Positions 1 to 64,000 of a DNA stretch of 64,000 bases are shown piece after piece. The position numbers and the translations under genes were made by a program. This DNA comes from an uncultured virus (IMG/VR IMGVR_UViG_3300006137_000088) (taxonomy: Duplodnaviria; Heunggongvirae; Uroviricota; Caudoviricetes): the IMG/VR virus record IMGVR_UViG_3300006137_000088; one strand, given 5' to 3'. A model generated the notes under the pieces. It was not told the origin of the DNA. It searched no databases and was given only the letters and a program-made list of their open reading frames with translations. Each line of letters starts with the position of its first letter. Positions within the stretch are counted from its first letter, which is position 1.

Positions 1-179
1 GCCGTAGGCATCGCATCAGCCAGTTTGTGGAGGCTGACAGTCTGCACCACACAGAGTGCATGGAGCAGCAACGCCATGAGTTTTATGCGTGCCAAATTCA
101 TACTTTGACCAAAGTGCTCTTGCATAATCGGGAGGATTTGGTTAACTTTGACCGAGTCCTTGAAATTAGTAGTTTTCAT
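1..179 (-). CDS. IS4-family transposase, N-terminal part (runs off window)
   Basis: Manual translation from ATG 179: MKTTNFKDSVKVNQILPIMQEHFGQSMNLARIKLMALLLHALCVVQTVSLHKLADAM; the MNLARIK...ALC.VQTV...KLA pattern is recalled from Bacteroidetes IS4-type transposases; not in the ORF track. Confidence 0.7.
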   Translation of the reverse strand, partial: MKTTNFKDSVKVNQILPIMQEHFGQSMNLARIKLMALLLHALCVVQTVSLHKLADAMPT

Positions 180-295
180 GAGAAAAAGCGTCCAAACTTT
201 TCCTTTAAATTACTAATTTTCAGGGACTTTTGCAAATTTAATCGACTGAAAATTAAGTGTCTAACAGCATAAATTTAATTTTTGTCATCTACTAA
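1..295 (-). mobile_element. End of an IS4-like insertion sequence
   Basis: Transposase start, TAAATTTG promoter (233-240, minus) and putative terminal IR TTTTTGTCATCTACT (279-293); the adjacent gene stops abruptly at this junction. Confidence 0.55.
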
Positions 296-485
296 AATCC
301 AAACCATAAGTTTGTTTATTGATTTGCAATTCGCGTATATCGGACTCCCATAACCGACTATTATGTTTTTTAGAGTGTTCGACAGCTAATTCGACAGCTT
401 TTTCAAATGATGTGCATACTGCCAACAATTCTAAACTGGAATTACTTAACCAAGCATCTCCAATATAAAGTAAGTGAAGTTTCAT
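285..485 (-). pseudogene. Small hypothetical gene probably 3'-truncated by the IS
   Basis: Likely start MKLHLLYIGDAW at 485; its stop lies inside the putative IS terminus. Confidence 0.4.
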
Positions 486-551
486 TGGATGAAATGTTTT
501 TAATCGTGTCAACACAATCTCTTATGCTGACACGATTAAGTGAGGAGAATC

Positions 552-1595
552 TTATTTTCGCCATTCAGCTCGCATGGCCTCAATATTGATACCATTGACG
601 ACCAGAAAATCCTTCAGGATACCGAAGAGCTTATATCCCTCTAAATCTTTTTGAGATGCAAGCTCATAAAGATATTCCCGTGACATTTTTTGACTCATCT
701 TTGGAAATCCACAATCGTGGAAGAGAATGAGGTTCTTCAGAGTGAAGAAGGCGCCGGCACCTTTATAGGCATCTTTGAAAGCTCTGGACTGTTCCATATC
801 AAAGAACAGACAAGTTTCTTTGACTGCCTTATAGAAATTGGTTGTTGCACGATATAGTGCGGCCGGTTGACGGGTATTCCTGATTGAGCGGAGCAGCTTT
901 TCAAGAGGCTCATACACCTTAGTCGGCAGGTCTTTAATGAAGATATTGGTGCCATCCAAGCGAACATAAGGAACACCCTTGCACGATCTGATACGGAGCT
1001 TTGTCACAATGTTTCTGACCAACTTAATGTAGTCGGTGGCCATCTGAACGACAACGCCACGATTGAACCAGCGATTGCGCTCTGCGAAGTTTTCCGGGTC
1101 AGTGACATTGAGCCTTGCCTGAACACGCAGTTCTTCAACAACCATTTCCCACTGATACTTGTAACCCTTGCGACGGAGGGCGGCAGTGAAGCCGATGGGC
1201 TGGCCGGTCTTGTAATCGGTTTCGGTCATCATGTGAAAGACCTGAGCCATAACCCAGCGACGGAAGAGGCGGCGGTCAGGAATCGTTTTGCTGGCACGAA
1301 TTGCAGCGAAGATAGGATCGTCATCGGGAACTACAGCAAATTGACCGTCAGTGAGGCGACCGACTTCGTAGCTGCCGTCAGTGCCACGAATAGAGAAGAG
1401 GTTGGCCACGTTGACTCCGGCATTACGGAGAGCTTCGATTTTGGCCTCAGCTTCATTGAGCTTGTTGGCCGGAACGGGGATTTCTACGGCGATTGATGTT
1501 GGTACGCAGTGAACTGGCATTACAACATTCACTTCAGCTGCTTCTACTTCGAGATTGGCGCCACACTTGGGGCATTTTACGCTTACTTTCTTCAT
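552..1595 (-). CDS. Hypothetical protein with N-terminal Zn-ribbon-like CPKC; candidate partner of the RT-array locus
   Basis: Long ORF; likely start MKKVSVKCPKCG at 1595; co-oriented with RT and array. Confidence 0.75.
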   Translation of the reverse strand: MKKVSVKCPKCGANLEVEAAEVNVVMPVHCVPTSIAVEIPVPANKLNEAEAKIEALRNAGVNVANLFSIRGTDGSYEVGRLTDGQFAVVPDDDPIFAAIRASKTIPDRRLFRRWVMAQVFHMMTETDYKTGQPIGFTAALRRKGYKYQWEMVVEELRVQARLNVTDPENFAERNRWFNRGVVVQMATDYIKLVRNIVTKLRIRSCKGVPYVRLDGTNIFIKDLPTKVYEPLEKLLRSIRNTRQPAALYRATTNFYKAVKETCLFFDMEQSRAFKDAYKGAGAFFTLKNLILFHDCGFPKMSQKMSREYLYELASQKDLEGYKLFGILKDFLVVNGINIEAMRAEWRK

Positions 1596-1614
1596 ATTGG
1601 TTTTTATTTTGATG

Positions 1615-2076
1615 TTATTTGTTTTCTGATTTGGGTTCAATCCATTCTTTCAGGATGATGAGTTCTTTTACGGTAGGACTTTGCCAGAACCATTTATCCT
1701 TAGCAAATTCATACCATTTGAGAGAGCCGTTAAATATCATTATCAGGATATGGAGTTCCAACTTGATTTGAGCAACTTCTCGTGGTTCGCCATAGAGCAT
1801 ATCCTCATCTGAAAGCTGATGCTCAGACAGAGCATTGAAGTATTTTTTACGCTTATGATCACTTCGTTCAGATGGTAGGCTATGCTGATAGCGAATGAAC
1901 AGCTGAGTAATAATAGTGAGCGGATCGTCAAATACCGGAAGCCCTAACTCACCCTCATACTCACCTTGTTTGATGACATATTTACCATCAATTTTGAGCG
2001 TGCGTTTCTGAAAGTCTATATGGAATTTTGACCCACACTTGACTTTATTAACACATTCATTATAAATGTTTTCCAT
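1615..2076 (-). CDS. Hypothetical protein immediately downstream of the hairpin array
   Basis: 153-aa ORF with AT-rich leader, co-oriented with RT. Confidence 0.75.
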   Translation of the reverse strand: MENIYNECVNKVKCGSKFHIDFQKRTLKIDGKYVIKQGEYEGELGLPVFDDPLTIITQLFIRYQHSLPSERSDHKRKKYFNALSEHQLSDEDMLYGEPREVAQIKLELHILIMIFNGSLKWYEFAKDKWFWQSPTVKELIILKEWIEPKSENK

Positions 2077-2114
2077 TTCTATTTGAATTAAAAAATTATA
2101 ATCTCACTGACTTG

Positions 2115-2890
2115 GCACATTACTTTATCGTATTGATTAAAGAGCTGGTGACAAGGTTCCGAATCGAACAAGCCAGGTGGCTAACCTGGCTGTCGATTCG
2201 AGTCCCTTGGTTAAACCAGCTCTATTGAACTTGCCAGTCTTGATTAAATCCTCTGTGCTGAGGTTTATCAGTTCTCAAAGCATTGATGCGTAACTCTATT
2301 CGGTTGATGGAATCCAGATAAGGACTCAGGTAGAACCGGCTGAAACATCCCAGGCAAGGATGTGAAAGCCGGTGGAACCTGAGTCCTATTCAGGTCTGGA
2401 TGACTAAACAGTTGCTTTCTTGAACTGAGGTGCCGCATTACATTGGCTACTGAAGATGATTTGGTATATCGCTTTAAGAGGTTGATGTTTGGGCTTTACG
2501 GCTGCTGATGGAGGGTTGATAGAGCCTCCTAACAGCAGCTTAATGAAGCCAAAACTAAAATTATCATCTCTCAGATTGCTGCCATATACTTGGCTTGATG
2601 TATCTGTCATGTCACTGATATGTTTCTTTACTATCTTGATATTCTTCAGAAGTTACAGATGGACCAGGATGAGTCATCTACGATAGGAGATGAATCTACT
2701 GGTCCATCTGCTATTAATTCTGAATAATTGAATGATTGACCCTTCAGATAAGACCGCATATTCGGTAATTGGTAGTCAGACAATATCGTGTGTGGCTATA
2801 AGGATTTGATGTCAGAAGGATCTGAGACTGTTGGCCAAAGGCGATAGCATGGCCCACAGTTCGATGATCCTTCTCTGAAAGGATTGCCGT
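2115..2890 (-). ncRNA. Array of five ~170-nt structured units (putative RT template ncRNAs)
   Basis: CTHTA-N5-TTGAT at 2123, 2294, 2472, 2626, 2796, each preceded by RYRYRT-NN and followed on + by a long imperfect hairpin (about 2141-2223, 2312-2401, 2487-2555, 2645-2724, 2812-2878); strand inferred from the flanking genes. Confidence 0.75.
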
Positions 2891-2923
2891 TCTACCATTC
2901 ATTGCACACTCAATCTATATCGG

Positions 2924-4198
2924 TTATCCGTACTGATGAAGAGAGGAAACCAGCGTTCTGTAAACATCCTTACTGGTCAAGAGTGCATTTTGCATACACC
3001 CTATCGTAAAAAAGCCGGAGAACATCTTGTCTGTCTTTATACGGTTAGCTTTCACATTCCGTCCTATGCCTCGCTGTATGCAGCCATCGGATTGATTGGC
3101 AATATATCCCAGTCCTCCGATTTTAGTCTTGCCAGTCACGACAGCCCTCAAACAATCCATCACAAAGAGTGTGAGAGTTTGAATGTCTTTCTTCACGTTG
3201 ATGACCGGCAACACCTGAGTGGCCCAGCTATACTCACCATTTCCGCAATAGAGATAATGATTTATATCATTCGTGGCTTTGATGAGGCTTTTCTTTTTGG
3301 CTTTGATAGTGCGGGATTCAATCTCTTTCTGGAAGGCTTTTATTCGGGTTGAGCTGAGAGAAATGGAGGCTCCTTTGATTGAAAACCCAAGGAATTTGAA
3401 CCACCGAGTATGAGTAAGAAACTCTATCTTTTTGGGATTGAGTTTCATTTCTCGCTTCGTGACCTCTTCAGTCATTATCTCCATTGCTTTCATATAGTCC
3501 GGCCCGACAAATAAGGCATCATCAGAATATCGGACATACTCGCCATTCAGTTGGCTCAGTCTTTCATCCAGGGTAAACATTACTACATTTGCCAACCAAG
3601 AAGCGACCGAACAGCCTTGTTTGAGTGACTGATAGGCTTTCTGGAGTTTGCCGTCAGTATCAAAATACCAGTCCGAATGATAATACTTTCGGAGAACATC
3701 TATGATAGCGGAATGGCCGTGTTTTGCCTCGACTTTATCAAAGGCTTCGTCAATAAATCTGATAGGTACAGAATCGAAATACTTACTGAAATCAGACTTC
3801 CACCCAATCACTTCGCCCTTGGTTTGGCAAATTCTCTTGGAGATCTCTTTCACAATCTTGCCACAACCGATACCTTTCTGATAAGATTGACAAGTGGGAT
3901 GAATCATCTCAGGCATCAGCTCAAATAAAAGGTCATTAGCGATACTGAGAAATATGCGGTCAATCGGCTCATTGACATAGACTGTCCGGAACTCTCCGTT
4001 ATCCTTGGGGATAAGAGCCGTGTGGGGCGGTGCTATCTCATATCGGCCGTCTCGTATAGCAGCGTACATAGCAGCTCTGGTATCAGGTTTTGTAAGCTGA
4101 TAGAGATGAGCCTTATTGATGTGCTTCCCGACACCTTTTTCAATGGCATATCGCCATCTCTCAGTATCGAAAAACATTTCTAATATCTTATCATTCAT
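2924..4198 (-). CDS. Reverse transcriptase (not a canonical DGR or retron type), array-associated
   Basis: RT motifs FRTVYVNEPIDR, SDFSKYFDSV, LKQGCSVASWLAN, catalytic YVRYSDD, FKFLGF. Confidence 0.92.
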   Translation of the reverse strand: MNDKILEMFFDTERWRYAIEKGVGKHINKAHLYQLTKPDTRAAMYAAIRDGRYEIAPPHTALIPKDNGEFRTVYVNEPIDRIFLSIANDLLFELMPEMIHPTCQSYQKGIGCGKIVKEISKRICQTKGEVIGWKSDFSKYFDSVPIRFIDEAFDKVEAKHGHSAIIDVLRKYYHSDWYFDTDGKLQKAYQSLKQGCSVASWLANVVMFTLDERLSQLNGEYVRYSDDALFVGPDYMKAMEIMTEEVTKREMKLNPKKIEFLTHTRWFKFLGFSIKGASISLSSTRIKAFQKEIESRTIKAKKKSLIKATNDINHYLYCGNGEYSWATQVLPVINVKKDIQTLTLFVMDCLRAVVTGKTKIGGLGYIANQSDGCIQRGIGRNVKANRIKTDKMFSGFFTIGCMQNALLTSKDVYRTLVSSLHQYG

Positions 4199-4445
4199 GG
4201 ACTGGTTCTTTACTTATTGTGACATTGTAAGACTCGCTATAATATTCATCTATTGTAGCGGAAAAACGGTCATCTTCATCTGCTTCAATGGTATCTTCAG
4301 ACCATCCGGGCTTTTTAAGAATGTCCTTACGTTCTTGCTTTAAGGCGCGTCTGGCACCTTCAAGTGTTGCCCACAGAGTGAAAGAAGTATAGTTGTCTGA
4401 AGGTCGAACACCCTCATATTCAACTGTTACACAGAATACTTCCAT
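4191..4445 (-). CDS. Small acidic hypothetical protein
   Basis: 84 aa; overlaps RT start by 8 nt (possible translational coupling). Confidence 0.7.
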   Translation of the reverse strand: MEVFCVTVEYEGVRPSDNYTSFTLWATLEGARRALKQERKDILKKPGWSEDTIEADEDDRFSATIDEYYSESYNVTISKEPVHE

Positions 4446-4447
4446 AG

Positions 4448-4765
4448 CTATGAGAATAAAGGCTTTTCGCCGTTATAGTTTTGGATAATCCATTCCAGCA
4501 AGAGCTTGCGATTCTTATCGTCAAGGTCTGCATAGAACTTGACCATATAGGTGTCAGGATCCTGAGTTCTGGTAGCGTGTTGCCACTTTCCCAGCATGTG
4601 ACTGATATGACAAGTCCATTTCACTTCTTTGAGAAATTCCGGCACATTTACCGTATCTGCACCACCACCGGGAAAGGTGACAGTCATTGGAACTACCTTG
4701 TAATTCCAGCCATGAAACAGCCATTTATTGATGGCTATCATAGCGATTTTAAGATTTTCAGTCAT
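4448..4765 (-). CDS. Hypothetical protein
   Basis: 105-aa ORF tightly packed in the operon. Confidence 0.7.
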   Translation of the reverse strand: MTENLKIAMIAINKWLFHGWNYKVVPMTVTFPGGGADTVNVPEFLKEVKWTCHISHMLGKWQHATRTQDPDTYMVKFYADLDDKNRKLLLEWIIQNYNGEKPLFS

Positions 4766-4770
4766 AGCTG

Positions 4771-6066
4771 TTATGCGATTTTTGATATAATTTTTGAAGT
4801 ATTAGACTTAATCAATGATACTATTCTGTCAAAGTGTTCTGGAACCTGGTTGTATTTGCCACGGCATTGGAGGACCGAGAAGTCCTCTAAAGAAAATTCT
4901 ATAGTTGCGATTGACACACCATTAACCAGGGCATGAAAAATAAGCACATTGTCGTCAGAATAATACCTATTAGTGAAGACACAGTGGTGCCTATATTCAC
5001 CCTCTTCTACAAATTCTTTTACCGACTGAAGAGGTTTGACCACAATTTCCTTATCGACAAATTCCAGATCTAAAAATATTGATTTGGCTTTCTTATATCG
5101 AGCTTCATCAACTTTGTGATTAACCTCATAGCGTTGTAAAGGTGTCATTTGTCTCTCGCGCTCTCTTCGTCTATCTGCTTCATCCATCTTAGCTCGCTTT
5201 TTAGCAATCCATAAATCATGAGCCTCTTTAAGATTGTCAGGACAGATGAATTTTGGATTTCTCAAATCTTTCCCACAGTATTCAAGAGCGTCGAGCATAT
5301 CATACCAAGTTGAAGCATCGGTAATCTTATAATTGTGCCGGAAAGCGACCTTAGCGGAGGGCCAATATTTCTCAAACTCATACTTTTTAGCCAATGAGAA
5401 AGCTACCATTTTGTATTGCCTTAATTTCCATGCCGTCTCAGTTTTATTGCAAGTGAGTAAGCGTTGGAACAAAGTATATGGGGAACAGTTATGAAAATCA
5501 CCGTTATATCCGTTTCTTCGGATTTCTGGAATCACTGAAGATTGCCCGATAACTTTGTAAGGCGTGACATAGTGGCCGTAGTTTTCTGTTCGGATTTCCA
5601 TTTCGCTGTCATAGTTCCATATATCGCAATAACTGCACATCCAATGTCGAGCACGACCAACTATCACTTCTTTGGCATCTGGAGTAAGCCAGCGTTGAAA
5701 AGCCTCACTAATCCAGTATGTAGCCTTCTCGCCTCTTCTCAGATTTGTCTGCATAAAGAACATTCTAACAACCTGACAACCTCCACGCTTGGTTACGATT
5801 GCGAAATAAGCTCTATCACAAAAATTCCACTTGCGAGTTTTGTCAACATCCAGCTTTGCGGAGCAGTGAGGACATACAACCTTAGTAGCCTCATCACCTT
5901 TCCAAGAGTGACCACAATCCAGACACACATATTCTTTCTTAGAATTGTACTTGGCAATATGCGGAGCCACTTTCCTGACAGCTTCCTTATATTGATGTTC
6001 GTTCAAAGGAGAGAGTGTTTTGGATAACTCCAAAATTTTTCTTTGAAATTTGTTTCTGGGTTTCAT
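4771..6066 (-). CDS. PcfJ-like domain protein
   Basis: MKPRNKFQ start, CLDCGH...CPHC Zn motifs, YLD/DML..CP.NL..AHD-type segment and C-terminal EG..HHCV...ATIE...QCRG. Confidence 0.8.
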   Translation of the reverse strand: MKPRNKFQRKILELSKTLSPLNEHQYKEAVRKVAPHIAKYNSKKEYVCLDCGHSWKGDEATKVVCPHCSAKLDVDKTRKWNFCDRAYFAIVTKRGGCQVVRMFFMQTNLRRGEKATYWISEAFQRWLTPDAKEVIVGRARHWMCSYCDIWNYDSEMEIRTENYGHYVTPYKVIGQSSVIPEIRRNGYNGDFHNCSPYTLFQRLLTCNKTETAWKLRQYKMVAFSLAKKYEFEKYWPSAKVAFRHNYKITDASTWYDMLDALEYCGKDLRNPKFICPDNLKEAHDLWIAKKRAKMDEADRRRERERQMTPLQRYEVNHKVDEARYKKAKSIFLDLEFVDKEIVVKPLQSVKEFVEEGEYRHHCVFTNRYYSDDNVLIFHALVNGVSIATIEFSLEDFSVLQCRGKYNQVPEHFDRIVSLIKSNTSKIISKIA

Positions 6067-6087
6067 ATTGTGAAAGAGCTGAAAGGA

Positions 6088-6492
6088 TTAGAAAATCGGA
6101 ATATCCAGCGGCTCCGGGATATTGGGGTCAACAGCAGCTTTGGGCTTTCTTGGTTTGCGCTGCTTAGGCTTTTCTTCTGAAGTGATCTGCTCAGGGGAGG
6201 CTGGGGGTTCTGGAGAAGGACTCTGTACGGCTTCCACTTTATTCTTGGGGCCTTCTACTACGATGTCATCTTCATCATAGTAGTGGACTGCCAGTCCAAA
6301 TACCTCATCGTCGGAAACACCGACACAACGCTCACCCTTGGGCTTGTTCTTTTCGACTTGCTGGAAGATGTACTTGCAACACTCTTTGATATTTTTGTTG
6401 GGTTTTGCGTATGTTGTTGCGAACTGAGCATCATCTTCAGCGCGCTTGTCAAGATAGTTCTTGATAGCAGTTTCAAAAGTGGTAAATTCCAT
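6088..6492 (-). CDS. PcfK-like / AcrIIA9-family protein
   Basis: F..AIKNYLDKRA..D..FA..YAKPNKNI.EC..YI and DDEVFGLAVHYYDEDDI match the family as recalled; adjacent to PcfJ. Confidence 0.8.
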   Translation of the reverse strand: MEFTTFETAIKNYLDKRAEDDAQFATTYAKPNKNIKECCKYIFQQVEKNKPKGERCVGVSDDEVFGLAVHYYDEDDIVVEGPKNKVEAVQSPSPEPPASPEQITSEEKPKQRKPRKPKAAVDPNIPEPLDIPIF

Positions 6493-6504
6493 ATTGAAAG
6501 ATTT

Positions 6505-7029
6505 TTAGGAGTTAAAGAAAAAGAATGTATATCTTGTGTTTACATTCTCCTTTGGGGGAGAAGTCAACTGTCTGATTGCGAATTTGAAGGTGTTAGCTTT
6601 GAAAGTATGCTCAAAGCCATTCATAGGTTCGTGATGAGTGTACCGTATTTCAACTTTGGCATCATCAATTACTTTATTGAGGATTACCGGGTTGGTATGC
6701 CATTTGCCTTTATGTTTCCAGCAATATAAGGTTACATCATCAGTCTGGAGGGATTTGAAGTCATCTATTTTGACTAATCCATATTCACTCATAAGCTCAT
6801 CTAACAGACCTAATAAATAGTCTGGTAATGGGTCAGTTGAGTCTTTTTTCTTGCCATTATAAAGAGATTCAAACGTAAGTAGAAATGCCTGTTTTATCTC
6901 TATCGAGTCAATGCACTTACTTAATTTGTACTTACAGAATTTAATGATTTGAGGTTCTATTTCTTTGACGGCCTCATTATTCTTTGCTCGTAATAACTGA
7001 CGAACATGATCAAGATTGGGGCGTTCCAT
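6505..7029 (-). CDS. Hypothetical protein
   Basis: 174-aa ORF in the operon. Confidence 0.7.
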   Translation of the reverse strand: MERPNLDHVRQLLRAKNNEAVKEIEPQIIKFCKYKLSKCIDSIEIKQAFLLTFESLYNGKKKDSTDPLPDYLLGLLDELMSEYGLVKIDDFKSLQTDDVTLYCWKHKGKWHTNPVILNKVIDDAKVEIRYTHHEPMNGFEHTFKANTFKFAIRQLTSPPKENVNTRYTFFFFNS

Positions 7030-7043
7030 AGAAGTAAAAGTTA

Positions 7044-7111
7044 AACCCCTTTATCCCTAACTCGCTACGCTCGTGTCGCTACGCTCCAAGGGTTAAAGGG
7101 ATAAAGGGGTT
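7044..7111. repeat. 15-bp perfect inverted repeat enclosing an 11-bp direct repeat, just 3' of the VR-like gene
   Basis: AACCCCTTTATCCCT (7044-7058) / AGGGATAAAGGGGTT (7097-7111); TCGCTACGCTC at 7062 and 7076. Confidence 0.8.
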
Positions 7112-7116
7112 AAGGG

Positions 7117-7830
7117 TTAATGAAATGCTGCCACGGCACGGACGTAGTAGCTGCTCGTGACCTTAGCGTTCCAGCTGTTGAGGAGGCCGTCGTACAGGTT
7201 CAAGCTCCAAGCGTACGTCGCCGAGTACTCAGTGCTGGTCCAATACCAGCCATCCTTAATGCGGCTACCGCCGCTAAGTTCGATGGCGGCATTGATTGAA
7301 CGCTTGTTGAGATAGATGAGATAGAGTTCAGCAACTGAAGGGATCCACTCGTCATCCTCCAGCTCTATGCCGGTGCCGATAGACTTGATATGCTCAGTGT
7401 TTGACTGGCCGTTCCAATCAGCAACAGCATCATCATATTCAGTGATGTAACCGTCATAACCGCCGGGGTCTTTCTGGTTGGTAAGGGGCTGTTCCGGATA
7501 ATCCTCCAGATTGACTGCGAGAGCATGGCGACCCATCACTACGCCGATACGCTTTACCGTCTTTGTCGGAGCATTGCGCTTCTTGTAGTCGAACTTTTCA
7601 ACTGTGTTATCCTCGTAGATGTAGTACACTCCATCATTCAGAATGGCTTGATGAGAGCCTTCAGTCTGCTGAATGTCGATTTTGATTTGCTCAACCTCCT
7701 TTATCGGAGATTTGATGAAGTCATACACAGCCTGTGCTTCTTCACCGAAGTCACTGAAGAGAGCAAGTTTCAGCTTCTCATCCATCGGAAGAGAAGCGTA
7801 GATGGTTTTTGCGATTTCGTCTGAGATCAT
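7117..7830 (-). CDS. DUF1566/CLec-fold protein, DGR target-like
   Basis: WIPSVAEL...YWTSTEYSATYAW.L....G.....K....YVRAVAAF C-terminus, typical of CLec DGR targets. Confidence 0.8.
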   Translation of the reverse strand: MISDEIAKTIYASLPMDEKLKLALFSDFGEEAQAVYDFIKSPIKEVEQIKIDIQQTEGSHQAILNDGVYYIYEDNTVEKFDYKKRNAPTKTVKRIGVVMGRHALAVNLEDYPEQPLTNQKDPGGYDGYITEYDDAVADWNGQSNTEHIKSIGTGIELEDDEWIPSVAELYLIYLNKRSINAAIELSGGSRIKDGWYWTSTEYSATYAWSLNLYDGLLNSWNAKVTSSYYVRAVAAFH

Positions 7831-7853
7831 ATTTTTATATTTTTGATGATGTG

Positions 7854-8021
7854 TTACTTACCTTTGCTGAGGCAGACGGCCAGCTTGTCAAGGTCGTTGG
7901 TGCCAAAGTGATTTTTCAATTCCTCTAAGACAGAGGGCTTCTGGTTTTTTAGCAACTGCTTGATAGTAGCAGGATTGCCACCTCGATATAATTCAAGGCA
8001 GTTCGTAGCTTGTGGTGTCAT
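7854..8021 (-). CDS. Small hypothetical protein (55 aa)
   Basis: Manual translation MTPQATNCLELYRGGNPATIKQLLKNQ...KGK*; fills the intergenic gap. Confidence 0.5.
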   Translation of the reverse strand: MTPQATNCLELYRGGNPATIKQLLKNQKPSVLEELKNHFGTNDLDKLAVCLSKGK

Positions 8022-8102
8022 ACGTTTTTGGTTGTTATGTTTTTATGGGAATAGTCTCATTGTAGAAGAAAATTAGAATGAGAACGAGATTTTTAAGAGT
8101 TT

Positions 8103-8486
8103 TTAAGGAATAGTCACATCCTGCACCTCATCAGTTTCCGGGATAAGGTCGATGACATATTCCAACTGACCGTGTGCTATGCTGGTCAGTTCCTGCTCAT
8201 CATCTGCCCACCCCTCCTTGGGGAAGCCATAAATGACCAGACAACCAAATTCTTCAATGGCAACGCGAGAGATATAAAAATCCTCATAAGTATCCATCCA
8301 TTTGGTAGAAGCGGCGATGATAGGGGCATTGTTCTTTTCCTCTGAGATTTTCTCGTCATCTCCATCATCTTCATCGGTGTGAATAAACACATATTCATTA
8401 CCGTGAGCCTTAATTGCTGCTTTAAGCTCTTCACGAGTACAATCGTCAAGATGCTTGTATTGATTGTAAAAATCGGTATGTCTCAT
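8103..8486 (-). CDS. Hypothetical acidic protein
   Basis: 127 aa; ATGA overlap with the upstream gene. Confidence 0.7.
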   Translation of the reverse strand: MRHTDFYNQYKHLDDCTREELKAAIKAHGNEYVFIHTDEDDGDDEKISEEKNNAPIIAASTKWMDTYEDFYISRVAIEEFGCLVIYGFPKEGWADDEQELTSIAHGQLEYVIDLIPETDEVQDVTIP

Positions 8487-9010
8487 TTTTGAAAATCTTT
8501 AACTGTAAGTCGTTTGAATTTTGTATCGGCCGGCACGATATGCCAGTGAAGTCTGTTCTGACTATATCCACAGTACACGAAAAGGAAATGCTCAATCAGT
8601 TCATCTTCCTCATCAGGGATTTCATAGAAGTAGTCGTATTCTTCGTTGTCAATCAACCATTGGGGTAACTGACAGTGAAGCCACTCTCTCTTCACTTTAA
8701 TGATTGCGACAACCGGAGTATCAGTATCACAATCAATGATTGCAATGTGGATTTCTTCGTTCATTCGTTTTTGGAAGGCTTCTCCCCATTCTCCCAGCAC
8801 CCTTTGATTGACTGGAAGCTGAACCGGGAAGTCGGGATGATATTCGAGGTCAACGGTTTCTTGGAAAGCCTGACCAATCGCTTCAGCTGTAGGATTACCT
8901 GCCTTTCTTTCGCGCTCATAACACTTTTTGAAGTATTTATCAAAAGTGTGACGCCAGGCTATATCAGATTGAGGGGGTATTGCCATATCACCAACAATTA
9001 TTTGAAACAA
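8483..9010 (-). CDS. Hypothetical protein
   Basis: 175-aa ORF in a packed minus-strand cluster. Confidence 0.65.
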   Translation of the reverse strand: MFQIIVGDMAIPPQSDIAWRHTFDKYFKKCYERERKAGNPTAEAIGQAFQETVDLEYHPDFPVQLPVNQRVLGEWGEAFQKRMNEEIHIAIIDCDTDTPVVAIIKVKREWLHCQLPQWLIDNEEYDYFYEIPDEEDELIEHFLFVYCGYSQNRLHWHIVPADTKFKRLTVKDFQK

Positions 9011-9269
9011 AATCAGCTATTTCACTCGCCTCTCCATATTCCAGCTCATCAGGAATGTAGAAGAAAATCTCTTCATCAACGGCGGCTGCTTCAGCATTAA
9101 GTGGATTGCCTGAAGAGTCTATCAACAATCCTTCAAGGGACTCAACCGATACAGAAACCTCAATGGTTTTCATATTTTGTGCCGAATCCTCATCGCTTTG
9201 GTCAACGATATAGATGTCAAACACTGGATAGTGTTCGCCATTATATTCTATGTATCTATCGGGTATCAT
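8988..9269 (-). CDS. Hypothetical acidic protein
   Basis: 93-aa ORF. Confidence 0.65.
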   Translation of the reverse strand: MIPDRYIEYNGEHYPVFDIYIVDQSDEDSAQNMKTIEVSVSVESLEGLLIDSSGNPLNAEAAAVDEEIFFYIPDELEYGEASEIADFVSNNCW

Positions 9270-9271
9270 AA

Positions 9272-9601
9272 TTAAAAGGGTAAAGACTTAGAAGTTTCGC
9301 CCATCAGGTCAACTGCAAGACCATTTGGGCAGAGTTTATCAAACCAGTGCCAGATGTCAAAGCGGGATGTTCCAGCTTCCCAGAAATAGAAAGGGGTTTC
9401 AATCTCATCTTCATCATTGATTGGAGTATTAGCGAATTTGCTCCACATCTCCTGAAGTTCCCATAAGTAAGCGTCCTTTTCAATGCGAGCTTTTATTCTT
9501 GCTAATATGTAAGGACTTCTTGGGGCATCTGGATCGAAGAAGCAACCCTCTTCAGAAAAAGTGGGAAGGCGTTGATTGTCTTTTGCCTCATAATATCTCG
9601 T
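9272..9601 (-). pseudogene. 5'-truncated gene remnant at the prophage left junction
   Basis: Open frame of 109 codons (TRYYEAKDNQRLPTFSEEG...FDIWHWFDKLCPNGLAVDLMGETSKSLPF*) with no start at its 5' end; an in-frame TAG spans the junction at 9602-9604. Confidence 0.65.
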
Positions 9602-9611
9602 CTATAATCGC

Positions 9612-9650
9612 AAAAACGAAACGTGCAACTTTCAAAAACGAAACGAGCAA
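9612..9650 (+). repeat. Left-end transposase-binding repeats
   Basis: AAAAACGAAACGTGCAA (9612-9628) and AAAAACGAAACGAGCAA (9634-9650). Confidence 0.85.
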
Positions 9651-9788
9651 ATCTTCTCTTTTTTCGCTTCCTTTTTTCTCTTGCTCTTTCGACCGCTTAA
9701 ACACCAGTTAAAAGCCGATTTCAAGCCGCTTAAACAGGCTTAAAATCGGCTTTGCTTTTGTTCTCCGGCTTCTGTCGTCGCTCTTGCC

Positions 9789-10433
9789 TCAGACATTCAG
9801 GTCAAACCTCACAGCTTCATTTCCGGCCAAAAGTTCGCGTGTTCTCTCTACGTTGTTAGCGTAAATGTGAACGTTTCCCAGATTCAGCGTGATAGATTTT
9901 AACGGCGCTTCTATTTGTCGCGCTATCAAATACAAATGGTAAATGTCAGCTGGTAAACCTAAGTTTGCGTCGCTGCTTCGCTGATAAGCCGACAAAACCA
10001 ATTCGCCGTCTTCGAGCTGGAACTGAATAAGGCTTAAACATGGTGCTTGGTTCGTTTCCGCTCCTGTTGAGCCTAAGAAGAGCACATAATTTTTGCTGTT
10101 TCGCTTTTCCCGGTTAATCTGCTCAATCAAAGCCGGCAATTTCTCAAAATAGGTCGGATAACTGTTGATGAGAATTTGCCCGCAATAATCCCACCAGTTT
10201 ATCCCGGCTTCTCGGTACTTGGTCAGGTCTCTTTCGCCTGCCATAAACAGGCTAAGTTCGTTGCGCAGCTTTTTGCGTGCGATGTTGTGGCTCTCGAAAA
10301 TCTCCAGCAGGTCATAAGGCGACAAACTCAGCTGCTCATTGAGCAAATAGATTATGTCGCCTTTTTTATTACTCTGTCGTTTGCCGTGCTGCAATATCTT
10401 GCCGAGCATGGCGTAATACTTGTTTGGTGTCAT
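9789..10433 (-). CDS. Thymidylate synthase-family protein (possible dCMP methylase/hydroxymethylase)
   Basis: APC catalytic Cys, YQRSSD.NLGLPADI, GNVHIY; likely start MTPNKYY at 10433. Confidence 0.85.
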   Translation of the reverse strand: MTPNKYYAMLGKILQHGKRQSNKKGDIIYLLNEQLSLSPYDLLEIFESHNIARKKLRNELSLFMAGERDLTKYREAGINWWDYCGQILINSYPTYFEKLPALIEQINREKRNSKNYVLFLGSTGAETNQAPCLSLIQFQLEDGELVLSAYQRSSDANLGLPADIYHLYLIARQIEAPLKSITLNLGNVHIYANNVERTRELLAGNEAVRFDLNV

Positions 10434-10485
10434 TCGGCGCGAATTTAGCCCGTTTCTGTGAGTTCTGGGGCATTTCTCGGCTGCA

Positions 10486-10728
10486 TCATAGTGAAGCAGC
10501 TTTGCAGTCATTTCCCAGACGCTTCACAATGTCGTAAACACTGCGCTCACTCATATTGTACTGCTTGGCCAGACAGGCGACAACATAGCTTATCTTTTCA
10601 CCTCGCTGCTTTGCCCTGCCGAAGTCCTCGAACATGGCAATATATTTATGATCCGACGGCTTTACGCCGGCTTTTTCCAGCTTTTCAATCACTCCACCGC
10701 ACAATTTTAATGCTTCGTACACTGTCAT
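10486..10728 (-). CDS. Small HTH (Mor-like) DNA-binding protein
   Basis: LAKQYNMSERSVYDIVKRL helix-turn-helix. Confidence 0.65.
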   Translation of the reverse strand: MTVYEALKLCGGVIEKLEKAGVKPSDHKYIAMFEDFGRAKQRGEKISYVVACLAKQYNMSERSVYDIVKRLGNDCKAASL

Positions 10729-10742
10729 TCAGCATTTTTTCG

Positions 10743-10878
10743 TAATTTTGCAACTCCTACGACATTCAACAGTAACACCCAAAGGGCGTCGAAGGCATTT
10801 TGCCCCCGGCTTTTGCCCTTTGGGTGTTTGTATTTGTATGTCGTAGGAAAACTGCAAATCAAGCCGGGGGCTTTTTCT
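10743..10878. ncRNA. Structured intergenic RNA / cis-regulatory element
   Basis: Stems 10756-65/10838-47 and 10774-87/10815-28; loop segment 10802-12 complementary to 10861-71; TAATTTTG at 10743 on +. Confidence 0.5.
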
Positions 10879-10903
10879 ATGCCCCAGCGCTTGGCTGTGT
10901 CGG

Positions 10904-11731
10904 TCAGAGCTTGGTTATCATCATATCGTTAAATTTAGCCTGATAGTTCAGGGTGTTTGTCCTCATGCGGACCGTCGCGCCATACATGGGCGCTGCTTCG
11001 CCGTATTCCTCGGCCATGAACTGGCAGAGCTCCACGATTTGCGACTTGTCGGAAGTGAAATAAATGTATTTCGTGCCCCGGAGCAGACGCAACACGCTGA
11101 GATAGTCGGTCAGCTTCCAATAGTTCTCATACATTCCGCACTCGGTCGTAAGATACGGCGGATCCAGCACGAACAACGCCCGGCTGTTGCCGCGCTCACG
11201 CTCGAACAGTTCCCGGTAGTCCATGTGAACTATTTCCAGCCCGTCCAGATAGCCGTCGCACTCATACGCGCCCGGTCTTACGCGGTTATACATAGTATGC
11301 TTGCGCAGCTCGTCCAGACTTGTAACCCATTTGCCGGAGAAAAGCACCGACCGCCCAATTGTCAGAATGTCCACCCAGCCGAGGCGGTTCTGCGCGTCGT
11401 TGACAATAGCCAGAACATCGGCACGCTCCCAATCTGTCAGCCGCTGGTTAGGCTCCAGCCCGGTTAAACGCTCTTTAATGGCCGCTAAAATGGCGTTTGT
11501 GTCCTCCACTGCCGCCAGGCGGCGGTCGTAATGGTCAAAGTCGTTATAAATCACCTTGCACCCCGGCAACACCCTTTTGGCCGTGTGCGACAGCAGCCCG
11601 GAGCCTCCGAAAAGGTCGACCACTGTGTCAATCTGTCCCTCCACCCGCTCCAGCACCTCGGCGAAGTCCCGGAGAAAATAGCGCTTTTGCCCCATGAACG
11701 GAAGCGGTGCGCATTTGTAGGTCCTACTCAT
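10904..11731 (-). CDS. DNA adenine methyltransferase (Dam/D12-like)
   Basis: PLPFMGQKR, DLFGGSG (motif I), LDPPY (motif IV). Confidence 0.88.
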   Translation of the reverse strand: MSRTYKCAPLPFMGQKRYFLRDFAEVLERVEGQIDTVVDLFGGSGLLSHTAKRVLPGCKVIYNDFDHYDRRLAAVEDTNAILAAIKERLTGLEPNQRLTDWERADVLAIVNDAQNRLGWVDILTIGRSVLFSGKWVTSLDELRKHTMYNRVRPGAYECDGYLDGLEIVHMDYRELFERERGNSRALFVLDPPYLTTECGMYENYWKLTDYLSVLRLLRGTKYIYFTSDKSQIVELCQFMAEEYGEAAPMYGATVRMRTNTLNYQAKFNDMMITKL

Positions 11732-11830
11732 TCAGCATAATTTCATTTTTTAAGTTTGGCGCGCTGGGGCGGCAGCAATTACCCCCCCCCTAAAAATTCG
11801 CGCGTAATTAGCAAGTTTCCTGCTCATTAT

Positions 11831-11861
11831 TTTGTGGTGTTATCAATTATTATTAACTTTG
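11831..11861 (+). promoter_or_regulatory. Bacteroidetes sigmaA promoter
   Basis: TTTG (11831-34), 19-nt spacer, TAACTTTG (11854-61). Confidence 0.7.
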
Positions 11862-12164
11862 CACCAAAGTTAGAACATCTTCAAAAGTCCGTTTGTAGCC
11901 CCGATATGCACCGTTTTACTCCTTTCCCGTTATTGAAAAGTGTTTGTTAGCTGAGGCGACGTTCAAGTCCCTGGATTGGGGACTTTCGACAAATGAAGCG
12001 TTTACCCTTTCAGGTTCATAGGGTATTTCAACCTTTGGGTCCCTTTGCTTGCTGTTCTTCTCCGCGTGGCGAAGATGCCACCGAACGATGTTGAACAGTC
12101 CGACAGTATCAAAATTTTTATTCTGTCCTGATGTGCGTACAATGTGTTTCGACCGCAGGGACTT

Positions 12165-12194
12165 AAAAGTGGAGTTCATCACCCCACTTTTTTT
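12165..12194 (+). terminator. Intrinsic terminator (possibly bidirectional)
   Basis: AAAAGTGG...CCACTTTTTTT. Confidence 0.6.
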
Positions 12195-12215
12195 ATGCCC
12201 TTATTTATCGATTGA

Positions 12216-13538
12216 TTAGTCAAGCGAGAAAGTGCGGAGAAACGAATAAGTTGCCGTTTGAGGCCCTAACACTTTGGATTTATACTGGCTTATGCGGTAT
12301 TTCATGCGCACTATCTCGCCGCCGCTGTCCTTGCCCCCCGTGGGCTTGAGCCTGGCTATCTGTACGCCGATAGGCGCATAAGCCTTGTGGCACGTTCCTT
12401 TGGTGTTCTTGGTCGTTTTCAGCACTATTTTTTTGCGGTTGCCCTGTATGCGGTAGAAGCCACCTGTACCCACATAGAAAAGCGACGCGCAGAGCGTCGG
12501 CAGCTCCTTGCCTATCAGGTTGGAGTCAGTCTTGGGGTCGGCCACGCCTATGCACTTGGGTACATACCATTTGCCGGGCTCGCCTTTGCTCAGGCGTATG
12601 CCCTTGAAATGCACATACTGGCTTTTCGGCTGTCTTTTCTGGCGCTTCCCTTTGTTCTTGGTGTATGACTTTGCACCGCCCGTCCGACGGTAGGAGCTGC
12701 GCTTTTTCTTGCGCAGCAGCACGATGTCGCAGTCTGCACCCAGCGCGCCGTGCCGCAGATACACGGTCGACCGAACGATTTTAACATCTAAGTGCATGGC
12801 TGTTTCAAGCTGCTGGCTCCACGCACCCCAGGCCGCGCCGTTCCATGTGCGCACGTAGTGGCAGTCGTCGCCCTGGATTATCTCCTGGCGTACTCTGGCG
12901 CTGCCTTGGGCTGTTACCACGACCGTATAATCGGCAGACCCGAAAAGCGACACGCTCCCGGTGCATGACAGCACACACGCCGTTTTAAGCCCGTCGAGCT
13001 GCTTCTGCGTAAGTCCTTGCACGGTCTTGGCGGTCAGCTTCTCGGCCAAAACATCTTTCAGGTAGGTTAAAACCGTCTGGGGCATGTTCTTTATCTGGCC
13101 TGCCAGCACGGCATTGGTCGGAAACGCTTCCAGCTGTCTGCCGTTCACGTTCACAAAACTGTTGATGTCGTAGCTCTCCGCGCCCTTGGCGGTAGTGAAC
13201 TGTGCCACGCGCAGTGTCCGCGCTTCCTTGTAGGTTTCCGCGTCAGCCTTGATGTCCTCGGAGGTGGTCGTTATGGTCAGGTATCTGACCGAAATACCGA
13301 ACACGGGGCGCGGCACTATTTCCACGACCTCGGTCTGCTTGTCGGTGTTCTCTATGACAGCCACACCGCCGACGGTGCCGTTGGGGGCTTTCAGTATGTA
13401 GTTGACACCTCCGACACCGGCCAGCAACTCCAGCAGTTTTATTTGATCCTGGATAAAGTCGAGTGTTTCGGTCGAAAGGGGGTATTTGCCGACGCCGCCC
13501 GTGGCGGTTCTGGTGTCGGTGTAGCTTGCTGTTTTCAT
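12216..13538 (-). CDS. Putative tail fibre / baseplate-associated protein
   Basis: Position after baseplate genes; RQE...YVRTWNGAAWGAW pattern seen in fibre proteins. Confidence 0.55.
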   Translation of the reverse strand: MKTASYTDTRTATGGVGKYPLSTETLDFIQDQIKLLELLAGVGGVNYILKAPNGTVGGVAVIENTDKQTEVVEIVPRPVFGISVRYLTITTTSEDIKADAETYKEARTLRVAQFTTAKGAESYDINSFVNVNGRQLEAFPTNAVLAGQIKNMPQTVLTYLKDVLAEKLTAKTVQGLTQKQLDGLKTACVLSCTGSVSLFGSADYTVVVTAQGSARVRQEIIQGDDCHYVRTWNGAAWGAWSQQLETAMHLDVKIVRSTVYLRHGALGADCDIVLLRKKKRSSYRRTGGAKSYTKNKGKRQKRQPKSQYVHFKGIRLSKGEPGKWYVPKCIGVADPKTDSNLIGKELPTLCASLFYVGTGGFYRIQGNRKKIVLKTTKNTKGTCHKAYAPIGVQIARLKPTGGKDSGGEIVRMKYRISQYKSKVLGPQTATYSFLRTFSLD

Positions 13539-14074
13539 TTTTTCCGCGTTATGGGGATTATCTCACTTGTAAACGGATTGCGGCCTATGACAATAGGGTT
13601 GCCCGTCTTGACATAGTGCGCCCGTTTTGTTATAAGTTTGTATTTATCCACCATCGCTTTAATCTCTGCGAGTTTTGCCCAGGCACGGGCAGGCACAAAC
13701 ACAATGAAGTCGTTTTGTGCCATATTCAGCATTTGCTCACTGTAAACGACAGGCACACCCGGACCCGGCTCGCCCACAGTTACGGGAATTTGTTCCCCGC
13801 TCTCGGTAACGGCATAGAGCCACTCGCCCTCCTGCTTCATGCTCCCTATCTTGAAGCCGTTGCCGAAATAATGGTTAAGCACGCCGCGCAAATAACACAC
13901 TTGCCCGTTGTGGGTAAGCCTGAATATATGCCCGGCACGCGCGTTTGTAAACTCGCCATAGACGCGCTCCACTCCCACCGCCCCGGCACGCAGCAGCCCG
14001 AAAATCAACGGGCGCCGGAGCCAGGACGGCAGCAGCAGGACGATAAGACGCTTAAAATCTATTTCAAACATCAT
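13535..14074 (-). CDS. Putative baseplate wedge protein
   Basis: LLLPSWLRRP...NGQVCYLRGVLN; follows the J-like gene. Confidence 0.6.
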   Translation of the reverse strand: MMFEIDFKRLIVLLLPSWLRRPLIFGLLRAGAVGVERVYGEFTNARAGHIFRLTHNGQVCYLRGVLNHYFGNGFKIGSMKQEGEWLYAVTESGEQIPVTVGEPGPGVPVVYSEQMLNMAQNDFIVFVPARAWAKLAEIKAMVDKYKLITKRAHYVKTGNPIVIGRNPFTSEIIPITRKK

Positions 14075-14937
14075 TCTATGGCATTATAGGGTTGATAGTC
14101 CACTGTGAGCGCGTCGATGCTGTAATAGCCGCTGAACGGGCGGTCGTAGCCCTCCACGGTCTGCCACTCGGCACCGTTGCGCGGCTTCACTTTTACGCTC
14201 TTGATGTCTGCCACCTCCACGCACGGCAAAGCCTGTAACGCAGCCATGAGGTCGCTCTTGCGGAACATGCCGTTAAACGGCAGGTTTTCGATTACCTGTT
14301 TTGTGGTCTCGCGCACGGGGTCTTTGCCGTTCTGGCTGCCGTTGCCGTTGGCGTCGATAATCAGTAGCGTGGGGTCGTAGTATATCAGCAGGGAAATGCG
14401 CATCTGGTCGGCCGGCTCATTACGGAGCTGCACCGACACGCCGGCGTCCTTAATCTCGTTCATGTAAGATGTCAGGCCCTCCAGCTGCCCGGCGGTAAGC
14501 GCCGCGGGGTTTCCGTCCACCTCTCGGGCGACCTTGATATAAACCACCGTGTTGCTCTCCGTCGCCACGGCATATTTTACGACCTTGGCGGCGGCGATGT
14601 CCTGTTCAGTCATGCCCTCCGTGTCGTAATAGTCGCAGTCCGTTACGAGCTTCTGCCCCTGCATATACGCCTTGGCCTTGCTCACATACCACCGCAGCGT
14701 GTGGGGCTCCAGCTGTTCAATCCGCGCGTCAACATCTGCACGGTGCAGGTCGAACAGTTTCTCAAGCGCCCAGACCGCAACGGCGAAAACATAAAAGATT
14801 ATGTTCTCCAGACTGGCCATGCTGAAACAGTCGGCAAAGCTCTTTGAGCCGTCAAGCCCATAACGGGACTTGACCGCCTCCATTTTCATGAACTCGGCGG
14901 TCATGTCCTTTTTGATTTCCTCAACAGTCCGGGCCAT
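14071..14937 (-). CDS. Baseplate J-like protein
   Basis: MARTVEEIK, PHTLRWY, YMNEIKDAGV; Bacteroidetes myovirus gene context. Confidence 0.65.
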   Translation of the reverse strand: MARTVEEIKKDMTAEFMKMEAVKSRYGLDGSKSFADCFSMASLENIIFYVFAVAVWALEKLFDLHRADVDARIEQLEPHTLRWYVSKAKAYMQGQKLVTDCDYYDTEGMTEQDIAAAKVVKYAVATESNTVVYIKVAREVDGNPAALTAGQLEGLTSYMNEIKDAGVSVQLRNEPADQMRISLLIYYDPTLLIIDANGNGSQNGKDPVRETTKQVIENLPFNGMFRKSDLMAALQALPCVEVADIKSVKVKPRNGAEWQTVEGYDRPFSGYYSIDALTVDYQPYNAIE

Positions 14938-14948
14938 ATCCGTGCGGT

Positions 14949-15320
14949 TTAGTTACGGGCCAGCAATTCGTCCACCTGTGCCTTGCAGCTGCTCCGCACC
15001 TGCGCGAATTGCTCCAGCTCGGCGGCGTGTTCCGGCGTGTCCGTGCCGTTGGCCAGCACGGCGATCTGGGCGTCCATGTCGTAATGCGTCCCGATTAGTC
15101 CGGCCACGAATTTGTCGCGGCGGTTCTCGGCCGTTACGCCTGTCGCCTCAATCATGGTGCCACCGTCGGGCATGTCGCCCGAATAGCTGAATCCGGGCGT
15201 GCTCTCGCCCGTTTCCTCGTTGGCTATTTCGGCCGGCTGCTCGTTCAGATAGAGCAGCACGTGGCCGTTGTCGAAGATTTCAAACTTTTTGCGCTCTGTG
15301 TAGCTTGCTGTCTGCTTCAT
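14949..15320 (-). CDS. Hypothetical protein (DGR accessory or fibre-assembly protein)
   Basis: 123 aa directly downstream of the DGR RT. Confidence 0.65.
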   Translation of the reverse strand: MKQTASYTERKKFEIFDNGHVLLYLNEQPAEIANEETGESTPGFSYSGDMPDGGTMIEATGVTAENRRDKFVAGLIGTHYDMDAQIAVLANGTDTPEHAAELEQFAQVRSSCKAQVDELLARN

Positions 15321-15332
15321 TGTTTTTTTGTT

Positions 15333-16694
15333 TTAGTCGTCGGGGTCCACGAGTTTATAAAAACATCGCTTTCCGTCGCCGATCGGTTGTTTGATTAGTT
15401 TGGCCCTGAGCGGTTCCGTTATCTCCACGCCCTCCAGCTGGCGGATCAGCGCCTGGCTGCCGGTGAAGGTGATATGCTCCACCCAGTCAGTTACCGGCTG
15501 CCCCGAGTCGTCGATTACCGGGCGGCTCTGCCCGTCCGGACCCGTTTCCGTCAGCGGCTCCTCTATTGAGTATTGCAGCGTCAGGCACGGTTCCGAATTG
15601 TGCTTCGACGGGGCCAGTTTGTAGCCCGTCAGGTGGATTTCCCGGTTCAGGATTGCATCGACATGGTACTTGGTACCCGTCAGGTTGCCCGATGTCTTGG
15701 GCACAAGATCACTAAATTTTTTCATATTGAGAACTTTGAATAAGTGTTTACTGTCGCAGTGTAGCATGAAGCCCGCCCGGCTCGCCGTCAGCAGCATTAC
15801 TTCAGCCTCCGGCACCCCGGCTTTCCTCAGCTTCGCCAGCTCTCTGCATAGTCCCTGCTTGTTTTTCTTGCGTGCCAGGCAGTGAGTGTGAAACGTAACG
15901 TAACCCACAAAGTCAATGCCCCGGCTTTCCACCGGGAAAACCTGGTAATTGCCTTTAAGGTCCACATGCCGCTCCTCGTTCAGCCAGTCGTTGATAAGCA
16001 CCAGCCAGCCGTGCAGCGTCGGTTTGTCCCCGGCAAGCAGCACCATGTCGTCGGCGTAGCGGTAATAATACCGCACCCCGGCCACCTCTTTGAGCAGGTG
16101 GTCGAGTTCCGACAGGTAGAGATTAGCGAAGTATTGGGAAATATAATTGCCGATTGGCACCCCCGGCGCGCTGTCGATTATGCCGTCAAGCAGCCAGAGC
16201 ACCTCCGGGTCCTTGATTTTACGACGCACCACGGCTTTCATCTTGTCGTGGTCTATGCTCGGGTAAAACTTGCGCACGTCCAGCTTCAGGCAGTACGCCG
16301 TCCCCTCCGGGTCGTTCCTCAGGTCCTCGCGCAGCTTCCGCAGCAGTGAGTGCATGCCGCGCCCCTTTATGCAGGCATGCGTGTCGGCGGTAAACTGTGG
16401 CGTCCATATAGGTTCAAGCACCTGCATGATCGCCCAGTGTACCACTCGGTCACGGAATGGCAGTTTATAGATTTCACGGCGTTTGCCCTCGTATTTTATA
16501 AAAACATCATAGGGGCTGGTCTTGTACCGTTTTTCTGTCAGTTCCCGGTGCAGCTGCGCCAGGTTCTCCTCCAGATTGGTGAAAAATGCCGTTACCTCAT
16601 CGCGCTTGCGCTTGCCGCTGGCGGCGTTGTGCGCCGCCTCCCGCAAGTTGTCTATGTCGCAAATGCGCGCATACAAATTGCCATATCTTTTCAT
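15333..16694 (-). CDS. DGR reverse transcriptase with ~130-aa C-terminal extension
   Basis: MKRYGNLY, LPFRDRVVH, KLDVRKFYPSI, GVPIGNYISQ, RYADD, IDFVGY. Confidence 0.95.
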   Translation of the reverse strand: MKRYGNLYARICDIDNLREAAHNAASGKRKRDEVTAFFTNLEENLAQLHRELTEKRYKTSPYDVFIKYEGKRREIYKLPFRDRVVHWAIMQVLEPIWTPQFTADTHACIKGRGMHSLLRKLREDLRNDPEGTAYCLKLDVRKFYPSIDHDKMKAVVRRKIKDPEVLWLLDGIIDSAPGVPIGNYISQYFANLYLSELDHLLKEVAGVRYYYRYADDMVLLAGDKPTLHGWLVLINDWLNEERHVDLKGNYQVFPVESRGIDFVGYVTFHTHCLARKKNKQGLCRELAKLRKAGVPEAEVMLLTASRAGFMLHCDSKHLFKVLNMKKFSDLVPKTSGNLTGTKYHVDAILNREIHLTGYKLAPSKHNSEPCLTLQYSIEEPLTETGPDGQSRPVIDDSGQPVTDWVEHITFTGSQALIRQLEGVEITEPLRAKLIKQPIGDGKRCFYKLVDPDD

Positions 16695-16865
16695 TTCGGG
16701 TCATCGGGTCTGTCTTTGGGTTTTGGGTCTGCAATGCTCGCTTCGGAAGCTGTCGAAGCCGCCACATTCGGCGGCCCTACCGGCACCCTCTGCATCGGTT
16801 GTTATCTTCTGCCATGCGGCACGGTCCGGCCCCTCTGTCGCGTTTGTTTTTGTTCGAGCCTGTAT

Positions 16866-16980
16866 AGGGGCGACGAGTAGTTCGCATTCGCATTCGTAGC
16901 CGTGTTGTTCGCATTCGCATTGAACGCGCCCGCATTCGTGCCATTGTTCGCGTGACCGCCAGCAGCACGGACCCGGAGGC
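16866..16980 (-). repeat. DGR template repeat (TR)
   Basis: 115-bp match to 17315-17429 with 16 mismatches, all at TR adenines (sense strand); AAY-rich. Confidence 0.97.
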
Positions 16981-17026
16981 TCCCTACTGCCGGGGTCGCA
17001 ACCGGTCAAACCGTCGTTTGACACTG

Positions 17027-17034
17027 CAAATTTA
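17027..17034 (-). promoter_or_regulatory. -7 promoter element for the TR-RT transcript
   Basis: TAAATTTG on minus, followed by hairpin GTCAAAC-N4-GTTTGAC (17005-17022) just upstream of TR. Confidence 0.6.
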
Positions 17035-17277
17035 ACAATTTTTTTTGCAGACGGCCACGCCCGGAACTGATTATCCCGATTTTCCAAAAATTTTCGCCCG
17101 CCTGCGGCGTGGTTGGGATTGCTCCCGCTCACCCCGCCGCAACTGCGTTTCTCTGTCCTCTCTATTCCAAAATTTCAATGAACTTTCGCGCGCTCCCCGG
17201 CTCTCCGGCTCCCGCGCCCTGCTGTCCTTTCACTCCGGCTCCCGGTCCGGTCGTTTTCGTTTTGCGCTTCGCGCCGT

Positions 17278-18774
17278 TCACGCTTCAATCGTGGGGTCGT
17301 CCACGAAAACGCAGAGGGGCGACGAGCAGTGCGCAGACGCATGCGTAGCCGCGTGGTACGCAGACGCATAGAACGCGCCCGCAGTCGCGCCATGGTACGC
17401 GCGACCGCCAGCAGCACGGACCCGGAGGCCTGTCTGCGTCGCTCCGTTGGTCCAGAAATAGTCGGCGTAATAGGTACTTGTGCTGCCGCCTACCGCCGTA
17501 GGCATCATACACAGCCCCTTGGTGCTCACGCGCTTTATGTACCCCTCGGCCTGGGGACACTCCGCCACTTTCAGCAGACCCTCCACACTGTTGGGGTTGA
17601 AGTCCGCATACATCGACGGCGCCACATACACCTCGGTCTTTACCCCCGCTTCCTGGCTCACGGTCAGCCCGCGTGTCCAGCGCCACAGGTGCCCGTAGCC
17701 CGCATGTACCAGACCAAAGAACACCGGCACCTGGAATGTCTTGTACGGTGCCGCCTGGTCCTCGGCCGCCTCGCTTGCCGGCAGCCCGTATTCAACCAGC
17801 CCCGTGCCATCGCCCATTTCCAGGCCCACGCTCGTAGGGATCACGGGATAATAAGCGTTATAACCGTCCCAGTCCGGCATGTCGGTTACACCTGTGCCGA
17901 AGCCGCCCTGATACAGCCCGTCGGCGTCCTTTTCGGCGTTATAGGGCGCCTGGCTGTTGCGCGTGCCCATGATTACGGCAAACAGGATTTGCACCGCTGC
18001 CTGTGCCACAAACCAGTTGGCCTCCCAGCCCTCGCCCCGCTTCCGCGCGTTGGTGCCGAATGCCGTTGTGCTCAGGTTCGTGGCCGCCATGCCCAGCATC
18101 GTAACCTGGGGAGCGTCCGCGCCTGGGTGTTTGGCTTTGTTCGCCACATTCAGAGCCGCCCCGGCGCCGCCGCGATAGCGCTCCGCCTCGCTGATTACCG
18201 AGCACAGCTTCTGTTCCGTGCGGTCCATTACCGCCGCGCCCAGCCAGCTTGTGCCGCCGACGGGTATCTTCACGCTCTTGTACCCCTCCAGCGGTTTCAG
18301 GGTGATCGCCCAGTATGTGCGCGCCGCCGTTACTATCTCGGTGAAATACCACGCGCGGCTCCAGCACCACATGCACTGTCCCATGCTGCCGTCAAGTGCC
18401 GCCGGGCTTCCGTCCGCAAACCGCGTGCTGTCCTTGGGGTCCAGCTTGTGCAGCTCCCGGTCGTCTGTTACCAGGTAGCGGCCCAGTCCCAGTGTTTCCG
18501 GCAGTCGCTTCAAAAAGTCAAGCGACCCAAACCAGCCGCCGGCCGTCGGCGTAGCCTGGTCGTTGGCCCACCAGCGGCCCGCTATCGGGTTGCCTGCTTC
18601 CGCAACGGCGCGCTCAAGCTCCATGCTCCGCGTCTCGCCGCTCGCGTCCATTACCTCTATGCGCATGGCTCCCGGCTCACCCTCGGCGGGGTCAAGCTCG
18701 TTTATGCGCTTGCCGTTCTCAAAGGCCGCAAGCAGTTCGCGCACCTTTGCTTCTTCCTGTTCGTTAAATGCCAT
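17278..18774 (-). CDS. DGR target protein (putative receptor-binding, CLec fold)
   Basis: C-terminus contains the VR; GYGHLWRW and terminal SSPLC motifs; lies in the tail module. Confidence 0.9.
   Translation of the reverse strand: MAFNEQEEAKVRELLAAFENGKRINELDPAEGEPGAMRIEVMDASGETRSMELERAVAEAGNPIAGRWWANDQATPTAGGWFGSLDFLKRLPETLGLGRYLVTDDRELHKLDPKDSTRFADGSPAALDGSMGQCMWCWSRAWYFTEIVTAARTYWAITLKPLEGYKSVKIPVGGTSWLGAAVMDRTEQKLCSVISEAERYRGGAGAALNVANKAKHPGADAPQVTMLGMAATNLSTTAFGTNARKRGEGWEANWFVAQAAVQILFAVIMGTRNSQAPYNAEKDADGLYQGGFGTGVTDMPDWDGYNAYYPVIPTSVGLEMGDGTGLVEYGLPASEAAEDQAAPYKTFQVPVFFGLVHAGYGHLWRWTRGLTVSQEAGVKTEVYVAPSMYADFNPNSVEGLLKVAECPQAEGYIKRVSTKGLCMMPTAVGGSTSTYYADYFWTNGATQTGLRVRAAGGRAYHGATAGAFYASAYHAATHASAHCSSPLCVFVDDPTIEA
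17315..17429 (-). repeat. DGR variable repeat (VR)
   Basis: Adenine-specific divergence from TR; 3' end of the target ORF. Confidence 0.97.
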
Positions 18775-18810
18775 TTTAATGACTGTTTAAGGGTTGTTTA
18801 TTTATTCAGT

Positions 18811-19458
18811 TTAATACTCGTTGCTGTATATCTCATAATCTTCATCACTAACCGCGCTTATGCTCACGGCTTGATAGTTCGCTTCGGTCATTTGCGTGGC
18901 CGCATAGCTCTTTATCACGATTTTGGTAATGTCGAATATTGCCAGGAACTCACTGTGCACCTCGATTGCCGTTTTGGTGTCAAGCAGCTGCCGGAGTGTC
19001 CGCAGTTCGTCCCCGGGGTATTCGTCTGCGATCACGCCGTCGCGCACCGCCTGAACGCCCACAACCAGGTTGACCGCCCAGTCCCCGGAGTTGATGTATT
19101 CCTTGACAGTGCCGTCCCGCCCCACAAGCGCCGTGCTCACTATCCGGTTCTCCCGGCTTACCGCCGCCACCGCGTCGGGCAGCTCCACCTCCAGCGTCCC
19201 ACTCTCGGTCTGCGCCCGCAGCTTCACCGGGCACAGAACATAACGGCCCTCCCACCACGCGCGGTCTGTTATCGGCACGCCCCGGTCCTGCGCCTTGATT
19301 GCTTCGCCGCGACCCTCCCAGCTCGGTGCCTCGCCCTGGCGTCCCTCGCCGAAGCGCACAAGCCGCTTCGACATATAGTTCGCCCAGCTTATCGCTGCCA
19401 GGTCTATGCTGAACGGCATTTTTATGCCGCCTAAGCTCGGTTGTGGAATTATGCTCAT
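18811..19458 (-). CDS. Tail-associated protein (DUF6046-like)
   Basis: IVSTALVGRDGTVKEYI..GDW; follows tape measure. Confidence 0.6.
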   Translation of the reverse strand: MSIIPQPSLGGIKMPFSIDLAAISWANYMSKRLVRFGEGRQGEAPSWEGRGEAIKAQDRGVPITDRAWWEGRYVLCPVKLRAQTESGTLEVELPDAVAAVSRENRIVSTALVGRDGTVKEYINSGDWAVNLVVGVQAVRDGVIADEYPGDELRTLRQLLDTKTAIEVHSEFLAIFDITKIVIKSYAATQMTEANYQAVSISAVSDEDYEIYSNEY

Positions 19459-21626
19459 GAGGTTGCCAGTTGGGTATCGTTGAGCGCACCCGTCAGGGTT
19501 TCAAGTATTACCGCTTTGACCTGCTCGGCACTTTCGCCGACAGTCGCGCTGTGTATCTCGAAACGCTCAACCAATTTTTCAATGTTGATTGTGATATTTT
19601 TGATTTTGCCGCCGCTGTCGCTTCCACTGCCGGCACCTGTTCCGGACGCGCCGGAAAGGCTGCCGCCGGTAGGATCTACCGTCGGGACTGTAACCTCCGG
19701 CACTGCGGCGGCTGTTGTGTTGGCTGCCGGCTTTTTGCCTTTTGACTTGGCTTTGTCGGCGGCTTCTTTTTTCGCGGCTTCGCTCATTTCGGCCTCGTAG
19801 GCTTCATTAAACGCCTGCCCGATTTGCTTGCCGTAGTCGCTGAATCCGGCTTTCAGTTTTTGCAGGGCTGCCGATATGCCGCCGGCGTCCAGACTGAACG
19901 CCGCTTTAATCAGGTCGCCCAATGCTCCGAACACCTGCTTTGCCATGTCGCCTATGCCCGTAAAACAAGCCTTGAACGCCGCCCATGTGCCTTTGAGAAC
20001 GGCACGGAATTTTGCCGAAGTGTTCCAGAAATATGCGCCTATGGCTATAAGGGCGGCAATGGCAGCAGCCACCCAGCCAATTATCGGGATATTCATGATC
20101 GCAACACCTACGGCCCGGCACGCGGCGGTCGCGGTGGTGGCGAACACGCCGAATGATGTTGAAGCAATGCCGGAGAACGTGGCGGAAGCGGTGCCTCCGG
20201 TTATAAATGACAGTACCAGCGCGCCCAGACCTTTGAGAGCGTTAAAAATGCCGACGGTGGCAAACCTTACCAGGCCGATAGTCGCACGCCCTATATTGCC
20301 GATAAAGCCCAGCGATATCATGTTGCTTGTGGATAGGGTGCCGTTCATCAGCGCGACACTCACGGCGGCAGACCTTACCCAGCCGACAATGCCCGCCCAC
20401 ATGCCGGACCAGTTAAGCCCCTTGATTAAGAGCATGCCTTTCCACACGGCCGTAATAAGTGGCGCGAGCTGTGCCAGCGGCACCAGTGCCGAAGTCAGCA
20501 CGCCGCACCAAAGGGAAAAATCGCCGGTCGCCTGGAATATGGAAATTTTCAGATCCTCAAACTGCTGGTTCACCCGTGCCTGCCGCTCGGCGTAACTGTC
20601 CATGACAATAGCGGCCTGTTCGGTCGCGCTGTTGGTGCCTGTAACGGCGTCCGTAAAGCCTTGTAATGCGTCGGTGCCCTGGATAAGCGCACGGGCGGCG
20701 TTGGCGTTTTCAACACCAAAGAATTTCGACAGCAGCGCGGAGTCGTTAAGCATCGGTTTCAGCATTTCGAGGCGCTCTTTAAGGCTCTTGGAGTTGTCGC
20801 CCAGGGCTACAACATCAATGCCGGCCTTTTCCAGTTCCTCGCGCGCCTGCTTCTCAACGAAGCGGCCTTTGCTGAGCTGACCCAGAACGTTGCGCAGTGC
20901 TACGCCTCCCTCGCTGGCCTTTTTGCCTGCTTTGTCAAGTACCTGGATAGCGGCGTTGGTTTCCTCGAAGCTGACATTTGCAGCCTTGGCGGCCATACCG
21001 CACTGCTGGAGTGCGGCGCTTATCGCCGGAAGTTCTGCGGAGCCTGCCTGTCCGGCCGCCGCCATTACGTTCATCATGCGCGCCATTTCCCCGGCTGCCG
21101 CTGTCGGGTCCTCCATGCTCACCCCGTACTGGTTCATCGCCGTGGTAAGCACCTGAGCCGCTGCCACGCCGTCCCCGCCCATCAGCTTGCTGGTCGTCTG
21201 TATGCAGTCGCCCATCTCCCTGAGCGCGTCCGGATATTTACCCAGTTCCGGCGTGAGCTGTGAGAGCAGCAGCTTGTAACCCTCGACGGCCACGCTGGCG
21301 TCGGTGCCGAACGCTTTGGCGCTCTGCCGTGCGAATGTCTCAATCTGTTTCAGCCCGTCGCCCGTAACACCGGCCACCGCGCTGAGGTCGTGCATCTGGC
21401 TGTCCAGCTTTATGCCGGCGCTGCTCAGCTGGCTAACCCCGTCGGCGACATTCTGAAAAACATCTTTCAGATATGAGAACGTGGCAAGCGCACTCGTCAG
21501 ACTCATGGTCCGGCTCTGCGCAACCTCAGCCTGGGCGGAAAAGTTGCCCGCTGCGGCACTCATGCCGCTTATCTGGGCTGTGAAATTGCCGCCTATGTTG
21601 AAAATGTAGTCGAATACGCTTGCCAT
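19455..21626 (-). CDS. Tail tape measure protein
   Basis: 723-aa Ala-rich helical protein with TP901-like core (DLSAVAG, NVMAAA..AGSAEL) and hydrophobic segments. Confidence 0.9.
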   Translation of the reverse strand: MASVFDYIFNIGGNFTAQISGMSAAAGNFSAQAEVAQSRTMSLTSALATFSYLKDVFQNVADGVSQLSSAGIKLDSQMHDLSAVAGVTGDGLKQIETFARQSAKAFGTDASVAVEGYKLLLSQLTPELGKYPDALREMGDCIQTTSKLMGGDGVAAAQVLTTAMNQYGVSMEDPTAAAGEMARMMNVMAAAGQAGSAELPAISAALQQCGMAAKAANVSFEETNAAIQVLDKAGKKASEGGVALRNVLGQLSKGRFVEKQAREELEKAGIDVVALGDNSKSLKERLEMLKPMLNDSALLSKFFGVENANAARALIQGTDALQGFTDAVTGTNSATEQAAIVMDSYAERQARVNQQFEDLKISIFQATGDFSLWCGVLTSALVPLAQLAPLITAVWKGMLLIKGLNWSGMWAGIVGWVRSAAVSVALMNGTLSTSNMISLGFIGNIGRATIGLVRFATVGIFNALKGLGALVLSFITGGTASATFSGIASTSFGVFATTATAACRAVGVAIMNIPIIGWVAAAIAALIAIGAYFWNTSAKFRAVLKGTWAAFKACFTGIGDMAKQVFGALGDLIKAAFSLDAGGISAALQKLKAGFSDYGKQIGQAFNEAYEAEMSEAAKKEAADKAKSKGKKPAANTTAAAVPEVTVPTVDPTGGSLSGASGTGAGSGSDSGGKIKNITINIEKLVERFEIHSATVGESAEQVKAVILETLTGALNDTQLATS

Positions 21627-21680
21627 GTCGTTTTTATTTGTTATATTTGTAGCGAGTTACACAAGTAACCGGTTTTTAAT

Positions 21681-21806
21681 ATGTTCAGCTTCCTGTTGAA
21701 AGTCATTTGCTACGGCGCGCTCCTCGCTTATGTGGGGTGGGCTATTTATGCGCTTTACCGGGCTGTTTTCAAAGCCGGCAAAAACGGGTCGCTCCCCTGG
21801 CTTTAA
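21681..21806 (+). CDS. 41-aa membrane peptide (moron-like)
   Basis: MFSFLLKVICYGALLAYVGWAIYALYRAVFKAGKNGSLPWL*; TATATTTG promoter element at 21642-49; antisense to the tail operon. Confidence 0.6.
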   Translation: MFSFLLKVICYGALLAYVGWAIYALYRAVFKAGKNGSLPWL

Positions 21807-22021
21807 TGCTTCTCTCCGAACAATGACGCTATAAGCTCCGCCCGGTTGCGGTTGCGCCAGCGCTCCAGCCATAAGGCCTGACCGTACAGCGCCGCCCAAT
21901 CTTCCTCACTTTCGATTTCATCGGCATTTATATGCAGGTTCGCCCGGATAAGGGCGCACCCCTTGGCGAATGTATCCTCGTGGTCGTTCTCCGCCAGGGT
22001 GTGCGCCTCTACAAGTTTTTT
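21803..22021 (-). CDS. Tail assembly chaperone -1 frameshift extension (gpGT-like)
   Basis: A AAA AAC slippery site (22021-22015); -1 frame open to TAA at 21803 (KLVEAHTLAENDHED...LFGEKH*). Confidence 0.75.
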   Translation of the reverse strand, partial: KKLVEAHTLAENDHEDTFAKGCALIRANLHINADEIESEEDWAALYGQALWLERWRNRNRAELIASLFGEKH

Positions 22022-22356
22022 AGCGACCCCATGCAGCCGTTAAGCAGTTTGTTGAGCTGCACCTGTGCGGCCATGAAAAGCACCATGTCTTCACGGACAT
22101 ATTTACTGCCGCCCAGGAAACAGTGCTCGAACATCACACGCCCAGACTCGACCTCATCGGTCTTTGCTATTTTGGTCGTTGTCTTGACTGTGGAAAAGTC
22201 CGGGCGCTTGAAATACACGATGTGCGTTTCGTCCCCGTCCACTATGTCCACGCGGAACACTTTGCGATGTTTGGCTTTCCATTCTTTTATGTTGGCTTCA
22301 CTCACGCCCCCGTCAAATGTTTTGGCCTCGGGTGCTGTCTGTTCCTGATTTTCCAT
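22009..22356 (-). CDS. Tail assembly chaperone (gpG-like)
   Basis: Between tube and tape measure; ends GSLKNL at a slippery site. Confidence 0.8.
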   Translation of the reverse strand: MENQEQTAPEAKTFDGGVSEANIKEWKAKHRKVFRVDIVDGDETHIVYFKRPDFSTVKTTTKIAKTDEVESGRVMFEHCFLGGSKYVREDMVLFMAAQVQLNKLLNGCMGSLKNL

Positions 22357-22462
22357 ACTGTTTTAATGCTGTTTAATCGGTTTTTAATCGGAGTGATTGT
22401 GTGCCCCCGGTTTTCTCCCGGCGGCACACTTGTTTTGTTGCTGTTTAGCCGCTTGCGGCGAC

Positions 22463-22909
22463 TTACGCGGCTTTGCCCCATTCGATGTGTGAGGGTACGC
22501 CGGGGAGTTCCACCTCCTGGCCGGTGTCCCCCTCTTTCCATTTGCGGGCGTTTTCCGAAAAATGGATATTGCGGATCTTGTCCGTTACCAGCTGCCCGCT
22601 GTCGGGGATATACTGCACTATGATATCCACCGGAGGCAGGTCTTGAAGTCGGCCCGTCGGACTCTGCGCCGACAGTGCCTGCACCTCTTCCTGGTACAGT
22701 ATAAGTTTGCAGCTCGGCGTGATTCTCCCTTTGGCACGGCCCACAGGGTAACGCCCGGCGCCCCACTTGTTCACTATCTCCTGACTTTCGCTGTACTCCA
22801 CGCCGGTAATGCCCGTTACAGGCACACCGCCGACAAGCACCACGATGTCGGCCCATGATACCAGCATACCGTTGACCATTGGGATGCCGTTGTTTATTAC
22901 ACTTGCCAT
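22463..22909 (-). CDS. Tail tube protein
   Basis: 148 aa after sheath; SWADI...GITGVEY...WGAGRYPVGR. Confidence 0.75.
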   Translation of the reverse strand: MASVINNGIPMVNGMLVSWADIVVLVGGVPVTGITGVEYSESQEIVNKWGAGRYPVGRAKGRITPSCKLILYQEEVQALSAQSPTGRLQDLPPVDIIVQYIPDSGQLVTDKIRNIHFSENARKWKEGDTGQEVELPGVPSHIEWGKAA

Positions 22910-22933
22910 TGCTTTGAGTGTTTGGGGTTATGG

Positions 22934-24139
22934 TTATACGGTCTTTGCAAAACCGATTTTAATTCTCACGTGGCGCATTACAGGCACGGCCACCTTCTTG
23001 AGCACGATGTCAACCGTGCTGCTGGCGGCTACGTCCTGGTCGGGGTCGATCTCGGCTTTGTAGCCGCTCAGTTCTCCGGCTTTTTCCATATCCTCCAGCG
23101 CGTGCCCCGCAACTGTTTCCAGATGCGCCACGGTATAGCTGGCGAGTTTGCCGGTGTCGGCGTCCACATACACGTTGCCGCCGAGTTCCGGTATCAGGTA
23201 GGCACGCACGCCGCGCGCCCCCTTGTCCATTGTGCGCACGCTCTCGATGCTGGCGTAGTCGCTCTTGGCGTCGTCCATTGTGTGGCTGTCGTTCATATAG
23301 CTGCCGCTCTGCCCCTGCTGGGTTACAAAGAACAGGTAGCGCGCCGTGTCCAGCTGCTCCACCAGGGCTTTGTCCAGGTCGCGCAGCAGGGTGCCGTCGC
23401 CGAACGCCGGCAGGCTTATGCCGGTGGGAAATTCCTTGACCCATGCGATGCACTGGTGCACCTTGGCTTTGCTTATCAGTCCCAGCACCACGCCCAGACC
23501 GCTGACACTCGCTTTGGCGGCATTGGTTTTGTCCTTGTACAGCTCGGCGCCCACACCGCTGCCAGCCTGGCCGATTACGACGCTGACACGGCATTTGCCG
23601 CCGCCGGCCAGCTTGGTGGAGATTTGTTTCACGTTGGCTACTTTCGGCGCATACACCACCGACAGCTCCGCGCCCTGCGCCTCCAGCGTGTCGGCCTGTC
23701 CCTGGAGTGCCACCAGGTCGTCCTCGCTCGGCACGCGGTCGCCGCACCAAACGCCGAGCTGGCGGATGCGCCCGTCGGCGAAGTTCTGCACGGTCTTGAT
23801 TTCCGCAAAGGTCATGTTATCCCCCTGCGGCTTCTCGAAGATGCCGACATACAGGCTGACAGCCGGGTTGATGCGGTAGAGCTCGCTCAGGTGGTAGTGA
23901 AGCACCCGCACGGCCCATGGGGCTGCCGTCTGCGTGCCGTCCGCGGCCGTGGTATAGTCCACGATCCCGGCGGCCTCGGCTGCGTCTATGGTCGAAAGTG
24001 CCTGCACCCTCTCAGTCTTGAAGCCAGCCGGTATGTCGCCGGCGGCCATGTATATGACCAGACCCGTGATATGGTCTTCGCCCGGCAGCGACTTGGGTAC
24101 GTTGCCGTTCTGGCGGTTTATACTTAGGCTCGTGCTCAT
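22934..24139 (-). CDS. Tail sheath protein (DUF2586-like)
   Basis: 401 aa; SDYASIESVRTMDK, IDPDQDV. Confidence 0.8.
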   Translation of the reverse strand: MSTSLSINRQNGNVPKSLPGEDHITGLVIYMAAGDIPAGFKTERVQALSTIDAAEAAGIVDYTTAADGTQTAAPWAVRVLHYHLSELYRINPAVSLYVGIFEKPQGDNMTFAEIKTVQNFADGRIRQLGVWCGDRVPSEDDLVALQGQADTLEAQGAELSVVYAPKVANVKQISTKLAGGGKCRVSVVIGQAGSGVGAELYKDKTNAAKASVSGLGVVLGLISKAKVHQCIAWVKEFPTGISLPAFGDGTLLRDLDKALVEQLDTARYLFFVTQQGQSGSYMNDSHTMDDAKSDYASIESVRTMDKGARGVRAYLIPELGGNVYVDADTGKLASYTVAHLETVAGHALEDMEKAGELSGYKAEIDPDQDVAASSTVDIVLKKVAVPVMRHVRIKIGFAKTV

Positions 24140-24447
24140 TTCGCGGTTACTTTTAGGGTTGTTTTATCGCCCAGATTACGGGCGTGCTCCTTGGCGTCCC
24201 CCTCCTGGGGGAATACCTGACCGTCGCTCGTTACCCATGCCTGTGTGAGTTGGTGGCGCTTGCACGCTTCCACTCCCACGGCTCTGAGGACACTTGCGCC
24301 GCTCTCCGTCTCGCTCTTGGTTTTCGCCTTGGGCTTTGACTCGCTCTTGGCTTTCGTTGCCTTGGATTCGGCGGCTTCGGGCTGCTGACCGGTCTGCTGT
24401 TCCGCACCCTCATGGGCGGCAGCTGCTTCTTTATTTTCGTTGCTCAT
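24136..24447 (-). CDS. Hypothetical protein
   Basis: 103 aa; VTSDGQVF. Confidence 0.65.
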   Translation of the reverse strand: MSNENKEAAAAHEGAEQQTGQQPEAAESKATKAKSESKPKAKTKSETESGASVLRAVGVEACKRHQLTQAWVTSDGQVFPQEGDAKEHARNLGDKTTLKVTAK

Positions 24448-24982
24448 GTCGTTTGCGTTTTTTGAATTTGTAAATTATCCACCCGGCTGCTGCCAGGATC
24501 ATTATTGCCGCCGCCCATGCCGCGCCCTGTTTCATGCGCTCCCACAGGCTCGGCGCCTTGGTGGCCGTTACCGTTACCTCGTCCAGCTCCCCGCCCTCAT
24601 ATTCCAGGGCGGTGTCGCTCTCGGCGGTCGCGGCGGCTGCCGTCTGCTCGACCGTCCGGCTGGTGCCGTTCTGGTCGTGCCGTTGCTTTACGCGCGCTTT
24701 TACCGGCGGCAGTCCCGTTTCCGGGTCTTTGGGCTGTGTGGTGTCGTAGATTTCAATCTCCGTTTCCGTTACACCCTCCGTCTGCTCCGTCCGGGTCGTC
24801 TCGCGCTTTTCCTCGTTCCGGCTTTCGGTGTGCCCGGTCGCTGTCAGTGCCTCCGTCGCTTCCGTCCGGCTCTGCTCCACCGCCTTTCGGCTGGAGCAGC
24901 AGCTCGTATTTGACAGGGCAGCGGTCAACATGAGGACAGCCCCAAATACGCTCCAAAGCCTTGTTGAGCCTCTGAACATCAT
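24431..24982 (-). CDS. Putative unimolecular spanin-like lipoprotein
   Basis: N-terminal hydrophobic segment with TSC/CSS lipobox-like site, C-terminal TM (AAWAAAIMILAAAGWIIY) and basic tail; lysis cassette; start uncertain. Confidence 0.55.
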   Translation of the reverse strand: MMFRGSTRLWSVFGAVLMLTAALSNTSCCSSRKAVEQSRTEATEALTATGHTESRNEEKRETTRTEQTEGVTETEIEIYDTTQPKDPETGLPPVKARVKQRHDQNGTSRTVEQTAAAATAESDTALEYEGGELDEVTVTATKAPSLWERMKQGAAWAAAIMILAAAGWIIYKFKKRKRHEQRK

Positions 24983-25232
24983 TGCGTAAGTTGATTATTT
25001 CGGCTTTGAGCGGCGGAACAATACTCTCCATGAGTATGTCCGACGCCTTGCGCACGTTCTCCAGCTCGTGGCTCTTGACCTCGGCGAGCTTGTCTTTCAT
25101 ATCTGCCCGCAGCTGGTCCACCTCGGCCTGATACTTGGCGCGCATTAGCCGGCTGCCAACCCATGCCCCTACCGGGGTAGCTATCGCCGCCACAAGCGCC
25201 GATACTATGATTGTGATTATTTCGCCGCTCAT
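24753..25232 (-). CDS. Holin/spanin-like membrane-anchored coiled-coil protein
   Basis: N-terminal TM plus coiled coil, directly after the endolysin. Confidence 0.55.
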   Translation of the reverse strand: MSGEIITIIVSALVAAIATPVGAWVGSRLMRAKYQAEVDQLRADMKDKLAEVKSHELENVRKASDILMESIVPPLKAEIINLRNDVQRLNKALERIWGCPHVDRCPVKYELLLQPKGGGAEPDGSDGGTDSDRAHRKPERGKARDDPDGADGGCNGNGD

Positions 25233-25239
25233 TCATGCG

Positions 25240-25869
25240 TTACTGTTTAATGCCCACTTTCGTGAGCCATGTTTTTACGTTGAAGCTCGGGCACGCCTTG
25301 TTGGCAAATTCATTATGCCCGTGCACCGTCGCGCCGGGGTATTGCTTGAGCTGCTCTTTTACCAGCTTAACAAGCGCAGCCTCCTGCGCCGGGGTGCGCG
25401 TGTCCTTGCTCTTGTCTTTCCAGCCCGGCGTTGTGCGCGGCGGGCAGCCGCCCACAATGCTGATGCCGATTGACCGCGTGTTGTGCCCCTTGCAGTGCGC
25501 CCCGGCTATCGCCACAGGGCGTCCCCGGCGCACCTCGCCGTTAAGCCCTATGATGAAGTGATAGCCTATGTCGGAAAAACCGCGCGCAAGGTGCGCCGCC
25601 TTGATCTGGGCGTTGGAAAATTCCTCGCCCTCCGGCGTGGCGGTGCAGTGCAGAATGATTTCATCTACTTTGCGCCCACCGGCGGCAACGCCCAGCGCGG
25701 CCCATGTCCGGGCACCGACAACGCCGTCAGGCGTCAGCCCCTTGGCCTTTTGCAGCTCCTTGACCGCTTCCTCGGTCAAAGGTCCGAAAATGCCGTCGGC
25801 CATGAGGTTCAGTTTCCTTTGCAGGGTCTTGACCTCCGCGCCTCTGCTGCCTTTCCTTAGTGTTGTCAT
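25240..25869 (-). CDS. Endolysin: PG-binding domain plus N-acetylmuramoyl-L-alanine amidase
   Basis: LRKGSRG..V..LQ...DGIFG; IILHCTAT, DIGYHF, GAHC.GHN, GHNEFANKACPSF. Confidence 0.92.
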   Translation of the reverse strand: MTTLRKGSRGAEVKTLQRKLNLMADGIFGPLTEEAVKELQKAKGLTPDGVVGARTWAALGVAAGGRKVDEIILHCTATPEGEEFSNAQIKAAHLARGFSDIGYHFIIGLNGEVRRGRPVAIAGAHCKGHNTRSIGISIVGGCPPRTTPGWKDKSKDTRTPAQEAALVKLVKEQLKQYPGATVHGHNEFANKACPSFNVKTWLTKVGIKQ

Positions 25870-25881
25870 TCGGCTATATTG

Positions 25882-26967
25882 TTACGCTGCTACCTTGGCG
25901 CTTACGATTGCCGCGCGGCACTTGGTTGAGGACAGCGGCAGACAGATGCCGTACTGGTCGAAGTTCACCAGGCTGCGGTGGTATAGCGGGTCTTTGCTGG
26001 CTTCGCTGTGGTAAAACTCTGCGCTGCCGTAGGCTTTCATCATGCGGCCTGCATAGAACGCCACAGATGCGCGGGCGTCGGTAGCCGCCGGGACTGCACC
26101 CCATGCCAGCTTTTTGCCGGTGCTCATATTGTAGTAGGGCGTGCCGTCGTATTCGTAGATGTCGAAGCCATACATACGGCAGACCTTGCCGTCGGTCTGG
26201 TTCATGTTGTAGTGCTCCTTGAATTTCTGTTCGGTCTCGAGCAGGTCATTCACATGGTCGGAACAAAGCACCAGCACGCGATCTTTGCCGGGTATGCCCA
26301 TTTTGTCAAACTGGCGCTTCAGGTTCAGCAGGTCGGCAAAGGTCATTTTCTTGCGGGTGCCGTCGCTCGCGCCGGTGGTCTTGATAACGGGGATGTCCGT
26401 TGCGTTTTCGTCGGGTGCGATTGCATGGATGCCGCGCTGGGCTATCTTCTCGCGCAGTGCCTCGCGGTGGCGCTCCAGAACGCTTGCCATTTTGTCGTAG
26501 CTGCTGGCGTGGAGCTCGTCCTTGGTTACGGGCGTGGCCTCGGTGCTGAATTTGTCCAGGCTGATAGGCTTGTCGGCGTCGGTCAGCGCGGTAATGGCCA
26601 GCGGATAGGTCGTGTTATTGACAAGCACGGCAGGGTCGCCGCCGATTGCCACAAAATGGATTACGTCCTGGTTCACATACTGGTTGTAACTGCGGATACG
26701 CTGCATCCACCCCAGCGCCTCGGGCGCGGTGCGGAAAGCCTTGATCATCTCGCCGGTCCATATCTCTGTGAACACTCCGGCGCGAAGCGCCCCGGCAGGG
26801 GCGAAACGGCCTCCTACAAGCGCCAGCACATTGCCGGCTACTGCCCCGGCGCCGGGGGCGCAGCCTACGGCCACGGCAAGCGTCGCGCCGGCCGCAGCGT
26901 TGAATGTTACGGCCGTGAGCATCATGCACACAAGGCCGAAAATTTTAGCGAAAAATTTACTTTTCAT
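25882..26967 (-). CDS. Major capsid protein (putative) with hydrophobic N-terminal extension
   Basis: Follows protease/scaffold; EIWTGEMIK, GFDIYEY. Confidence 0.75.
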   Translation of the reverse strand: MKSKFFAKIFGLVCMMLTAVTFNAAAGATLAVAVGCAPGAGAVAGNVLALVGGRFAPAGALRAGVFTEIWTGEMIKAFRTAPEALGWMQRIRSYNQYVNQDVIHFVAIGGDPAVLVNNTTYPLAITALTDADKPISLDKFSTEATPVTKDELHASSYDKMASVLERHREALREKIAQRGIHAIAPDENATDIPVIKTTGASDGTRKKMTFADLLNLKRQFDKMGIPGKDRVLVLCSDHVNDLLETEQKFKEHYNMNQTDGKVCRMYGFDIYEYDGTPYYNMSTGKKLAWGAVPAATDARASVAFYAGRMMKAYGSAEFYHSEASKDPLYHRSLVNFDQYGICLPLSSTKCRAAIVSAKVAA

Positions 26968-26987
26968 TGTTGTGGTTGGTTTGGTGT

Positions 26988-28007
26988 TTAGTCTTCAAGT
27001 TTGGGACACTCCATGCCGTACTCCTCTTTGAACAGACGCATATATTCGCCGGGGTTGTTCTTGCGGAGCTCCAGGCGCTCGGCCTCGGGCACCTCGCTGA
27101 GCTTGGTGTAGGTCTTGGGCGCTTCTCCGGCGCCGGGGGCTGACTGTTTGCCCAGGTTGATAACCTCGCCGGGCTTCTGCTGGGGGCGCATGGTGCTGAG
27201 CGTGTCGCGGAGCATCTGCACGCCGGCACTCTTGCCCAGCTTGATAAAGTGGTCGCGCTGCTCTGCCAGGATTCGGCGCTCTGCCACTGCCTGGTCCACC
27301 GCCTGCGTTACGGCTGCCAGCTGGATTTGCTCGGCGTTGTCGGCGCGCCCTTTCATCAGGTTAAGCGCGGCGGTCGCCTGTTCCTCGGTTGCCGTTTCGG
27401 GAAGCCCGAGGAGTGCTAACTGTTCTTTTGTCATTTTTGTTAAATTGATTTTGGGGTTATTGTTTTCCTCGCCCTCTCCGGTGTTGGCCGGTTCGGGGTC
27501 GGCTTCTTTTCTCTCCTGGAGCAACGGCAGTCCGGGGCTGTCCTCACCGGCGGCAAGTTTCAGCAGTTTGCCCTCCTGCCCGTAAAGTTGCAGGGCCTCG
27601 TCGTTGCCGCCTATATCCACGATGCTGACCTCTACCAGCTTTGACCGGCTTACGGTCTCGCGCGTCTGTCCGGGCAACACCAGCGCGGGGTCGGGTGTGG
27701 TCTCTATCGGCTCCAGCCCGGCGCTCGCCATGCGCAGATAACCGTTTTCCCACTTGCTCTCTATCCGCTTGGCAAAGTCGTCGTTCTGGTCAAATACCGG
27801 GGTGCCTATCAGCTTGCCATCCTCTACGCGCAGATTTTCGACCTTGCCTATCGGCATGGCTCCCGGCTCCCAGCTCCTACGGTGCATCCATAGCAGCACG
27901 GGGTTGCGCTCGTACTGGCTCAGGTCTATGCCGTCGGTCAGTACGCGGCTGCCGTAACTGTTCACGGCTTCGGTGCTTATGATTACCTCTTTCATTGTCA
28001 ATTTCAA
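26988..28007 (-). CDS. Prohead protease / scaffold
   Basis: NPVLLWMH, PIGK, LRMAS.G, LVEVSIVDIGGN. Confidence 0.85.
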   Translation of the reverse strand: MKLTMKEVIISTEAVNSYGSRVLTDGIDLSQYERNPVLLWMHRRSWEPGAMPIGKVENLRVEDGKLIGTPVFDQNDDFAKRIESKWENGYLRMASAGLEPIETTPDPALVLPGQTRETVSRSKLVEVSIVDIGGNDEALQLYGQEGKLLKLAAGEDSPGLPLLQERKEADPEPANTGEGEENNNPKINLTKMTKEQLALLGLPETATEEQATAALNLMKGRADNAEQIQLAAVTQAVDQAVAERRILAEQRDHFIKLGKSAGVQMLRDTLSTMRPQQKPGEVINLGKQSAPGAGEAPKTYTKLSEVPEAERLELRKNNPGEYMRLFKEEYGMECPKLED

Positions 28008-28108
28008 AAAAGCCGGGGGCGCGGCGGCGCGATGGTGGGTGGAGGGGGGTGTGTCCGCCGCGCCCGGGCTTCACTTATTCAATCTTTTTTACCTTGCTTT
28101 GATTGTTG

Positions 28109-28181
28109 TTGCGGCGGCAGGATTTGAACCTGCGACCTCCGGGGAATGAGCCCGGCGAGCTGGCCTCTGCTCTACGCCGCG
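28109..28181 (-). tRNA. tRNA-Met(CAT), initiator-like, atypical anticodon loop
   Basis: Cloverleaf: acceptor CGCGGCG/CGCCGCA with C1:A72 mismatch, anticodon stem CCGGG/CCCGG, loop CTCATTC, T arm GCAGG-TTCAAAT-CCTGC; no encoded CCA. Confidence 0.75.
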
Positions 28182-28237
28182 ATATAGCTTTTATGTCGTT
28201 CTGCGCTGCAAAGTTGAGGATAGTTCACAACCCTAAC

Positions 28238-28268
28238 AAAAAGAGTGTAAAACTTTTACACTCTTTTT
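28238..28268. promoter_or_regulatory. Palindrome between divergent late operons
   Basis: AAAAAGAGTGTAAAA-C-TTTTACACTCTTTTT, flanked by divergent CAACTTTGC (near-consensus -7) elements. Confidence 0.65.
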
Positions 28269-28357
28269 TATTATAGTGTGATTTTCCCCCAACTTTGCAC
28301 CGTGAAAGCGTGCCCGCAGTGGGCGCGCTGCATCTAATTCAGGTAATTTTATTATGA

Positions 28358-28828
28358 ATGGCTACTAAAAAAGACCGTGAGCAGCAGCGCGAACACGCCC
28401 GCCTGCTCTACATGCAGGGGGAGCCGCAGAAGTCCATTGCCGAAAAGGTCGGCGTGTCCGCACAGACTGTTACTAAATGGGTCGCAGACGGCGGCTGGGA
28501 ACAGGCCCGCGCCGCCGCCAACATCACACGCCCGGAACTGGTCAACAAGATACTTAACAGCATTAACGTGCTGCTTGAGGATTTGGCCGCGGACCCCTCC
28601 CCGGAGAAAACTGCGGCGAGTGCCGACAAGCTGGTCAAGTTCGCCGCCACCGTTGAACGCCTCGACAAAAAAACATCAGTCGTTGATGTCATTGAGGTTT
28701 TTATGGCTTTCAGCAAATGGCTGCAATACCGCATGAGCTTCGACCCCAATGTTACCCCGGAACTGCTCAAAACAATAAATCATTATCACGACCTTTTCAT
28801 TTCCGAAAAGCTCAAAGAAAGTTTTTAA
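28358..28828 (+). CDS. Terminase small subunit-like HTH protein (Mu gp27/DUF1804-like)
   Basis: ARLLYMQG..QKSIAEKVGVSAQTVTKW; precedes TerL. Confidence 0.8.
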   Translation: MATKKDREQQREHARLLYMQGEPQKSIAEKVGVSAQTVTKWVADGGWEQARAAANITRPELVNKILNSINVLLEDLAADPSPEKTAASADKLVKFAATVERLDKKTSVVDVIEVFMAFSKWLQYRMSFDPNVTPELLKTINHYHDLFISEKLKESF

Positions 28829-28831
28829 CGC

Positions 28832-30415
28832 ATGGCTACGAAAGCGGAGATATTAAAAGCACGCGAAAAGTGGAAACAGCACTGCGAGACGGTCCAGGCC
28901 GCCACCGCCGTAAACATAAACGAAACAGCCGAGCAGCGCCTTGCGCGTCTGCGCCGGCTGCTGCTGAATTATGCCGATTTCGTAGATCACTATTTCCCCC
29001 ACTGGACCGAAAACCCCGAAACGGGGCAGTCGACGCCCTGCGCGCCGTTCCATATCGATGCCGCCAACAAAATAAGGAAAAACCGCAACCTCAAGGCCGG
29101 TTTTGTCTGGCACCGTGGCGCGGCAAAATCCACCAACATGGACGTATTTATCCCCATGTGGCTTATGGCGTGGGACATTCTCGGTGCTGAGATTTTCGGC
29201 ACTGCCAAAGTCAAGGGGCGCGAAATAAATGTCATGGTGCTGGTCGGCAAGTCTGAGGACAACGCAAAAACCCTGCTCGGCGACATTCAGGCCGAATTAC
29301 AGTACAACCAGCGTTATATTGCCGATTTCGGCGAACAGTACAACGCCGGATCCTGGGAAGAGGGCGAGTTTGTAACCCGTTCCGAAGTGGCGTTTTTTGC
29401 CCGTGGTCGCGGTCAGTCCCCACGCGGTCTGCGCTACCGCTCACACCGCCCCGATTATGTCGTTATCGACGACCTCGACGATGACGAGCTGGTGGAAAGT
29501 CCCGCCCGTGTCTCTAAACTGTTCGACTGGGTGCGCTCCGCTCTGTTCGGCACTCTCGACGGCGGCCGCGGTCGCTTTTTCATGGTTGGCAACCTCATTG
29601 CAAAAAATTCCGTCCTGGCGAAGTGGTGCGAGATTAAGACTGTCCACGTTACCCGCGTAAACATCTACGACCGCGCCGGCAAAATCTCATGGGCTGCCAA
29701 ATGGACCCCTGCCGAAGTGCAGGACCTTGCAGCCGTCGCCGGTTATCGCGCTTTTCAAAAGGAATACATGAACAACCCAATTATCGAGGGTGCCGTGTTC
29801 AAAAATGAGTGGATCCGCTGGGGCAAACGCCCGGCTTGGTCCAAATTCTCCGAAATTGTCCTCTATATCGACCCCAGCTTCAAGGGCTCCACCAAAAACG
29901 ACTTTAAGGCCGCGAAGCTCTGGGGCAAGGTCGGTTCCCAGCTCTGGCACCTCCGCGCTTTTGTCCGGCAGTGTTCCGTGGCCGAAATGGTCCGCTGGTG
30001 TTATGACCTCTACGAGTGGGCGCGCGCCCAGGGCATTGCCGTGCGCTGGTACATGGAGGCCAATTTCATGCAGGACACTATACTTGATGAGTTCCGCCGC
30101 GAGGGGGAACTGCGCGGCTACCAGCTCCCCATTACCGGCGATAAGCGCAAAAAGCCCGACAAGTTCCAGCGTGTCGAAGCTGTCAGCCCCCTGTGGGAAC
30201 GCGGCTTTGTTACCTACGACGACTCCCAGCGCGACGACCCCGACATGCTCGCCGGCATTGACCAGACTCTTGCTTTTGAAAAAGGTATGCGCGGCCACGA
30301 CGACGCCCCCGATGCCGACGAGGGCGCTATCTGGATTTTACAGCGTGATACCCGCGTCCAATCTTTCACCCCCTCTTTCGGCATGAGGAAAACAGCTAAA
30401 AATATATTATGGTAA
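28832..30415 (+). CDS. Terminase large subunit
   Basis: RGAAKST Walker A-like, VVIDDLDD Walker B, YIDPS and HDDAPDA nuclease motifs. Confidence 0.92.
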   Translation: MATKAEILKAREKWKQHCETVQAATAVNINETAEQRLARLRRLLLNYADFVDHYFPHWTENPETGQSTPCAPFHIDAANKIRKNRNLKAGFVWHRGAAKSTNMDVFIPMWLMAWDILGAEIFGTAKVKGREINVMVLVGKSEDNAKTLLGDIQAELQYNQRYIADFGEQYNAGSWEEGEFVTRSEVAFFARGRGQSPRGLRYRSHRPDYVVIDDLDDDELVESPARVSKLFDWVRSALFGTLDGGRGRFFMVGNLIAKNSVLAKWCEIKTVHVTRVNIYDRAGKISWAAKWTPAEVQDLAAVAGYRAFQKEYMNNPIIEGAVFKNEWIRWGKRPAWSKFSEIVLYIDPSFKGSTKNDFKAAKLWGKVGSQLWHLRAFVRQCSVAEMVRWCYDLYEWARAQGIAVRWYMEANFMQDTILDEFRREGELRGYQLPITGDKRKKPDKFQRVEAVSPLWERGFVTYDDSQRDDPDMLAGIDQTLAFEKGMRGHDDAPDADEGAIWILQRDTRVQSFTPSFGMRKTAKNILW

Positions 30416-30666
30416 TTCTCGACTATCTCCGCGCCCTCCTGTTCGACTGGCGCAAAAAACGTGCGATCGGCGAAGCCCGCCGCTCCGCTGACCTCTACCG
30501 CAAAAAGTTCCTGGTGCTCGTGTACCAGGGGCGCCCCGTCTGCGTTTCCATGCAGGGCGTGAAGCAGCTGATCCGGCAAAAGCGTTTCCCCGGTCTGACC
30601 GCTGAAAAGGCCCGCCAGATTGCCATTTATGAAGCAACCCCCAAAACCTCGCGCACATGTTCCTGA
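30409..30666 (+). CDS. Hypothetical protein
   Basis: 85 aa, overlaps both neighbours. Confidence 0.65.
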   Translation: MVILDYLRALLFDWRKKRAIGEARRSADLYRKKFLVLVYQGRPVCVSMQGVKQLIRQKRFPGLTAEKARQIAIYEATPKTSRTCS

Positions 30667-31076
30667 CTGTTGAAGATTACCGCTCTGTCTGCGACGACTA
30701 CGAGTTTGAGCAGATAACCCAAAGCCCCGAAACGCGCGAAGTCGCCGAAGCCGCCGCACTGGAGCAGATTTCCTCCTATCTCCGAAGCCGTTACGACATT
30801 GACCGCGCTTTCGCCGCCTCAGGCTCGTGCCGTAATGCCATGCTGGTGCAGGTTGCCGTTAACATCTCCCTGTGGCTTATGGTCCACCGTCTTCCCCAGA
30901 ACATGGGCCATGAGCGCCGCGAGTGCCTCTATAACGATGCCGTTAAATGGCTCCGCGATGTCCAGAGCTCCAAAGCCTCCCCGGATCTCCCGCTTTATAT
31001 CTCCCCGGACGGAAACACCGACACCCGCAACCCCGTGCGCTCCGGCTCTATGCCCCCAAACAGATACGACTATTAA
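30657..31076 (+). CDS. Head-tail adaptor (Mu gp36/DUF1320-like)
   Basis: SYLRSRYD, YNDAVKWLRDV. Confidence 0.8.
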   Translation: MFLTVEDYRSVCDDYEFEQITQSPETREVAEAAALEQISSYLRSRYDIDRAFAASGSCRNAMLVQVAVNISLWLMVHRLPQNMGHERRECLYNDAVKWLRDVQSSKASPDLPLYISPDGNTDTRNPVRSGSMPPNRYDY

Positions 31077-31101
31077 ACACCCGTTAAACACCGTTTAAGC
31101 A

Positions 31102-32055
31102 ATGTTCAGACTGTGCGCAAAAGTTGAGATTAAGGGCGACCGCTCCTGGTCGCTCGACTTTGTTACTGCCGTGGAGATTACACGCGACACCGAAAAGCTC
31201 ACCGCCGAAGCCAAAATAACCCTGCCTAAAAAAATGAAGTGGGACGGCTCGGCTGAAATTCCGGTGCATCGCGGCGACAGTGTGCGCATATCCCTGGGCT
31301 ACGATGACAACTTACAACTGGCTTTTGTCGGCTGGGTGCGTGATGTCGGCTTCAAAACGCCCGTGGTCATTACTTGCGAGGACGATATGTTCAAGCTCAA
31401 ACAGATGCCGGCGGTCAAAAAGGCTTACCGTTCCGTTACCCTCGAAACATTGCTCAAGGACCAGGGAATTACCCACCGCCTCAACATCATGGGGGAACAG
31501 TCGCTCGGAGCTTACCGCGTTACCGCTGACACCGTGGCCTCTCTGCTCGGCAAACTGTCGGAACAGGGTATCCGCTCATTTTTCCGCTATGAGGACGGCG
31601 AGCCGGTGCTTTACTGCGGTGTGCTCTTTGAACGGGACAGCACCCCGGCGCAAGTGTTCAAAACCGGGCTTAACATCATTTCAGACCAGAGCCTCCAGCA
31701 GCAAAAGGCAGAAAATATGCGCCTGCGCGTTAAGGCGGTCAGCCTCATGCCTAATAATAAAAAAATCAAGGTTGAGGTCGGCGACAGCGACGGTGAACAC
31801 CGTACCCTGCACACCTACAACAAAACCGAAAGCGAGTTGAAAGCCTGGGCCCAGCAGGAAATAAAACGCCTGAAACGCGACGGCCTCACCGGCTCTTTTA
31901 CCACTTTCGGTTATAAGCTCGTGGACCCTCTCGACGCTATCGGCTTAATTATCGACGGCACAAAAATGGGCGTGTACCAGGTTAAAAAAGTAGTGATCAA
32001 ATACGGCGACGGCGGCTTCCGTCAGGAAATAACCCTCGGTCTCCGCGTCGCTTAA
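31102..32055 (+). CDS. Baseplate hub / tail protein (gp44/gpD-like)
   Basis: GDSVRISLGYD, CEDDMFKLK, GLTGSFTTFG. Confidence 0.7.
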   Translation: MFRLCAKVEIKGDRSWSLDFVTAVEITRDTEKLTAEAKITLPKKMKWDGSAEIPVHRGDSVRISLGYDDNLQLAFVGWVRDVGFKTPVVITCEDDMFKLKQMPAVKKAYRSVTLETLLKDQGITHRLNIMGEQSLGAYRVTADTVASLLGKLSEQGIRSFFRYEDGEPVLYCGVLFERDSTPAQVFKTGLNIISDQSLQQQKAENMRLRVKAVSLMPNNKKIKVEVGDSDGEHRTLHTYNKTESELKAWAQQEIKRLKRDGLTGSFTTFGYKLVDPLDAIGLIIDGTKMGVYQVKKVVIKYGDGGFRQEITLGLRVA

Positions 32056-32066
32056 TTCTTAATGTT

Positions 32067-32669
32067 ATGTCAGACTTACGAAACATTATCCGGCAGCTTG
32101 CACAGCCCGACGGCGAAACGGTCGCCCTGGTGTGCACCGTGGACGAAGTAGACAAAAACGCCCGCACCATTGACTGCACCCCCATAAATGAGGGCGCGCC
32201 CCTGCTCGGTGTCAATCTCCAGGCTAACCAGGAGGCTGACTATGGCTTTTGCCTGTTCCCGGAAAAAGGGTCGTTTGTGGTCGTCGGGTTTGTCGCAGAC
32301 GGCGCCGCCGGGGTGGTGCTGCTCACTGAAAAAATTGAGTCCGCCGAAATTGTGATCGGCGACACCTCCGCCGTCATGGACGCCGACGGCCTCCGCATCA
32401 AAACCGAAAAGATGTCAGCCGACATTAACCGCGAAAACATCATTTTTAACGGCGGCGACCTCGGCGGCCTTATAAAAATTGAGGATCTGACTAAACGCCT
32501 TAACCTGATTGAAAACGACATTAACAAGTTAAAAACCGCGATGTCCGGCTGGACCCCGGCACCTCAGGACGGTGGCGCGGCGCTCAAAACTGCCGCCGCC
32601 TCTTGGTTCGGCGCTCAGCTCACAACGACAAAACGCGGCGATTACGAAAACACCAAAATTAAGCAATGA
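32067..32669 (+). CDS. Baseplate spike (gp45/gpV-like)
   Basis: OB-fold-like N-terminus, P..GS.VVV, P.DGGAALK. Confidence 0.65.
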   Translation: MSDLRNIIRQLAQPDGETVALVCTVDEVDKNARTIDCTPINEGAPLLGVNLQANQEADYGFCLFPEKGSFVVVGFVADGAAGVVLLTEKIESAEIVIGDTSAVMDADGLRIKTEKMSADINRENIIFNGGDLGGLIKIEDLTKRLNLIENDINKLKTAMSGWTPAPQDGGAALKTAAASWFGAQLTTTKRGDYENTKIKQ

Positions 32670-32944
32670 ACGGTTTGCAGATTGATATTAACACCGGCGA
32701 CCTCCTTGTAGAGCGCTCCGCCGCTGTCGTCGCCGATGCCTCAGGCTTCATCGCCGAACTGGTGTTGCGCTCCTGTCGCGGCGAGTTCAAGGAACACCCC
32801 CTCCTCGGTGCCGAAGCTCCCCTTATGCTCGCCGGGGAGCCTGACCCGTTCTGGCCCGGCAACGCTAAAAAGATGCTCCGCGCCTGCGGCCTCGATGTCT
32901 CTAACCTCACACTGTCGCCCGACGGCGTGGTGCAAATTTCATAA
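32666..32944 (+). CDS. Baseplate gp46/gp25-like protein
   Basis: GEFKEHPLLG motif and gene context. Confidence 0.6.
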   Translation: MNGLQIDINTGDLLVERSAAVVADASGFIAELVLRSCRGEFKEHPLLGAEAPLMLAGEPDPFWPGNAKKMLRACGLDVSNLTLSPDGVVQIS

Positions 32945-32947
32945 GCT

Positions 32948-33379
32948 ATGCAGATAACAGTTAACGACCGCCAGACACTACTCGACATTGCTGTCATTGT
33001 CCTGGGCTCCGCCGCCGGCGTGTTCGCCCTGGCGCAGCGCAACGGTCTGCCCGTTACCGCTACGCTCGCCGACGGCCAGACGCTCAACTATGAGCTGGAA
33101 GATGTCGTCAGCCCTGCCGTCCGCTCGGCCTACGCCCTCCGGCATATCTGCCCGGCCACTGACATAGACCCCTCCGAATATAAGGAGTTGCTCTATCAGA
33201 CCGGCACAAAACGCCCGTCTGTACTGCGCCCCTGGATAGACCGTAACGACGATGCCCTCGTGCTCGACAAGGTGGACGAAGTGCTTGACCTGCTCGACCG
33301 CAAAGAACCTGTCAAGGTAGAAAGCAAACAGCAGTTCACACGCATTTTCTCCGACCCGTTCAGCGAAGTTTTTTCATAA
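32948..33379 (+). CDS. LysM-like baseplate protein
   Basis: QTLLDIAV..LGS...LA..N. Confidence 0.6.
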   Translation: MQITVNDRQTLLDIAVIVLGSAAGVFALAQRNGLPVTATLADGQTLNYELEDVVSPAVRSAYALRHICPATDIDPSEYKELLYQTGTKRPSVLRPWIDRNDDALVLDKVDEVLDLLDRKEPVKVESKQQFTRIFSDPFSEVFS

Positions 33380-33397
33380 TCTTAACCCCTCACAAAT

Positions 33398-34054
33398 ATG
33401 GCCCAACTCACAGAAAACAATTTGCAGCTGCTTGACACCGCCGACCTCCTGGCGCGCGCCGAAGCTATCCGCGACGCCGTGCAGGCTAAAACTATATCGG
33501 CCCAGCAGGTGGGACAGCTCTTTTGCGACCTTACGGAAGCCTGCGGCGATATTAACAAGGCCGTGCGCCTGTTCCTCTCCGTGAACGTGCCGGAACTGCA
33601 AAACGACATTGACGCACGCCTCGCCGGTGCCGACGCTGCCGCCGCCAATGCCGCCGCCGAAATTCAGCGGTCAGAACAGACCCGCGCATTGGTGGAGGCT
33701 CTCGTGGCGAAGCTCTCCACCCAAAACCTCAATGCCCCGGAGCGTGTGGATATTACCTCGGTGCCGGCGGTCGTTACTATCTCCAACCCCGTGCGGCAGA
33801 AAATCGGCGCGGCCCTTTTCCCGCGCTTCGGCCTCGGTTCTGTCCTGTTCATCAGCGACCACAAGGCGGTCGAAGTTACCCCCGACGGCTTTGTGCGGCC
33901 CGTTGCACTCGGCCGCTCTACGGTCCACGCTGTCGCCACGGCTGACACATCGGTTTATAAATCTCTTTGCATTGAAGTGGTGCCACCACGCCTGCGCCTC
34001 ACTGCGGCCGGTGCCCTCCGCCTCGACGGCAAAGGTAACATAAGGCTTACATAA
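33398..34054 (+). CDS. Virion protein with C-terminal Ig-like domain
   Basis: VTPDG.V.PV..G...VH; ends RLDGKGNIRLT. Confidence 0.6.
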   Translation: MAQLTENNLQLLDTADLLARAEAIRDAVQAKTISAQQVGQLFCDLTEACGDINKAVRLFLSVNVPELQNDIDARLAGADAAAANAAAEIQRSEQTRALVEALVAKLSTQNLNAPERVDITSVPAVVTISNPVRQKIGAALFPRFGLGSVLFISDHKAVEVTPDGFVRPVALGRSTVHAVATADTSVYKSLCIEVVPPRLRLTAAGALRLDGKGNIRLT

Positions 34055-35268
34055 TGGACTCTATCAGACATATAAACTACAAAAGCGATTTCATTGTCCG
34101 CGAGCGCTTCCGCGATGCCGCCGGGGCTTTTGTCGCTATCCCTGCCGAAGTCGATTTTGAGCTGCGCTACTGGGTAAAGCCGGGGCGGCAGTTCATAGCC
34201 TCCCGTGTCGGCGGCGAGTACACTAATTGCACGCCCGACGGCGATGCCCTCCTGGTCATTTTCAAGGATCACGGCTTTTGCGAGGGTGTGCTGAAACATG
34301 AATTGCACCTGCGGCTGGTCAACGGCTTTATGCCCGACGGCGTGCAGAATGTCTATTACCCCGAAGACATGGCCGTGCAGCTCTGGCACCTCGGCGACGA
34401 TGCTCTGGGCGTTATCGAGTCCGGCGTGGTGGCTGCCTATACCCGCGGCCTGCCGTTCACTTTCGACGATTTTACGCCGGCGCAGATTGAGATCCTCCAG
34501 CGTCCGGCTCTTGAAGCTGCCGAAAAAGCGGACGCCGCGACCACCAGGGCCAACACTGCCGCTGCCAAAGCGGAGCGACTGACCGGGGAACTGTCGCGCA
34601 CAGGCGCAAGGGTTTTCAAGGATTGCACCGACGCCACCTCTGACGCTCAGACCGCCACGCGCAACGCCGACACCGCAACCGCCGACGCTCAGGCGGCAAC
34701 CACTGCCGCCTGCGATGCCACCGACAAAGTGCTGAAACAGGCACAGGAACTTGACACCACCTCCGCAGCTGCCGTCCGAGATTGCAACACCGCCAAAACT
34801 GCCGCCGACAAGTCAAAGGCAGCCGCCGACATTGCCGCGAAGTCTGCCACTGACGCGGCCACTGCGACAAACGCCCAGCGTGAGCTCACGGAACAGAGCC
34901 GCCAGCGCCTCGAAGCGGTCGCCGACCGTGCGGAACTGGCAGCCGCCCCGGTGCCCGACGGCCTCCGCGTCGATTGCCCGGCACAGCTCACTCTCGGCAA
35001 CCCTGTGCCGCGTTTCATCAGTGCCCGCGTGCTGCCACCCTCCGCACTCCAGAATGTCATTTACCAGGCTTTCGGCGGTGCTGCCGGAGTGGAGCCCGAC
35101 GGCAGGATTCTGCCGTTCCGTCCCGGCATTGCCCGCGTCCATGTCATACCCACCGGCGGCACGCGCTTCTATAAGACCGTAACTGTGCAGGTGGTCGCCC
35201 CGGCTCTCCGGCTTGCCGCGCCGGGCGTCCTCCGCCTCGACAGTGCCGGCAATATCCGTTTAACTTAA
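34054..35268 (+). CDS. Virion protein with Ala-rich coiled stalk and Ig-like C-terminus
   Basis: A/T/D-rich repeats; VEPDGRI.P..PG...VH; ends RLDSAGNIRLT. Confidence 0.65.
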   Translation: MDSIRHINYKSDFIVRERFRDAAGAFVAIPAEVDFELRYWVKPGRQFIASRVGGEYTNCTPDGDALLVIFKDHGFCEGVLKHELHLRLVNGFMPDGVQNVYYPEDMAVQLWHLGDDALGVIESGVVAAYTRGLPFTFDDFTPAQIEILQRPALEAAEKADAATTRANTAAAKAERLTGELSRTGARVFKDCTDATSDAQTATRNADTATADAQAATTAACDATDKVLKQAQELDTTSAAAVRDCNTAKTAADKSKAAADIAAKSATDAATATNAQRELTEQSRQRLEAVADRAELAAAPVPDGLRVDCPAQLTLGNPVPRFISARVLPPSALQNVIYQAFGGAAGVEPDGRILPFRPGIARVHVIPTGGTRFYKTVTVQVVAPALRLAAPGVLRLDSAGNIRLT

Positions 35269-35280
35269 CATCTCCGTATA

Positions 35281-36525
35281 ATGGCCAATATAATCACAAG
35301 CATTCGCGACTGGTTCGACCGCCCCACGCGCGCCGAAGTCATGACCCTGGCGCGAATGGCTTCCAGCAAACAGGGTCTCAAGATAACCGCGCAGCTGCTC
35401 CAGCAGACCGACACACTCACTAAAAAGGACATTAACGACTGGCGCAACGCCCACCAGGTCGCACTCGACTACGAAAACCCAAACCGCCAGCGGCTTTATG
35501 ACATTTACGCCGACTGTGAGCTCGACGCCCACCTCTCCGGCTGTATCGCCCAGCGCAAGGGCAAAGTGCTGCAAAAGGATTTCCGCCTCGTCGACAGCAA
35601 CGGCAAGGAAGATGTCGCCGCCACGGAACTGCTGCAACAGGAATGGTTCGCCGATTTCCTGGGCTATGTGCTGGACTCCGCATACTGGGGGCACTCGCTC
35701 ATACAGCTGGGCGATGTCATTCGCGGCGACGGCGTCATGCGTTACGACTGTGTGGAACTGGTGCCGCGTAAACATGTGATCCCGGAATATGGCCGCGTGG
35801 TCATTAACCCCGGCGACGACTGGCGCAGCGGCATTCCGTACCGCGAGGGCGATTTTGCCAACTGGTGCGTGGAAGTGGGTAAGCCCCGCAACCTCGGCCT
35901 CCTGCTCAAATGTGCCTGCTCTTACATCAGCAAAAAGAATATGCTCACGTTCTGGGATATGTTCGGGGAGATATTCGGCCAGCCTATGCGCATAGCCACT
36001 ACCAACAGCCCGGACGAAAGCGAGCGTGCCCGCGTGGAGCACGCGCTCGAAAACATGGGCGCGGCGTTCTGGGGTCTGTTCCCTGAGGGCACCAACATTG
36101 AGATCAAGGAAAGCAGCCGCGGCGATGCTTACAACGTGTTCGACCGCCGCATTGACCGCTGTAACTCGGAAATGTCAAAGGCCATTCTTAACCAGACCAT
36201 GACCATTGACTCCGGGTCCTCGCTCTCTCAGTCCGAGGTGCATCTTGAAATTTTTGAGCGTACCACCGAAGCCGACGCCACTATGGCCGGCTATACTGTA
36301 AACGGCCGGCTGCTCCCGCTCATGGCCGCCCACGGCTTCCCGGTCAAGGGCAAACGCTTTGTCTGGAACAATGCCGCCAGCTACACCCCGGCCGAACAGC
36401 GAGAGATTGAACGCCTGCTCCTGGAGTATTACGAAATTCCCGCCGACTATTTCACCGACAAATACGGCGTGGCCATTGACAAGCCCCGCGAAAGCAAGAC
36501 TCAGCCCGACCGTTTTTTCGACTGA
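35281..36525 (+). CDS. Portal protein (Mu gp29/DUF935)
   Basis: DAHLSGCI..RK, W..F.E.FGQP.R, EMSKAILNQTMT. Confidence 0.9.
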   Translation: MANIITSIRDWFDRPTRAEVMTLARMASSKQGLKITAQLLQQTDTLTKKDINDWRNAHQVALDYENPNRQRLYDIYADCELDAHLSGCIAQRKGKVLQKDFRLVDSNGKEDVAATELLQQEWFADFLGYVLDSAYWGHSLIQLGDVIRGDGVMRYDCVELVPRKHVIPEYGRVVINPGDDWRSGIPYREGDFANWCVEVGKPRNLGLLLKCACSYISKKNMLTFWDMFGEIFGQPMRIATTNSPDESERARVEHALENMGAAFWGLFPEGTNIEIKESSRGDAYNVFDRRIDRCNSEMSKAILNQTMTIDSGSSLSQSEVHLEIFERTTEADATMAGYTVNGRLLPLMAAHGFPVKGKRFVWNNAASYTPAEQREIERLLLEYYEIPADYFTDKYGVAIDKPRESKTQPDRFFD

Positions 36526-36533
36526 GCCCCGCC

Positions 36534-38105
36534 TTGCAGCTGGCTGACACGGCGGGGCGGCTCCGGCGCTCATATCTCGCGTTTAACGCCGCTTTGGGGT
36601 CGTTGTATGAAAATGACTTGCTGGAGCTCGCGGACGCGACAGACAAGCCCAATTTTGACGACACGGCCTTTTTTGACGCTGCCGGCATGGTTTACAACGC
36701 CGGCGGCTTCGATGCCTCGCAGCTCACAACTCCCGAAGCGCGCCGCCTCATTGCCGAAACAGTGAAGCAGCTTAAAACGGCTATTGCCTCCGGCGTTCCC
36801 CATGAGGTCCCCGAAGTGGTGCGCTACGCCCTCGAAAATAACGCTTTTATTTTCTCCGGGTTCAAGGCTTACCACACTCTGCGCGAGGTGGGGCTGTCCC
36901 TCCTGACCGACAAGGGCGATATTAAACCCTTTGAAACGTTCCGCAAAGATGTTGAAACGGTAAACAACCGATATAATCACAATTACCTCTATGCGGAGTA
37001 TAACCACGCCGTCGGCGCCTCCCTCATGGCTTCGCGCTGGCAGCAGATTGAAAAAGACGGCGACCGTTACGACCTGCAATATCGCACCGCCCAGGACGAC
37101 CGCGTGCGTGAGGATCACGCCATTCTGCACGGCACCACGCTGCCGCCCTCCGACCCGTTCTGGTCGCTCTATCTGCCGCCCAACGGCTGGAACTGCCGAT
37201 GCACCGCCGTACAGGTCCACAAGGGCAAATATCCCCAGAGCGACCCGACCCTCTCCATGCTCCGGGGCAACAACTGCACCGAAGCCGCCAAACAGCAGAT
37301 TTTCCGTTTCAATCCCGGCAAGGACCTGCAACTGTTCCCACCCAAACACCCGTATTTCAAAGCACCCGAAGCGGCTAAACAGGCAATAGAGCAAATGAGT
37401 GAGGAACAGCAGCGCGACAAGCGCATCGCTGAAATTATCGCGGAACTGCCCGACACTCTGACCGAAGCGGAAAAAAAGCCCGTTGCGGAGCACTGTCTGG
37501 AAATAGAAAAAGCCCTCGGCATTACAAAGGGCAAGCCTATGAGCGTGGACGACGCCGACAAGCAGCACGCTAACCCCAATTATGGCAAGGAGCGCGGCTA
37601 TGGTATAAACTGCCAGACCTGTTCGCCCGCCTATGCGCTGCGCCTCATGGGCTTTAACGTAACGGCGAAGTCGAACACTCCAGGCACAAAACTGGATTAC
37701 CTGAGCCGGGGCAACCAGCTGTGGGAACAGTGGCAAAATCTCGACGGAACGCCGGCGAAGCATACCAGCATCAACGACTGGATGGCCGGTAAAAAATACA
37801 AACTTATGACACAAAAAAGGTATGTGGAGTTTTTCAATGAGATTTGCAAGGATCCCGGCGTTTATATGCTCTCTATCGGCTGGAAAGGGGGCGGCGGTCA
37901 TGCCACCATTTTACAACGTTTTGCCGACGGCACTCTGCGCTATATTGAGCCGCAGCATGACAACTCCAAAGGGTCCGGGCGTGAAAGCCACGATTTGGAC
38001 TGGCTCGGTAAAAACGGCGCGGCAACCATGCACGGCTGCCGCGGTATAATGCGAGTGGATAACAAACTATTTAATGTCGCTTTCGCTGAGATTTTCGACA
38101 AATGA
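36534..38105 (+). CDS. MuF (gp30) minor head protein with C-terminal papain-fold toxin domain
   Basis: LQYRTAQDDRVR..H, PPNGWNCRC (MuF); INCQTC...GGGHA...IEPQ (papain-fold NC/H/xPQ pattern); no ATG at the 5' end. Confidence 0.85.
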   Translation: MQLADTAGRLRRSYLAFNAALGSLYENDLLELADATDKPNFDDTAFFDAAGMVYNAGGFDASQLTTPEARRLIAETVKQLKTAIASGVPHEVPEVVRYALENNAFIFSGFKAYHTLREVGLSLLTDKGDIKPFETFRKDVETVNNRYNHNYLYAEYNHAVGASLMASRWQQIEKDGDRYDLQYRTAQDDRVREDHAILHGTTLPPSDPFWSLYLPPNGWNCRCTAVQVHKGKYPQSDPTLSMLRGNNCTEAAKQQIFRFNPGKDLQLFPPKHPYFKAPEAAKQAIEQMSEEQQRDKRIAEIIAELPDTLTEAEKKPVAEHCLEIEKALGITKGKPMSVDDADKQHANPNYGKERGYGINCQTCSPAYALRLMGFNVTAKSNTPGTKLDYLSRGNQLWEQWQNLDGTPAKHTSINDWMAGKKYKLMTQKRYVEFFNEICKDPGVYMLSIGWKGGGGHATILQRFADGTLRYIEPQHDNSKGSGRESHDLDWLGKNGAATMHGCRGIMRVDNKLFNVAFAEIFDK

Positions 38106-38315
38106 CCCGATTATTTCAAGGGCTTCAAATTCGCCCACCTCCCGGAGTTTGTCGCCTTTCACCAGGTACACCGGGGGAAAGCCAGCGGTTACATCATCAG
38201 GAAAACGGTAATAAAAAGCCTCCGCACCCTGGTACTGCCCGAGGTGCTCTATGTGGTCGCCGTACATATCAACAAGATACTGCGCCGCCTGTCTGACTTT
38301 TGCCGGTATTTCCAT
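38067..38315 (-). CDS. Small protein convergent with the MuF toxin (candidate immunity/moron)
   Basis: 82 aa; TAAATTTG on minus at 38330-38323, 7 nt before the ATG. Confidence 0.6.
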   Translation of the reverse strand: MEIPAKVRQAAQYLVDMYGDHIEHLGQYQGAEAFYYRFPDDVTAGFPPVYLVKGDKLREVGEFEALEIIGSFVENLSESDIK

Positions 38316-38370
38316 ATTGCCGCAAATTTACAACATTTTTCTGATATAACAATAATTAAACACCAATTTA

Positions 38371-38853
38371 ATGCTCGACCCCAGCAAGTTAAAAGCCGAC
38401 ATTCTCGAAGATATGCGCGTGGACCTCTCCGACGAGTTCGACCGCAACTTTGAACGTAAGGGCTTTTTCTCCGACAAGTGGAAGCCCCGCGCCCACAATT
38501 ACCCCCGTGGCTCGCTGCTCATGGTCAGCAGCGCCATGCGCCGCTCCGCCCAGGGGCAGGTGTCGGGCGACGGTGTGCGCTTCTCATCGGCTCTGCCTTA
38601 CACAACCCTCCACAATGAGGGCGGCAAAATAACCGTTACCGCCAAAATGAAACGCTTCTTTTGGTACAAGTACAAACAAACCAAAGACGAAGCGTGGAAG
38701 CGCATGGCTCTTATGAAAACCGGCAAGATCATAACTATGCCGCAGCGCCAGTTCATCGGCGACGGTCCCGACACGCAGCGCATCATCCGCGAAGCCATAG
38801 ACCGCAACCTCCAAAAGTTCAATTTATCACTTACCGAATTTTTACGAAAATGA
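38371..38853 (+). CDS. Virion morphogenesis protein (Mu gpG-like)
   Basis: NFER.GF...W, LHNEGG, MPQRQFIG. Confidence 0.85.
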   Translation: MLDPSKLKADILEDMRVDLSDEFDRNFERKGFFSDKWKPRAHNYPRGSLLMVSSAMRRSAQGQVSGDGVRFSSALPYTTLHNEGGKITVTAKMKRFFWYKYKQTKDEAWKRMALMKTGKIITMPQRQFIGDGPDTQRIIREAIDRNLQKFNLSLTEFLRK

Positions 38854-39335
38854 GAAAACAGATTTTTAAGGCTATCGCCGACGCCGTGGCTGCCGTTCCC
38901 GGCGTGGCTTTCGTTGACCTCTGGAACAATCAGGTCCAGACCCTCAACGGCGGCAAGGCTTTCGCGCTCCCCGCCGTGTTCGTTGAGTTTGAGGCGGTCG
39001 AATGGAAGCAGCAGAACATGGGCGCGCGCCGGGGTTCTCTTGCCGTCCGCCTCCATGTCGTTACCCGTGCCGTGCCGACACACGGGCACAAGGACCCGCG
39101 CATAAATGAAGCCCTGGCGGTGTTCGACCTGCTCGACGCCATTAACGCCGCTATGCAGGGATTACGCGGCGAGAATTTCTCCGGCTTCATGCTCACAACA
39201 TCGGCAACCAACCACGATCACGCGGAAATTGTCGAAAATGTGGAGCGATATGTCTGCGGCGTGCAGGACTTAACCGCAAGGCGCCCCGTCAGGGCTGTTT
39301 CGGGACTCTCTGTCGCGATTTCTAAGGCTGACTAA
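38850..39335 (+). CDS. Tail completion/terminator protein (gp37-like)
   Basis: Start MRKQIF via ATGA overlap; VDLWNNQV, PAVFVEF. Confidence 0.7.
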   Translation: MRKQIFKAIADAVAAVPGVAFVDLWNNQVQTLNGGKAFALPAVFVEFEAVEWKQQNMGARRGSLAVRLHVVTRAVPTHGHKDPRINEALAVFDLLDAINAAMQGLRGENFSGFMLTTSATNHDHAEIVENVERYVCGVQDLTARRPVRAVSGLSVAISKAD

Positions 39336-39341
39336 TACAAC

Positions 39342-39383
39342 AACACCCCCGGCGGCTCTTGCGTCCGTCAGGGGCGTTTTTTT
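39342..39383. terminator. Terminator between convergent late and early operons
   Basis: GC hairpin CCCCGGCGG...CCGTCAGGGG followed by a T run. Confidence 0.55.
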
Positions 39384-39615
39384 ACAGTTCATCAAATAAC
39401 GATGGTTGCGTGTCTTGGCGGCTTTCCGTGTCCGGGGGCAGACCCAGCATGTTCAGATAGGTGCGGTAGCAGATACCAAACTCAGGCTCTATCCAGTGCC
39501 GCCATACGGCTTTGTAACATTTGGCCTGGTTCCCGGCCTCATAGTGCAACGCCGTGAGCGCTTTTACTTTTTCTGCCCGCGCCAATGTGCTTTTGTGCCT
39601 TTTTCTCTTTGCCAT
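39382..39615 (-). CDS. Small basic hypothetical protein
   Basis: 77 aa; FGICYRTYLNML. Confidence 0.65.
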   Translation of the reverse strand: MAKRKRHKSTLARAEKVKALTALHYEAGNQAKCYKAVWRHWIEPEFGICYRTYLNMLGLPPDTESRQDTQPSLFDEL

Positions 39616-39707
39616 TCGCCGATTTATTTGTATCTTTGCACCGTCCTTTTACACAAGGCTCGGCGCTGGCGTTTGGCTGTTTAGGCAGCACGCTGGCGCG
39701 GTCTTTT

Positions 39708-40439
39708 TTATTCCGCTGCCTCCGCCTCGGTTCCCTCTGCTTCCGCATCAGGTTCCGGGGTCGTTTCATTCTCCAGCAGCAGGTCCACATCGGTAATGCC
39801 CAGCGGTATGTTGACCCATGCCCCGGTCTTGGGGTTCTTGCGCTGTGCCCGGATATAACGGCGCGTGATGCTCGGCTGGTAACTTTCCTCGATTATCTTC
39901 ACGCCCTCCAGGAATTGGTCGTCGCGGCTTTCCTCTGCCATTTTGCGCAGCTGGAGCACGCGGCTGGCCTTGAGGTTCCCCTGACCGTCCCGGCTCAGCA
40001 GGCGCAGAACTGCCGACACAAGTGCCTTGCTCTTGTCGTCGGTCGCCAGGCTCTCAATATAGCCGCGCACCATTGCGATGCCGTCCTCCACTGTGTCCCG
40101 GTAGCCGTCCACAGTATTGACCCCCAGAGTGAGGCGCAGGGTGCTGTCGCTGTTCGTGAACGTGTGGCTATATTGGCCGCCGTCCTTGGTGCCGAATAAC
40201 TCGGCTTTCATGTCGATAATGGCCGCGAAGTTGCCGAAGACCGTATCCTTAACGGCTTTGATGTCGCCGCTCAGGTTCAGCAGTTCCGGGATTGCCTGCT
40301 CCAGTTCATCATCGACCATTTGCGCGTAGGTCTCGCGCTGCTGCTTGCGTTGCTCCGCAGCTTCCTTTTTCGCTTTTTCAGCCTTGAACGCTTCCCATTC
40401 GGCGCGTTCTGCGGCTGACATTGTTACTTGTTCACTCAT
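39708..40439 (-). CDS. DUF3164-like (Gam-like end-protection) protein
   Basis: QYSHTFT, LL.RD..GNLKASRVLQL; early-operon position. Confidence 0.7.
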   Translation of the reverse strand: MSEQVTMSAAERAEWEAFKAEKAKKEAAEQRKQQRETYAQMVDDELEQAIPELLNLSGDIKAVKDTVFGNFAAIIDMKAELFGTKDGGQYSHTFTNSDSTLRLTLGVNTVDGYRDTVEDGIAMVRGYIESLATDDKSKALVSAVLRLLSRDGQGNLKASRVLQLRKMAEESRDDQFLEGVKIIEESYQPSITRRYIRAQRKNPKTGAWVNIPLGITDVDLLLENETTPEPDAEAEGTEAEAAE

Positions 40440-40514
40440 TGTTAAATGGGTTTTAAGTGGTTGTTAAATTGTGTTTAACTGTTTCGGTGCATGTCCTTTT
40501 ACACCGGCTCAGCG

Positions 40515-40676
40515 TTATTCATAATCTTCTGCGTCCGGGCTCTCGAAATTGAGGCTCCCGGCTTCCTCGCTCGCCCACCATGCCAGGGCGTCCAGCAGCT
40601 CGATTTTGGCGTTCTCTGCCATGCCCTCCGTCTGCTCCAGTATGTAGGCTTTAATTTTTTCCAGTTCGTGGGTCAT
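40515..40676 (-). CDS. Small acidic hypothetical protein (53 aa)
   Basis: Manual translation MTHELEKIKAYILEQ...DAEDYE*. Confidence 0.5.
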   Translation of the reverse strand: MTHELEKIKAYILEQTEGMAENAKIELLDALAWWASEEAGSLNFESPDAEDYE

Positions 40677-40845
40677 AATTTCGTGGGTCTTGATTTATTG
40701 TGCTTAGTTCTATTCGTTTGGGAATAACTACGCCCCAATTGCATGACCGGCAGCACTCGCCGTCCTCTTTTACAGGGTATGGGTCGTTTCCATACTCTGT
40801 AAATTCTTTGCCGCAGATGCAGCACACTTTTTTGTCCTTTTTCAT
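40651..40845 (-). CDS. Small Cys-rich Zn-binding protein
   Basis: CCICG...GNDPYP...CCRSCN. Confidence 0.65.
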   Translation of the reverse strand: MKKDKKVCCICGKEFTEYGNDPYPVKEDGECCRSCNWGVVIPKRIELSTINQDPRNYDPRTGKN

Positions 40846-40852
40846 CGGCTCG

Positions 40853-41338
40853 TTAGTTTAGCGTGGGGTCAATTTCGCCGCCTGCCGAATAATGTTGCAT
40901 CAGCATCGCGTCGGTCAGAGCGTCAACCGCCCGGGCGTCCTTGACTTTGTTGTTAAATGTCGCTATGAGGTTGCGCAGCCGCTCCCTCGGTATCTTGTTA
41001 AAATCGGCGTAACCGCTGGCGCGCATGGCTATGCCCTTAATGATTGATATGTTCGACTGCTGCCCGGTTTCCCGGAGCCAGCCGCCGATTGCCGCAATTA
41101 CCTGCTTGCGCAGTTTGTCAAGTCGTGCCGTGCCCTGCTTCTCGTCCACCTGGGCGCTCAGCTTTCCGCAGATGTCTATGAGCTGGTGCTGCGTCAGGTC
41201 GCGGCTGCTCTCAACACCCCAGCTTGTCAGGATCGCACGCTTCGCTTCATCATCAAGCCCCAGAACTGTGCAAAGGGTATGATATTTTTTCAGCAGTCCG
41301 CGGTGTATTTCGTCCATTGTCTTGTTTTCTTTTGCCAT
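40853..41338 (-). CDS. GemA/gp16-like protein
   Basis: LGLDDE..R.IL..WGVESSRDL. Confidence 0.55.
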   Translation of the reverse strand: MAKENKTMDEIHRGLLKKYHTLCTVLGLDDEAKRAILTSWGVESSRDLTQHQLIDICGKLSAQVDEKQGTARLDKLRKQVIAAIGGWLRETGQQSNISIIKGIAMRASGYADFNKIPRERLRNLIATFNNKVKDARAVDALTDAMLMQHYSAGGEIDPTLN

Positions 41339-41346
41339 AGTCGTAA

Positions 41347-41994
41347 TTATTTGATTTGTTCGGCCCAGTAGTCGTTTGCGCCCTGCTCCCAGATTATGAA
41401 GTCCGCGCCGCCCTCGCCTTTGTCCCGGTCCTCGTAGCGCGTTGTTACAAATGCCTTGAAGCCCTCGACCTTGATTTTGATGTCCGCGTCATAGCGTATC
41501 TTTTTCGCTATGTGCCCGTCCGGATCCTTGCCTGCCTTGTCGGCCTGGCTTATGAACACGAACAGTTTGTCAGGAAATTCAGCTTTTAGATCCTTGAATT
41601 GCTTCATGTAGAATTTGTCCAGATATTGCAGGCTGTCGATCACGATTATTTCAGGACTTTTGCGCTTCCGCAGTCGGGCGCACAGTTCCGGCAAGTCCTC
41701 TTTGTTCAGCAGGATTATATTGCTGCCGGCTTCCGCCATGCCCACGCGCTCCCATGCCTTTTGAAGCGATAGGCTCAGACCTTGTTCCAGACTGTCGTAA
41801 GCCACGCGACGGAAGCCGGCCAGATACTTGCAGAGCTGGAGCGTGAAAGTCGTTTTGCCGCTGCCGCTGTCGCCCCAGATAAGCCACACCCCGCGGAGCT
41901 CCGGGCGGCCGAAGCTCGCCAGGAACGGCCCGTCGAAGTCTGCGGTCTCGAATTGTGCCGCCAGCACGTTTTTGTTACTTATCGCTCTGCCCAT
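41347..41994 (-). CDS. P-loop ATPase
   Basis: GDSGSGKT, IIVIDSLQY. Confidence 0.8.
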   Translation of the reverse strand: MGRAISNKNVLAAQFETADFDGPFLASFGRPELRGVWLIWGDSGSGKTTFTLQLCKYLAGFRRVAYDSLEQGLSLSLQKAWERVGMAEAGSNIILLNKEDLPELCARLRKRKSPEIIVIDSLQYLDKFYMKQFKDLKAEFPDKLFVFISQADKAGKDPDGHIAKKIRYDADIKIKVEGFKAFVTTRYEDRDKGEGGADFIIWEQGANDYWAEQIK

Positions 41995-42000
41995 TGCTCT

Positions 42001-42282
42001 TTATTTTTTCGCCGGTCGCGGCCGTTCTCGCAGTGCCTCCGGGCCGTAGCCCTTGGCCTCGATCATCGCGTTTAATGCCTTGCGCTTCGCCGCCAGGTCC
42101 TCGGTGGTGTTCGCTTCTATCATCACACGCACCGTTTTAGGCCCGTAGCAGCCTTTTACTCGCTTCACTGTTATGTCGCACGTCCAGCCCTCCTCGAGCC
42201 AGTCCTGGAGCACCTGAGGCAGCCATGACGGCATGAGGTCAAACTCAGCGCGGAACTTGAAATTTACGGGGTAAGGTTTCAT
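42001..42282 (-). CDS. Hypothetical protein
   Basis: 93 aa in the early operon. Confidence 0.6.
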   Translation of the reverse strand: MKPYPVNFKFRAEFDLMPSWLPQVLQDWLEEGWTCDITVKRVKGCYGPKTVRVMIEANTTEDLAAKRKALNAMIEAKGYGPEALRERPRPAKK

Positions 42283-42554
42283 TTTTTCGCTCTTTTGGGG
42301 TTCACATAAGCCCAGCCCATAAGCCGGGCGGCAGGCAAGCCAATGCCGGCAACGCCTTTTATGCCTGAATTGGCAGCCCTTACGCAGAAATCGCCGTCCT
42401 CGTCCACCTCTCCATCACTGTACCCGGTATAAACCTGGAAATTGTTAAACACGAAGTAAGCCTCGCGCCGCCCGTCTATCATCGGCAGCGTGTCGGGCGA
42501 TTTTAGAACCCGACGTTTGCCGCCCTTGAAAGTTACTGTTATCTTTCCACTCAT
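42279..42554 (-). CDS. Hypothetical protein
   Basis: Start MSGKITV via ATGA overlap with the MuB stop. Confidence 0.6.
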   Translation of the reverse strand: MSGKITVTFKGGKRRVLKSPDTLPMIDGRREAYFVFNNFQVYTGYSDGEVDEDGDFCVRAANSGIKGVAGIGLPAARLMGWAYVNPKRAKK

Positions 42555-43405
42555 TGCGCACCTCCTTTCAGCATGGCCCACACGCTGCGTTTTACGCGCC
42601 TCAGGTCGCCGTCTGCCTCGTCCACGATCTTGTTTATTGCCTTGGTATCGCGCACGCCGTTGGAAACGCATACACGCGCTATGTCCTCACTGTCCGGCAG
42701 CGGCAGTTCCACGAATTTGCGCCCTATGCGGCTGTAAATTTCCGCATACCCTTTGCGGTTCAGGCGCAGCCCCTTTTCAATCCGCGCTTTCAGGTTGCTG
42801 GTCGCGGTCAGGATTATGCCGCACTGGTCCTCGAGCTGATTATACAGGCTTATGAAAAAATAAAGCACCTGGTCGCTCAGTTTGTCGGCCTCGTCCAGAA
42901 CTATCAGCGGCGAGTCCTTGCGCTTCAACGTGTCCACGATATTGTCCATCATGTCGCTTACCGTGGTGCCCGCTACCGTCGCGCCCATGTTCTGCAACAG
43001 TTTCGCCATGAATGTGCGCCGGTTCCAATACTCGGAGCAGACCATGTGATAGACATTGCGTCCGGCTGCGGTGTAGTTCTTTATGGCTTCGGTCTTGCCG
43101 CTCCCGGCTCCGCCGATAACTGCGGCAGTCAGAGAGTCGGCCTGCACGCTGGCAAGCGTGAATGTCATTATATCGTAGGCGCGGGTCTTCACCACCTGCC
43201 ACCCGTTGGCTTCGGCTGTCCCTGTCTGGGCGGCTATGCTCCGCCACATGTCGTCGGCTATTGTGTCCCACTGTCCCGAAAGTATTTTGCTGACTGTCGC
43301 GCTGCTCACCCCGTTAAGGCTGTTGGCGGCTTTGTTCTGGCTCCCCTTTTGCCCGCAGTAGGCGCGGAGCTGGTCGGCAATCTGTTGTTTCTGTTCTGTT
43401 GTCAT
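42551..43405 (-). CDS. MuB-like AAA+ transposition ATPase
   Basis: N-terminal HTH, GGAGSGKT, IVLDEADKL, YSRIG; follows the transposase. Confidence 0.9.
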   Translation of the reverse strand: MTTEQKQQIADQLRAYCGQKGSQNKAANSLNGVSSATVSKILSGQWDTIADDMWRSIAAQTGTAEANGWQVVKTRAYDIMTFTLASVQADSLTAAVIGGAGSGKTEAIKNYTAAGRNVYHMVCSEYWNRRTFMAKLLQNMGATVAGTTVSDMMDNIVDTLKRKDSPLIVLDEADKLSDQVLYFFISLYNQLEDQCGIILTATSNLKARIEKGLRLNRKGYAEIYSRIGRKFVELPLPDSEDIARVCVSNGVRDTKAINKIVDEADGDLRRVKRSVWAMLKGGAQ

Positions 43406-43418
43406 GTCCTTTTACGTC

Positions 43419-45467
43419 TTAAAAAATTGAATAATCGTTTACTTTCACACTTTCCACCGCGTCGCCCTGGCGTGTTACAGGTATCTCCACGGTTTCCACC
43501 TCTAAGGCTTCGATGTCGGCGGCGGCAAGTCTTTTGCGGCTGCGGTTGTCTTTGTGCTGCCCGCGGCTGTCCGTCAGCATGAGCCGGTCTTCCATGCACG
43601 CGCCCAGTGCCGGGGTGCCGTGGATCGGCAGTTCTGCGGCCCGCTCTATCACGCGCCGGGCTCCCTCGAAGTGGTCGCCCATGCGCCGCGCGGTCTCGGC
43701 TTCCAGCTCTTTGTTGAAGTCGCGCACCCTCTGGAGCTGCTCTGCGTCGCCGGGCTTCCGGTCGGCTAATGCCATTGGCTGCACATACTTTTCCTCAAGC
43801 ATATAGCGGCGTGTGCCTGCTTCGTTCACTGCCAGAACTTGCGTCAGGTCCTCGGGGTCATACTTGACCGTCCAGCGCTCTGAGGCGTGGTCCCTGAATG
43901 TCAGGTCGAAGCAGTCATAATCACGCTTCACGCCTAAAATGGTGGGGCGCAGTCCGCAGCCCTCCAAAACGTTCTTAAAGCCGGTTTCTGCGCCGAAGTT
44001 CAGCAGGTACATTTCGCGGCTCATGGGCAGACGGTGTTCCGGTTTCAGCTTCGCCAGCTTCTCCATGAGCTTGCCGATTTTCTGCGCACGCTCCAGCCTC
44101 ATTATTTCATCTATCTGCGCCCGGAGTCCGGCTTCATCGGGGAAGCTGTGCCGTCTCTTGTTCAGCGCCTCGCTGTTCGGTTGCCGCATCGGGTCGGTCG
44201 TTACACCGTAGCCGGCCCAGTTCGGAAACAGCTGGCAGTAGGTCATGTTTAAGTGCTTGAAATAAGGCTCTACGGGCTTCGATTTTGCGTTGTGCGCCTG
44301 TGCCGGTATCACCTTGTCGCCTAACACTGCGTACAGGTCGGTCATGGTCTTTATCGCGTAGCGGTCGCTCTGCACCTGGTTGTATCTGAGCATTTCGCCG
44401 GTCAGCTCCCGGCTGTGGATCGCGGCGTTCCTTAATGCCGCTTTTATCAGTTCCGGGCACTCATGGTCGCCGACGGCGTAGCCCATTGGATAGTCGACGC
44501 ACGGGTCAAGCACTACCACGATTGTAAGGCGGTTGGTGTAGGTCGTTATGTTGTGTCCCTTGCTGTCCGTCTTGGTTTTCTGATACAGCAGCTCGACGGT
44601 CCAGCCGTCAAGCGAGCACATCAGGAACGGGGCGGTCGGTCGGCTGCGCTTAACCTGCATGGTCTTGCGGTTTCGGAAGTTGGTAACGCCTAACCGCCCG
44701 GCGGCTGCCTCTAATTGCAATTTCTCGCGCCATACTCCCACGGCGGCCGCTGTTATCTCTTTCCAGCCCAGTGCCCGGGCTTTCACGTTGTAGGCTTTCG
44801 CCACCACAGTGTCCTGCACGTTGTTGGGGTTGCTTATCAGCGTGGCGAGATAACCGGTTTGTTCATCGGTCAGCACCTTGCCGGCGTTGCCGTTCAGGAA
44901 TTTGCCGGAAATAAAGCACACATAACCGTCGCGCACATACTCCGCGAATTTCATTTGCAGACGGCGCGGGCTGCCGGGCAGTGAGTGGTTGAAGCGGTCA
45001 GCCAGACGCGGCAGGGCTGCCGCTGCTCGGCTCCAGAACTCTTTGCCGGCGACTGCCTTTTTGCCGGTGCGCTGCCGCTTGCTCACATGAGCGTCCCAGC
45101 AGCGCCGGAAAGCGTTCATGATCGCCGCGTTGCTCGCGTACTCCAGCACTTTGTCATCTGGCAGGTTCCGCCCGTCGGCAAGCTTGTAAGTCTGGTAAAA
45201 GTTTAAGGCTGCGCCGTCAGGTTCCACAGTGTCTATAAACTCCCGGCTCTCGGCCTGTTCCTGCAAGTCCGGGTAACGCTTGTAAACCTCGGTCCGCCAT
45301 TTCATCGGCAGGCTTTCAACGGCATACAGCGCAGTCCGCCCGTTGCCGCCCTTTTGGACCTGTTGCACTCTACCACGGCGCACCAGATTGTTAAGGTTGG
45401 CGGTCGTGATTATGCGCCCGGTCAGTTCGGCGTGGCTTATGCAGATTGTTCCGTTTACTGTTTCCAT
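43419..45467 (-). CDS. MuA-like DDE transposase
   Basis: SLDGW, QSDRY, KSKPVEPYF; 682 aa. Confidence 0.9.
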   Translation of the reverse strand: METVNGTICISHAELTGRIITTANLNNLVRRGRVQQVQKGGNGRTALYAVESLPMKWRTEVYKRYPDLQEQAESREFIDTVEPDGAALNFYQTYKLADGRNLPDDKVLEYASNAAIMNAFRRCWDAHVSKRQRTGKKAVAGKEFWSRAAAALPRLADRFNHSLPGSPRRLQMKFAEYVRDGYVCFISGKFLNGNAGKVLTDEQTGYLATLISNPNNVQDTVVAKAYNVKARALGWKEITAAAVGVWREKLQLEAAAGRLGVTNFRNRKTMQVKRSRPTAPFLMCSLDGWTVELLYQKTKTDSKGHNITTYTNRLTIVVVLDPCVDYPMGYAVGDHECPELIKAALRNAAIHSRELTGEMLRYNQVQSDRYAIKTMTDLYAVLGDKVIPAQAHNAKSKPVEPYFKHLNMTYCQLFPNWAGYGVTTDPMRQPNSEALNKRRHSFPDEAGLRAQIDEIMRLERAQKIGKLMEKLAKLKPEHRLPMSREMYLLNFGAETGFKNVLEGCGLRPTILGVKRDYDCFDLTFRDHASERWTVKYDPEDLTQVLAVNEAGTRRYMLEEKYVQPMALADRKPGDAEQLQRVRDFNKELEAETARRMGDHFEGARRVIERAAELPIHGTPALGACMEDRLMLTDSRGQHKDNRSRKRLAAADIEALEVETVEIPVTRQGDAVESVKVNDYSIF

Positions 45468-45469
45468 AG

Positions 45470-45856
45470 TTACAGGCTTTCAGCGTAGAGTTGCAGGTCC
45501 GTCAGTTCGGGGATTTTTTCAATTTGGCGAGTGCTAACAACTGCGCCCCTGCGGTCATACACCACAGCCGCGCCGGTCTGCTTGTCGATTTCCAACTTCA
45601 CGCCGTTGTTGAAGTTCTGGACCATGAGCTGGCGCCCGTCCTCCGTTACATTGTGCATGGTCTCGCACTCCGGACAGTGGCACATGGCCACCCCGCCGAA
45701 GTTATGCACTGCCGTAAAACGGATCTTGCGGGCCGTGTCAGAGTCCCGGCGGTAGGTCAGTGCCAGATATACTGTTTTTTCCTCGACCTTGAACAGGCGC
45801 GCCAGCTTTGCGCGCACCTCGTTGCTCACTTTGATGTAACTGCTTGTTGTTCTCAT
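45470..45856 (-). CDS. Ner/Cro-like DNA-binding protein
   Basis: LARLFKVEEKTVYLAL HTH; position before the transposase. Confidence 0.6.
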   Translation of the reverse strand: MRTTSSYIKVSNEVRAKLARLFKVEEKTVYLALTYRRDSDTARKIRFTAVHNFGGVAMCHCPECETMHNVTEDGRQLMVQNFNNGVKLEIDKQTGAAVVYDRRGAVVSTRQIEKIPELTDLQLYAESL

Positions 45857-45862
45857 ATCCTT

Positions 45863-46072
45863 TTACTTTACTGGTGTCATGTAATAGTCATCAAACCATG
45901 TGGCTGCCTGGCTGTCTATCCATGCGAAGCCACATTCGCCGATGGCGACGAGTAGGGCGGTGGTGTTGTCTATCTGGTAAGCCACCATTTCGTCCTCCTG
46001 GTTGATTGTTTCCACGAAGTCGGCCAGCTTTGACCACTCCCGGAACCCGATTGTTAGTTTTGTTGCTTTCAT
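45863..46072 (-). CDS. Hypothetical protein
   Basis: 69 aa, first gene of the early operon. Confidence 0.55.
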   Translation of the reverse strand: MKATKLTIGFREWSKLADFVETINQEDEMVAYQIDNTTALLVAIGECGFAWIDSQAATWFDDYYMTPVK

Positions 46073-46128
46073 TGTCCTTTTACTTTGGTTTCAAACTGTT
46101 TTTACTCCGTGTTTCCGTTGGTCAGGTG

Positions 46129-46239
46129 CAGGATTTTTTGTATCTTTGGCCGCCGTAACCTCAGTAACACGCTGCAAAGTTACAGAAAATTCTGATATGA
46201 CAAAAACAAATAAAGAAAAAATTGCAGAAATTTCTGCAA
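46129..46239. promoter_or_regulatory. Lysis-lysogeny switch: face-to-face promoters and operators
   Basis: TATCTTTG (+, 46141-48), TAACTTTG (-, 46182-75); CAGAAWWTTCTG-like palindromes at 46129, 46183 and 46222-39 (perfect 18 bp), plus a copy at 46384. Confidence 0.7.
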
Positions 46240-46757
46240 GGATAGACACAATCATTGAGTGTACCTGTACGACCCCGAACAATTTCGCAAAGGTTCTGGG
46301 CTACACACGTGCCCAAACTATTTATGATATTCAGAACCGAAAGTGTGCCCCCAGCTACGATTTTTTCAATCGCTTTACCGATTCAGAATATTCTGCTATC
46401 ATCAATCTGCGTTGGCTACTCAATGGGGAAGGGGAGATGTGGACCGATTTCATGCGCCGACTGACCCATGAGGAACAAATTGTCGTGGTTGATAATGTTA
46501 ACCACGGCGTCTCTGTTTCAAGTTACCAAATGGAACAGGACGCGGACCGGTCTATTAGAATTGCCGAATTTGATTTATTGAAAGAGGAAAATGTAAGACT
46601 AAAAGACCGTGCAAAACTTGCGGACAGATATTACAAAATGACTTTGGAGCAGGCTAAAGAGATTGGGCGACTGGAGCAGCGCATCAAGGATCTTGAGCAA
46701 AGATTGGAAAAAACTGCTGGCGATGTCAGCACCGGCGATATTGCAAGTGTCGGTTAG
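46197..46757 (+). CDS. Prophage repressor (CI/c-like HTH)
   Basis: FAKVLGY..AQTIYDI...K.APSYD, INLRWLLNGEGEM; divergent from the early operon; start MTKTNK. Confidence 0.85.
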   Translation: MTKTNKEKIAEISARIDTIIECTCTTPNNFAKVLGYTRAQTIYDIQNRKCAPSYDFFNRFTDSEYSAIINLRWLLNGEGEMWTDFMRRLTHEEQIVVVDNVNHGVSVSSYQMEQDADRSIRIAEFDLLKEENVRLKDRAKLADRYYKMTLEQAKEIGRLEQRIKDLEQRLEKTAGDVSTGDIASVG

Positions 46758-47449
46758 GCGGCTATGTTCCTGCGTTTACCCTTGTGCCTCCCCATACCCC
46801 CTCTAAGGGGTCAAAATAGGGGAGTTTTCTGTTTTTCAGCGTGTTTTCAGAGCCATTAAGCGCATTTAACGCTAATAATCAGCGTATTAAACGAATTAAA
46901 ACAGGGATTTTAACGGGGTTAATTTTGGGATTAAAGGGGTGTTTATCGCATCAAAATCGCCGTTTTTGGCGGTCATTTTGTCCCTATGGGGGTCTATACC
47001 TATGCGCCTATGACCACCCAAATGACTATCCAACTGACCATCCAACCCCGTTTTAAGGACGAAACGGGCACGATTTTCACCGCTCCCCCACCCTCCGTCT
47101 GACCCTCCCGGAGCAGGGCGCAGCCGCCGGCATTTAACAGGGCATTTAACGCCTGCGCCGTCCGCCGGATCACTCGTGCGCATGGGCGCGCAGCTCTCGC
47201 CGCTCCCCTACCCTGCCGACCCACCGGCACAATGCCCCACAAACGCCGTAAACGCCTGAATTTCGCGCCCTCTGCGCCTCCGTGAGCCATTGACCCACCC
47301 ACACAACGAAAGCGGCCACACAGCCGGCAAAAACCAGCCATGCAGCCGCACGTTATTAAAGCCAATTAAAGTCCGATTAAAGCCCCGTTAAACACCGATT
47401 AAACGGACCGCCCCAAAAATTAAAGCCGGATTAAAGCAAATTCAAGTTT

Positions 47450-47558
47450 TTGCACGTTTCGTTTTTCCCGACCAACCACTCCCAAACCGCCAAAACACAC
47501 TGAACATCAGCACATTTCACAGCCGACCGACATTCACACCGTTGCTCGCTTCGTTTTC
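47450..47558 (-). repeat. Right-end transposase-binding repeats
   Basis: TTGCACGTTTCGTTTTT (47450-66, exact reverse complement of 9612-28) and TTGCTCGCTTCGTTTTC (47542-58). Confidence 0.85.
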
Positions 47559-47569
47559 ATGCCCATAAA

Positions 47570-47989
47570 TTCATTGAGGATAAGAACCTCGATGTTCGTA
47601 TTTCTCGCACAAAGAACAACCTTCAGCTTCTTGAAGAGGTTGAAGAGGCTCTGGATAATCAGGACAAACAGCCTAAAGAAGCACCAGCAGAAGAACCAGC
47701 CCCGGCTCCCGCTCAATCACGTCGCCGTGCCCCTCAGCCTAAAGTTGAAGAACCGGAAGAAGATGAGGACGAGGAGCCCGAAGATAGCGACTCCGACTCT
47801 AAGGAAGAAGAGGAAGCTCCGGCTGCTCCGGCTCCTGAATCTGGTCGTCGTTCTCGCCGTGCCCGTCCGGGAAGCGAAGAAGCTGCTGCTCCAGCCCCTG
47901 TTCCTGAACCTGAAGCCGATGAGGAACCTGAAGATGCCCCGGCTCCCGAAAGTTCACGTCGCAGACTCCATTCCCGCCGCCTGAGATAA
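47570..47989 (+). pseudogene. 5'-truncated gene with acidic Pro/Glu-rich tail (possibly a phage SSB C-terminus)
   Basis: Open frame FIEDKNLDVRISRTKNNLQLLEEVEEAL...EEDEDEEPEDSD...LHSRRLR* with no start, beginning at the prophage right end. Confidence 0.65.
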
Positions 47990-48080
47990 TTCCTGTCTTT
48001 AGATAATAATTCATGTAGTTCGAGAGGGCATTGGCTCAATGCCTGTGCCCTCTCATTCTTATTTAATCTCAGACAGGAAT

Positions 48081-49118
48081 ATGGAAAAAGAGGCTATCGC
48101 TTTATTAATAAACGATTTACACGCTAACAAAGATAATATAGCTGAGTTCCTTAAAAACTGGGATGAGGCATTATCAATCTGTAAGCGCGAAGGTATTGAG
48201 GACATAGTTGTGGGTGGTGACGTATTCACATCCAGGGCTTCTCAAACACTGGCTACATTACTTGCCGTTAAGAGTGCATTTGTCAAGGCCACACGCCAGG
48301 GCATATATGTTATTATCGGCGAAGGTAATCACGATAAAACTGATCAAGAGGCAATCGAGGGATATAATCATCTCTGGGTTGGCTTAGATCGCATTGAAGT
48401 TGTTGACACTCATTTAGCTCTTGTATGGCAAGGGGTTGAGGTCTGTTTGCTTCTGATAAGTTATTTCCCTGAGAATGGTTCATTTTTGGATAAGCTCGAT
48501 GAAGCTGTATCGCATACTCTTAGCAACCATCCTCAGTACACCAAAAAGGACATCATTCTCTATATTCACGAAGGGGTACACGGTGCGCTTGGTGATTTTG
48601 AGATTGATGGTGAACTTGCTCAGGCTCCGCTACTTGATTTTAAGGCTGTTTTGTGTGGCCACTATCATAACCGAGTAAAAATCAAGAATACCAATATCGA
48701 ATATATCGGTTCATCACGTCAGGGTAATTTTGGCGAAGATGAAGAGAAGGGTTATACCATTCTGTATTCCGATGGCTCCTATAGTTTTGTCAAGAATGAA
48801 GTCAACACCCGATTCCAGACCGTAGAGCTGGATTTCAAGGATGTTGATAAGTTCACTCTGGATAAAGATGACCGCTACAAGTATAAGGTCAAGGTAAAGT
48901 GCAATGAAAAGCAAGCTAAACTCTTTGATAAGCAGAAGTTAATAGACTTAGGCTTTCATAAGGTTGAGGCTGTTTCAGAGAGCAATTTACCCAAAGAAAC
49001 TGCTGCTTCAGACATTCAAGAAAAGTATGATAAGCAGGGCATAAAAAAAGAATATCAGAATTACTGCAATGAAAATTCGATTGACAGTAAGCTGGGTATG
49101 AAATATTTGGAGGGCTAA
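48081..49118 (+). CDS. SbcD/Mre11-like (gp47) metallophosphoesterase nuclease
   Basis: DLH, GGDVF, GNHD, GHYH, YIGS; start MEKEAI. Confidence 0.9.
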   Translation: MEKEAIALLINDLHANKDNIAEFLKNWDEALSICKREGIEDIVVGGDVFTSRASQTLATLLAVKSAFVKATRQGIYVIIGEGNHDKTDQEAIEGYNHLWVGLDRIEVVDTHLALVWQGVEVCLLLISYFPENGSFLDKLDEAVSHTLSNHPQYTKKDIILYIHEGVHGALGDFEIDGELAQAPLLDFKAVLCGHYHNRVKIKNTNIEYIGSSRQGNFGEDEEKGYTILYSDGSYSFVKNEVNTRFQTVELDFKDVDKFTLDKDDRYKYKVKVKCNEKQAKLFDKQKLIDLGFHKVEAVSESNLPKETAASDIQEKYDKQGIKKEYQNYCNENSIDSKLGMKYLEG

Positions 49119-49121
49119 ACT

Positions 49122-51491
49122 ATGTGGAGATTAACAGAATTAAAAATCAGGAATATTGTCTCTTTTCATGAGGCAACCTTAAAAATCCAGCAGGGTGTAG
49201 CTACTCTAATCTTTGGCAAAAACGAGGATAATGCTTCCCAGCCTAATAATGGCTCCGGCAAATCTTCGTTGATTGAAGCCATATCTCTTGCCCTGAATGG
49301 TGAACAGCTACGCAAAGTGAAGAGCGTGGAAGAGATTATCAATGATCATGCAGATGAGGCGTATGTCTATCTCAGACTTGATAATGATTATGATGACACT
49401 GTATTTACTATTGAGCGCAATATAAGTCGTAATGCAGCTCAGGTTGTCGAGTGTCACAAATATGCTGCTACCGGTGAAGAGATTGAGACAGATAAGACTA
49501 TCCAGCCTACAGTCTCTGATTACAATAAATTCATTCTCAGCGAAATCGGTCTCTCAAAGGATGATATTTATAATAATTTCATTCTTTGTGATAACAAGTA
49601 TGAGAGCTTTTTCGATTGCTCTGATAAGAATAAGAAAGAGGTTATCAATCGCTTCAGTAATGGCTTCATTATTGATGAGAGTATCGCCCGTGTTCAAGCC
49701 GACATGGAGCCTATTTCTGTGCGCTTAGGTGAAGCTAATAATACTGTCATAAATATTAAAGGCTCGATCTCCGCCATAGAGAATGAGCTTGTTCAGGTTG
49801 ATGAGAAGAAGGCAAATGCAAAAGAAGAGCGGGAGGCGCGCATCGCAAGATTGGACCGGCAGATTCAACAATGCCGTGAAGATATTGAGGCTGTTGAGGA
49901 TAAAAAGCAAAAAGGAGAGAAAAGACTTGAACTTTTGCAAAGCCTCCAAACCAGTGTGGCCAGTCTGGAAGAATCCGACACAGCGTTGTTGGAAGCGTAT
50001 AATCAGATAAAGCAAATGTGTCAGGACCATGAACTTGGCACTATCAGTGAATATGATGCTTTATCTGAAAAATATAAGCAGGAACTATCAAATCTGACTG
50101 TTTCGATTAAAGATATTAAAGCTCAGATTATTGAGGCTTCCAGACTGGTAAAGAAACGTCAGAAATCTTATGAAGAGCAAAAAACTCTTTACAATCAACA
50201 CTCTAACGAACAAACAGAGCTGACAAAACAAGATCAGGCTTTGATTGAAAAAATCAATAAAGAGATTGCGAAAATTGATCAGCAGCTTGATAATATTGAG
50301 GCTCAGGTAAAAACTCACAAAAAACGTCAAGCGGAATTGGAGGCTTTGATTGCTAAAAATTCTGCGATGATGGATGGGGTTGTTATCTGCCCTAAGTGTG
50401 AGCATAAGTTTTTTGTTGGCAACGAGGTTTCTGTCGAAGAGATTAGAAAAAATCTCGTTGGTTTCCGTACTGAAATGGAAGAAAGCAAATCCAAAGTTGA
50501 AAAACTCAACGAGGAATTTGACTCGATAGATGAAAAAGCTGAAACCAAATCTGAAGAAGCTGATGAGATCAACAAGAAAATCAAAGCTCGCAATATTGAA
50601 CTTAATAATGAGTATTCTGCTCTGGTAGCTTTATCAAGGGAGGTTGACCAGTCAGAAAATAACGTGTCTGTACTTCAGAAACGCCTGGTATCAACTGAGA
50701 ATGATCTTGATCGACTGAATGGTAAGATTGAGGTCCTGCGTAACCGTCTTTTTGGTGAAATCAATGGTGTTCTGGAAGGCCGTGTAATGAATGGTGAAAA
50801 CTTCATTAAGCAGCAGGATTCGTCTATTAAGTTTATCCAGGGTCAGATGACACAATACCAGCAATCCAAGAGAGATATACTGGAGGCCCCGGAAACAGAT
50901 TTTGCAGCTTCCTTAAAGGCGTCTCTGGAGAAATATCAGGCAGATCTTGAAAAAGCAGAAGAGATTGTAGCTGATGTTCAGGCAGAATACAACCGCCTGA
51001 AAGAGCAAGAGGTGCATTTCACTATGTTCAAATCTCATATTGCCAGAAAGAAAATTGATGCACTATCTCTCATTGTCAACGACTTTCTTGAAAAGATTGG
51101 TTCAGATATTCGACTCAAACTGGAAGGATTCACTGTAACCAAGACTGGTAAGCTGAGAGATAAGATTTCAGTTCAGGTGATGCGCGACGGCATTGACTGT
51201 GGCTCCTATCATAAGTTCTCCGGCGGTGAAAAGGCTCGATTAAATCTGGCTTGCATCTTATCTCTTCATACTCTTACTAACTCAAATTGTGAGGACGGTA
51301 AAGGACTGGATTGCATCATTATAGATGAGTTGCTGGATAAGTCTGATGAAATGGGTATGGCAACATACTGTGAGGCACTAAACAAGCTCGGACAGACTGC
51401 TCTCCTGATCACTCAGGGAGGTGTCTCAGAAAGCTATCCGCATAAGCTATTAATAGTAAAAAAACAAGGAATTTCAACAATTTCAAATTAA
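49122..51491 (+). CDS. SbcC/Rad50-like (gp46) ATPase
   Basis: NGSGKSS, coiled coils, CPKC zinc hook, FSGGE, IIIDE. Confidence 0.92.
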   Translation: MWRLTELKIRNIVSFHEATLKIQQGVATLIFGKNEDNASQPNNGSGKSSLIEAISLALNGEQLRKVKSVEEIINDHADEAYVYLRLDNDYDDTVFTIERNISRNAAQVVECHKYAATGEEIETDKTIQPTVSDYNKFILSEIGLSKDDIYNNFILCDNKYESFFDCSDKNKKEVINRFSNGFIIDESIARVQADMEPISVRLGEANNTVINIKGSISAIENELVQVDEKKANAKEEREARIARLDRQIQQCREDIEAVEDKKQKGEKRLELLQSLQTSVASLEESDTALLEAYNQIKQMCQDHELGTISEYDALSEKYKQELSNLTVSIKDIKAQIIEASRLVKKRQKSYEEQKTLYNQHSNEQTELTKQDQALIEKINKEIAKIDQQLDNIEAQVKTHKKRQAELEALIAKNSAMMDGVVICPKCEHKFFVGNEVSVEEIRKNLVGFRTEMEESKSKVEKLNEEFDSIDEKAETKSEEADEINKKIKARNIELNNEYSALVALSREVDQSENNVSVLQKRLVSTENDLDRLNGKIEVLRNRLFGEINGVLEGRVMNGENFIKQQDSSIKFIQGQMTQYQQSKRDILEAPETDFAASLKASLEKYQADLEKAEEIVADVQAEYNRLKEQEVHFTMFKSHIARKKIDALSLIVNDFLEKIGSDIRLKLEGFTVTKTGKLRDKISVQVMRDGIDCGSYHKFSGGEKARLNLACILSLHTLTNSNCEDGKGLDCIIIDELLDKSDEMGMATYCEALNKLGQTALLITQGGVSESYPHKLLIVKKQGISTISN

Positions 51492-51496
51492 TAGTT

Positions 51497-51997
51497 ATGC
51501 AGAAATTAACTGAAGAGTATGTTCGTCAGTTGGGACGTGGTGACGTAATGGCTTTTGATGTGGCCACTCACTGTGGTTTTTACACCTTGGGCGATTACGG
51601 CACCAAGCACTTCCCTCCGACAGAGAAGGCTCCCAAATATATGGGGCCTGACTATGCCCAGCACAAGGCTTTCAGAAACTGGCTCATTGAGATGCTTACC
51701 TCTCATGGTATTAAGGTGGTTGCCGCCGAAGATGTAGTCTTTGGGCATTTTATAGATTTCCGAAAGTTGTGTGAGTTTCGTGGGATCTTGTTTGAAGTGT
51801 GTCAGACATTGGATATTCCGATTGTCACCTTCAAGCCTACCGACATCAAAAAGCACGGTACTGGTAATGGCCGGGCGGACAAGAAAATGATGATGGAGTT
51901 TGCCGAAAAGAGATACCATATTGATGTGGAAGGTGATGACAACCTTGCAGATGCCTTGCATATCTATATGTATTTCATTCATCGCTATAAGCTCTAA
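51497..51997 (+). CDS. RuvC-like Holliday junction resolvase
   Basis: AFDVA, AAED, IKKHGTGNGRADK, DNLADA. Confidence 0.8.
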   Translation: MQKLTEEYVRQLGRGDVMAFDVATHCGFYTLGDYGTKHFPPTEKAPKYMGPDYAQHKAFRNWLIEMLTSHGIKVVAAEDVVFGHFIDFRKLCEFRGILFEVCQTLDIPIVTFKPTDIKKHGTGNGRADKKMMMEFAEKRYHIDVEGDDNLADALHIYMYFIHRYKL

Positions 51998-52054
51998 TTA
52001 ATCTGGTAAAAATAAGCAAATTATGAATGTTTTGCCCAATAAGTTCGCCCTCCA

Positions 52055-52732
52055 ATGTCAAATAATGCTTCAAAAGATGCGGGAAAGCCCGCCAAACCGA
52101 CTGCGCTTTGTCGGCAGTTGAGTCTAAAGGAAAAGGAACGTCTTTTCAACAAATATGTAGTTCCTAATCTGGCGGACATCAAAAGTTTAACTAAACACTA
52201 TACAGCTAACTATCAAGATGTCGATGACAATTACAACATTTGTTTAACTCAGCTCTATCACTATATCGGGTCATACGATCCGTCCAAAAAGTTGATGACT
52301 TGGCTCCATATTGTCGTTAAACGTGCTTGTCAAAAGCAGAATAAGGACAAATACGAAGAGTCTCAGCATTGGACTGATATTGAGATGTGCTCTATGGAGG
52401 ATATTTATCAGCACGGCACCAGTATGGTCACTGAAGCTGAATTTGGGAATTTGATAGATAATATCTCAGACCAAATGCTTGCAGTGTTGATGACAATCCC
52501 TTCACAACGACTCTCTCCCTTTATGCTGCATGTTCAGGGGCATAGGATAAGAGAGATAACTGCGATAGAATGGGAGCGCGGACATCTTGAAAAACGTAGT
52601 GAAGATATAGTAAAGAGCCGAATTTATTGGGCAAAACGTGAATTGCAATATAAACTGAGACAATATGGAATTACAAGAAAAAACCATAAAAGTACGCCAG
52701 ATGATCGAGACCGTTGTGAAGAGGACGATTGA
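52055..52732 (+). CDS. Sigma-70 (ECF-like) sigma factor
   Basis: Region 2 YDPSKKLMTWLHIVVKR; region 4 IREIT...VKSRIYWAKREL. Confidence 0.8.
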   Translation: MSNNASKDAGKPAKPTALCRQLSLKEKERLFNKYVVPNLADIKSLTKHYTANYQDVDDNYNICLTQLYHYIGSYDPSKKLMTWLHIVVKRACQKQNKDKYEESQHWTDIEMCSMEDIYQHGTSMVTEAEFGNLIDNISDQMLAVLMTIPSQRLSPFMLHVQGHRIREITAIEWERGHLEKRSEDIVKSRIYWAKRELQYKLRQYGITRKNHKSTPDDRDRCEEDD

Positions 52733-53300
52733 TCCTAAATGGCGGTTTACACAGAGCGGTATGGTTGCACTCTATATTCAAAATGGATTGCAACAACTAC
52801 CGGCTTTGTTCGGTGTCTCAGATATTGATGATGAGCGAATTGTTGATTATCTGGTGTATCAGATATACCGATACCGGACATCTATTGCTAATGGCTCCTG
52901 GCAGTATAATTATCTGTTTTCTCAGGCAGCCTTGGAGAAGTATCGAAACCAATTCCTTAGCACTGATGGTAAATCAGGGATGAATTTCTACATCAATCAA
53001 TGGTTGGATGAGGCTGAGTTGTCAAGGGGGCAGCTTACTTCAATGATAACAAAGCCGAAACCCAATCCATTGAAGAAAATGGTTTATCTTGCCTCGGAGG
53101 AACCTATAAAAAAGCGGTTTCTGAATACGAATGAGGGATTGGCCTTGTGTCAACGGTCAACGACCGGCTGGAGTCCGCTTTCAGAGGCTTGCGGACGATG
53201 TGATAACTGGGTGGAGTGTGGCAAAATGACCGCTAAGAAGTATCCAGAGCTTATGCGGTACAGAAAAGAAGTTTATCATCATGGCAGGAAAGAAAAATGA
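52665..53300 (+). CDS. Hypothetical protein with C-terminal Cys cluster
   Basis: 211 aa between sigma factor and helicase. Confidence 0.7.
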   Translation: MELQEKTIKVRQMIETVVKRTIDPKWRFTQSGMVALYIQNGLQQLPALFGVSDIDDERIVDYLVYQIYRYRTSIANGSWQYNYLFSQAALEKYRNQFLSTDGKSGMNFYINQWLDEAELSRGQLTSMITKPKPNPLKKMVYLASEEPIKKRFLNTNEGLALCQRSTTGWSPLSEACGRCDNWVECGKMTAKKYPELMRYRKEVYHHGRKEK

Positions 53301-54639
53301 AAACGTCTTGACTTCTGAGTTCCTTGCGGAGCTGTATAATTGCGCTATCACCAACAATCAGGTGTGTTCGGTGGTGTGCCGTTATATGGAGGATTCATTT
53401 CTCCCGGATCCGCAGTATCAGCTGCTCAATTCCACTCTGAAAGGGCATTTCAACGAATATAAAACGGCCCCTCAGTATGGCATTATCTCCCAGCGTTTAT
53501 CTTCATCACGAGCAGTGTCTGAATTGCTGGAGGAAATCAAAGAGGTTGCTACCAGTGTAAATCCTGAGAGTATTCGAGACCAATTTGAAGAGTATCTGAA
53601 ACTGGTTCAGTTTAAGAAAATCATCAAAGAAGTCAACAAGAAATACGAGGATGGGGAGCGTATTTCAGCAATGATGGCCTTTACCAAAGAGGCATTGAAG
53701 CTCCAGCAGTTCTCACTAAAACCGGAAGAGTTTATTGACATCGCCCAGACATACGAAGAGCGTTTGCGCGAAAACAAGGTGCGCAATGAAAACCCGGTAG
53801 CTAAGATGGTCAATAGCTTCTATATTGATGGTCTTGATGAGATGAATCAAGGGCGTAATCTTCGCACTCAGCTTTCTCTCTTCTTGGCTATGTCTGGTGT
53901 CGGCAAAAGTCACATCGCTCGCTGGATTGGCTATAATGCCGCTTACATCAGTGGTCTTGATGTACTCCACATACAGTTGGAGGGCGCTGCTTCGGAAACC
54001 ACAGATGCGTATTCTGCAATGTTGAGCGGAACTACCACCTATGAATATGAGAGTGGCAAAGTTAACAATCATACATTAGAGCATCTGAAAAGTATGCTCG
54101 ACACCTACAAAGGCACTTTGAGAGTAAAGGCTTACCCTAAGTTCGGCAAGGAAGTTTCGACCACTGACATCAGAACCGACTGTGATAAATATCGTGAGAA
54201 ATATGGCAAATATCCAGACGTGATCATCGTTGACTCGCTTGACCTCTGTACTGACTCTTCGGGTAAGAACTGGGATTCTAAATCCTTACGTCACAAGCGT
54301 ATCGCAACCGCTCAGGACTTGAAAGATTTGGCCGGTGAAACTGACAGCTGGCTCGTTGTCACTTATCAGGCTACCATTGAAAATCCTGACTGGGTGAATG
54401 ATGAGAAGAATGTGCTTACGGCTTTCAATACCTCAGAATGTAAAGGACTTCAGCGCCCTTGTACTCATTTGATTTCTCTCAATCAGAGTAAAAAAGAGTA
54501 TCGAGAAGGCACTATGCGACTCTATGCCGACAAGTTCCGTTTCTGCAAAAAGGGAGAGCCTTTCAGAATTGCTCTTGACTATGAGCATGAGGTGTTCTAT
54601 GACAGAGTACGCACTCTTAATCTTCCCCAAGAGTCTTAA
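53281..54639 (+). CDS. DnaB-like replicative helicase
   Basis: AMSGVGKS, HIQLEG, IIVDSLD, TYQA, KFRF. Confidence 0.85.
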   Translation: MAGKKNENVLTSEFLAELYNCAITNNQVCSVVCRYMEDSFLPDPQYQLLNSTLKGHFNEYKTAPQYGIISQRLSSSRAVSELLEEIKEVATSVNPESIRDQFEEYLKLVQFKKIIKEVNKKYEDGERISAMMAFTKEALKLQQFSLKPEEFIDIAQTYEERLRENKVRNENPVAKMVNSFYIDGLDEMNQGRNLRTQLSLFLAMSGVGKSHIARWIGYNAAYISGLDVLHIQLEGAASETTDAYSAMLSGTTTYEYESGKVNNHTLEHLKSMLDTYKGTLRVKAYPKFGKEVSTTDIRTDCDKYREKYGKYPDVIIVDSLDLCTDSSGKNWDSKSLRHKRIATAQDLKDLAGETDSWLVVTYQATIENPDWVNDEKNVLTAFNTSECKGLQRPCTHLISLNQSKKEYREGTMRLYADKFRFCKKGEPFRIALDYEHEVFYDRVRTLNLPQES

Positions 54640-54684
54640 CTATTTTGAAGTTGATGAAAGCAGTGTTAAGACAGGACTACACGA

Positions 54685-55704
54685 ATGATTATCACACCAG
54701 AAATGCAACAATCCATCAGAGAAGAGCTGCTATATGATTTAGGCGGCAAGATGGATGGTTCAAGACGAAATATATTGGTTCCTAACTGTCCTTTCTGTGG
54801 GCATGATGGCTTCAAGTATAGTATCTATGTCGGTAATAATGTCGGCAAGAAGCGGTTTGGTATGTCGAACTGCTACCATTGTAACCGTCGTTTTGGCTCT
54901 CTGAAAGAGACTTTGAAAGCCTTGGATCGTGAGGATCTGATACCGGCAGAAACAGCGGTACTTGATGACAGTGAGACCGACATCTCAGCTATGTTGGATG
55001 ATGAGATTGATGATGATCTCGTCGAAATCACTATGCCTCGTGGGTATAAGCGCTGTTATAAAAACTCCTATCTCAAATCTCGTGGCTGGGAAGTAGATGA
55101 TTATGAGTATTTTCCTGTCGGCACAAACCGTTCTATCGAGCGAGAATATCAGGATTACATAATTCTTGAAGTTCGAGATGAAGGCCGGACTGTTGGGTTT
55201 GTGGCTCGCAGTATTCTTAGTAAAGAAGAGATCGACAGCTACAATTCCAGACATCACTTTAAGATTCGTCGTTATAAAAATTCCGATGAACGTGATGGTA
55301 ACGGCTTTGCAAAAATGCTATACAACTATGATGCGATTGAGGCCGGCACTACACATTCAGTAATTCTTTGTGAAGGTCCGTTTGATGTGGTTGGTCTCAA
55401 TCGCAAGTTGGAGCTTTATGATAATAAACATATCGTTCCTATAGCCACTTTCGGCAAGAAGATCTCTCAGGAACAGATGTATAAGCTCCAGAAAAAGGGA
55501 GTGGAGCAAATTGTCATCGGCTACGATAACGATGCAAAGGAAGCCACGTCTAAAATTGCTATGGAGCTTGATAAATACTTCGATGTTCTGATTGCTGATA
55601 TTCCTGATGGTGTAGGCAAAGATTGGGATGAAATGGATGTTGAGGACATCTATGATGTCTTTGCCTATAATCTTAAAACGGTTAGAGAATTTAATCTTGG
55701 ATAA
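54685..55704 (+). CDS. DNA primase (Zn finger plus TOPRIM)
   Basis: CPFCG...CYHC, CEGPFD, GYDND, KDWDE. Confidence 0.88.
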   Translation: MIITPEMQQSIREELLYDLGGKMDGSRRNILVPNCPFCGHDGFKYSIYVGNNVGKKRFGMSNCYHCNRRFGSLKETLKALDREDLIPAETAVLDDSETDISAMLDDEIDDDLVEITMPRGYKRCYKNSYLKSRGWEVDDYEYFPVGTNRSIEREYQDYIILEVRDEGRTVGFVARSILSKEEIDSYNSRHHFKIRRYKNSDERDGNGFAKMLYNYDAIEAGTTHSVILCEGPFDVVGLNRKLELYDNKHIVPIATFGKKISQEQMYKLQKKGVEQIVIGYDNDAKEATSKIAMELDKYFDVLIADIPDGVGKDWDEMDVEDIYDVFAYNLKTVREFNLG

Positions 55705-55705
55705 G

Positions 55706-57466
55706 ATGAAAGAGGTAGTATCATTAAAAGAATGGCTGGATAACCATAATATCACTTATTCTTTGCGTAAGGACGTGGTTGTCATTCCTGGATTTGGCCG
55801 TTGTCTTATTCAGGATGATTATGACCACATCTTCAAACAGACTAAAGAGGGGAATGTGGTATTCAACAGCATTGAGAATTATTCTTATCTGATTGCAGAT
55901 GAGATATATTATATAGTTTTTCCATTTGGTTGTCGGTGGTTTTACATTGATGTCCGCAAAGATCCATCGGAAGTTCAATTCAAAATACTGCGCTATGTTG
56001 GCAATACCCCTACATTCCAACATGAATGTGAATTTTATCCTTTAGGTATTCATTCCGGATATGAGCTATTGAATGGCAGTGGCTTATTGAAAGACTGGTG
56101 TACTAAGGCTAAGTTTTTAGGCTACAAAGGGCTGGCTGTGGCAGATAGGAACACTATGGCTGCATCTTTGGATTTACAGCAGTCAGCTACTGATGCCGGA
56201 TTAAAATATTGCTTCGGATATTCATTAACCGTGCGTACTGGCAAGGATAAGGTCGGAGTAAAGCTCTACTCAGCTACACAACAGGGGTTTAAGAATATGT
56301 TGCGTATTCAAAAAGCCATTGCTGTTGATAACTATGAGACAAAGGAGATAGACCTAATCACTCTTCTTAATCTTGCTGAAGGCAATACCTTGGTGTTTGA
56401 TAAGTGGAGTGGCCATTGGCTTACCGAAAATAAGAACGCCCTTCAGGATTTTGTTGAAGCATTTGATGGTTGGGTATTCTTTCAGGTTGACACTTCAGAA
56501 TATCGAGCCGACAGAATTGACTCTGCATTATTGCAAAGCCAAAAGGCATTTTTCGACAACTTTTATCAGGGTAATCTGGAGTATTCAATGAATATTCGCC
56601 CAGTTATGATTCAAGATGTTTATTATCTTGATAAAGAGGATTGGCGCACTAAAGTTATTCTCAATAAGGTTGATACTGGAGCAGCTCACGAGCAATCATA
56701 TAAGCAATATCTCAAAACGATTGATGAGATATATGATGAGTTCCGCACTCTCTTCTCCGATAGATATGACGATGAAGTTTTCTATGATATGTGTGAAGCG
56801 ACTGCCGACATCATTGAGAACGCTTCGGCTGCTTATGATCTTAGCGATAACTATGCCCCCAAGTATGATATGACTCCCCAGGAACGTGAGAAGTATGGCG
56901 ATACTTTAACTATGTTCCGATCATTGATTGAGGAAGGATTTAAGAAGCTGGTTCCTGAAGGAGAGGAAGAAGCGTATCGTAAGCGTGTCGAATATGAGAA
57001 GTACGTTATTGAAAGCACCGATAATGTTGATTATTTTCTCATCCAGAGAGATGAACTGAATTGGGCCCAGGAAAATGGTATCTTGACTGGAATTGGTCGA
57101 GGTTCTGCCGGTGGGTGCCTACTACTCTATCTTATGGGTATCACATTTATTGATCCCCTGAAATATGATTTGATTTTTGAGCGTTTCTTGTTGCCGGAGC
57201 GCGCCGGTCTGGAGCCGGATAAGGTAACTGTTATGGCCGATGATATAGAGTCCTCAGATTACTTTGAGTTGGCCTTAGATGATGATAAGATACTCTTGCT
57301 CGATAAGGATGCTGAGTTAGTTGTGATCAGAAATGGTGAGCAGCTAACCGTATATGCAGATGAGTTGCAAGAAGGTGATGACATTCAGTTCGATAACTGT
57401 GATATACTTCACACCTTACCCAAGAAACTTCTGCATGAAAATTCGAGCAATAACTCACAAAACTAA
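55706..57466 (+). CDS. dnaE: DNA polymerase III alpha (DnaE), N-terminal half
   Basis: PHP-like domain, DYFLI, GIGRGSAGG, IDPLKYDLIFERFL; ends in an intein-like fragment. Confidence 0.9.
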   Translation: MKEVVSLKEWLDNHNITYSLRKDVVVIPGFGRCLIQDDYDHIFKQTKEGNVVFNSIENYSYLIADEIYYIVFPFGCRWFYIDVRKDPSEVQFKILRYVGNTPTFQHECEFYPLGIHSGYELLNGSGLLKDWCTKAKFLGYKGLAVADRNTMAASLDLQQSATDAGLKYCFGYSLTVRTGKDKVGVKLYSATQQGFKNMLRIQKAIAVDNYETKEIDLITLLNLAEGNTLVFDKWSGHWLTENKNALQDFVEAFDGWVFFQVDTSEYRADRIDSALLQSQKAFFDNFYQGNLEYSMNIRPVMIQDVYYLDKEDWRTKVILNKVDTGAAHEQSYKQYLKTIDEIYDEFRTLFSDRYDDEVFYDMCEATADIIENASAAYDLSDNYAPKYDMTPQEREKYGDTLTMFRSLIEEGFKKLVPEGEEEAYRKRVEYEKYVIESTDNVDYFLIQRDELNWAQENGILTGIGRGSAGGCLLLYLMGITFIDPLKYDLIFERFLLPERAGLEPDKVTVMADDIESSDYFELALDDDKILLLDKDAELVVIRNGEQLTVYADELQEGDDIQFDNCDILHTLPKKLLHENSSNNSQN

Positions 57467-60431
57467 TACCTCTCTTGTTTCAGATTGCTATGCCGGCGAT
57501 GGATATGTGAAACGCAATCACGGCTCTCTCCCTGATATTGATTCTGACTTCAGTGCGGTTCGCCGTGATGAGGTAAAAGCATATCTGGAAAGACGCTATA
57601 ACAAAGATGGTCTCCAGCGTGTCTTTTCAGCTGGTACATTTACAACTGAGAAGATAAAGTCAGTCATCAAAGATGTGGCCAGAACCCACAAAATATCTCA
57701 GGCTACCACTAATTATCTGACAGCGATACTGGATGATAATATGACGTGGACTGACCTTATGAAAATGGCTTCTACCGACAAACGTATGAGGGATTTCATT
57801 CAGAAATATCCTGACGTGTTTGAGGAAATACTGCCGATTATGGGTCAGGCTCGCTCTGCTGGTATTCACGCCTCCGCACTCATCATCACCCCAGAATATG
57901 TCAAAGGTGAGCGTGTAGAGTGTTTTGACCTATTGCCTATCCGAAAGATGGGCGACCTATTGGTATCTGAGATTTCAGGCAACGATATTGATGCTATCGG
58001 TATTTTGAAGAATGACGTGTTGGGCATTAAGGAGCTTACCAGACTTTCAGATACGCTCAATCTTGTTGAGAGTGAGTATGGTGTCAAGTATAATATTCTT
58101 GAAATCGCTTCTAAGTACCTGAATGATGAAAAGGTATTTAAGATCATTCGTGACGGCAATACTCAGGGTGTGTTCCAGATGGGTGGTGAAGGCATTACTA
58201 AGTTTATCAAACGTCTGGCTCCAGACAATATTAATGACCTAATCGCTTCAGTTGCGCTTTTCCGTCCAGGCCCTCTCGATTCAGGAGCTGCCGACAACTA
58301 TGTTCGTGCAAAGCGAGGTGAATATGAGCCTACCTATTTATGGGGAACTTATGAAATCTTGAAAGATACTTTCGCTCAGATGGTTTATCAGGAGCAGATT
58401 TCGCGTGTGGCCCAAAAGGTCGGTGGCCTTAGTCTTGGTGACGGTGTGAATCTTGTAAAGGCTTTGAGTAAGAAAAAGCTGGAGAAGGTTCGTAAGTTTC
58501 AAGCTAAGTTCTTTGCCGGAGCCAAGCAAAACGGGTGTCCTAAAGAAGCTGCTGATCAAATCTGGAGCAATGTAGAGGATGCGGCAAAGTATTCTTTCAA
58601 TGCTTGTATCGCCGGCCACGAATACTTGTGGGGCCGACATAAGGAAAAAGGTGCTGGCACTCGTATCAATATTGGTGATATGTGGCGTACCAAAAACGAC
58701 TATGAATGGGCCAAAGCTAACAATAGGCTCGGACTTAGAAATAAGTATCGTAAGTTTGGTTACGGCACTTGTTGGTCTTTGAATGAAGATGAGAAGCTGG
58801 TCATCAATCGTATTGTGGATATACGTTATCAGGGTGTTCGCCCAGTTTATCGTATTACATTGGCAAATGGCAGTACGATTGATGTAACCGACAACCATAA
58901 ACATCCAACATTGGATGGCCAAAAGCGTACTGATGAGCTTATCCCCGGAGAGGATTTTATGTATATCCGTGTGGGTTGGATTAAGGAAGATACAACCTAT
59001 AGGTTTACTGACAAGGGTAAATTGAATAATCCTCGGTATCATTCTAATGATAATGTGGAGGCCCATAGCATTAATGCACAGAAAGGTCATCAGGGTTTTA
59101 TGACTCGTGATTCCAATTATACAAAGCTGGAGTATGATAAGCAGCATCTGAAGAAAGATCACTGTGAGAAATGTGGTAAGCATTTGAAGCGACTGGAGAT
59201 TCATCATATCAATGGTGATCATTCAGATGTTGGTGAGAACTATTCCAATATTCAGACTCTATGCCCCAGTTGTCATAAGAAAGCTCACTATGAGATGGGG
59301 CGTGTAAAAATGGGGCGTAAGGGCCTTGGCACTGCTGCTGTGCAGGTAGTTTCAGTGGAATATCTTTGCGATACGGCAGTGTATGATGTAGAAATGGAAC
59401 ATCCCTATCATACTTTCCTTACTGGGAAGGGGGTAGTGACGTGCAATTCTCACGCTACAGCTTATGGGTTGACGGCTTATGTTGGTGCATGGCTCAAAAC
59501 TTACTATCCGACCGCTTTCTATACTGTAGTTTTACGCGACCAAGATGAGGATAAGATGGCGGTTCTTATGAATGAAATCAAGACTGTCGGTGGCACGGAG
59601 CTGGAGAAACCAAATATCAACATCTCAGGTGAAAATTTCACGGCAGACTTCAAAAATAATAAGATTTACTGGTCTTTATCTCGCATTAAGCAATTAGGCC
59701 CTAAAGCGGTAAAGTATATCGTTCAGGAGCGCAATCTGTATGGTGAGTTTTATGACCTGGAAGATTTTATCAAGCGTATCTTCAAAAGCAAGTTCAAAAA
59801 CTTTGATGATGAAGGAACGGCAGAGACTCGTGAACGCTGCCCGGTAACAGCAAGAAGCGTCCGCAATCTGATTTTTGCAGGAGCCTTTGACGCTTGCGAA
59901 AATGTTGGCTCAGTCCTGGAACGATATGGCCTATTAGAAAAGGCTGCTACTCTTTTAGGATTTAAGCTGACTGAGAAGGATATTCCTGAAGAAATGCGAG
60001 ATAAGCATTACTGGTGGAGCCGTCAGCAAATCACTGTTTCTGGTCACGGCACTATTGATTATCGTAGGATCTATGATAATATGGAGAAGCCAAAGAGTGT
60101 TTCAGCAAACAAGTACATCGAGTTCTCAGACCTCAGTAATATGTTCTATGAGGTCAGAAAAGGTGTCATTTGTGCAGCCATCTGTTCTGTGACTGATAAA
60201 TCCTATAAGGATAAGCGAACTGGCGAAACCAAGCACTTTGGCAAAATCGAGCTTCAGCAGAACACAGAGACCAATATCCTTACTATCTGGGATGATTGGG
60301 ATATTTGGAAAAAGGAGCTGAAGAAAGCAGAGGGTCGAATGATTGTGGCAGTGGTGAATGTAAAATGGAGTGATTACGATGAGAAGAACACTCTTCAAAT
60401 CGGTAGAAGTTCATTCTTAAAGTTGATTTGA
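57435..60431 (+). CDS. dnaE: DNA polymerase III alpha (DnaE), C-terminal half with intein
   Basis: SLPDIDSDF, GIHASA, KNDVLG, GVFQ, ALFRPGP, YQEQ, SHATAY; likely start MKIRAI. Confidence 0.9.
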   Translation: MKIRAITHKTNTSLVSDCYAGDGYVKRNHGSLPDIDSDFSAVRRDEVKAYLERRYNKDGLQRVFSAGTFTTEKIKSVIKDVARTHKISQATTNYLTAILDDNMTWTDLMKMASTDKRMRDFIQKYPDVFEEILPIMGQARSAGIHASALIITPEYVKGERVECFDLLPIRKMGDLLVSEISGNDIDAIGILKNDVLGIKELTRLSDTLNLVESEYGVKYNILEIASKYLNDEKVFKIIRDGNTQGVFQMGGEGITKFIKRLAPDNINDLIASVALFRPGPLDSGAADNYVRAKRGEYEPTYLWGTYEILKDTFAQMVYQEQISRVAQKVGGLSLGDGVNLVKALSKKKLEKVRKFQAKFFAGAKQNGCPKEAADQIWSNVEDAAKYSFNACIAGHEYLWGRHKEKGAGTRINIGDMWRTKNDYEWAKANNRLGLRNKYRKFGYGTCWSLNEDEKLVINRIVDIRYQGVRPVYRITLANGSTIDVTDNHKHPTLDGQKRTDELIPGEDFMYIRVGWIKEDTTYRFTDKGKLNNPRYHSNDNVEAHSINAQKGHQGFMTRDSNYTKLEYDKQHLKKDHCEKCGKHLKRLEIHHINGDHSDVGENYSNIQTLCPSCHKKAHYEMGRVKMGRKGLGTAAVQVVSVEYLCDTAVYDVEMEHPYHTFLTGKGVVTCNSHATAYGLTAYVGAWLKTYYPTAFYTVVLRDQDEDKMAVLMNEIKTVGGTELEKPNINISGENFTADFKNNKIYWSLSRIKQLGPKAVKYIVQERNLYGEFYDLEDFIKRIFKSKFKNFDDEGTAETRERCPVTARSVRNLIFAGAFDACENVGSVLERYGLLEKAATLLGFKLTEKDIPEEMRDKHYWWSRQQITVSGHGTIDYRRIYDNMEKPKSVSANKYIEFSDLSNMFYEVRKGVICAAICSVTDKSYKDKRTGETKHFGKIELQQNTETNILTIWDDWDIWKKELKKAEGRMIVAVVNVKWSDYDEKNTLQIGRSSFLKLI
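58605..59447 (+). mobile_element. Intein with HNH homing endonuclease in DnaE
   Basis: YSFNA|CIAG...VTDNHK...CEKC..EIHHINGD...N...LCPSCHKKAH...VYDVEM...HTFL...VVTCN|SHATAY; 281 aa. Confidence 0.9.
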
Positions 60432-60432
60432 T

Positions 60433-61332
60433 ATGTCGTTTCTTATTGATATACGCGAGGAACTGGATGATCAGATTCAGAAACAGCTTCGCAAGTTTAG
60501 GCAAGAATGTGCTGGTACCGGCTATAATGGCTGGTACCGGATTCAAGCCGCCATTGCTAAAGCTCGTGATTTGACCATTTACCACGATAAGATTGAGAAT
60601 TACATAATGCCCAATCTTTTTGATGAGAATGGAGATGCGATTGCGTGGTATCACTGGCGTGACCCCCAGCAAGTTCAGGTCAATATGATAAAACGTAATC
60701 TGCAAACATCCTCCAAACCCAGCAGAAAACGTGGTCGTGTCACTCCGACCAGACTACGGATGCTGATGAAGGAGATTCTGGACTATAGAATAAACGAATA
60801 CTTAAATCCCAAACAAGATATGGCTAAACTTAAAATTCTGTGTATTGTAGGTGGTTCAGGCTGTGGCAAGACTTTAGCCTCATTGCACCTCAAATACCAC
60901 AAGGATGCAAATGTGATTTGCTCCTTCACCACCAGACCCCCCAGACCTACGGAAGTGGAGGGGAGAGACCACCATTTCATTGACATTGTACCAGACCGAA
61001 CAGAGCTGATTGCTTATGCTCATTTTGGTGGATATTATTACTATGCTACCAAATGGCAGGTATTTGGTCCTTGCACCGTCTATGTCATTGATGAGAAGGG
61101 ACTTGAAAATCTGCGTAATGACTTTGGTGATGTCTATGACATCTACACTGTCTTGATTAAGCGAGATAAGGCTCTTCGCCGGAAATCTGGCATTGATGAA
61201 ACTCGCTTGCGTCGAGATGAACGTCGTGACCTGAAAGATGAGGATTATGACTATGTGATTATCAATAACGGCAAGAAAGCAGCTCTTTTTGAGAGCATTG
61301 AGTGTATCTACGAAGAAATCAAAAACAAGTAA
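60433..61332 (+). CDS. Guanylate kinase-like protein with N-terminal extension
   Basis: GGSGCGKT, SFTTRPPRPTEVEGRDHHF; internal MAKLKILC may be a second start. Confidence 0.8.
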   Translation: MSFLIDIREELDDQIQKQLRKFRQECAGTGYNGWYRIQAAIAKARDLTIYHDKIENYIMPNLFDENGDAIAWYHWRDPQQVQVNMIKRNLQTSSKPSRKRGRVTPTRLRMLMKEILDYRINEYLNPKQDMAKLKILCIVGGSGCGKTLASLHLKYHKDANVICSFTTRPPRPTEVEGRDHHFIDIVPDRTELIAYAHFGGYYYYATKWQVFGPCTVYVIDEKGLENLRNDFGDVYDIYTVLIKRDKALRRKSGIDETRLRRDERRDLKDEDYDYVIINNGKKAALFESIECIYEEIKNK

Positions 61333-61333
61333 T

Positions 61334-62116
61334 ATGGCAGCTCCCGTAGAAAAAAGCAACGTAGTGGTTGCTATTGTGTATGACTTTGAAACTGGAGGGT
61401 TGGATTGCACCAAGAGCGCAGCCACTCAGATTTCTCTTCATGCAGTCCGTCTTGATACCTTTGAAGTAACTGAGAAATACTCGGCTTACATCTATCCTTA
61501 TAGTAAGAAGGCCGATCTTGGCAAACCAAAGAAAAAGGTTCTCAAAAATAAGTATGACACCGAAGAAGAAGAGCTGATGGAGTATAGCTCTACTGCCCTG
61601 GATATAAGTGGTGTGACAATGGATTTGCTTTATCAGATGGGCAAGCCTATAGAGGATGTCTGCAATGAGATATGTGATTTCATTGAAAGGAATACTCTTC
61701 CAGTTGTGGCCGGCAATAAGCCATTTATGGTTGGCCAAAATCCGCTGTTTGATAACGGTTTTATGCAGCAGATTATGCTTTATACTGGGATATGGTCTCG
61801 TTTCATTAAACTTGTTCGTGGCCATAAGGATTTCTGGGGCAATTTCCAACCCACCCAGCTTGATACGATTTTATTATCTCAGCTCACCTTTGATAACGAT
61901 AAAAGTATCACTACTTGGAAACTGGAAGCAATGGCAGAGCGTCTGGGTATTGATCTGGATGATGCTCACGATGCAGATGCTGATGTTACGGCCACCAGAG
62001 AAATTCTCAGGGTACTTACGGCAAGAATGAGAGAGCAATCAGCTGGTGGAGGTACTGCTATCGGAAGTCTGGCGGCTGAGAAGCGAGAAAAACTTAGAGA
62101 TCATTTCAAAATATAA
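61334..62116 (+). CDS. DEDDh 3'-5' exonuclease (DnaQ-like)
   Basis: DFETGG, GQNPLFD, HDADADV. Confidence 0.88.
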   Translation: MAAPVEKSNVVVAIVYDFETGGLDCTKSAATQISLHAVRLDTFEVTEKYSAYIYPYSKKADLGKPKKKVLKNKYDTEEEELMEYSSTALDISGVTMDLLYQMGKPIEDVCNEICDFIERNTLPVVAGNKPFMVGQNPLFDNGFMQQIMLYTGIWSRFIKLVRGHKDFWGNFQPTQLDTILLSQLTFDNDKSITTWKLEAMAERLGIDLDDAHDADADVTATREILRVLTARMREQSAGGGTAIGSLAAEKREKLRDHFKI

Positions 62117-62119
62117 CTT

Positions 62120-62632
62120 ATGAAGAGCAATTTTCAATTCGATAAAAAGACTGGTACGATGGTGCCGGCCAGTGATGCGGTAGCTCAGGGCATTAAGGCA
62201 AATGTTCATAAGGAGGTGGTTGAGTCGAAATCTGACAAGACCACCACCCAGCCTCAGTTTCAGCAAGAGAAGAAGATTGATGTTAAGGCCGATACTGTCA
62301 ATATCAATCGTAATCCAGTTGTTCAGATGAAACGTGTGGGCCATAACACCCCTATACAGTTGATTGATGAGAATGGTATGCCAGAGGCTTATCTCGACTC
62401 AACCACAACTGGAGTGATGATGTTCCGGGAGAGAGAGGATTATGACATCTGCCAGATCAGTGATGAAAAGACAGGTAAGGTTCTCGCATACATCGGTGGA
62501 TATGCCCTTCAGTTCAATTTCAATATGGCAGAATTGAATACGATGGAGCGTATTGAGCAATGTTTGCAAGGACTTGTAAAACTTTTCCGACATCAGATAA
62601 TGAATCAAAATCTAAGGAACTCTAACCCTTAA
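62120..62632 (+). CDS. Hypothetical protein
   Basis: 170 aa in the operon. Confidence 0.7.
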   Translation: MKSNFQFDKKTGTMVPASDAVAQGIKANVHKEVVESKSDKTTTQPQFQQEKKIDVKADTVNINRNPVVQMKRVGHNTPIQLIDENGMPEAYLDSTTTGVMMFREREDYDICQISDEKTGKVLAYIGGYALQFNFNMAELNTMERIEQCLQGLVKLFRHQIMNQNLRNSNP

Positions 62633-62699
62633 CCGTAAGACACAGAGGCTTTGTGTGTAAGTTTTCTATTATCTATAAAGGAATAATTCAATATAGATA

Positions 62700-63242
62700 A
62701 TGGAAAATATAAAGCTCACAAACCTTGAAGAGAAGTTCTGCTTGGTCTTTGCTTGCGGGCCTTCTCCATATAACGGCAATGCACGAAAAACCTATGATCT
62801 CGTGTTTAACGGGAGCACAGGATTGCTTTATGACCCTTCAAAAGATGGTATAGACGAGCATACTCGGAATGAGGTGGAAACCTCTATTGCCGTTAGGACA
62901 CTTATGATGCGTGACGATATAAAGGACCGCATTGACCAGCTGAAAAGTGAAAATATGGTCAATGCGGCCACTTTGCGTCCGCGCCTGACTGAAACCCTTT
63001 TGAAGATTGCTGATGAGTGTTCAACTCTTCATGTAACTGACAGATGGGGTAATACTATGTCACCAGCCGCACTCCGTTCTGTTGCGGTCAACGCTATCTC
63101 AAAGCTCACCGATATGTATGGTATCAAAGAAGATATTGCGCATAAGGTTATGCTGGAGGGTGCTGATGGTGATGGCATCACATTTAACCTTATTGTGCCG
63201 GAGGCAAGTAAGGAAAATGGAATTGATAAAGTGATTGAATAA
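62700..63242 (+). CDS. Terminase small subunit-like protein
   Basis: LTNLEEKFC...GNA..TY, IKDRIDQL, AISKLTDMYG. Confidence 0.55.
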   Translation: MENIKLTNLEEKFCLVFACGPSPYNGNARKTYDLVFNGSTGLLYDPSKDGIDEHTRNEVETSIAVRTLMMRDDIKDRIDQLKSENMVNAATLRPRLTETLLKIADECSTLHVTDRWGNTMSPAALRSVAVNAISKLTDMYGIKEDIAHKVMLEGADGDGITFNLIVPEASKENGIDKVIE

Positions 63243-63262
63243 CAACTTAAAAATTTGATATA

Positions 63263-63592
63263 ATGGAAAGTAAGACAAATTCAATCATTGGAGATTTCAT
63301 AATCAATAATGCCAAGTCCATATTCACTTTCATTATATTTGTTTGCGGATTGTACATTCAGTACCAAGCAAGTATGATGAGAATTGACAATATGGAGAAA
63401 GAGATTGCCCAGATCAAAGTTCAGATTGACGATCAGTATGTCAAGCTCGACAATATGAAGCTCGACAAAGCTGTCTTTGAGGCAACGATGAGATCATTTA
63501 CTGATATGTCAACGGATATACGTCAGATCCGTGACAGATTAGAGGACATCCTCGGAGACCATCAACGTCATAATCCGCAAGCAAACAGATGA
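63263..63592 (+). CDS. Membrane-anchored coiled-coil protein (holin-like)
   Basis: TM IFTFIIFVCGLYI; near the lysin. Confidence 0.55.
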   Translation: MESKTNSIIGDFIINNAKSIFTFIIFVCGLYIQYQASMMRIDNMEKEIAQIKVQIDDQYVKLDNMKLDKAVFEATMRSFTDMSTDIRQIRDRLEDILGDHQRHNPQANR

Positions 63593-63849
63593 ATGAGCTA
63601 AAAGTCGGAGATAGAGTTACAATCCGATACTCCAAAAAATTGGAGCAGAATGGCAACAGCCTCCTTACAAACCGGACTGGCATTGTTACTCGGATTTTAT
63701 TTACCGGTGGAAATTTGACTGGAGCCTATGTGGATGTGAAAGTAATGAGACGTGTCAGGAACTACTACATTCCAATCAGCTCTATCGAAGGGCCGGATTT
63801 GATTAACAAAATGCGAACACTAAGCATATTAAAATCAACTGTATTATAA
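63589..63849 (+). CDS. Small KOW/SH3-like hypothetical protein
   Basis: LKVGDRVTI...TGIV. Confidence 0.6.
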   Translation: MNELKVGDRVTIRYSKKLEQNGNSLLTNRTGIVTRILFTGGNLTGAYVDVKVMRRVRNYYIPISSIEGPDLINKMRTLSILKSTVL

Positions 63850-63851
63850 CT

Positions 63852-64000
63852 ATGACTGTTTTGAAAATCGGTAGTAGAGGTGAAGAAGTAAAAACTCTAC
63901 AGAAGAAGCTAAACATTACAGCGGACGGTATCTTCGGAAAAGATACTGATGCAGCTGTTAAGGCATATCAGAAATCACATGGACTGACTGTTGATGGGAT
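63852..64000 (+). CDS. Peptidoglycan-binding domain protein (endolysin), partial
   Basis: MTVLKIGSRGEEVKTLQKKLNITADGIFGKDTDAAVKAYQKSHGLTVDG; runs off window. Confidence 0.8.
   Translation, partial: MTVLKIGSRGEEVKTLQKKLNITADGIFGKDTDAAVKAYQKSHGLTVDG

Follow-up and report, generated by a model that had tools for sequence, protein, structure and literature searches.

The Mu-like head module described here raises the question of how translation of its MuF-toxin begins. The window (the whole 64,000-nucleotide stretch of DNA that was analysed) derives from a Mu-like transposable prophage of a Bacteroidales host, in which the head genes occur in the order TerL (28832), adaptor (30657), portal (35281) and neck protein (38371), with MuA/MuB-like genes at 42554-45467. 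The MuF-toxin ORF lies within this (pro)phage head module, directly 3' of the portal gene. In public records the portal and MuF are entered as separate CDSs, and MuF genes are given an arbitrary internal start or labelled 'hypothetical' in hundreds of annotated Bacteroidota (pro)phages. The features of the locus, in window coordinates, are as follows:

35281-36525, + strand: portal gene (0 frame), 414 aa, Mu-type portal with stop codon TGA at 36523-36525; Portal_Mu (PF06074), E 2.7e-80; phrog_113 (portal).
36513-36519, + strand: slippery heptamer T_TTT_TTC, in X_XXY_YYZ phase with the portal ORF; tRNA-Phe would serve as both slipping tRNAs.
36520-36525, + strand: 6-nt spacer, consisting of the sense codon GAC and the portal stop TGA.
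36526-36558, + strand: putative stimulatory hairpin with arms at 36526-36533 and 36551-36558, eight G-C/C-G pairs and a 17-nt loop containing TTG 36534; from the RNAfold minimum-energy structure.
36519-38105, + strand: -1 frame after the predicted slip, first codon CGA 36519, 528 aa comprising the linker, the conserved N-terminal helix, MuF and the glutamine-deamidase toxin; stop at 38103-38105.
36534-36536, + strand: first TTG of the -1 frame and sole canonical start candidate near the slip site, 9 nt past the portal stop, in the hairpin loop; not conserved.
36549-36608, + strand: conserved MuF N-terminal helix of the LRxxYxAFNxALxxLY type, residues 11-30 after the slip, with Y19 invariant and L29 nearly invariant; 5' of the first ATG.
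36687-36689, + strand: earliest ATG in the -1 frame, 57th codon counted from the slip, within the predicted helix 48-61.
36939-37208, + strand: Phage_Mu_F domain (PF04233), E 4.7e-15, residues 136-225 numbered from TTG 36534.
37605-37961, + strand: papain-fold glutamine deamidase toxin domain, Gln_amidase (PF15644), E 3.8e-18, residues 358-476 numbered from TTG 36534.
38102-38296, + strand: 64-aa ORF overlapping the toxin stop by 4 nt, a candidate immunity protein by its position.

The portal protein matches the Portal_Mu profile over its full length (positions 1-336 of 336), and the 3' end of its gene reads CGT TTT TTC GAC TGA (36511-36525). The first-pass annotation had proposed that the heptamer, the 6-nt spacer and an 8-bp GC stem form a -1 frameshift signal at this point, and all three were recovered at the coordinates it had given, with the stem arms GCCCCGCC (36526-36533) and GGCGGGGC (36551-36558) and the base of the stem 6 nt 3' of the heptamer. 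Its claim that the -1 frame is open and is the MuF frame also proved correct. This frame is open from approximately 36480 to 38105, and a slip would join portal residues 1-413 to a further 528 residues in a predicted product of 941 aa, where about 940 had been estimated; the first ATG, placed about 50 codons in by the same annotation, is found at 36687. The heptamer by itself occurs at chance frequency (25 copies in the window, where 18.7 +/- 4.5 would be expected), in contrast to its co-occurrence with the hairpin and the retention of the two elements in relatives, which are above chance.

Conservation in related phages, which the first-pass annotation had proposed as the means of checking its reading, was borne out for the heptamer, the stem and the frame offset. 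Among 241 unique portal-MuF junctions of Bacteroidota phages, anchored by tblastn and extending to portal identities of approximately 25-30%, an in-phase TTTTTT[CT] is present in 207 and any in-phase X_XXY_YYZ in 234, counts which overstate the number of independent events as the relatives were found via searches seeded with the window's portal family and are non-independent samples. Junctions of the '-1, two ORFs' type number 170, with TTTTTTC in 150 of these; in 132 of the 150 the downstream helix exceeds the 95th percentile of random positions, and the other 18 show only a weak helix by the measure used. Portal and MuF share one frame in 63 of the remaining junctions, are offset by +1 in six and form separate ORFs in the same frame in one. 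In the first set of relatives TTTTTTC is located one codon 5' of the portal stop in all 60 loci and a long downstream ORF follows in the -1 frame in 59, the remaining locus being cut. Among 76 further loci, with portal identities down to 50%, the stop is in range in 75, with TTTTTTC (74) or TTTTTTT (one) at -10, and MuF is in the -1 frame in 73 of the 73 that could be evaluated. The signal extends to the Bacteroides phage p00 clade (29% portal identity), where 28 of 29 loci have an in-phase TTTTTT[CT] with a GCCCC stem 3' of it, MuF being in the -1 frame in 27 of these.

The codon 5' of TTT TTC may be GAT, CGT, TCT, AGT, GCT, GGT or CCT, which encode six amino acids, and it ends in T in 33 of 33 clusters, T making up 19% of third positions in the portal bodies. 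The first Phe codon is likewise TTT in 33 of 33 clusters, against 163 TTT among 580 Phe codons (TTC being preferred). Since the preceding codon always ends in T and the first Phe codon is always TTT, the slip site appears to be under selection at the nucleotide level. Other X_XXY_YYZ words are found in the same junction region, namely A_AAT_TT[TC] (nine), A_AAA_AA[AG] (five and six), G_GGA_AAG (two) and C_CCT_TTT (two), although the rare types may partly be chance matches, the search region being longer in fused genes.

The 8-bp stem is contained in the minimum-energy structure, the whole 88-nt fold being unremarkable for its composition (z = -1.1). Of 88 unique segments, 82% have a helix score above the 95th percentile of 3000 random positions, and the helix starts 3-9 nt, mostly 5-6 nt, 3' of the heptamer. 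The stem is retained through compensatory change: among 33 different hairpins sharing one geometry, each of the 8 pairs is altered on both sides (39 cells). The covariation score is 0.449, compared with 0.083 for shuffled sequences (0 of 500 reach 0.449) and no more than 0.116 for slid partners. These 33 hairpins were preselected for at least seven of eight pairs in one geometry, which biases the percentage paired and affects the two-sided changes less. The 5' arm switches from GCCCC to GGGGG, or to CGGGCGT, with a matching 3' arm. The other hairpins were assessed by a per-sequence helix search with random-position controls; MAFFT misaligned the arms of complementary or differently sized stems.

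Downstream of the junction, the MuF coding sequence is conserved up to the putative slip site without a conserved start codon. Variability at the three codon positions of the -1 frame (0.945/0.602/1.441) is of the coding type, and the Y..F....L..LY helix occurs 10-37 codons past the slip in 122 of 136 junctions. In a structure model (pLDDT 89.4) residues 1-10 are disordered and helix 11-30 is present (pLDDT 73-83). The first-pass annotation had held that an independent MuF start at TTG 36534 or a later ATG, with no conserved slippery site, would speak against a fusion, and the findings are of the opposite kind. TTG 36534 is not conserved even between portals that are 90-100% identical, and a C occupies 36534 in a second variant of the RNA-library contigs; ATG 36687 falls within a helix; and of 79 unique junction-to-motif stretches, 26 lack ATG, GTG and TTG alike 5' of the conserved helix, and 65 lack ATG. 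An ATG is located 9-12 codons past the slip in some lineages. Independent initiation at TTG 36534 in the window would cover the whole MuF fold, and free MuF may also be made.

At the level of sequence, conservation thus extends to the heptamer and its phase, the spacer, the hairpin with its compensatory changes and the -1 offset. As the heptamer, stem and frame offset are retained throughout a large and diverse set of relatives, a conserved -1 programmed ribosomal frameshift leading from the 3' end of the portal gene into the MuF-toxin is supported and is considered highly probable. In the mechanism proposed, the ribosome would hold tRNA-Phe on UUU in the P site (36514-36516) and on UUC in the A site (36517-36519) as its mRNA entrance meets the base of the GC hairpin, 6 nt further on. 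Some passing ribosomes would re-pair both tRNAs one base back on U_UUU_UU and resume reading at CGA 36519 in the -1 frame, so that the 941-aa product would comprise portal residues 1-413, a flexible linker of approximately ten residues, the MuF domain and the C-terminal glutamine-deamidase toxin. Ribosomes that do not slip would add one Asp and terminate at UGA, yielding the plain 414-aa portal. The MuF-toxin would then be produced mainly or only as a portal fusion, and fusion and plain portal may co-assemble into the dodecamer, the efficiency of frameshifting setting the number of MuF-toxin cargoes at the portal vertex inside the head. The cargo would exit together with the DNA; the prohead protease may cleave it beforehand.

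The slip site is also a homopolymer run, and RNA polymerase might add an extra U in the T6 run, placing a fraction of the mRNAs in one frame with no ribosomal slip. Transcriptional slippage has reportedly been described for Thermus dnaX, a case resembled by the junctions of Flavobacteriia, Saprospiraceae and some Rikenellaceae relatives, which carry runs of 8-9 A and no clear hairpin. A database protein assembled from public runs (P0009) reads in one frame across the junction, just as the predicted trans-frame product would. A T6 run is, however, short for efficient polymerase slippage, and it is lengthened to T7 in only four of 207 junctions. The words A_AAT_TTY, G_GGA_AAG and C_CCT_TTT are not homopolymers and yet stand in X_XXY_YYZ phase, and a covarying hairpin 5-6 nt downstream is a classical ribosomal stimulator. 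Contigs assembled across the junction from four mouse-gut metatranscriptome runs of one study show no insertion or deletion in the T run, an observation which weighs little against slippage, as rare variants are lost in contigs, and which, with DNA possibly present in the libraries, is neutral on both slippage and expression. Transcriptional slippage is accordingly regarded as improbable.

Recoding could be dispensed with altogether if the MuF-toxin initiates its own translation, with TTG 36534, ATG 36687 or some non-canonical codon as the start. The FF motif and hairpin would then be kept for other reasons, such as a C-terminal motif of the portal or a structure that, once the portal has terminated, throttles MuF-toxin translation or couples it. 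The position of TTG 36534 in the hairpin loop, just past the portal stop, would suit this explanation, as does the entry of portal and MuF as separate CDSs. The absence of a Shine-Dalgarno site is uninformative on MuF initiation, because Bacteroidota do not rely on such sites. Against self-initiation stand the start-less stretches ahead of the conserved helix in 26 of 79 cases, the lack of conservation of TTG 36534 among near-identical portals, and the nucleotide-level constraint seen in the third-position T of the preceding codon and in TTT-TTC despite the preference for TTC. The exchange of the heptamer for other X_XXY_YYZ words and the predominance of the -1 offset (170 junctions, against six with +1 and one with separate same-frame ORFs) argue in the same direction, and this explanation is considered very improbable.

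The frameshift reading is extended by the 63 junctions in which portal and MuF lie in one frame, 54 of which retain the T_TTT_TTC/hairpin cassette, which is unexpected if reaching the MuF frame were the cassette's only job. Natural in-frame portal-MuF(-toxin) proteins also exist, 54 of them with lengths of 746-991 aa. One such protein (P0002) is colinear with the predicted trans-frame product of the window, residues 3-404 corresponding to the portal and 425-705 to -1-frame residues 14-294. In the in-frame relatives a slip would lead to a stop after 1-32 codons (median 20; 16-32 in a 39-junction subset). The dnaX-type polarity, present in the 54 in-frame relatives, is absent from the window, where the 0 frame ends after one codon and the -1 frame continues for 528 codons. 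Stronger hairpins in the in-frame clade, which would fit a higher slip rate, were considered and rejected, the median minimum free energy of 50 nt being -17.3 at in-frame junctions (n=54), -19.4 in the -1 type (n=150) and -8.7 in random windows.

The first-pass annotation had taken the fusion to be a minority product that sits in the portal ring and sets toxin copy number. The fusion may be placed in the ring and set this number, but the ratio of portal to fusion cannot simply be assumed, as is shown by the relatives in which the cassette persists although portal and MuF share a frame. With slightly better than even confidence, the portal-MuF junction of Mu-like phages across the Bacteroidota may be viewed as a family-wide two-product recoding switch that operates in both polarities, a slip adding the MuF-toxin in window-like lineages and yielding plain portal by early termination in others, such as the Porphyromonas phages. 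The virion would then contain a mixed dodecamer, and a frameshift rate that is tuned by lineage or near one half would set the number of toxin cargoes that are tethered above the portal channel and delivered along with the DNA.

A literature search returned no description of a portal-MuF frameshift, the matching papers dealing with tail-chaperone or capsid frameshifts. The -1 frameshift of the tail chaperone gpG/gpGT was reportedly described by Levin in 1993 and by Xu, Hendrix and Duda in 2004. As in gpG/gpGT, a heptamer near the end of the upstream structural gene would extend a fraction of the product into a downstream ORF that has no conserved start, and diverged phages retain the event despite variation in the heptamer, the presumed purpose being a fixed ratio of two forms. 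The junction described here differs in the gene pair concerned (portal and MuF), in the covarying GC hairpin as putative stimulator, in the polymorphic toxin carried by the extension and in the relatives that have the cassette in one frame. In E. coli dnaX (tau/gamma) a heptamer and downstream hairpin direct a -1 frameshift that gives two products from one gene. Its polarity, a slip leading to an early stop, is shared by the 54 of 63 in-frame relatives with T_TTT_TTC, whereas a slip in the window would extend the protein instead of truncating it. The tail-chaperone frameshift of lambda and most long-tailed phages is referred to in the available portions of PMC7302621, PMC2628397 and PMC7911831. 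In MSTV1-like archaeal viruses, according to the accessible text of PMC11375127, some copies of a structural protein similarly gain a C-terminal domain through a -1 frameshift (capsid and Ig-domain), with direct fusion instead in one relative; that case involves another protein and domain and carries no toxin cargo.

In-frame portal-MuF fusion genes occur in the Porphyromonas phages BK0680xx and, as given in the available part of PMC7302621, in Microbacterium phage clusters EA3/5/8 and EB. As far as that source extends, they share the order portal, MuF and optional toxin and are single ORFs, whereas in the window portal and MuF are offset by one base and would need a slip to be joined. MuF polymorphic toxins are treated in the accessible portions of Jamet et al. 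2017 (PMC5576092), for temperate phages, and of PMC11699363, for Bxa of Bacteroides stercoris. The window agrees with the organisation given there, in which a MuF domain with a variable C-terminal toxin lies just 3' of the portal and is followed by small ORFs. There the MuF toxins are treated as free-standing proteins that have an N-terminus of their own, and the word 'frameshift' occurs in neither paper. For SPP1 the link between gp7 and gp6 is described as non-covalent binding in the text seen of PMC5576092, whereas in the window it would be a peptide bond formed via recoding.

If correct, the frameshift would explain the recruitment and number of MuF-linked polymorphic toxins in phage heads through a peptide bond to the portal, formed at a rate that an RNA signal determines. 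The toxins concerned include the Bxa family of gut Bacteroides, which has been studied in connection with host colonisation. Alongside the tail-chaperone G/GT event, the structural genes of tailed phages would then have a second frameshift of wide conservation, and the true MuF N-terminus would have been missed in hundreds of Bacteroidota (pro)phages. The two polarities would provide a natural experiment on the tuning of frameshift efficiency.

A family search with the 64-aa ORF at 38102-38296 returned no match; small ORFs follow the MuF toxins of Bacteroidales in the available part of PMC11699363, which also names glutamine-deamidase versions of these toxins. Among 82 -1-frame ORFs of relatives, MuF is found in 78, Gln_amidase in 27 and LPD3 in six.

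The junction between the portal and MuF-toxin genes of the window is best read as a site of -1 programmed ribosomal frameshifting, a reading we hold to be very probable. The portal gene ends with CGT TTT TTC GAC TGA, and the junction comprises the following features:

35281-36525, + strand: Mu-type portal gene, 414 aa (Portal_Mu match, E 2.7e-80)
36513-36519, + strand: T_TTT_TTC in X_XXY_YYZ phase, one sense codon ahead of the stop (from the sequence)
36526-36533 with 36551-36558, + strand: 8-bp G-C stem with a 17-nt loop, beginning 6 bases past the heptamer (RNAfold)
about 36480 to 38105, + strand: open -1 frame with a Phage_Mu_F domain and a papain-fold glutamine-deamidase toxin domain

The in-phase heptamer, the GC stem at 6 nt and the open -1 MuF frame described in the first-pass annotation are thus all present, and its fusion of about 940 aa agrees with the 941 aa predicted from the joined frames (portal residues 1-413 and 528 more). 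The stem forms part of the minimum-energy structure computed by RNAfold. The whole 88-nt fold around the junction is nothing unusual given its composition (z -1.1), and the bare heptamer occurs at chance level in the window (25 copies vs 18.7 +/- 4.5 expected). The fusion would be built into the portal dodecamer, with the slip rate setting toxin copy number, and the toxin cargo would be released and delivered.

With the portal protein as query, 60 loci were found, 43 of them on viral contigs and the other 17 in genomes representing species, labelled nearly all as Bacteroidales. The conservation of heptamer and frame offset proposed as a check on the frameshift is borne out here, with TTTTTTC one codon ahead of the portal stop in 60/60 loci and a long downstream ORF in the -1 frame in 59, the remaining locus ending 24 nt past the stop. 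A nine-portal profile returned 137 relatives, the best 80 of which provided 76 new loci. A stop is in range in 75 of these, position -10 is occupied by TTTTTTC in 74 and TTTTTTT in one, and MuF lies in the -1 frame in 73/73 evaluable loci, at portal identities as low as 50% (Segatella, Porphyromonas, Alistipes, Odoribacter, Paludibacteraceae, Lentimicrobiaceae). Bacteroides phage p00, whose portal shares only 29% identity with that of the window, also encodes MuF in the -1 frame behind CGT TTT TTC, a 6-nt spacer and a GCCCCG/CGGGGC stem; its GenBank record carries two separate CDSs, each a 'hypothetical protein'. In the p00 clade, 28 of 29 relatives contain an in-phase TTTTTT[CT], with MuF in the -1 frame in 27 of the 28. 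The locus whose portal is 100% identical to that of the window (L001/L061) is filed as a 'Ruminococcus sp.' MAG. The great majority of relatives are Bacteroidales, but a few more carry MAG labels of Clostridia, Oscillospiraceae, Staphylococcus or Akkermansia; all these deviating labels are probably binning artefacts, not true hosts.

Codon choice indicates that this conservation acts at the nucleotide level. Across 33 portal clusters (<85% identity over the last 145 residues), the codon 5' of TTT TTC is GAT (8), CGT (7), TCT (6), AGT (5), GCT (3), GGT (3) or CCT (1), specifying six amino acids with T at the third position every time, a base found at 19% of portal-body third positions. In 33/33 clusters TTT encodes the first Phe, though it is the minority Phe codon (163/580), and FF pairs elsewhere in the clustered portals occur in all four combinations of codons.

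The stem is likewise conserved. The best helix was determined for each of 88 unique 97-nt segments, two of which are stray T7 sites at other places in the loci. It comprises 4-12 bp and begins 3-9 nt past the heptamer, mostly 5-6; in 82% of the segments it scores higher than the 95th percentile for 3000 positions picked at random from those loci. The 5' arm varies from GCCCCGCC to GCCCCAC, GCCCCTC, GCCCTGTGCC, GGGGGCAGGGA, GGGGCTG, CGGGCGT and GGCGCACG, matched each time by the 3' arm. As MAFFT misplaced the complementary arms, a gap-free alignment was made of 33 distinct hairpins that share a single geometry (8 bp, 7-nt loop). Two-sided changes occur at 8/8 pairs (39 cells) and are the informative part, the percentage paired being biased by selection of rows with at least 7/8 pairs. 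The covariation score is 0.449 vs 0.083 for shuffled alignments, with 0/500 shuffles as high, and at most 0.116 with partners slid. Flips of arm sequence change the -1-frame peptide (SP to GG), which points to a constraint on RNA rather than protein. The helix search found no convincing downstream helix in L112, a Paludibacteraceae MAG locus (60% portal identity) that keeps GGT TTT TTC GAG TAG and the -1 offset.

A search for longer portal homologues recovered 54 proteins, 746-991 aa long, that combine Portal_Mu with Phage_Mu_F and often carry a toxin domain as well. Residues 3-404 of one such database protein, P0002, match the portal and 425-705 match window -1-frame residues 14-294, making it colinear with the predicted trans-frame product; PHROG profiles 35074 and 220 cover both halves. 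The 854-aa 'portal' of Porphyromonas phages is an in-frame portal-MuF fusion whose gene retains CGT TTT TTC, the 6-nt spacer and a GC hairpin, the -1 frame stopping after 19 codons. Its relatives in viral contigs (78 loci) provide 39 unique junctions, in which the 0 frame continues for 275-464 codons, the -1 frame ends after 16-32, and the in-phase NNT TTT TTC and hairpin are retained. Portal and MuF share one frame here, as in the fusions reported for Microbacterium phages (PMC7302621). By analogy with dnaX, in which slippage gives the shorter gamma product, slippage would yield the plain portal. The in-frame hairpins are no stronger (median MFE -17.3 vs -19.4 for the -1 type; random windows -8.7). 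Since this clade carries the same cassette, the minority status given to the fusion in the first-pass annotation cannot be assumed. Another database protein, P0009 (885 aa; assembled from public runs, 10 member sequences), crosses the junction in a single frame just as the family's trans-frame product would, FF being followed directly by -1-frame residues. It could reflect natural variation to T7, misassembly of the homopolymer, or assembly from RNA carrying an extra U.

Other heptamers occur among the best 80 of 595 relatives retrieved with a fusion-protein profile. A_AAT_TT[TC], followed by one codon, the stop and a GGGG stem, is found in Dysgonomonas, Limibacterium, Lentimicrobiaceae, Carboxylicivirga and one Flavobacterium, and G_GGA_AAG and C_CCT_TTT are also present in the junction region. 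Runs of 8-9 A, read as A_AAA_AA[AG], occur in both polarities in Flavobacteriia, Saprospiraceae and one Rikenellaceae MAG, with no clear hairpin at these junctions. The run (loci L252, L304, L308, L314, L320; L309, L317, L319, L321, L322, L324, L326, L330) corresponds to an invariant KK in the fusion-protein alignment.

Junction types in 241 unique junctions (331 loci anchored by local tblastn, 304 evaluable); the loci are interrelated and were found by family-seeded searches, so counts are not independent events
-1 offset, two ORFs: 170 junctions (TTTTTTC 150, TTTTTTT 2, AAATTTY 9, AAAAAAR 5, GGGAAAG 2, none 2)
In-frame, one ORF: 63 junctions (TTTTTTC 54, AAAAAAR 6, CCCTTTT 2, none 1; rare heptamers taken from a longer search region and possibly in part chance matches)
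+1 offset, two ORFs: 6 junctions (3 without a heptamer)
Other: 2 junctions

The helix exceeds the control 95th percentile at 132/150 TTTTTTC junctions of the -1 two-ORF type, and a strong helix is present at 53/54 in-frame TTTTTTC junctions. In Flavobacterium phage lotta8-2, the 'plain' state consists of separate genes with a +1 offset and an ATG start. The -1 ORFs of 82 relatives match MuF in 78 cases, Gln_amidase in 27 and LPD3 in 6, the remaining C-termini having no assignment at E 1e-5; the cargo is thus polymorphic.

Two rival explanations were weighed. Transcriptional slippage at the T run would yield an identical protein and may replace ribosomal slippage in the A8-9 lineages; however, the T run is short, the non-homopolymer heptamer variants fit X_XXY_YYZ only and the hairpin is placed at ribosomal distance, leaving this explanation improbable for the junction. 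Independent initiation of MuF without recoding could use, among canonical starts, only TTG 36534 in the hairpin loop or ATG 36687 (codon 57 past the slip), but is still harder to credit given the nucleotide-level conservation and the lineages without start codons. The -1-frame translations of relatives are alignable from the first codon past the slip, and an LRxxYxAFNxALxxLY-type helix lies 10-37 codons past it in 122/136 junctions. The codon-position variability of this helix (0.945 / 0.602 / 1.441) follows a coding pattern in the -1 frame. In 79 unique stretches between the upstream stop of this frame and the conserved helix, 26 contain no ATG, GTG or TTG, 65 no ATG, and 10 have start codons solely 5' of the slip site. 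In an AlphaFold model covering the 320 residues that follow the slip (33-sequence alignment; pLDDT 89.4, pTM 0.87), residues 1-10 form a disordered linker and 11-30 the conserved helix (pLDDT 73-83), while ATG 36687 falls midway along helix 48-61. TTG 36534 is not retained even among near-identical portals. The independent start raised in the first-pass annotation thus loses ground, although initiation at TTG 36534, or at ATGs peculiar to single lineages, may yield some free MuF. Four metatranscriptome libraries contain two co-occurring phage variants, one identical to the window and the other about 9% different (over 36126-36538), with C at 36534 and hence no TTG; contigs of both break and rejoin at a common exact stretch, 36504-36531 (heptamer and stem 5' arm).

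MuF polymorphic toxins (Jamet 2017, PMC5576092) and the Bacteroides toxin Bxa with its glutamine-deamidase homologues (PMC11699363) have been described, and the word 'frameshift' is absent from the available portions of both papers. No description of a portal-MuF frameshift was found in the literature covered, which excluded subscription journals and supplements.

The portal-MuF locus sits within a Mu-like transposable prophage, with the forward-strand order small and large terminase, adaptor, portal, MuF-toxin, 64-aa ORF and neck protein:

19.4-28 kb, reverse: tail and head genes (tape measure, sheath, endolysin, major head protein, protease-like protein)
28358, forward: small terminase
28832, forward: large terminase
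30657, forward: adaptor
38102-38296, forward: 64-aa ORF overlapping the toxin stop, no family match
38371, forward: neck protein
40.8-45.5 kb, reverse: GemA-like, ATPase, MuB-like and MuA-like genes

Immediately 5' of the portal, the adjacent ORFs 33398-34054 and 34054-35268 (+) share a C-terminal family of unknown function, phrog_20680 (E 5e-22 and 1e-25); in the related phage p00 the interval from adaptor to portal lacks genes of this kind. Two reverse-transcriptase genes (RVT_1) are encoded. That at 15336-16694 (-), amid the prophage tail genes (phrog_1423, E 8e-128), suggests a diversity-generating retroelement, and that at 2927-4198 (-) lies outside the prophage and adjoins a PcfJ-like gene (4774-6066). 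A DNA polymerase III alpha-like ORF (57354-60431, +) is split by an intein-splicing domain that includes an HNH endonuclease. The ORF shares a block with genes for a DnaB-like helicase (53281-54639) and an AAA_23 protein (49122-51491), which may constitute a second mobile element or a phage replication module.
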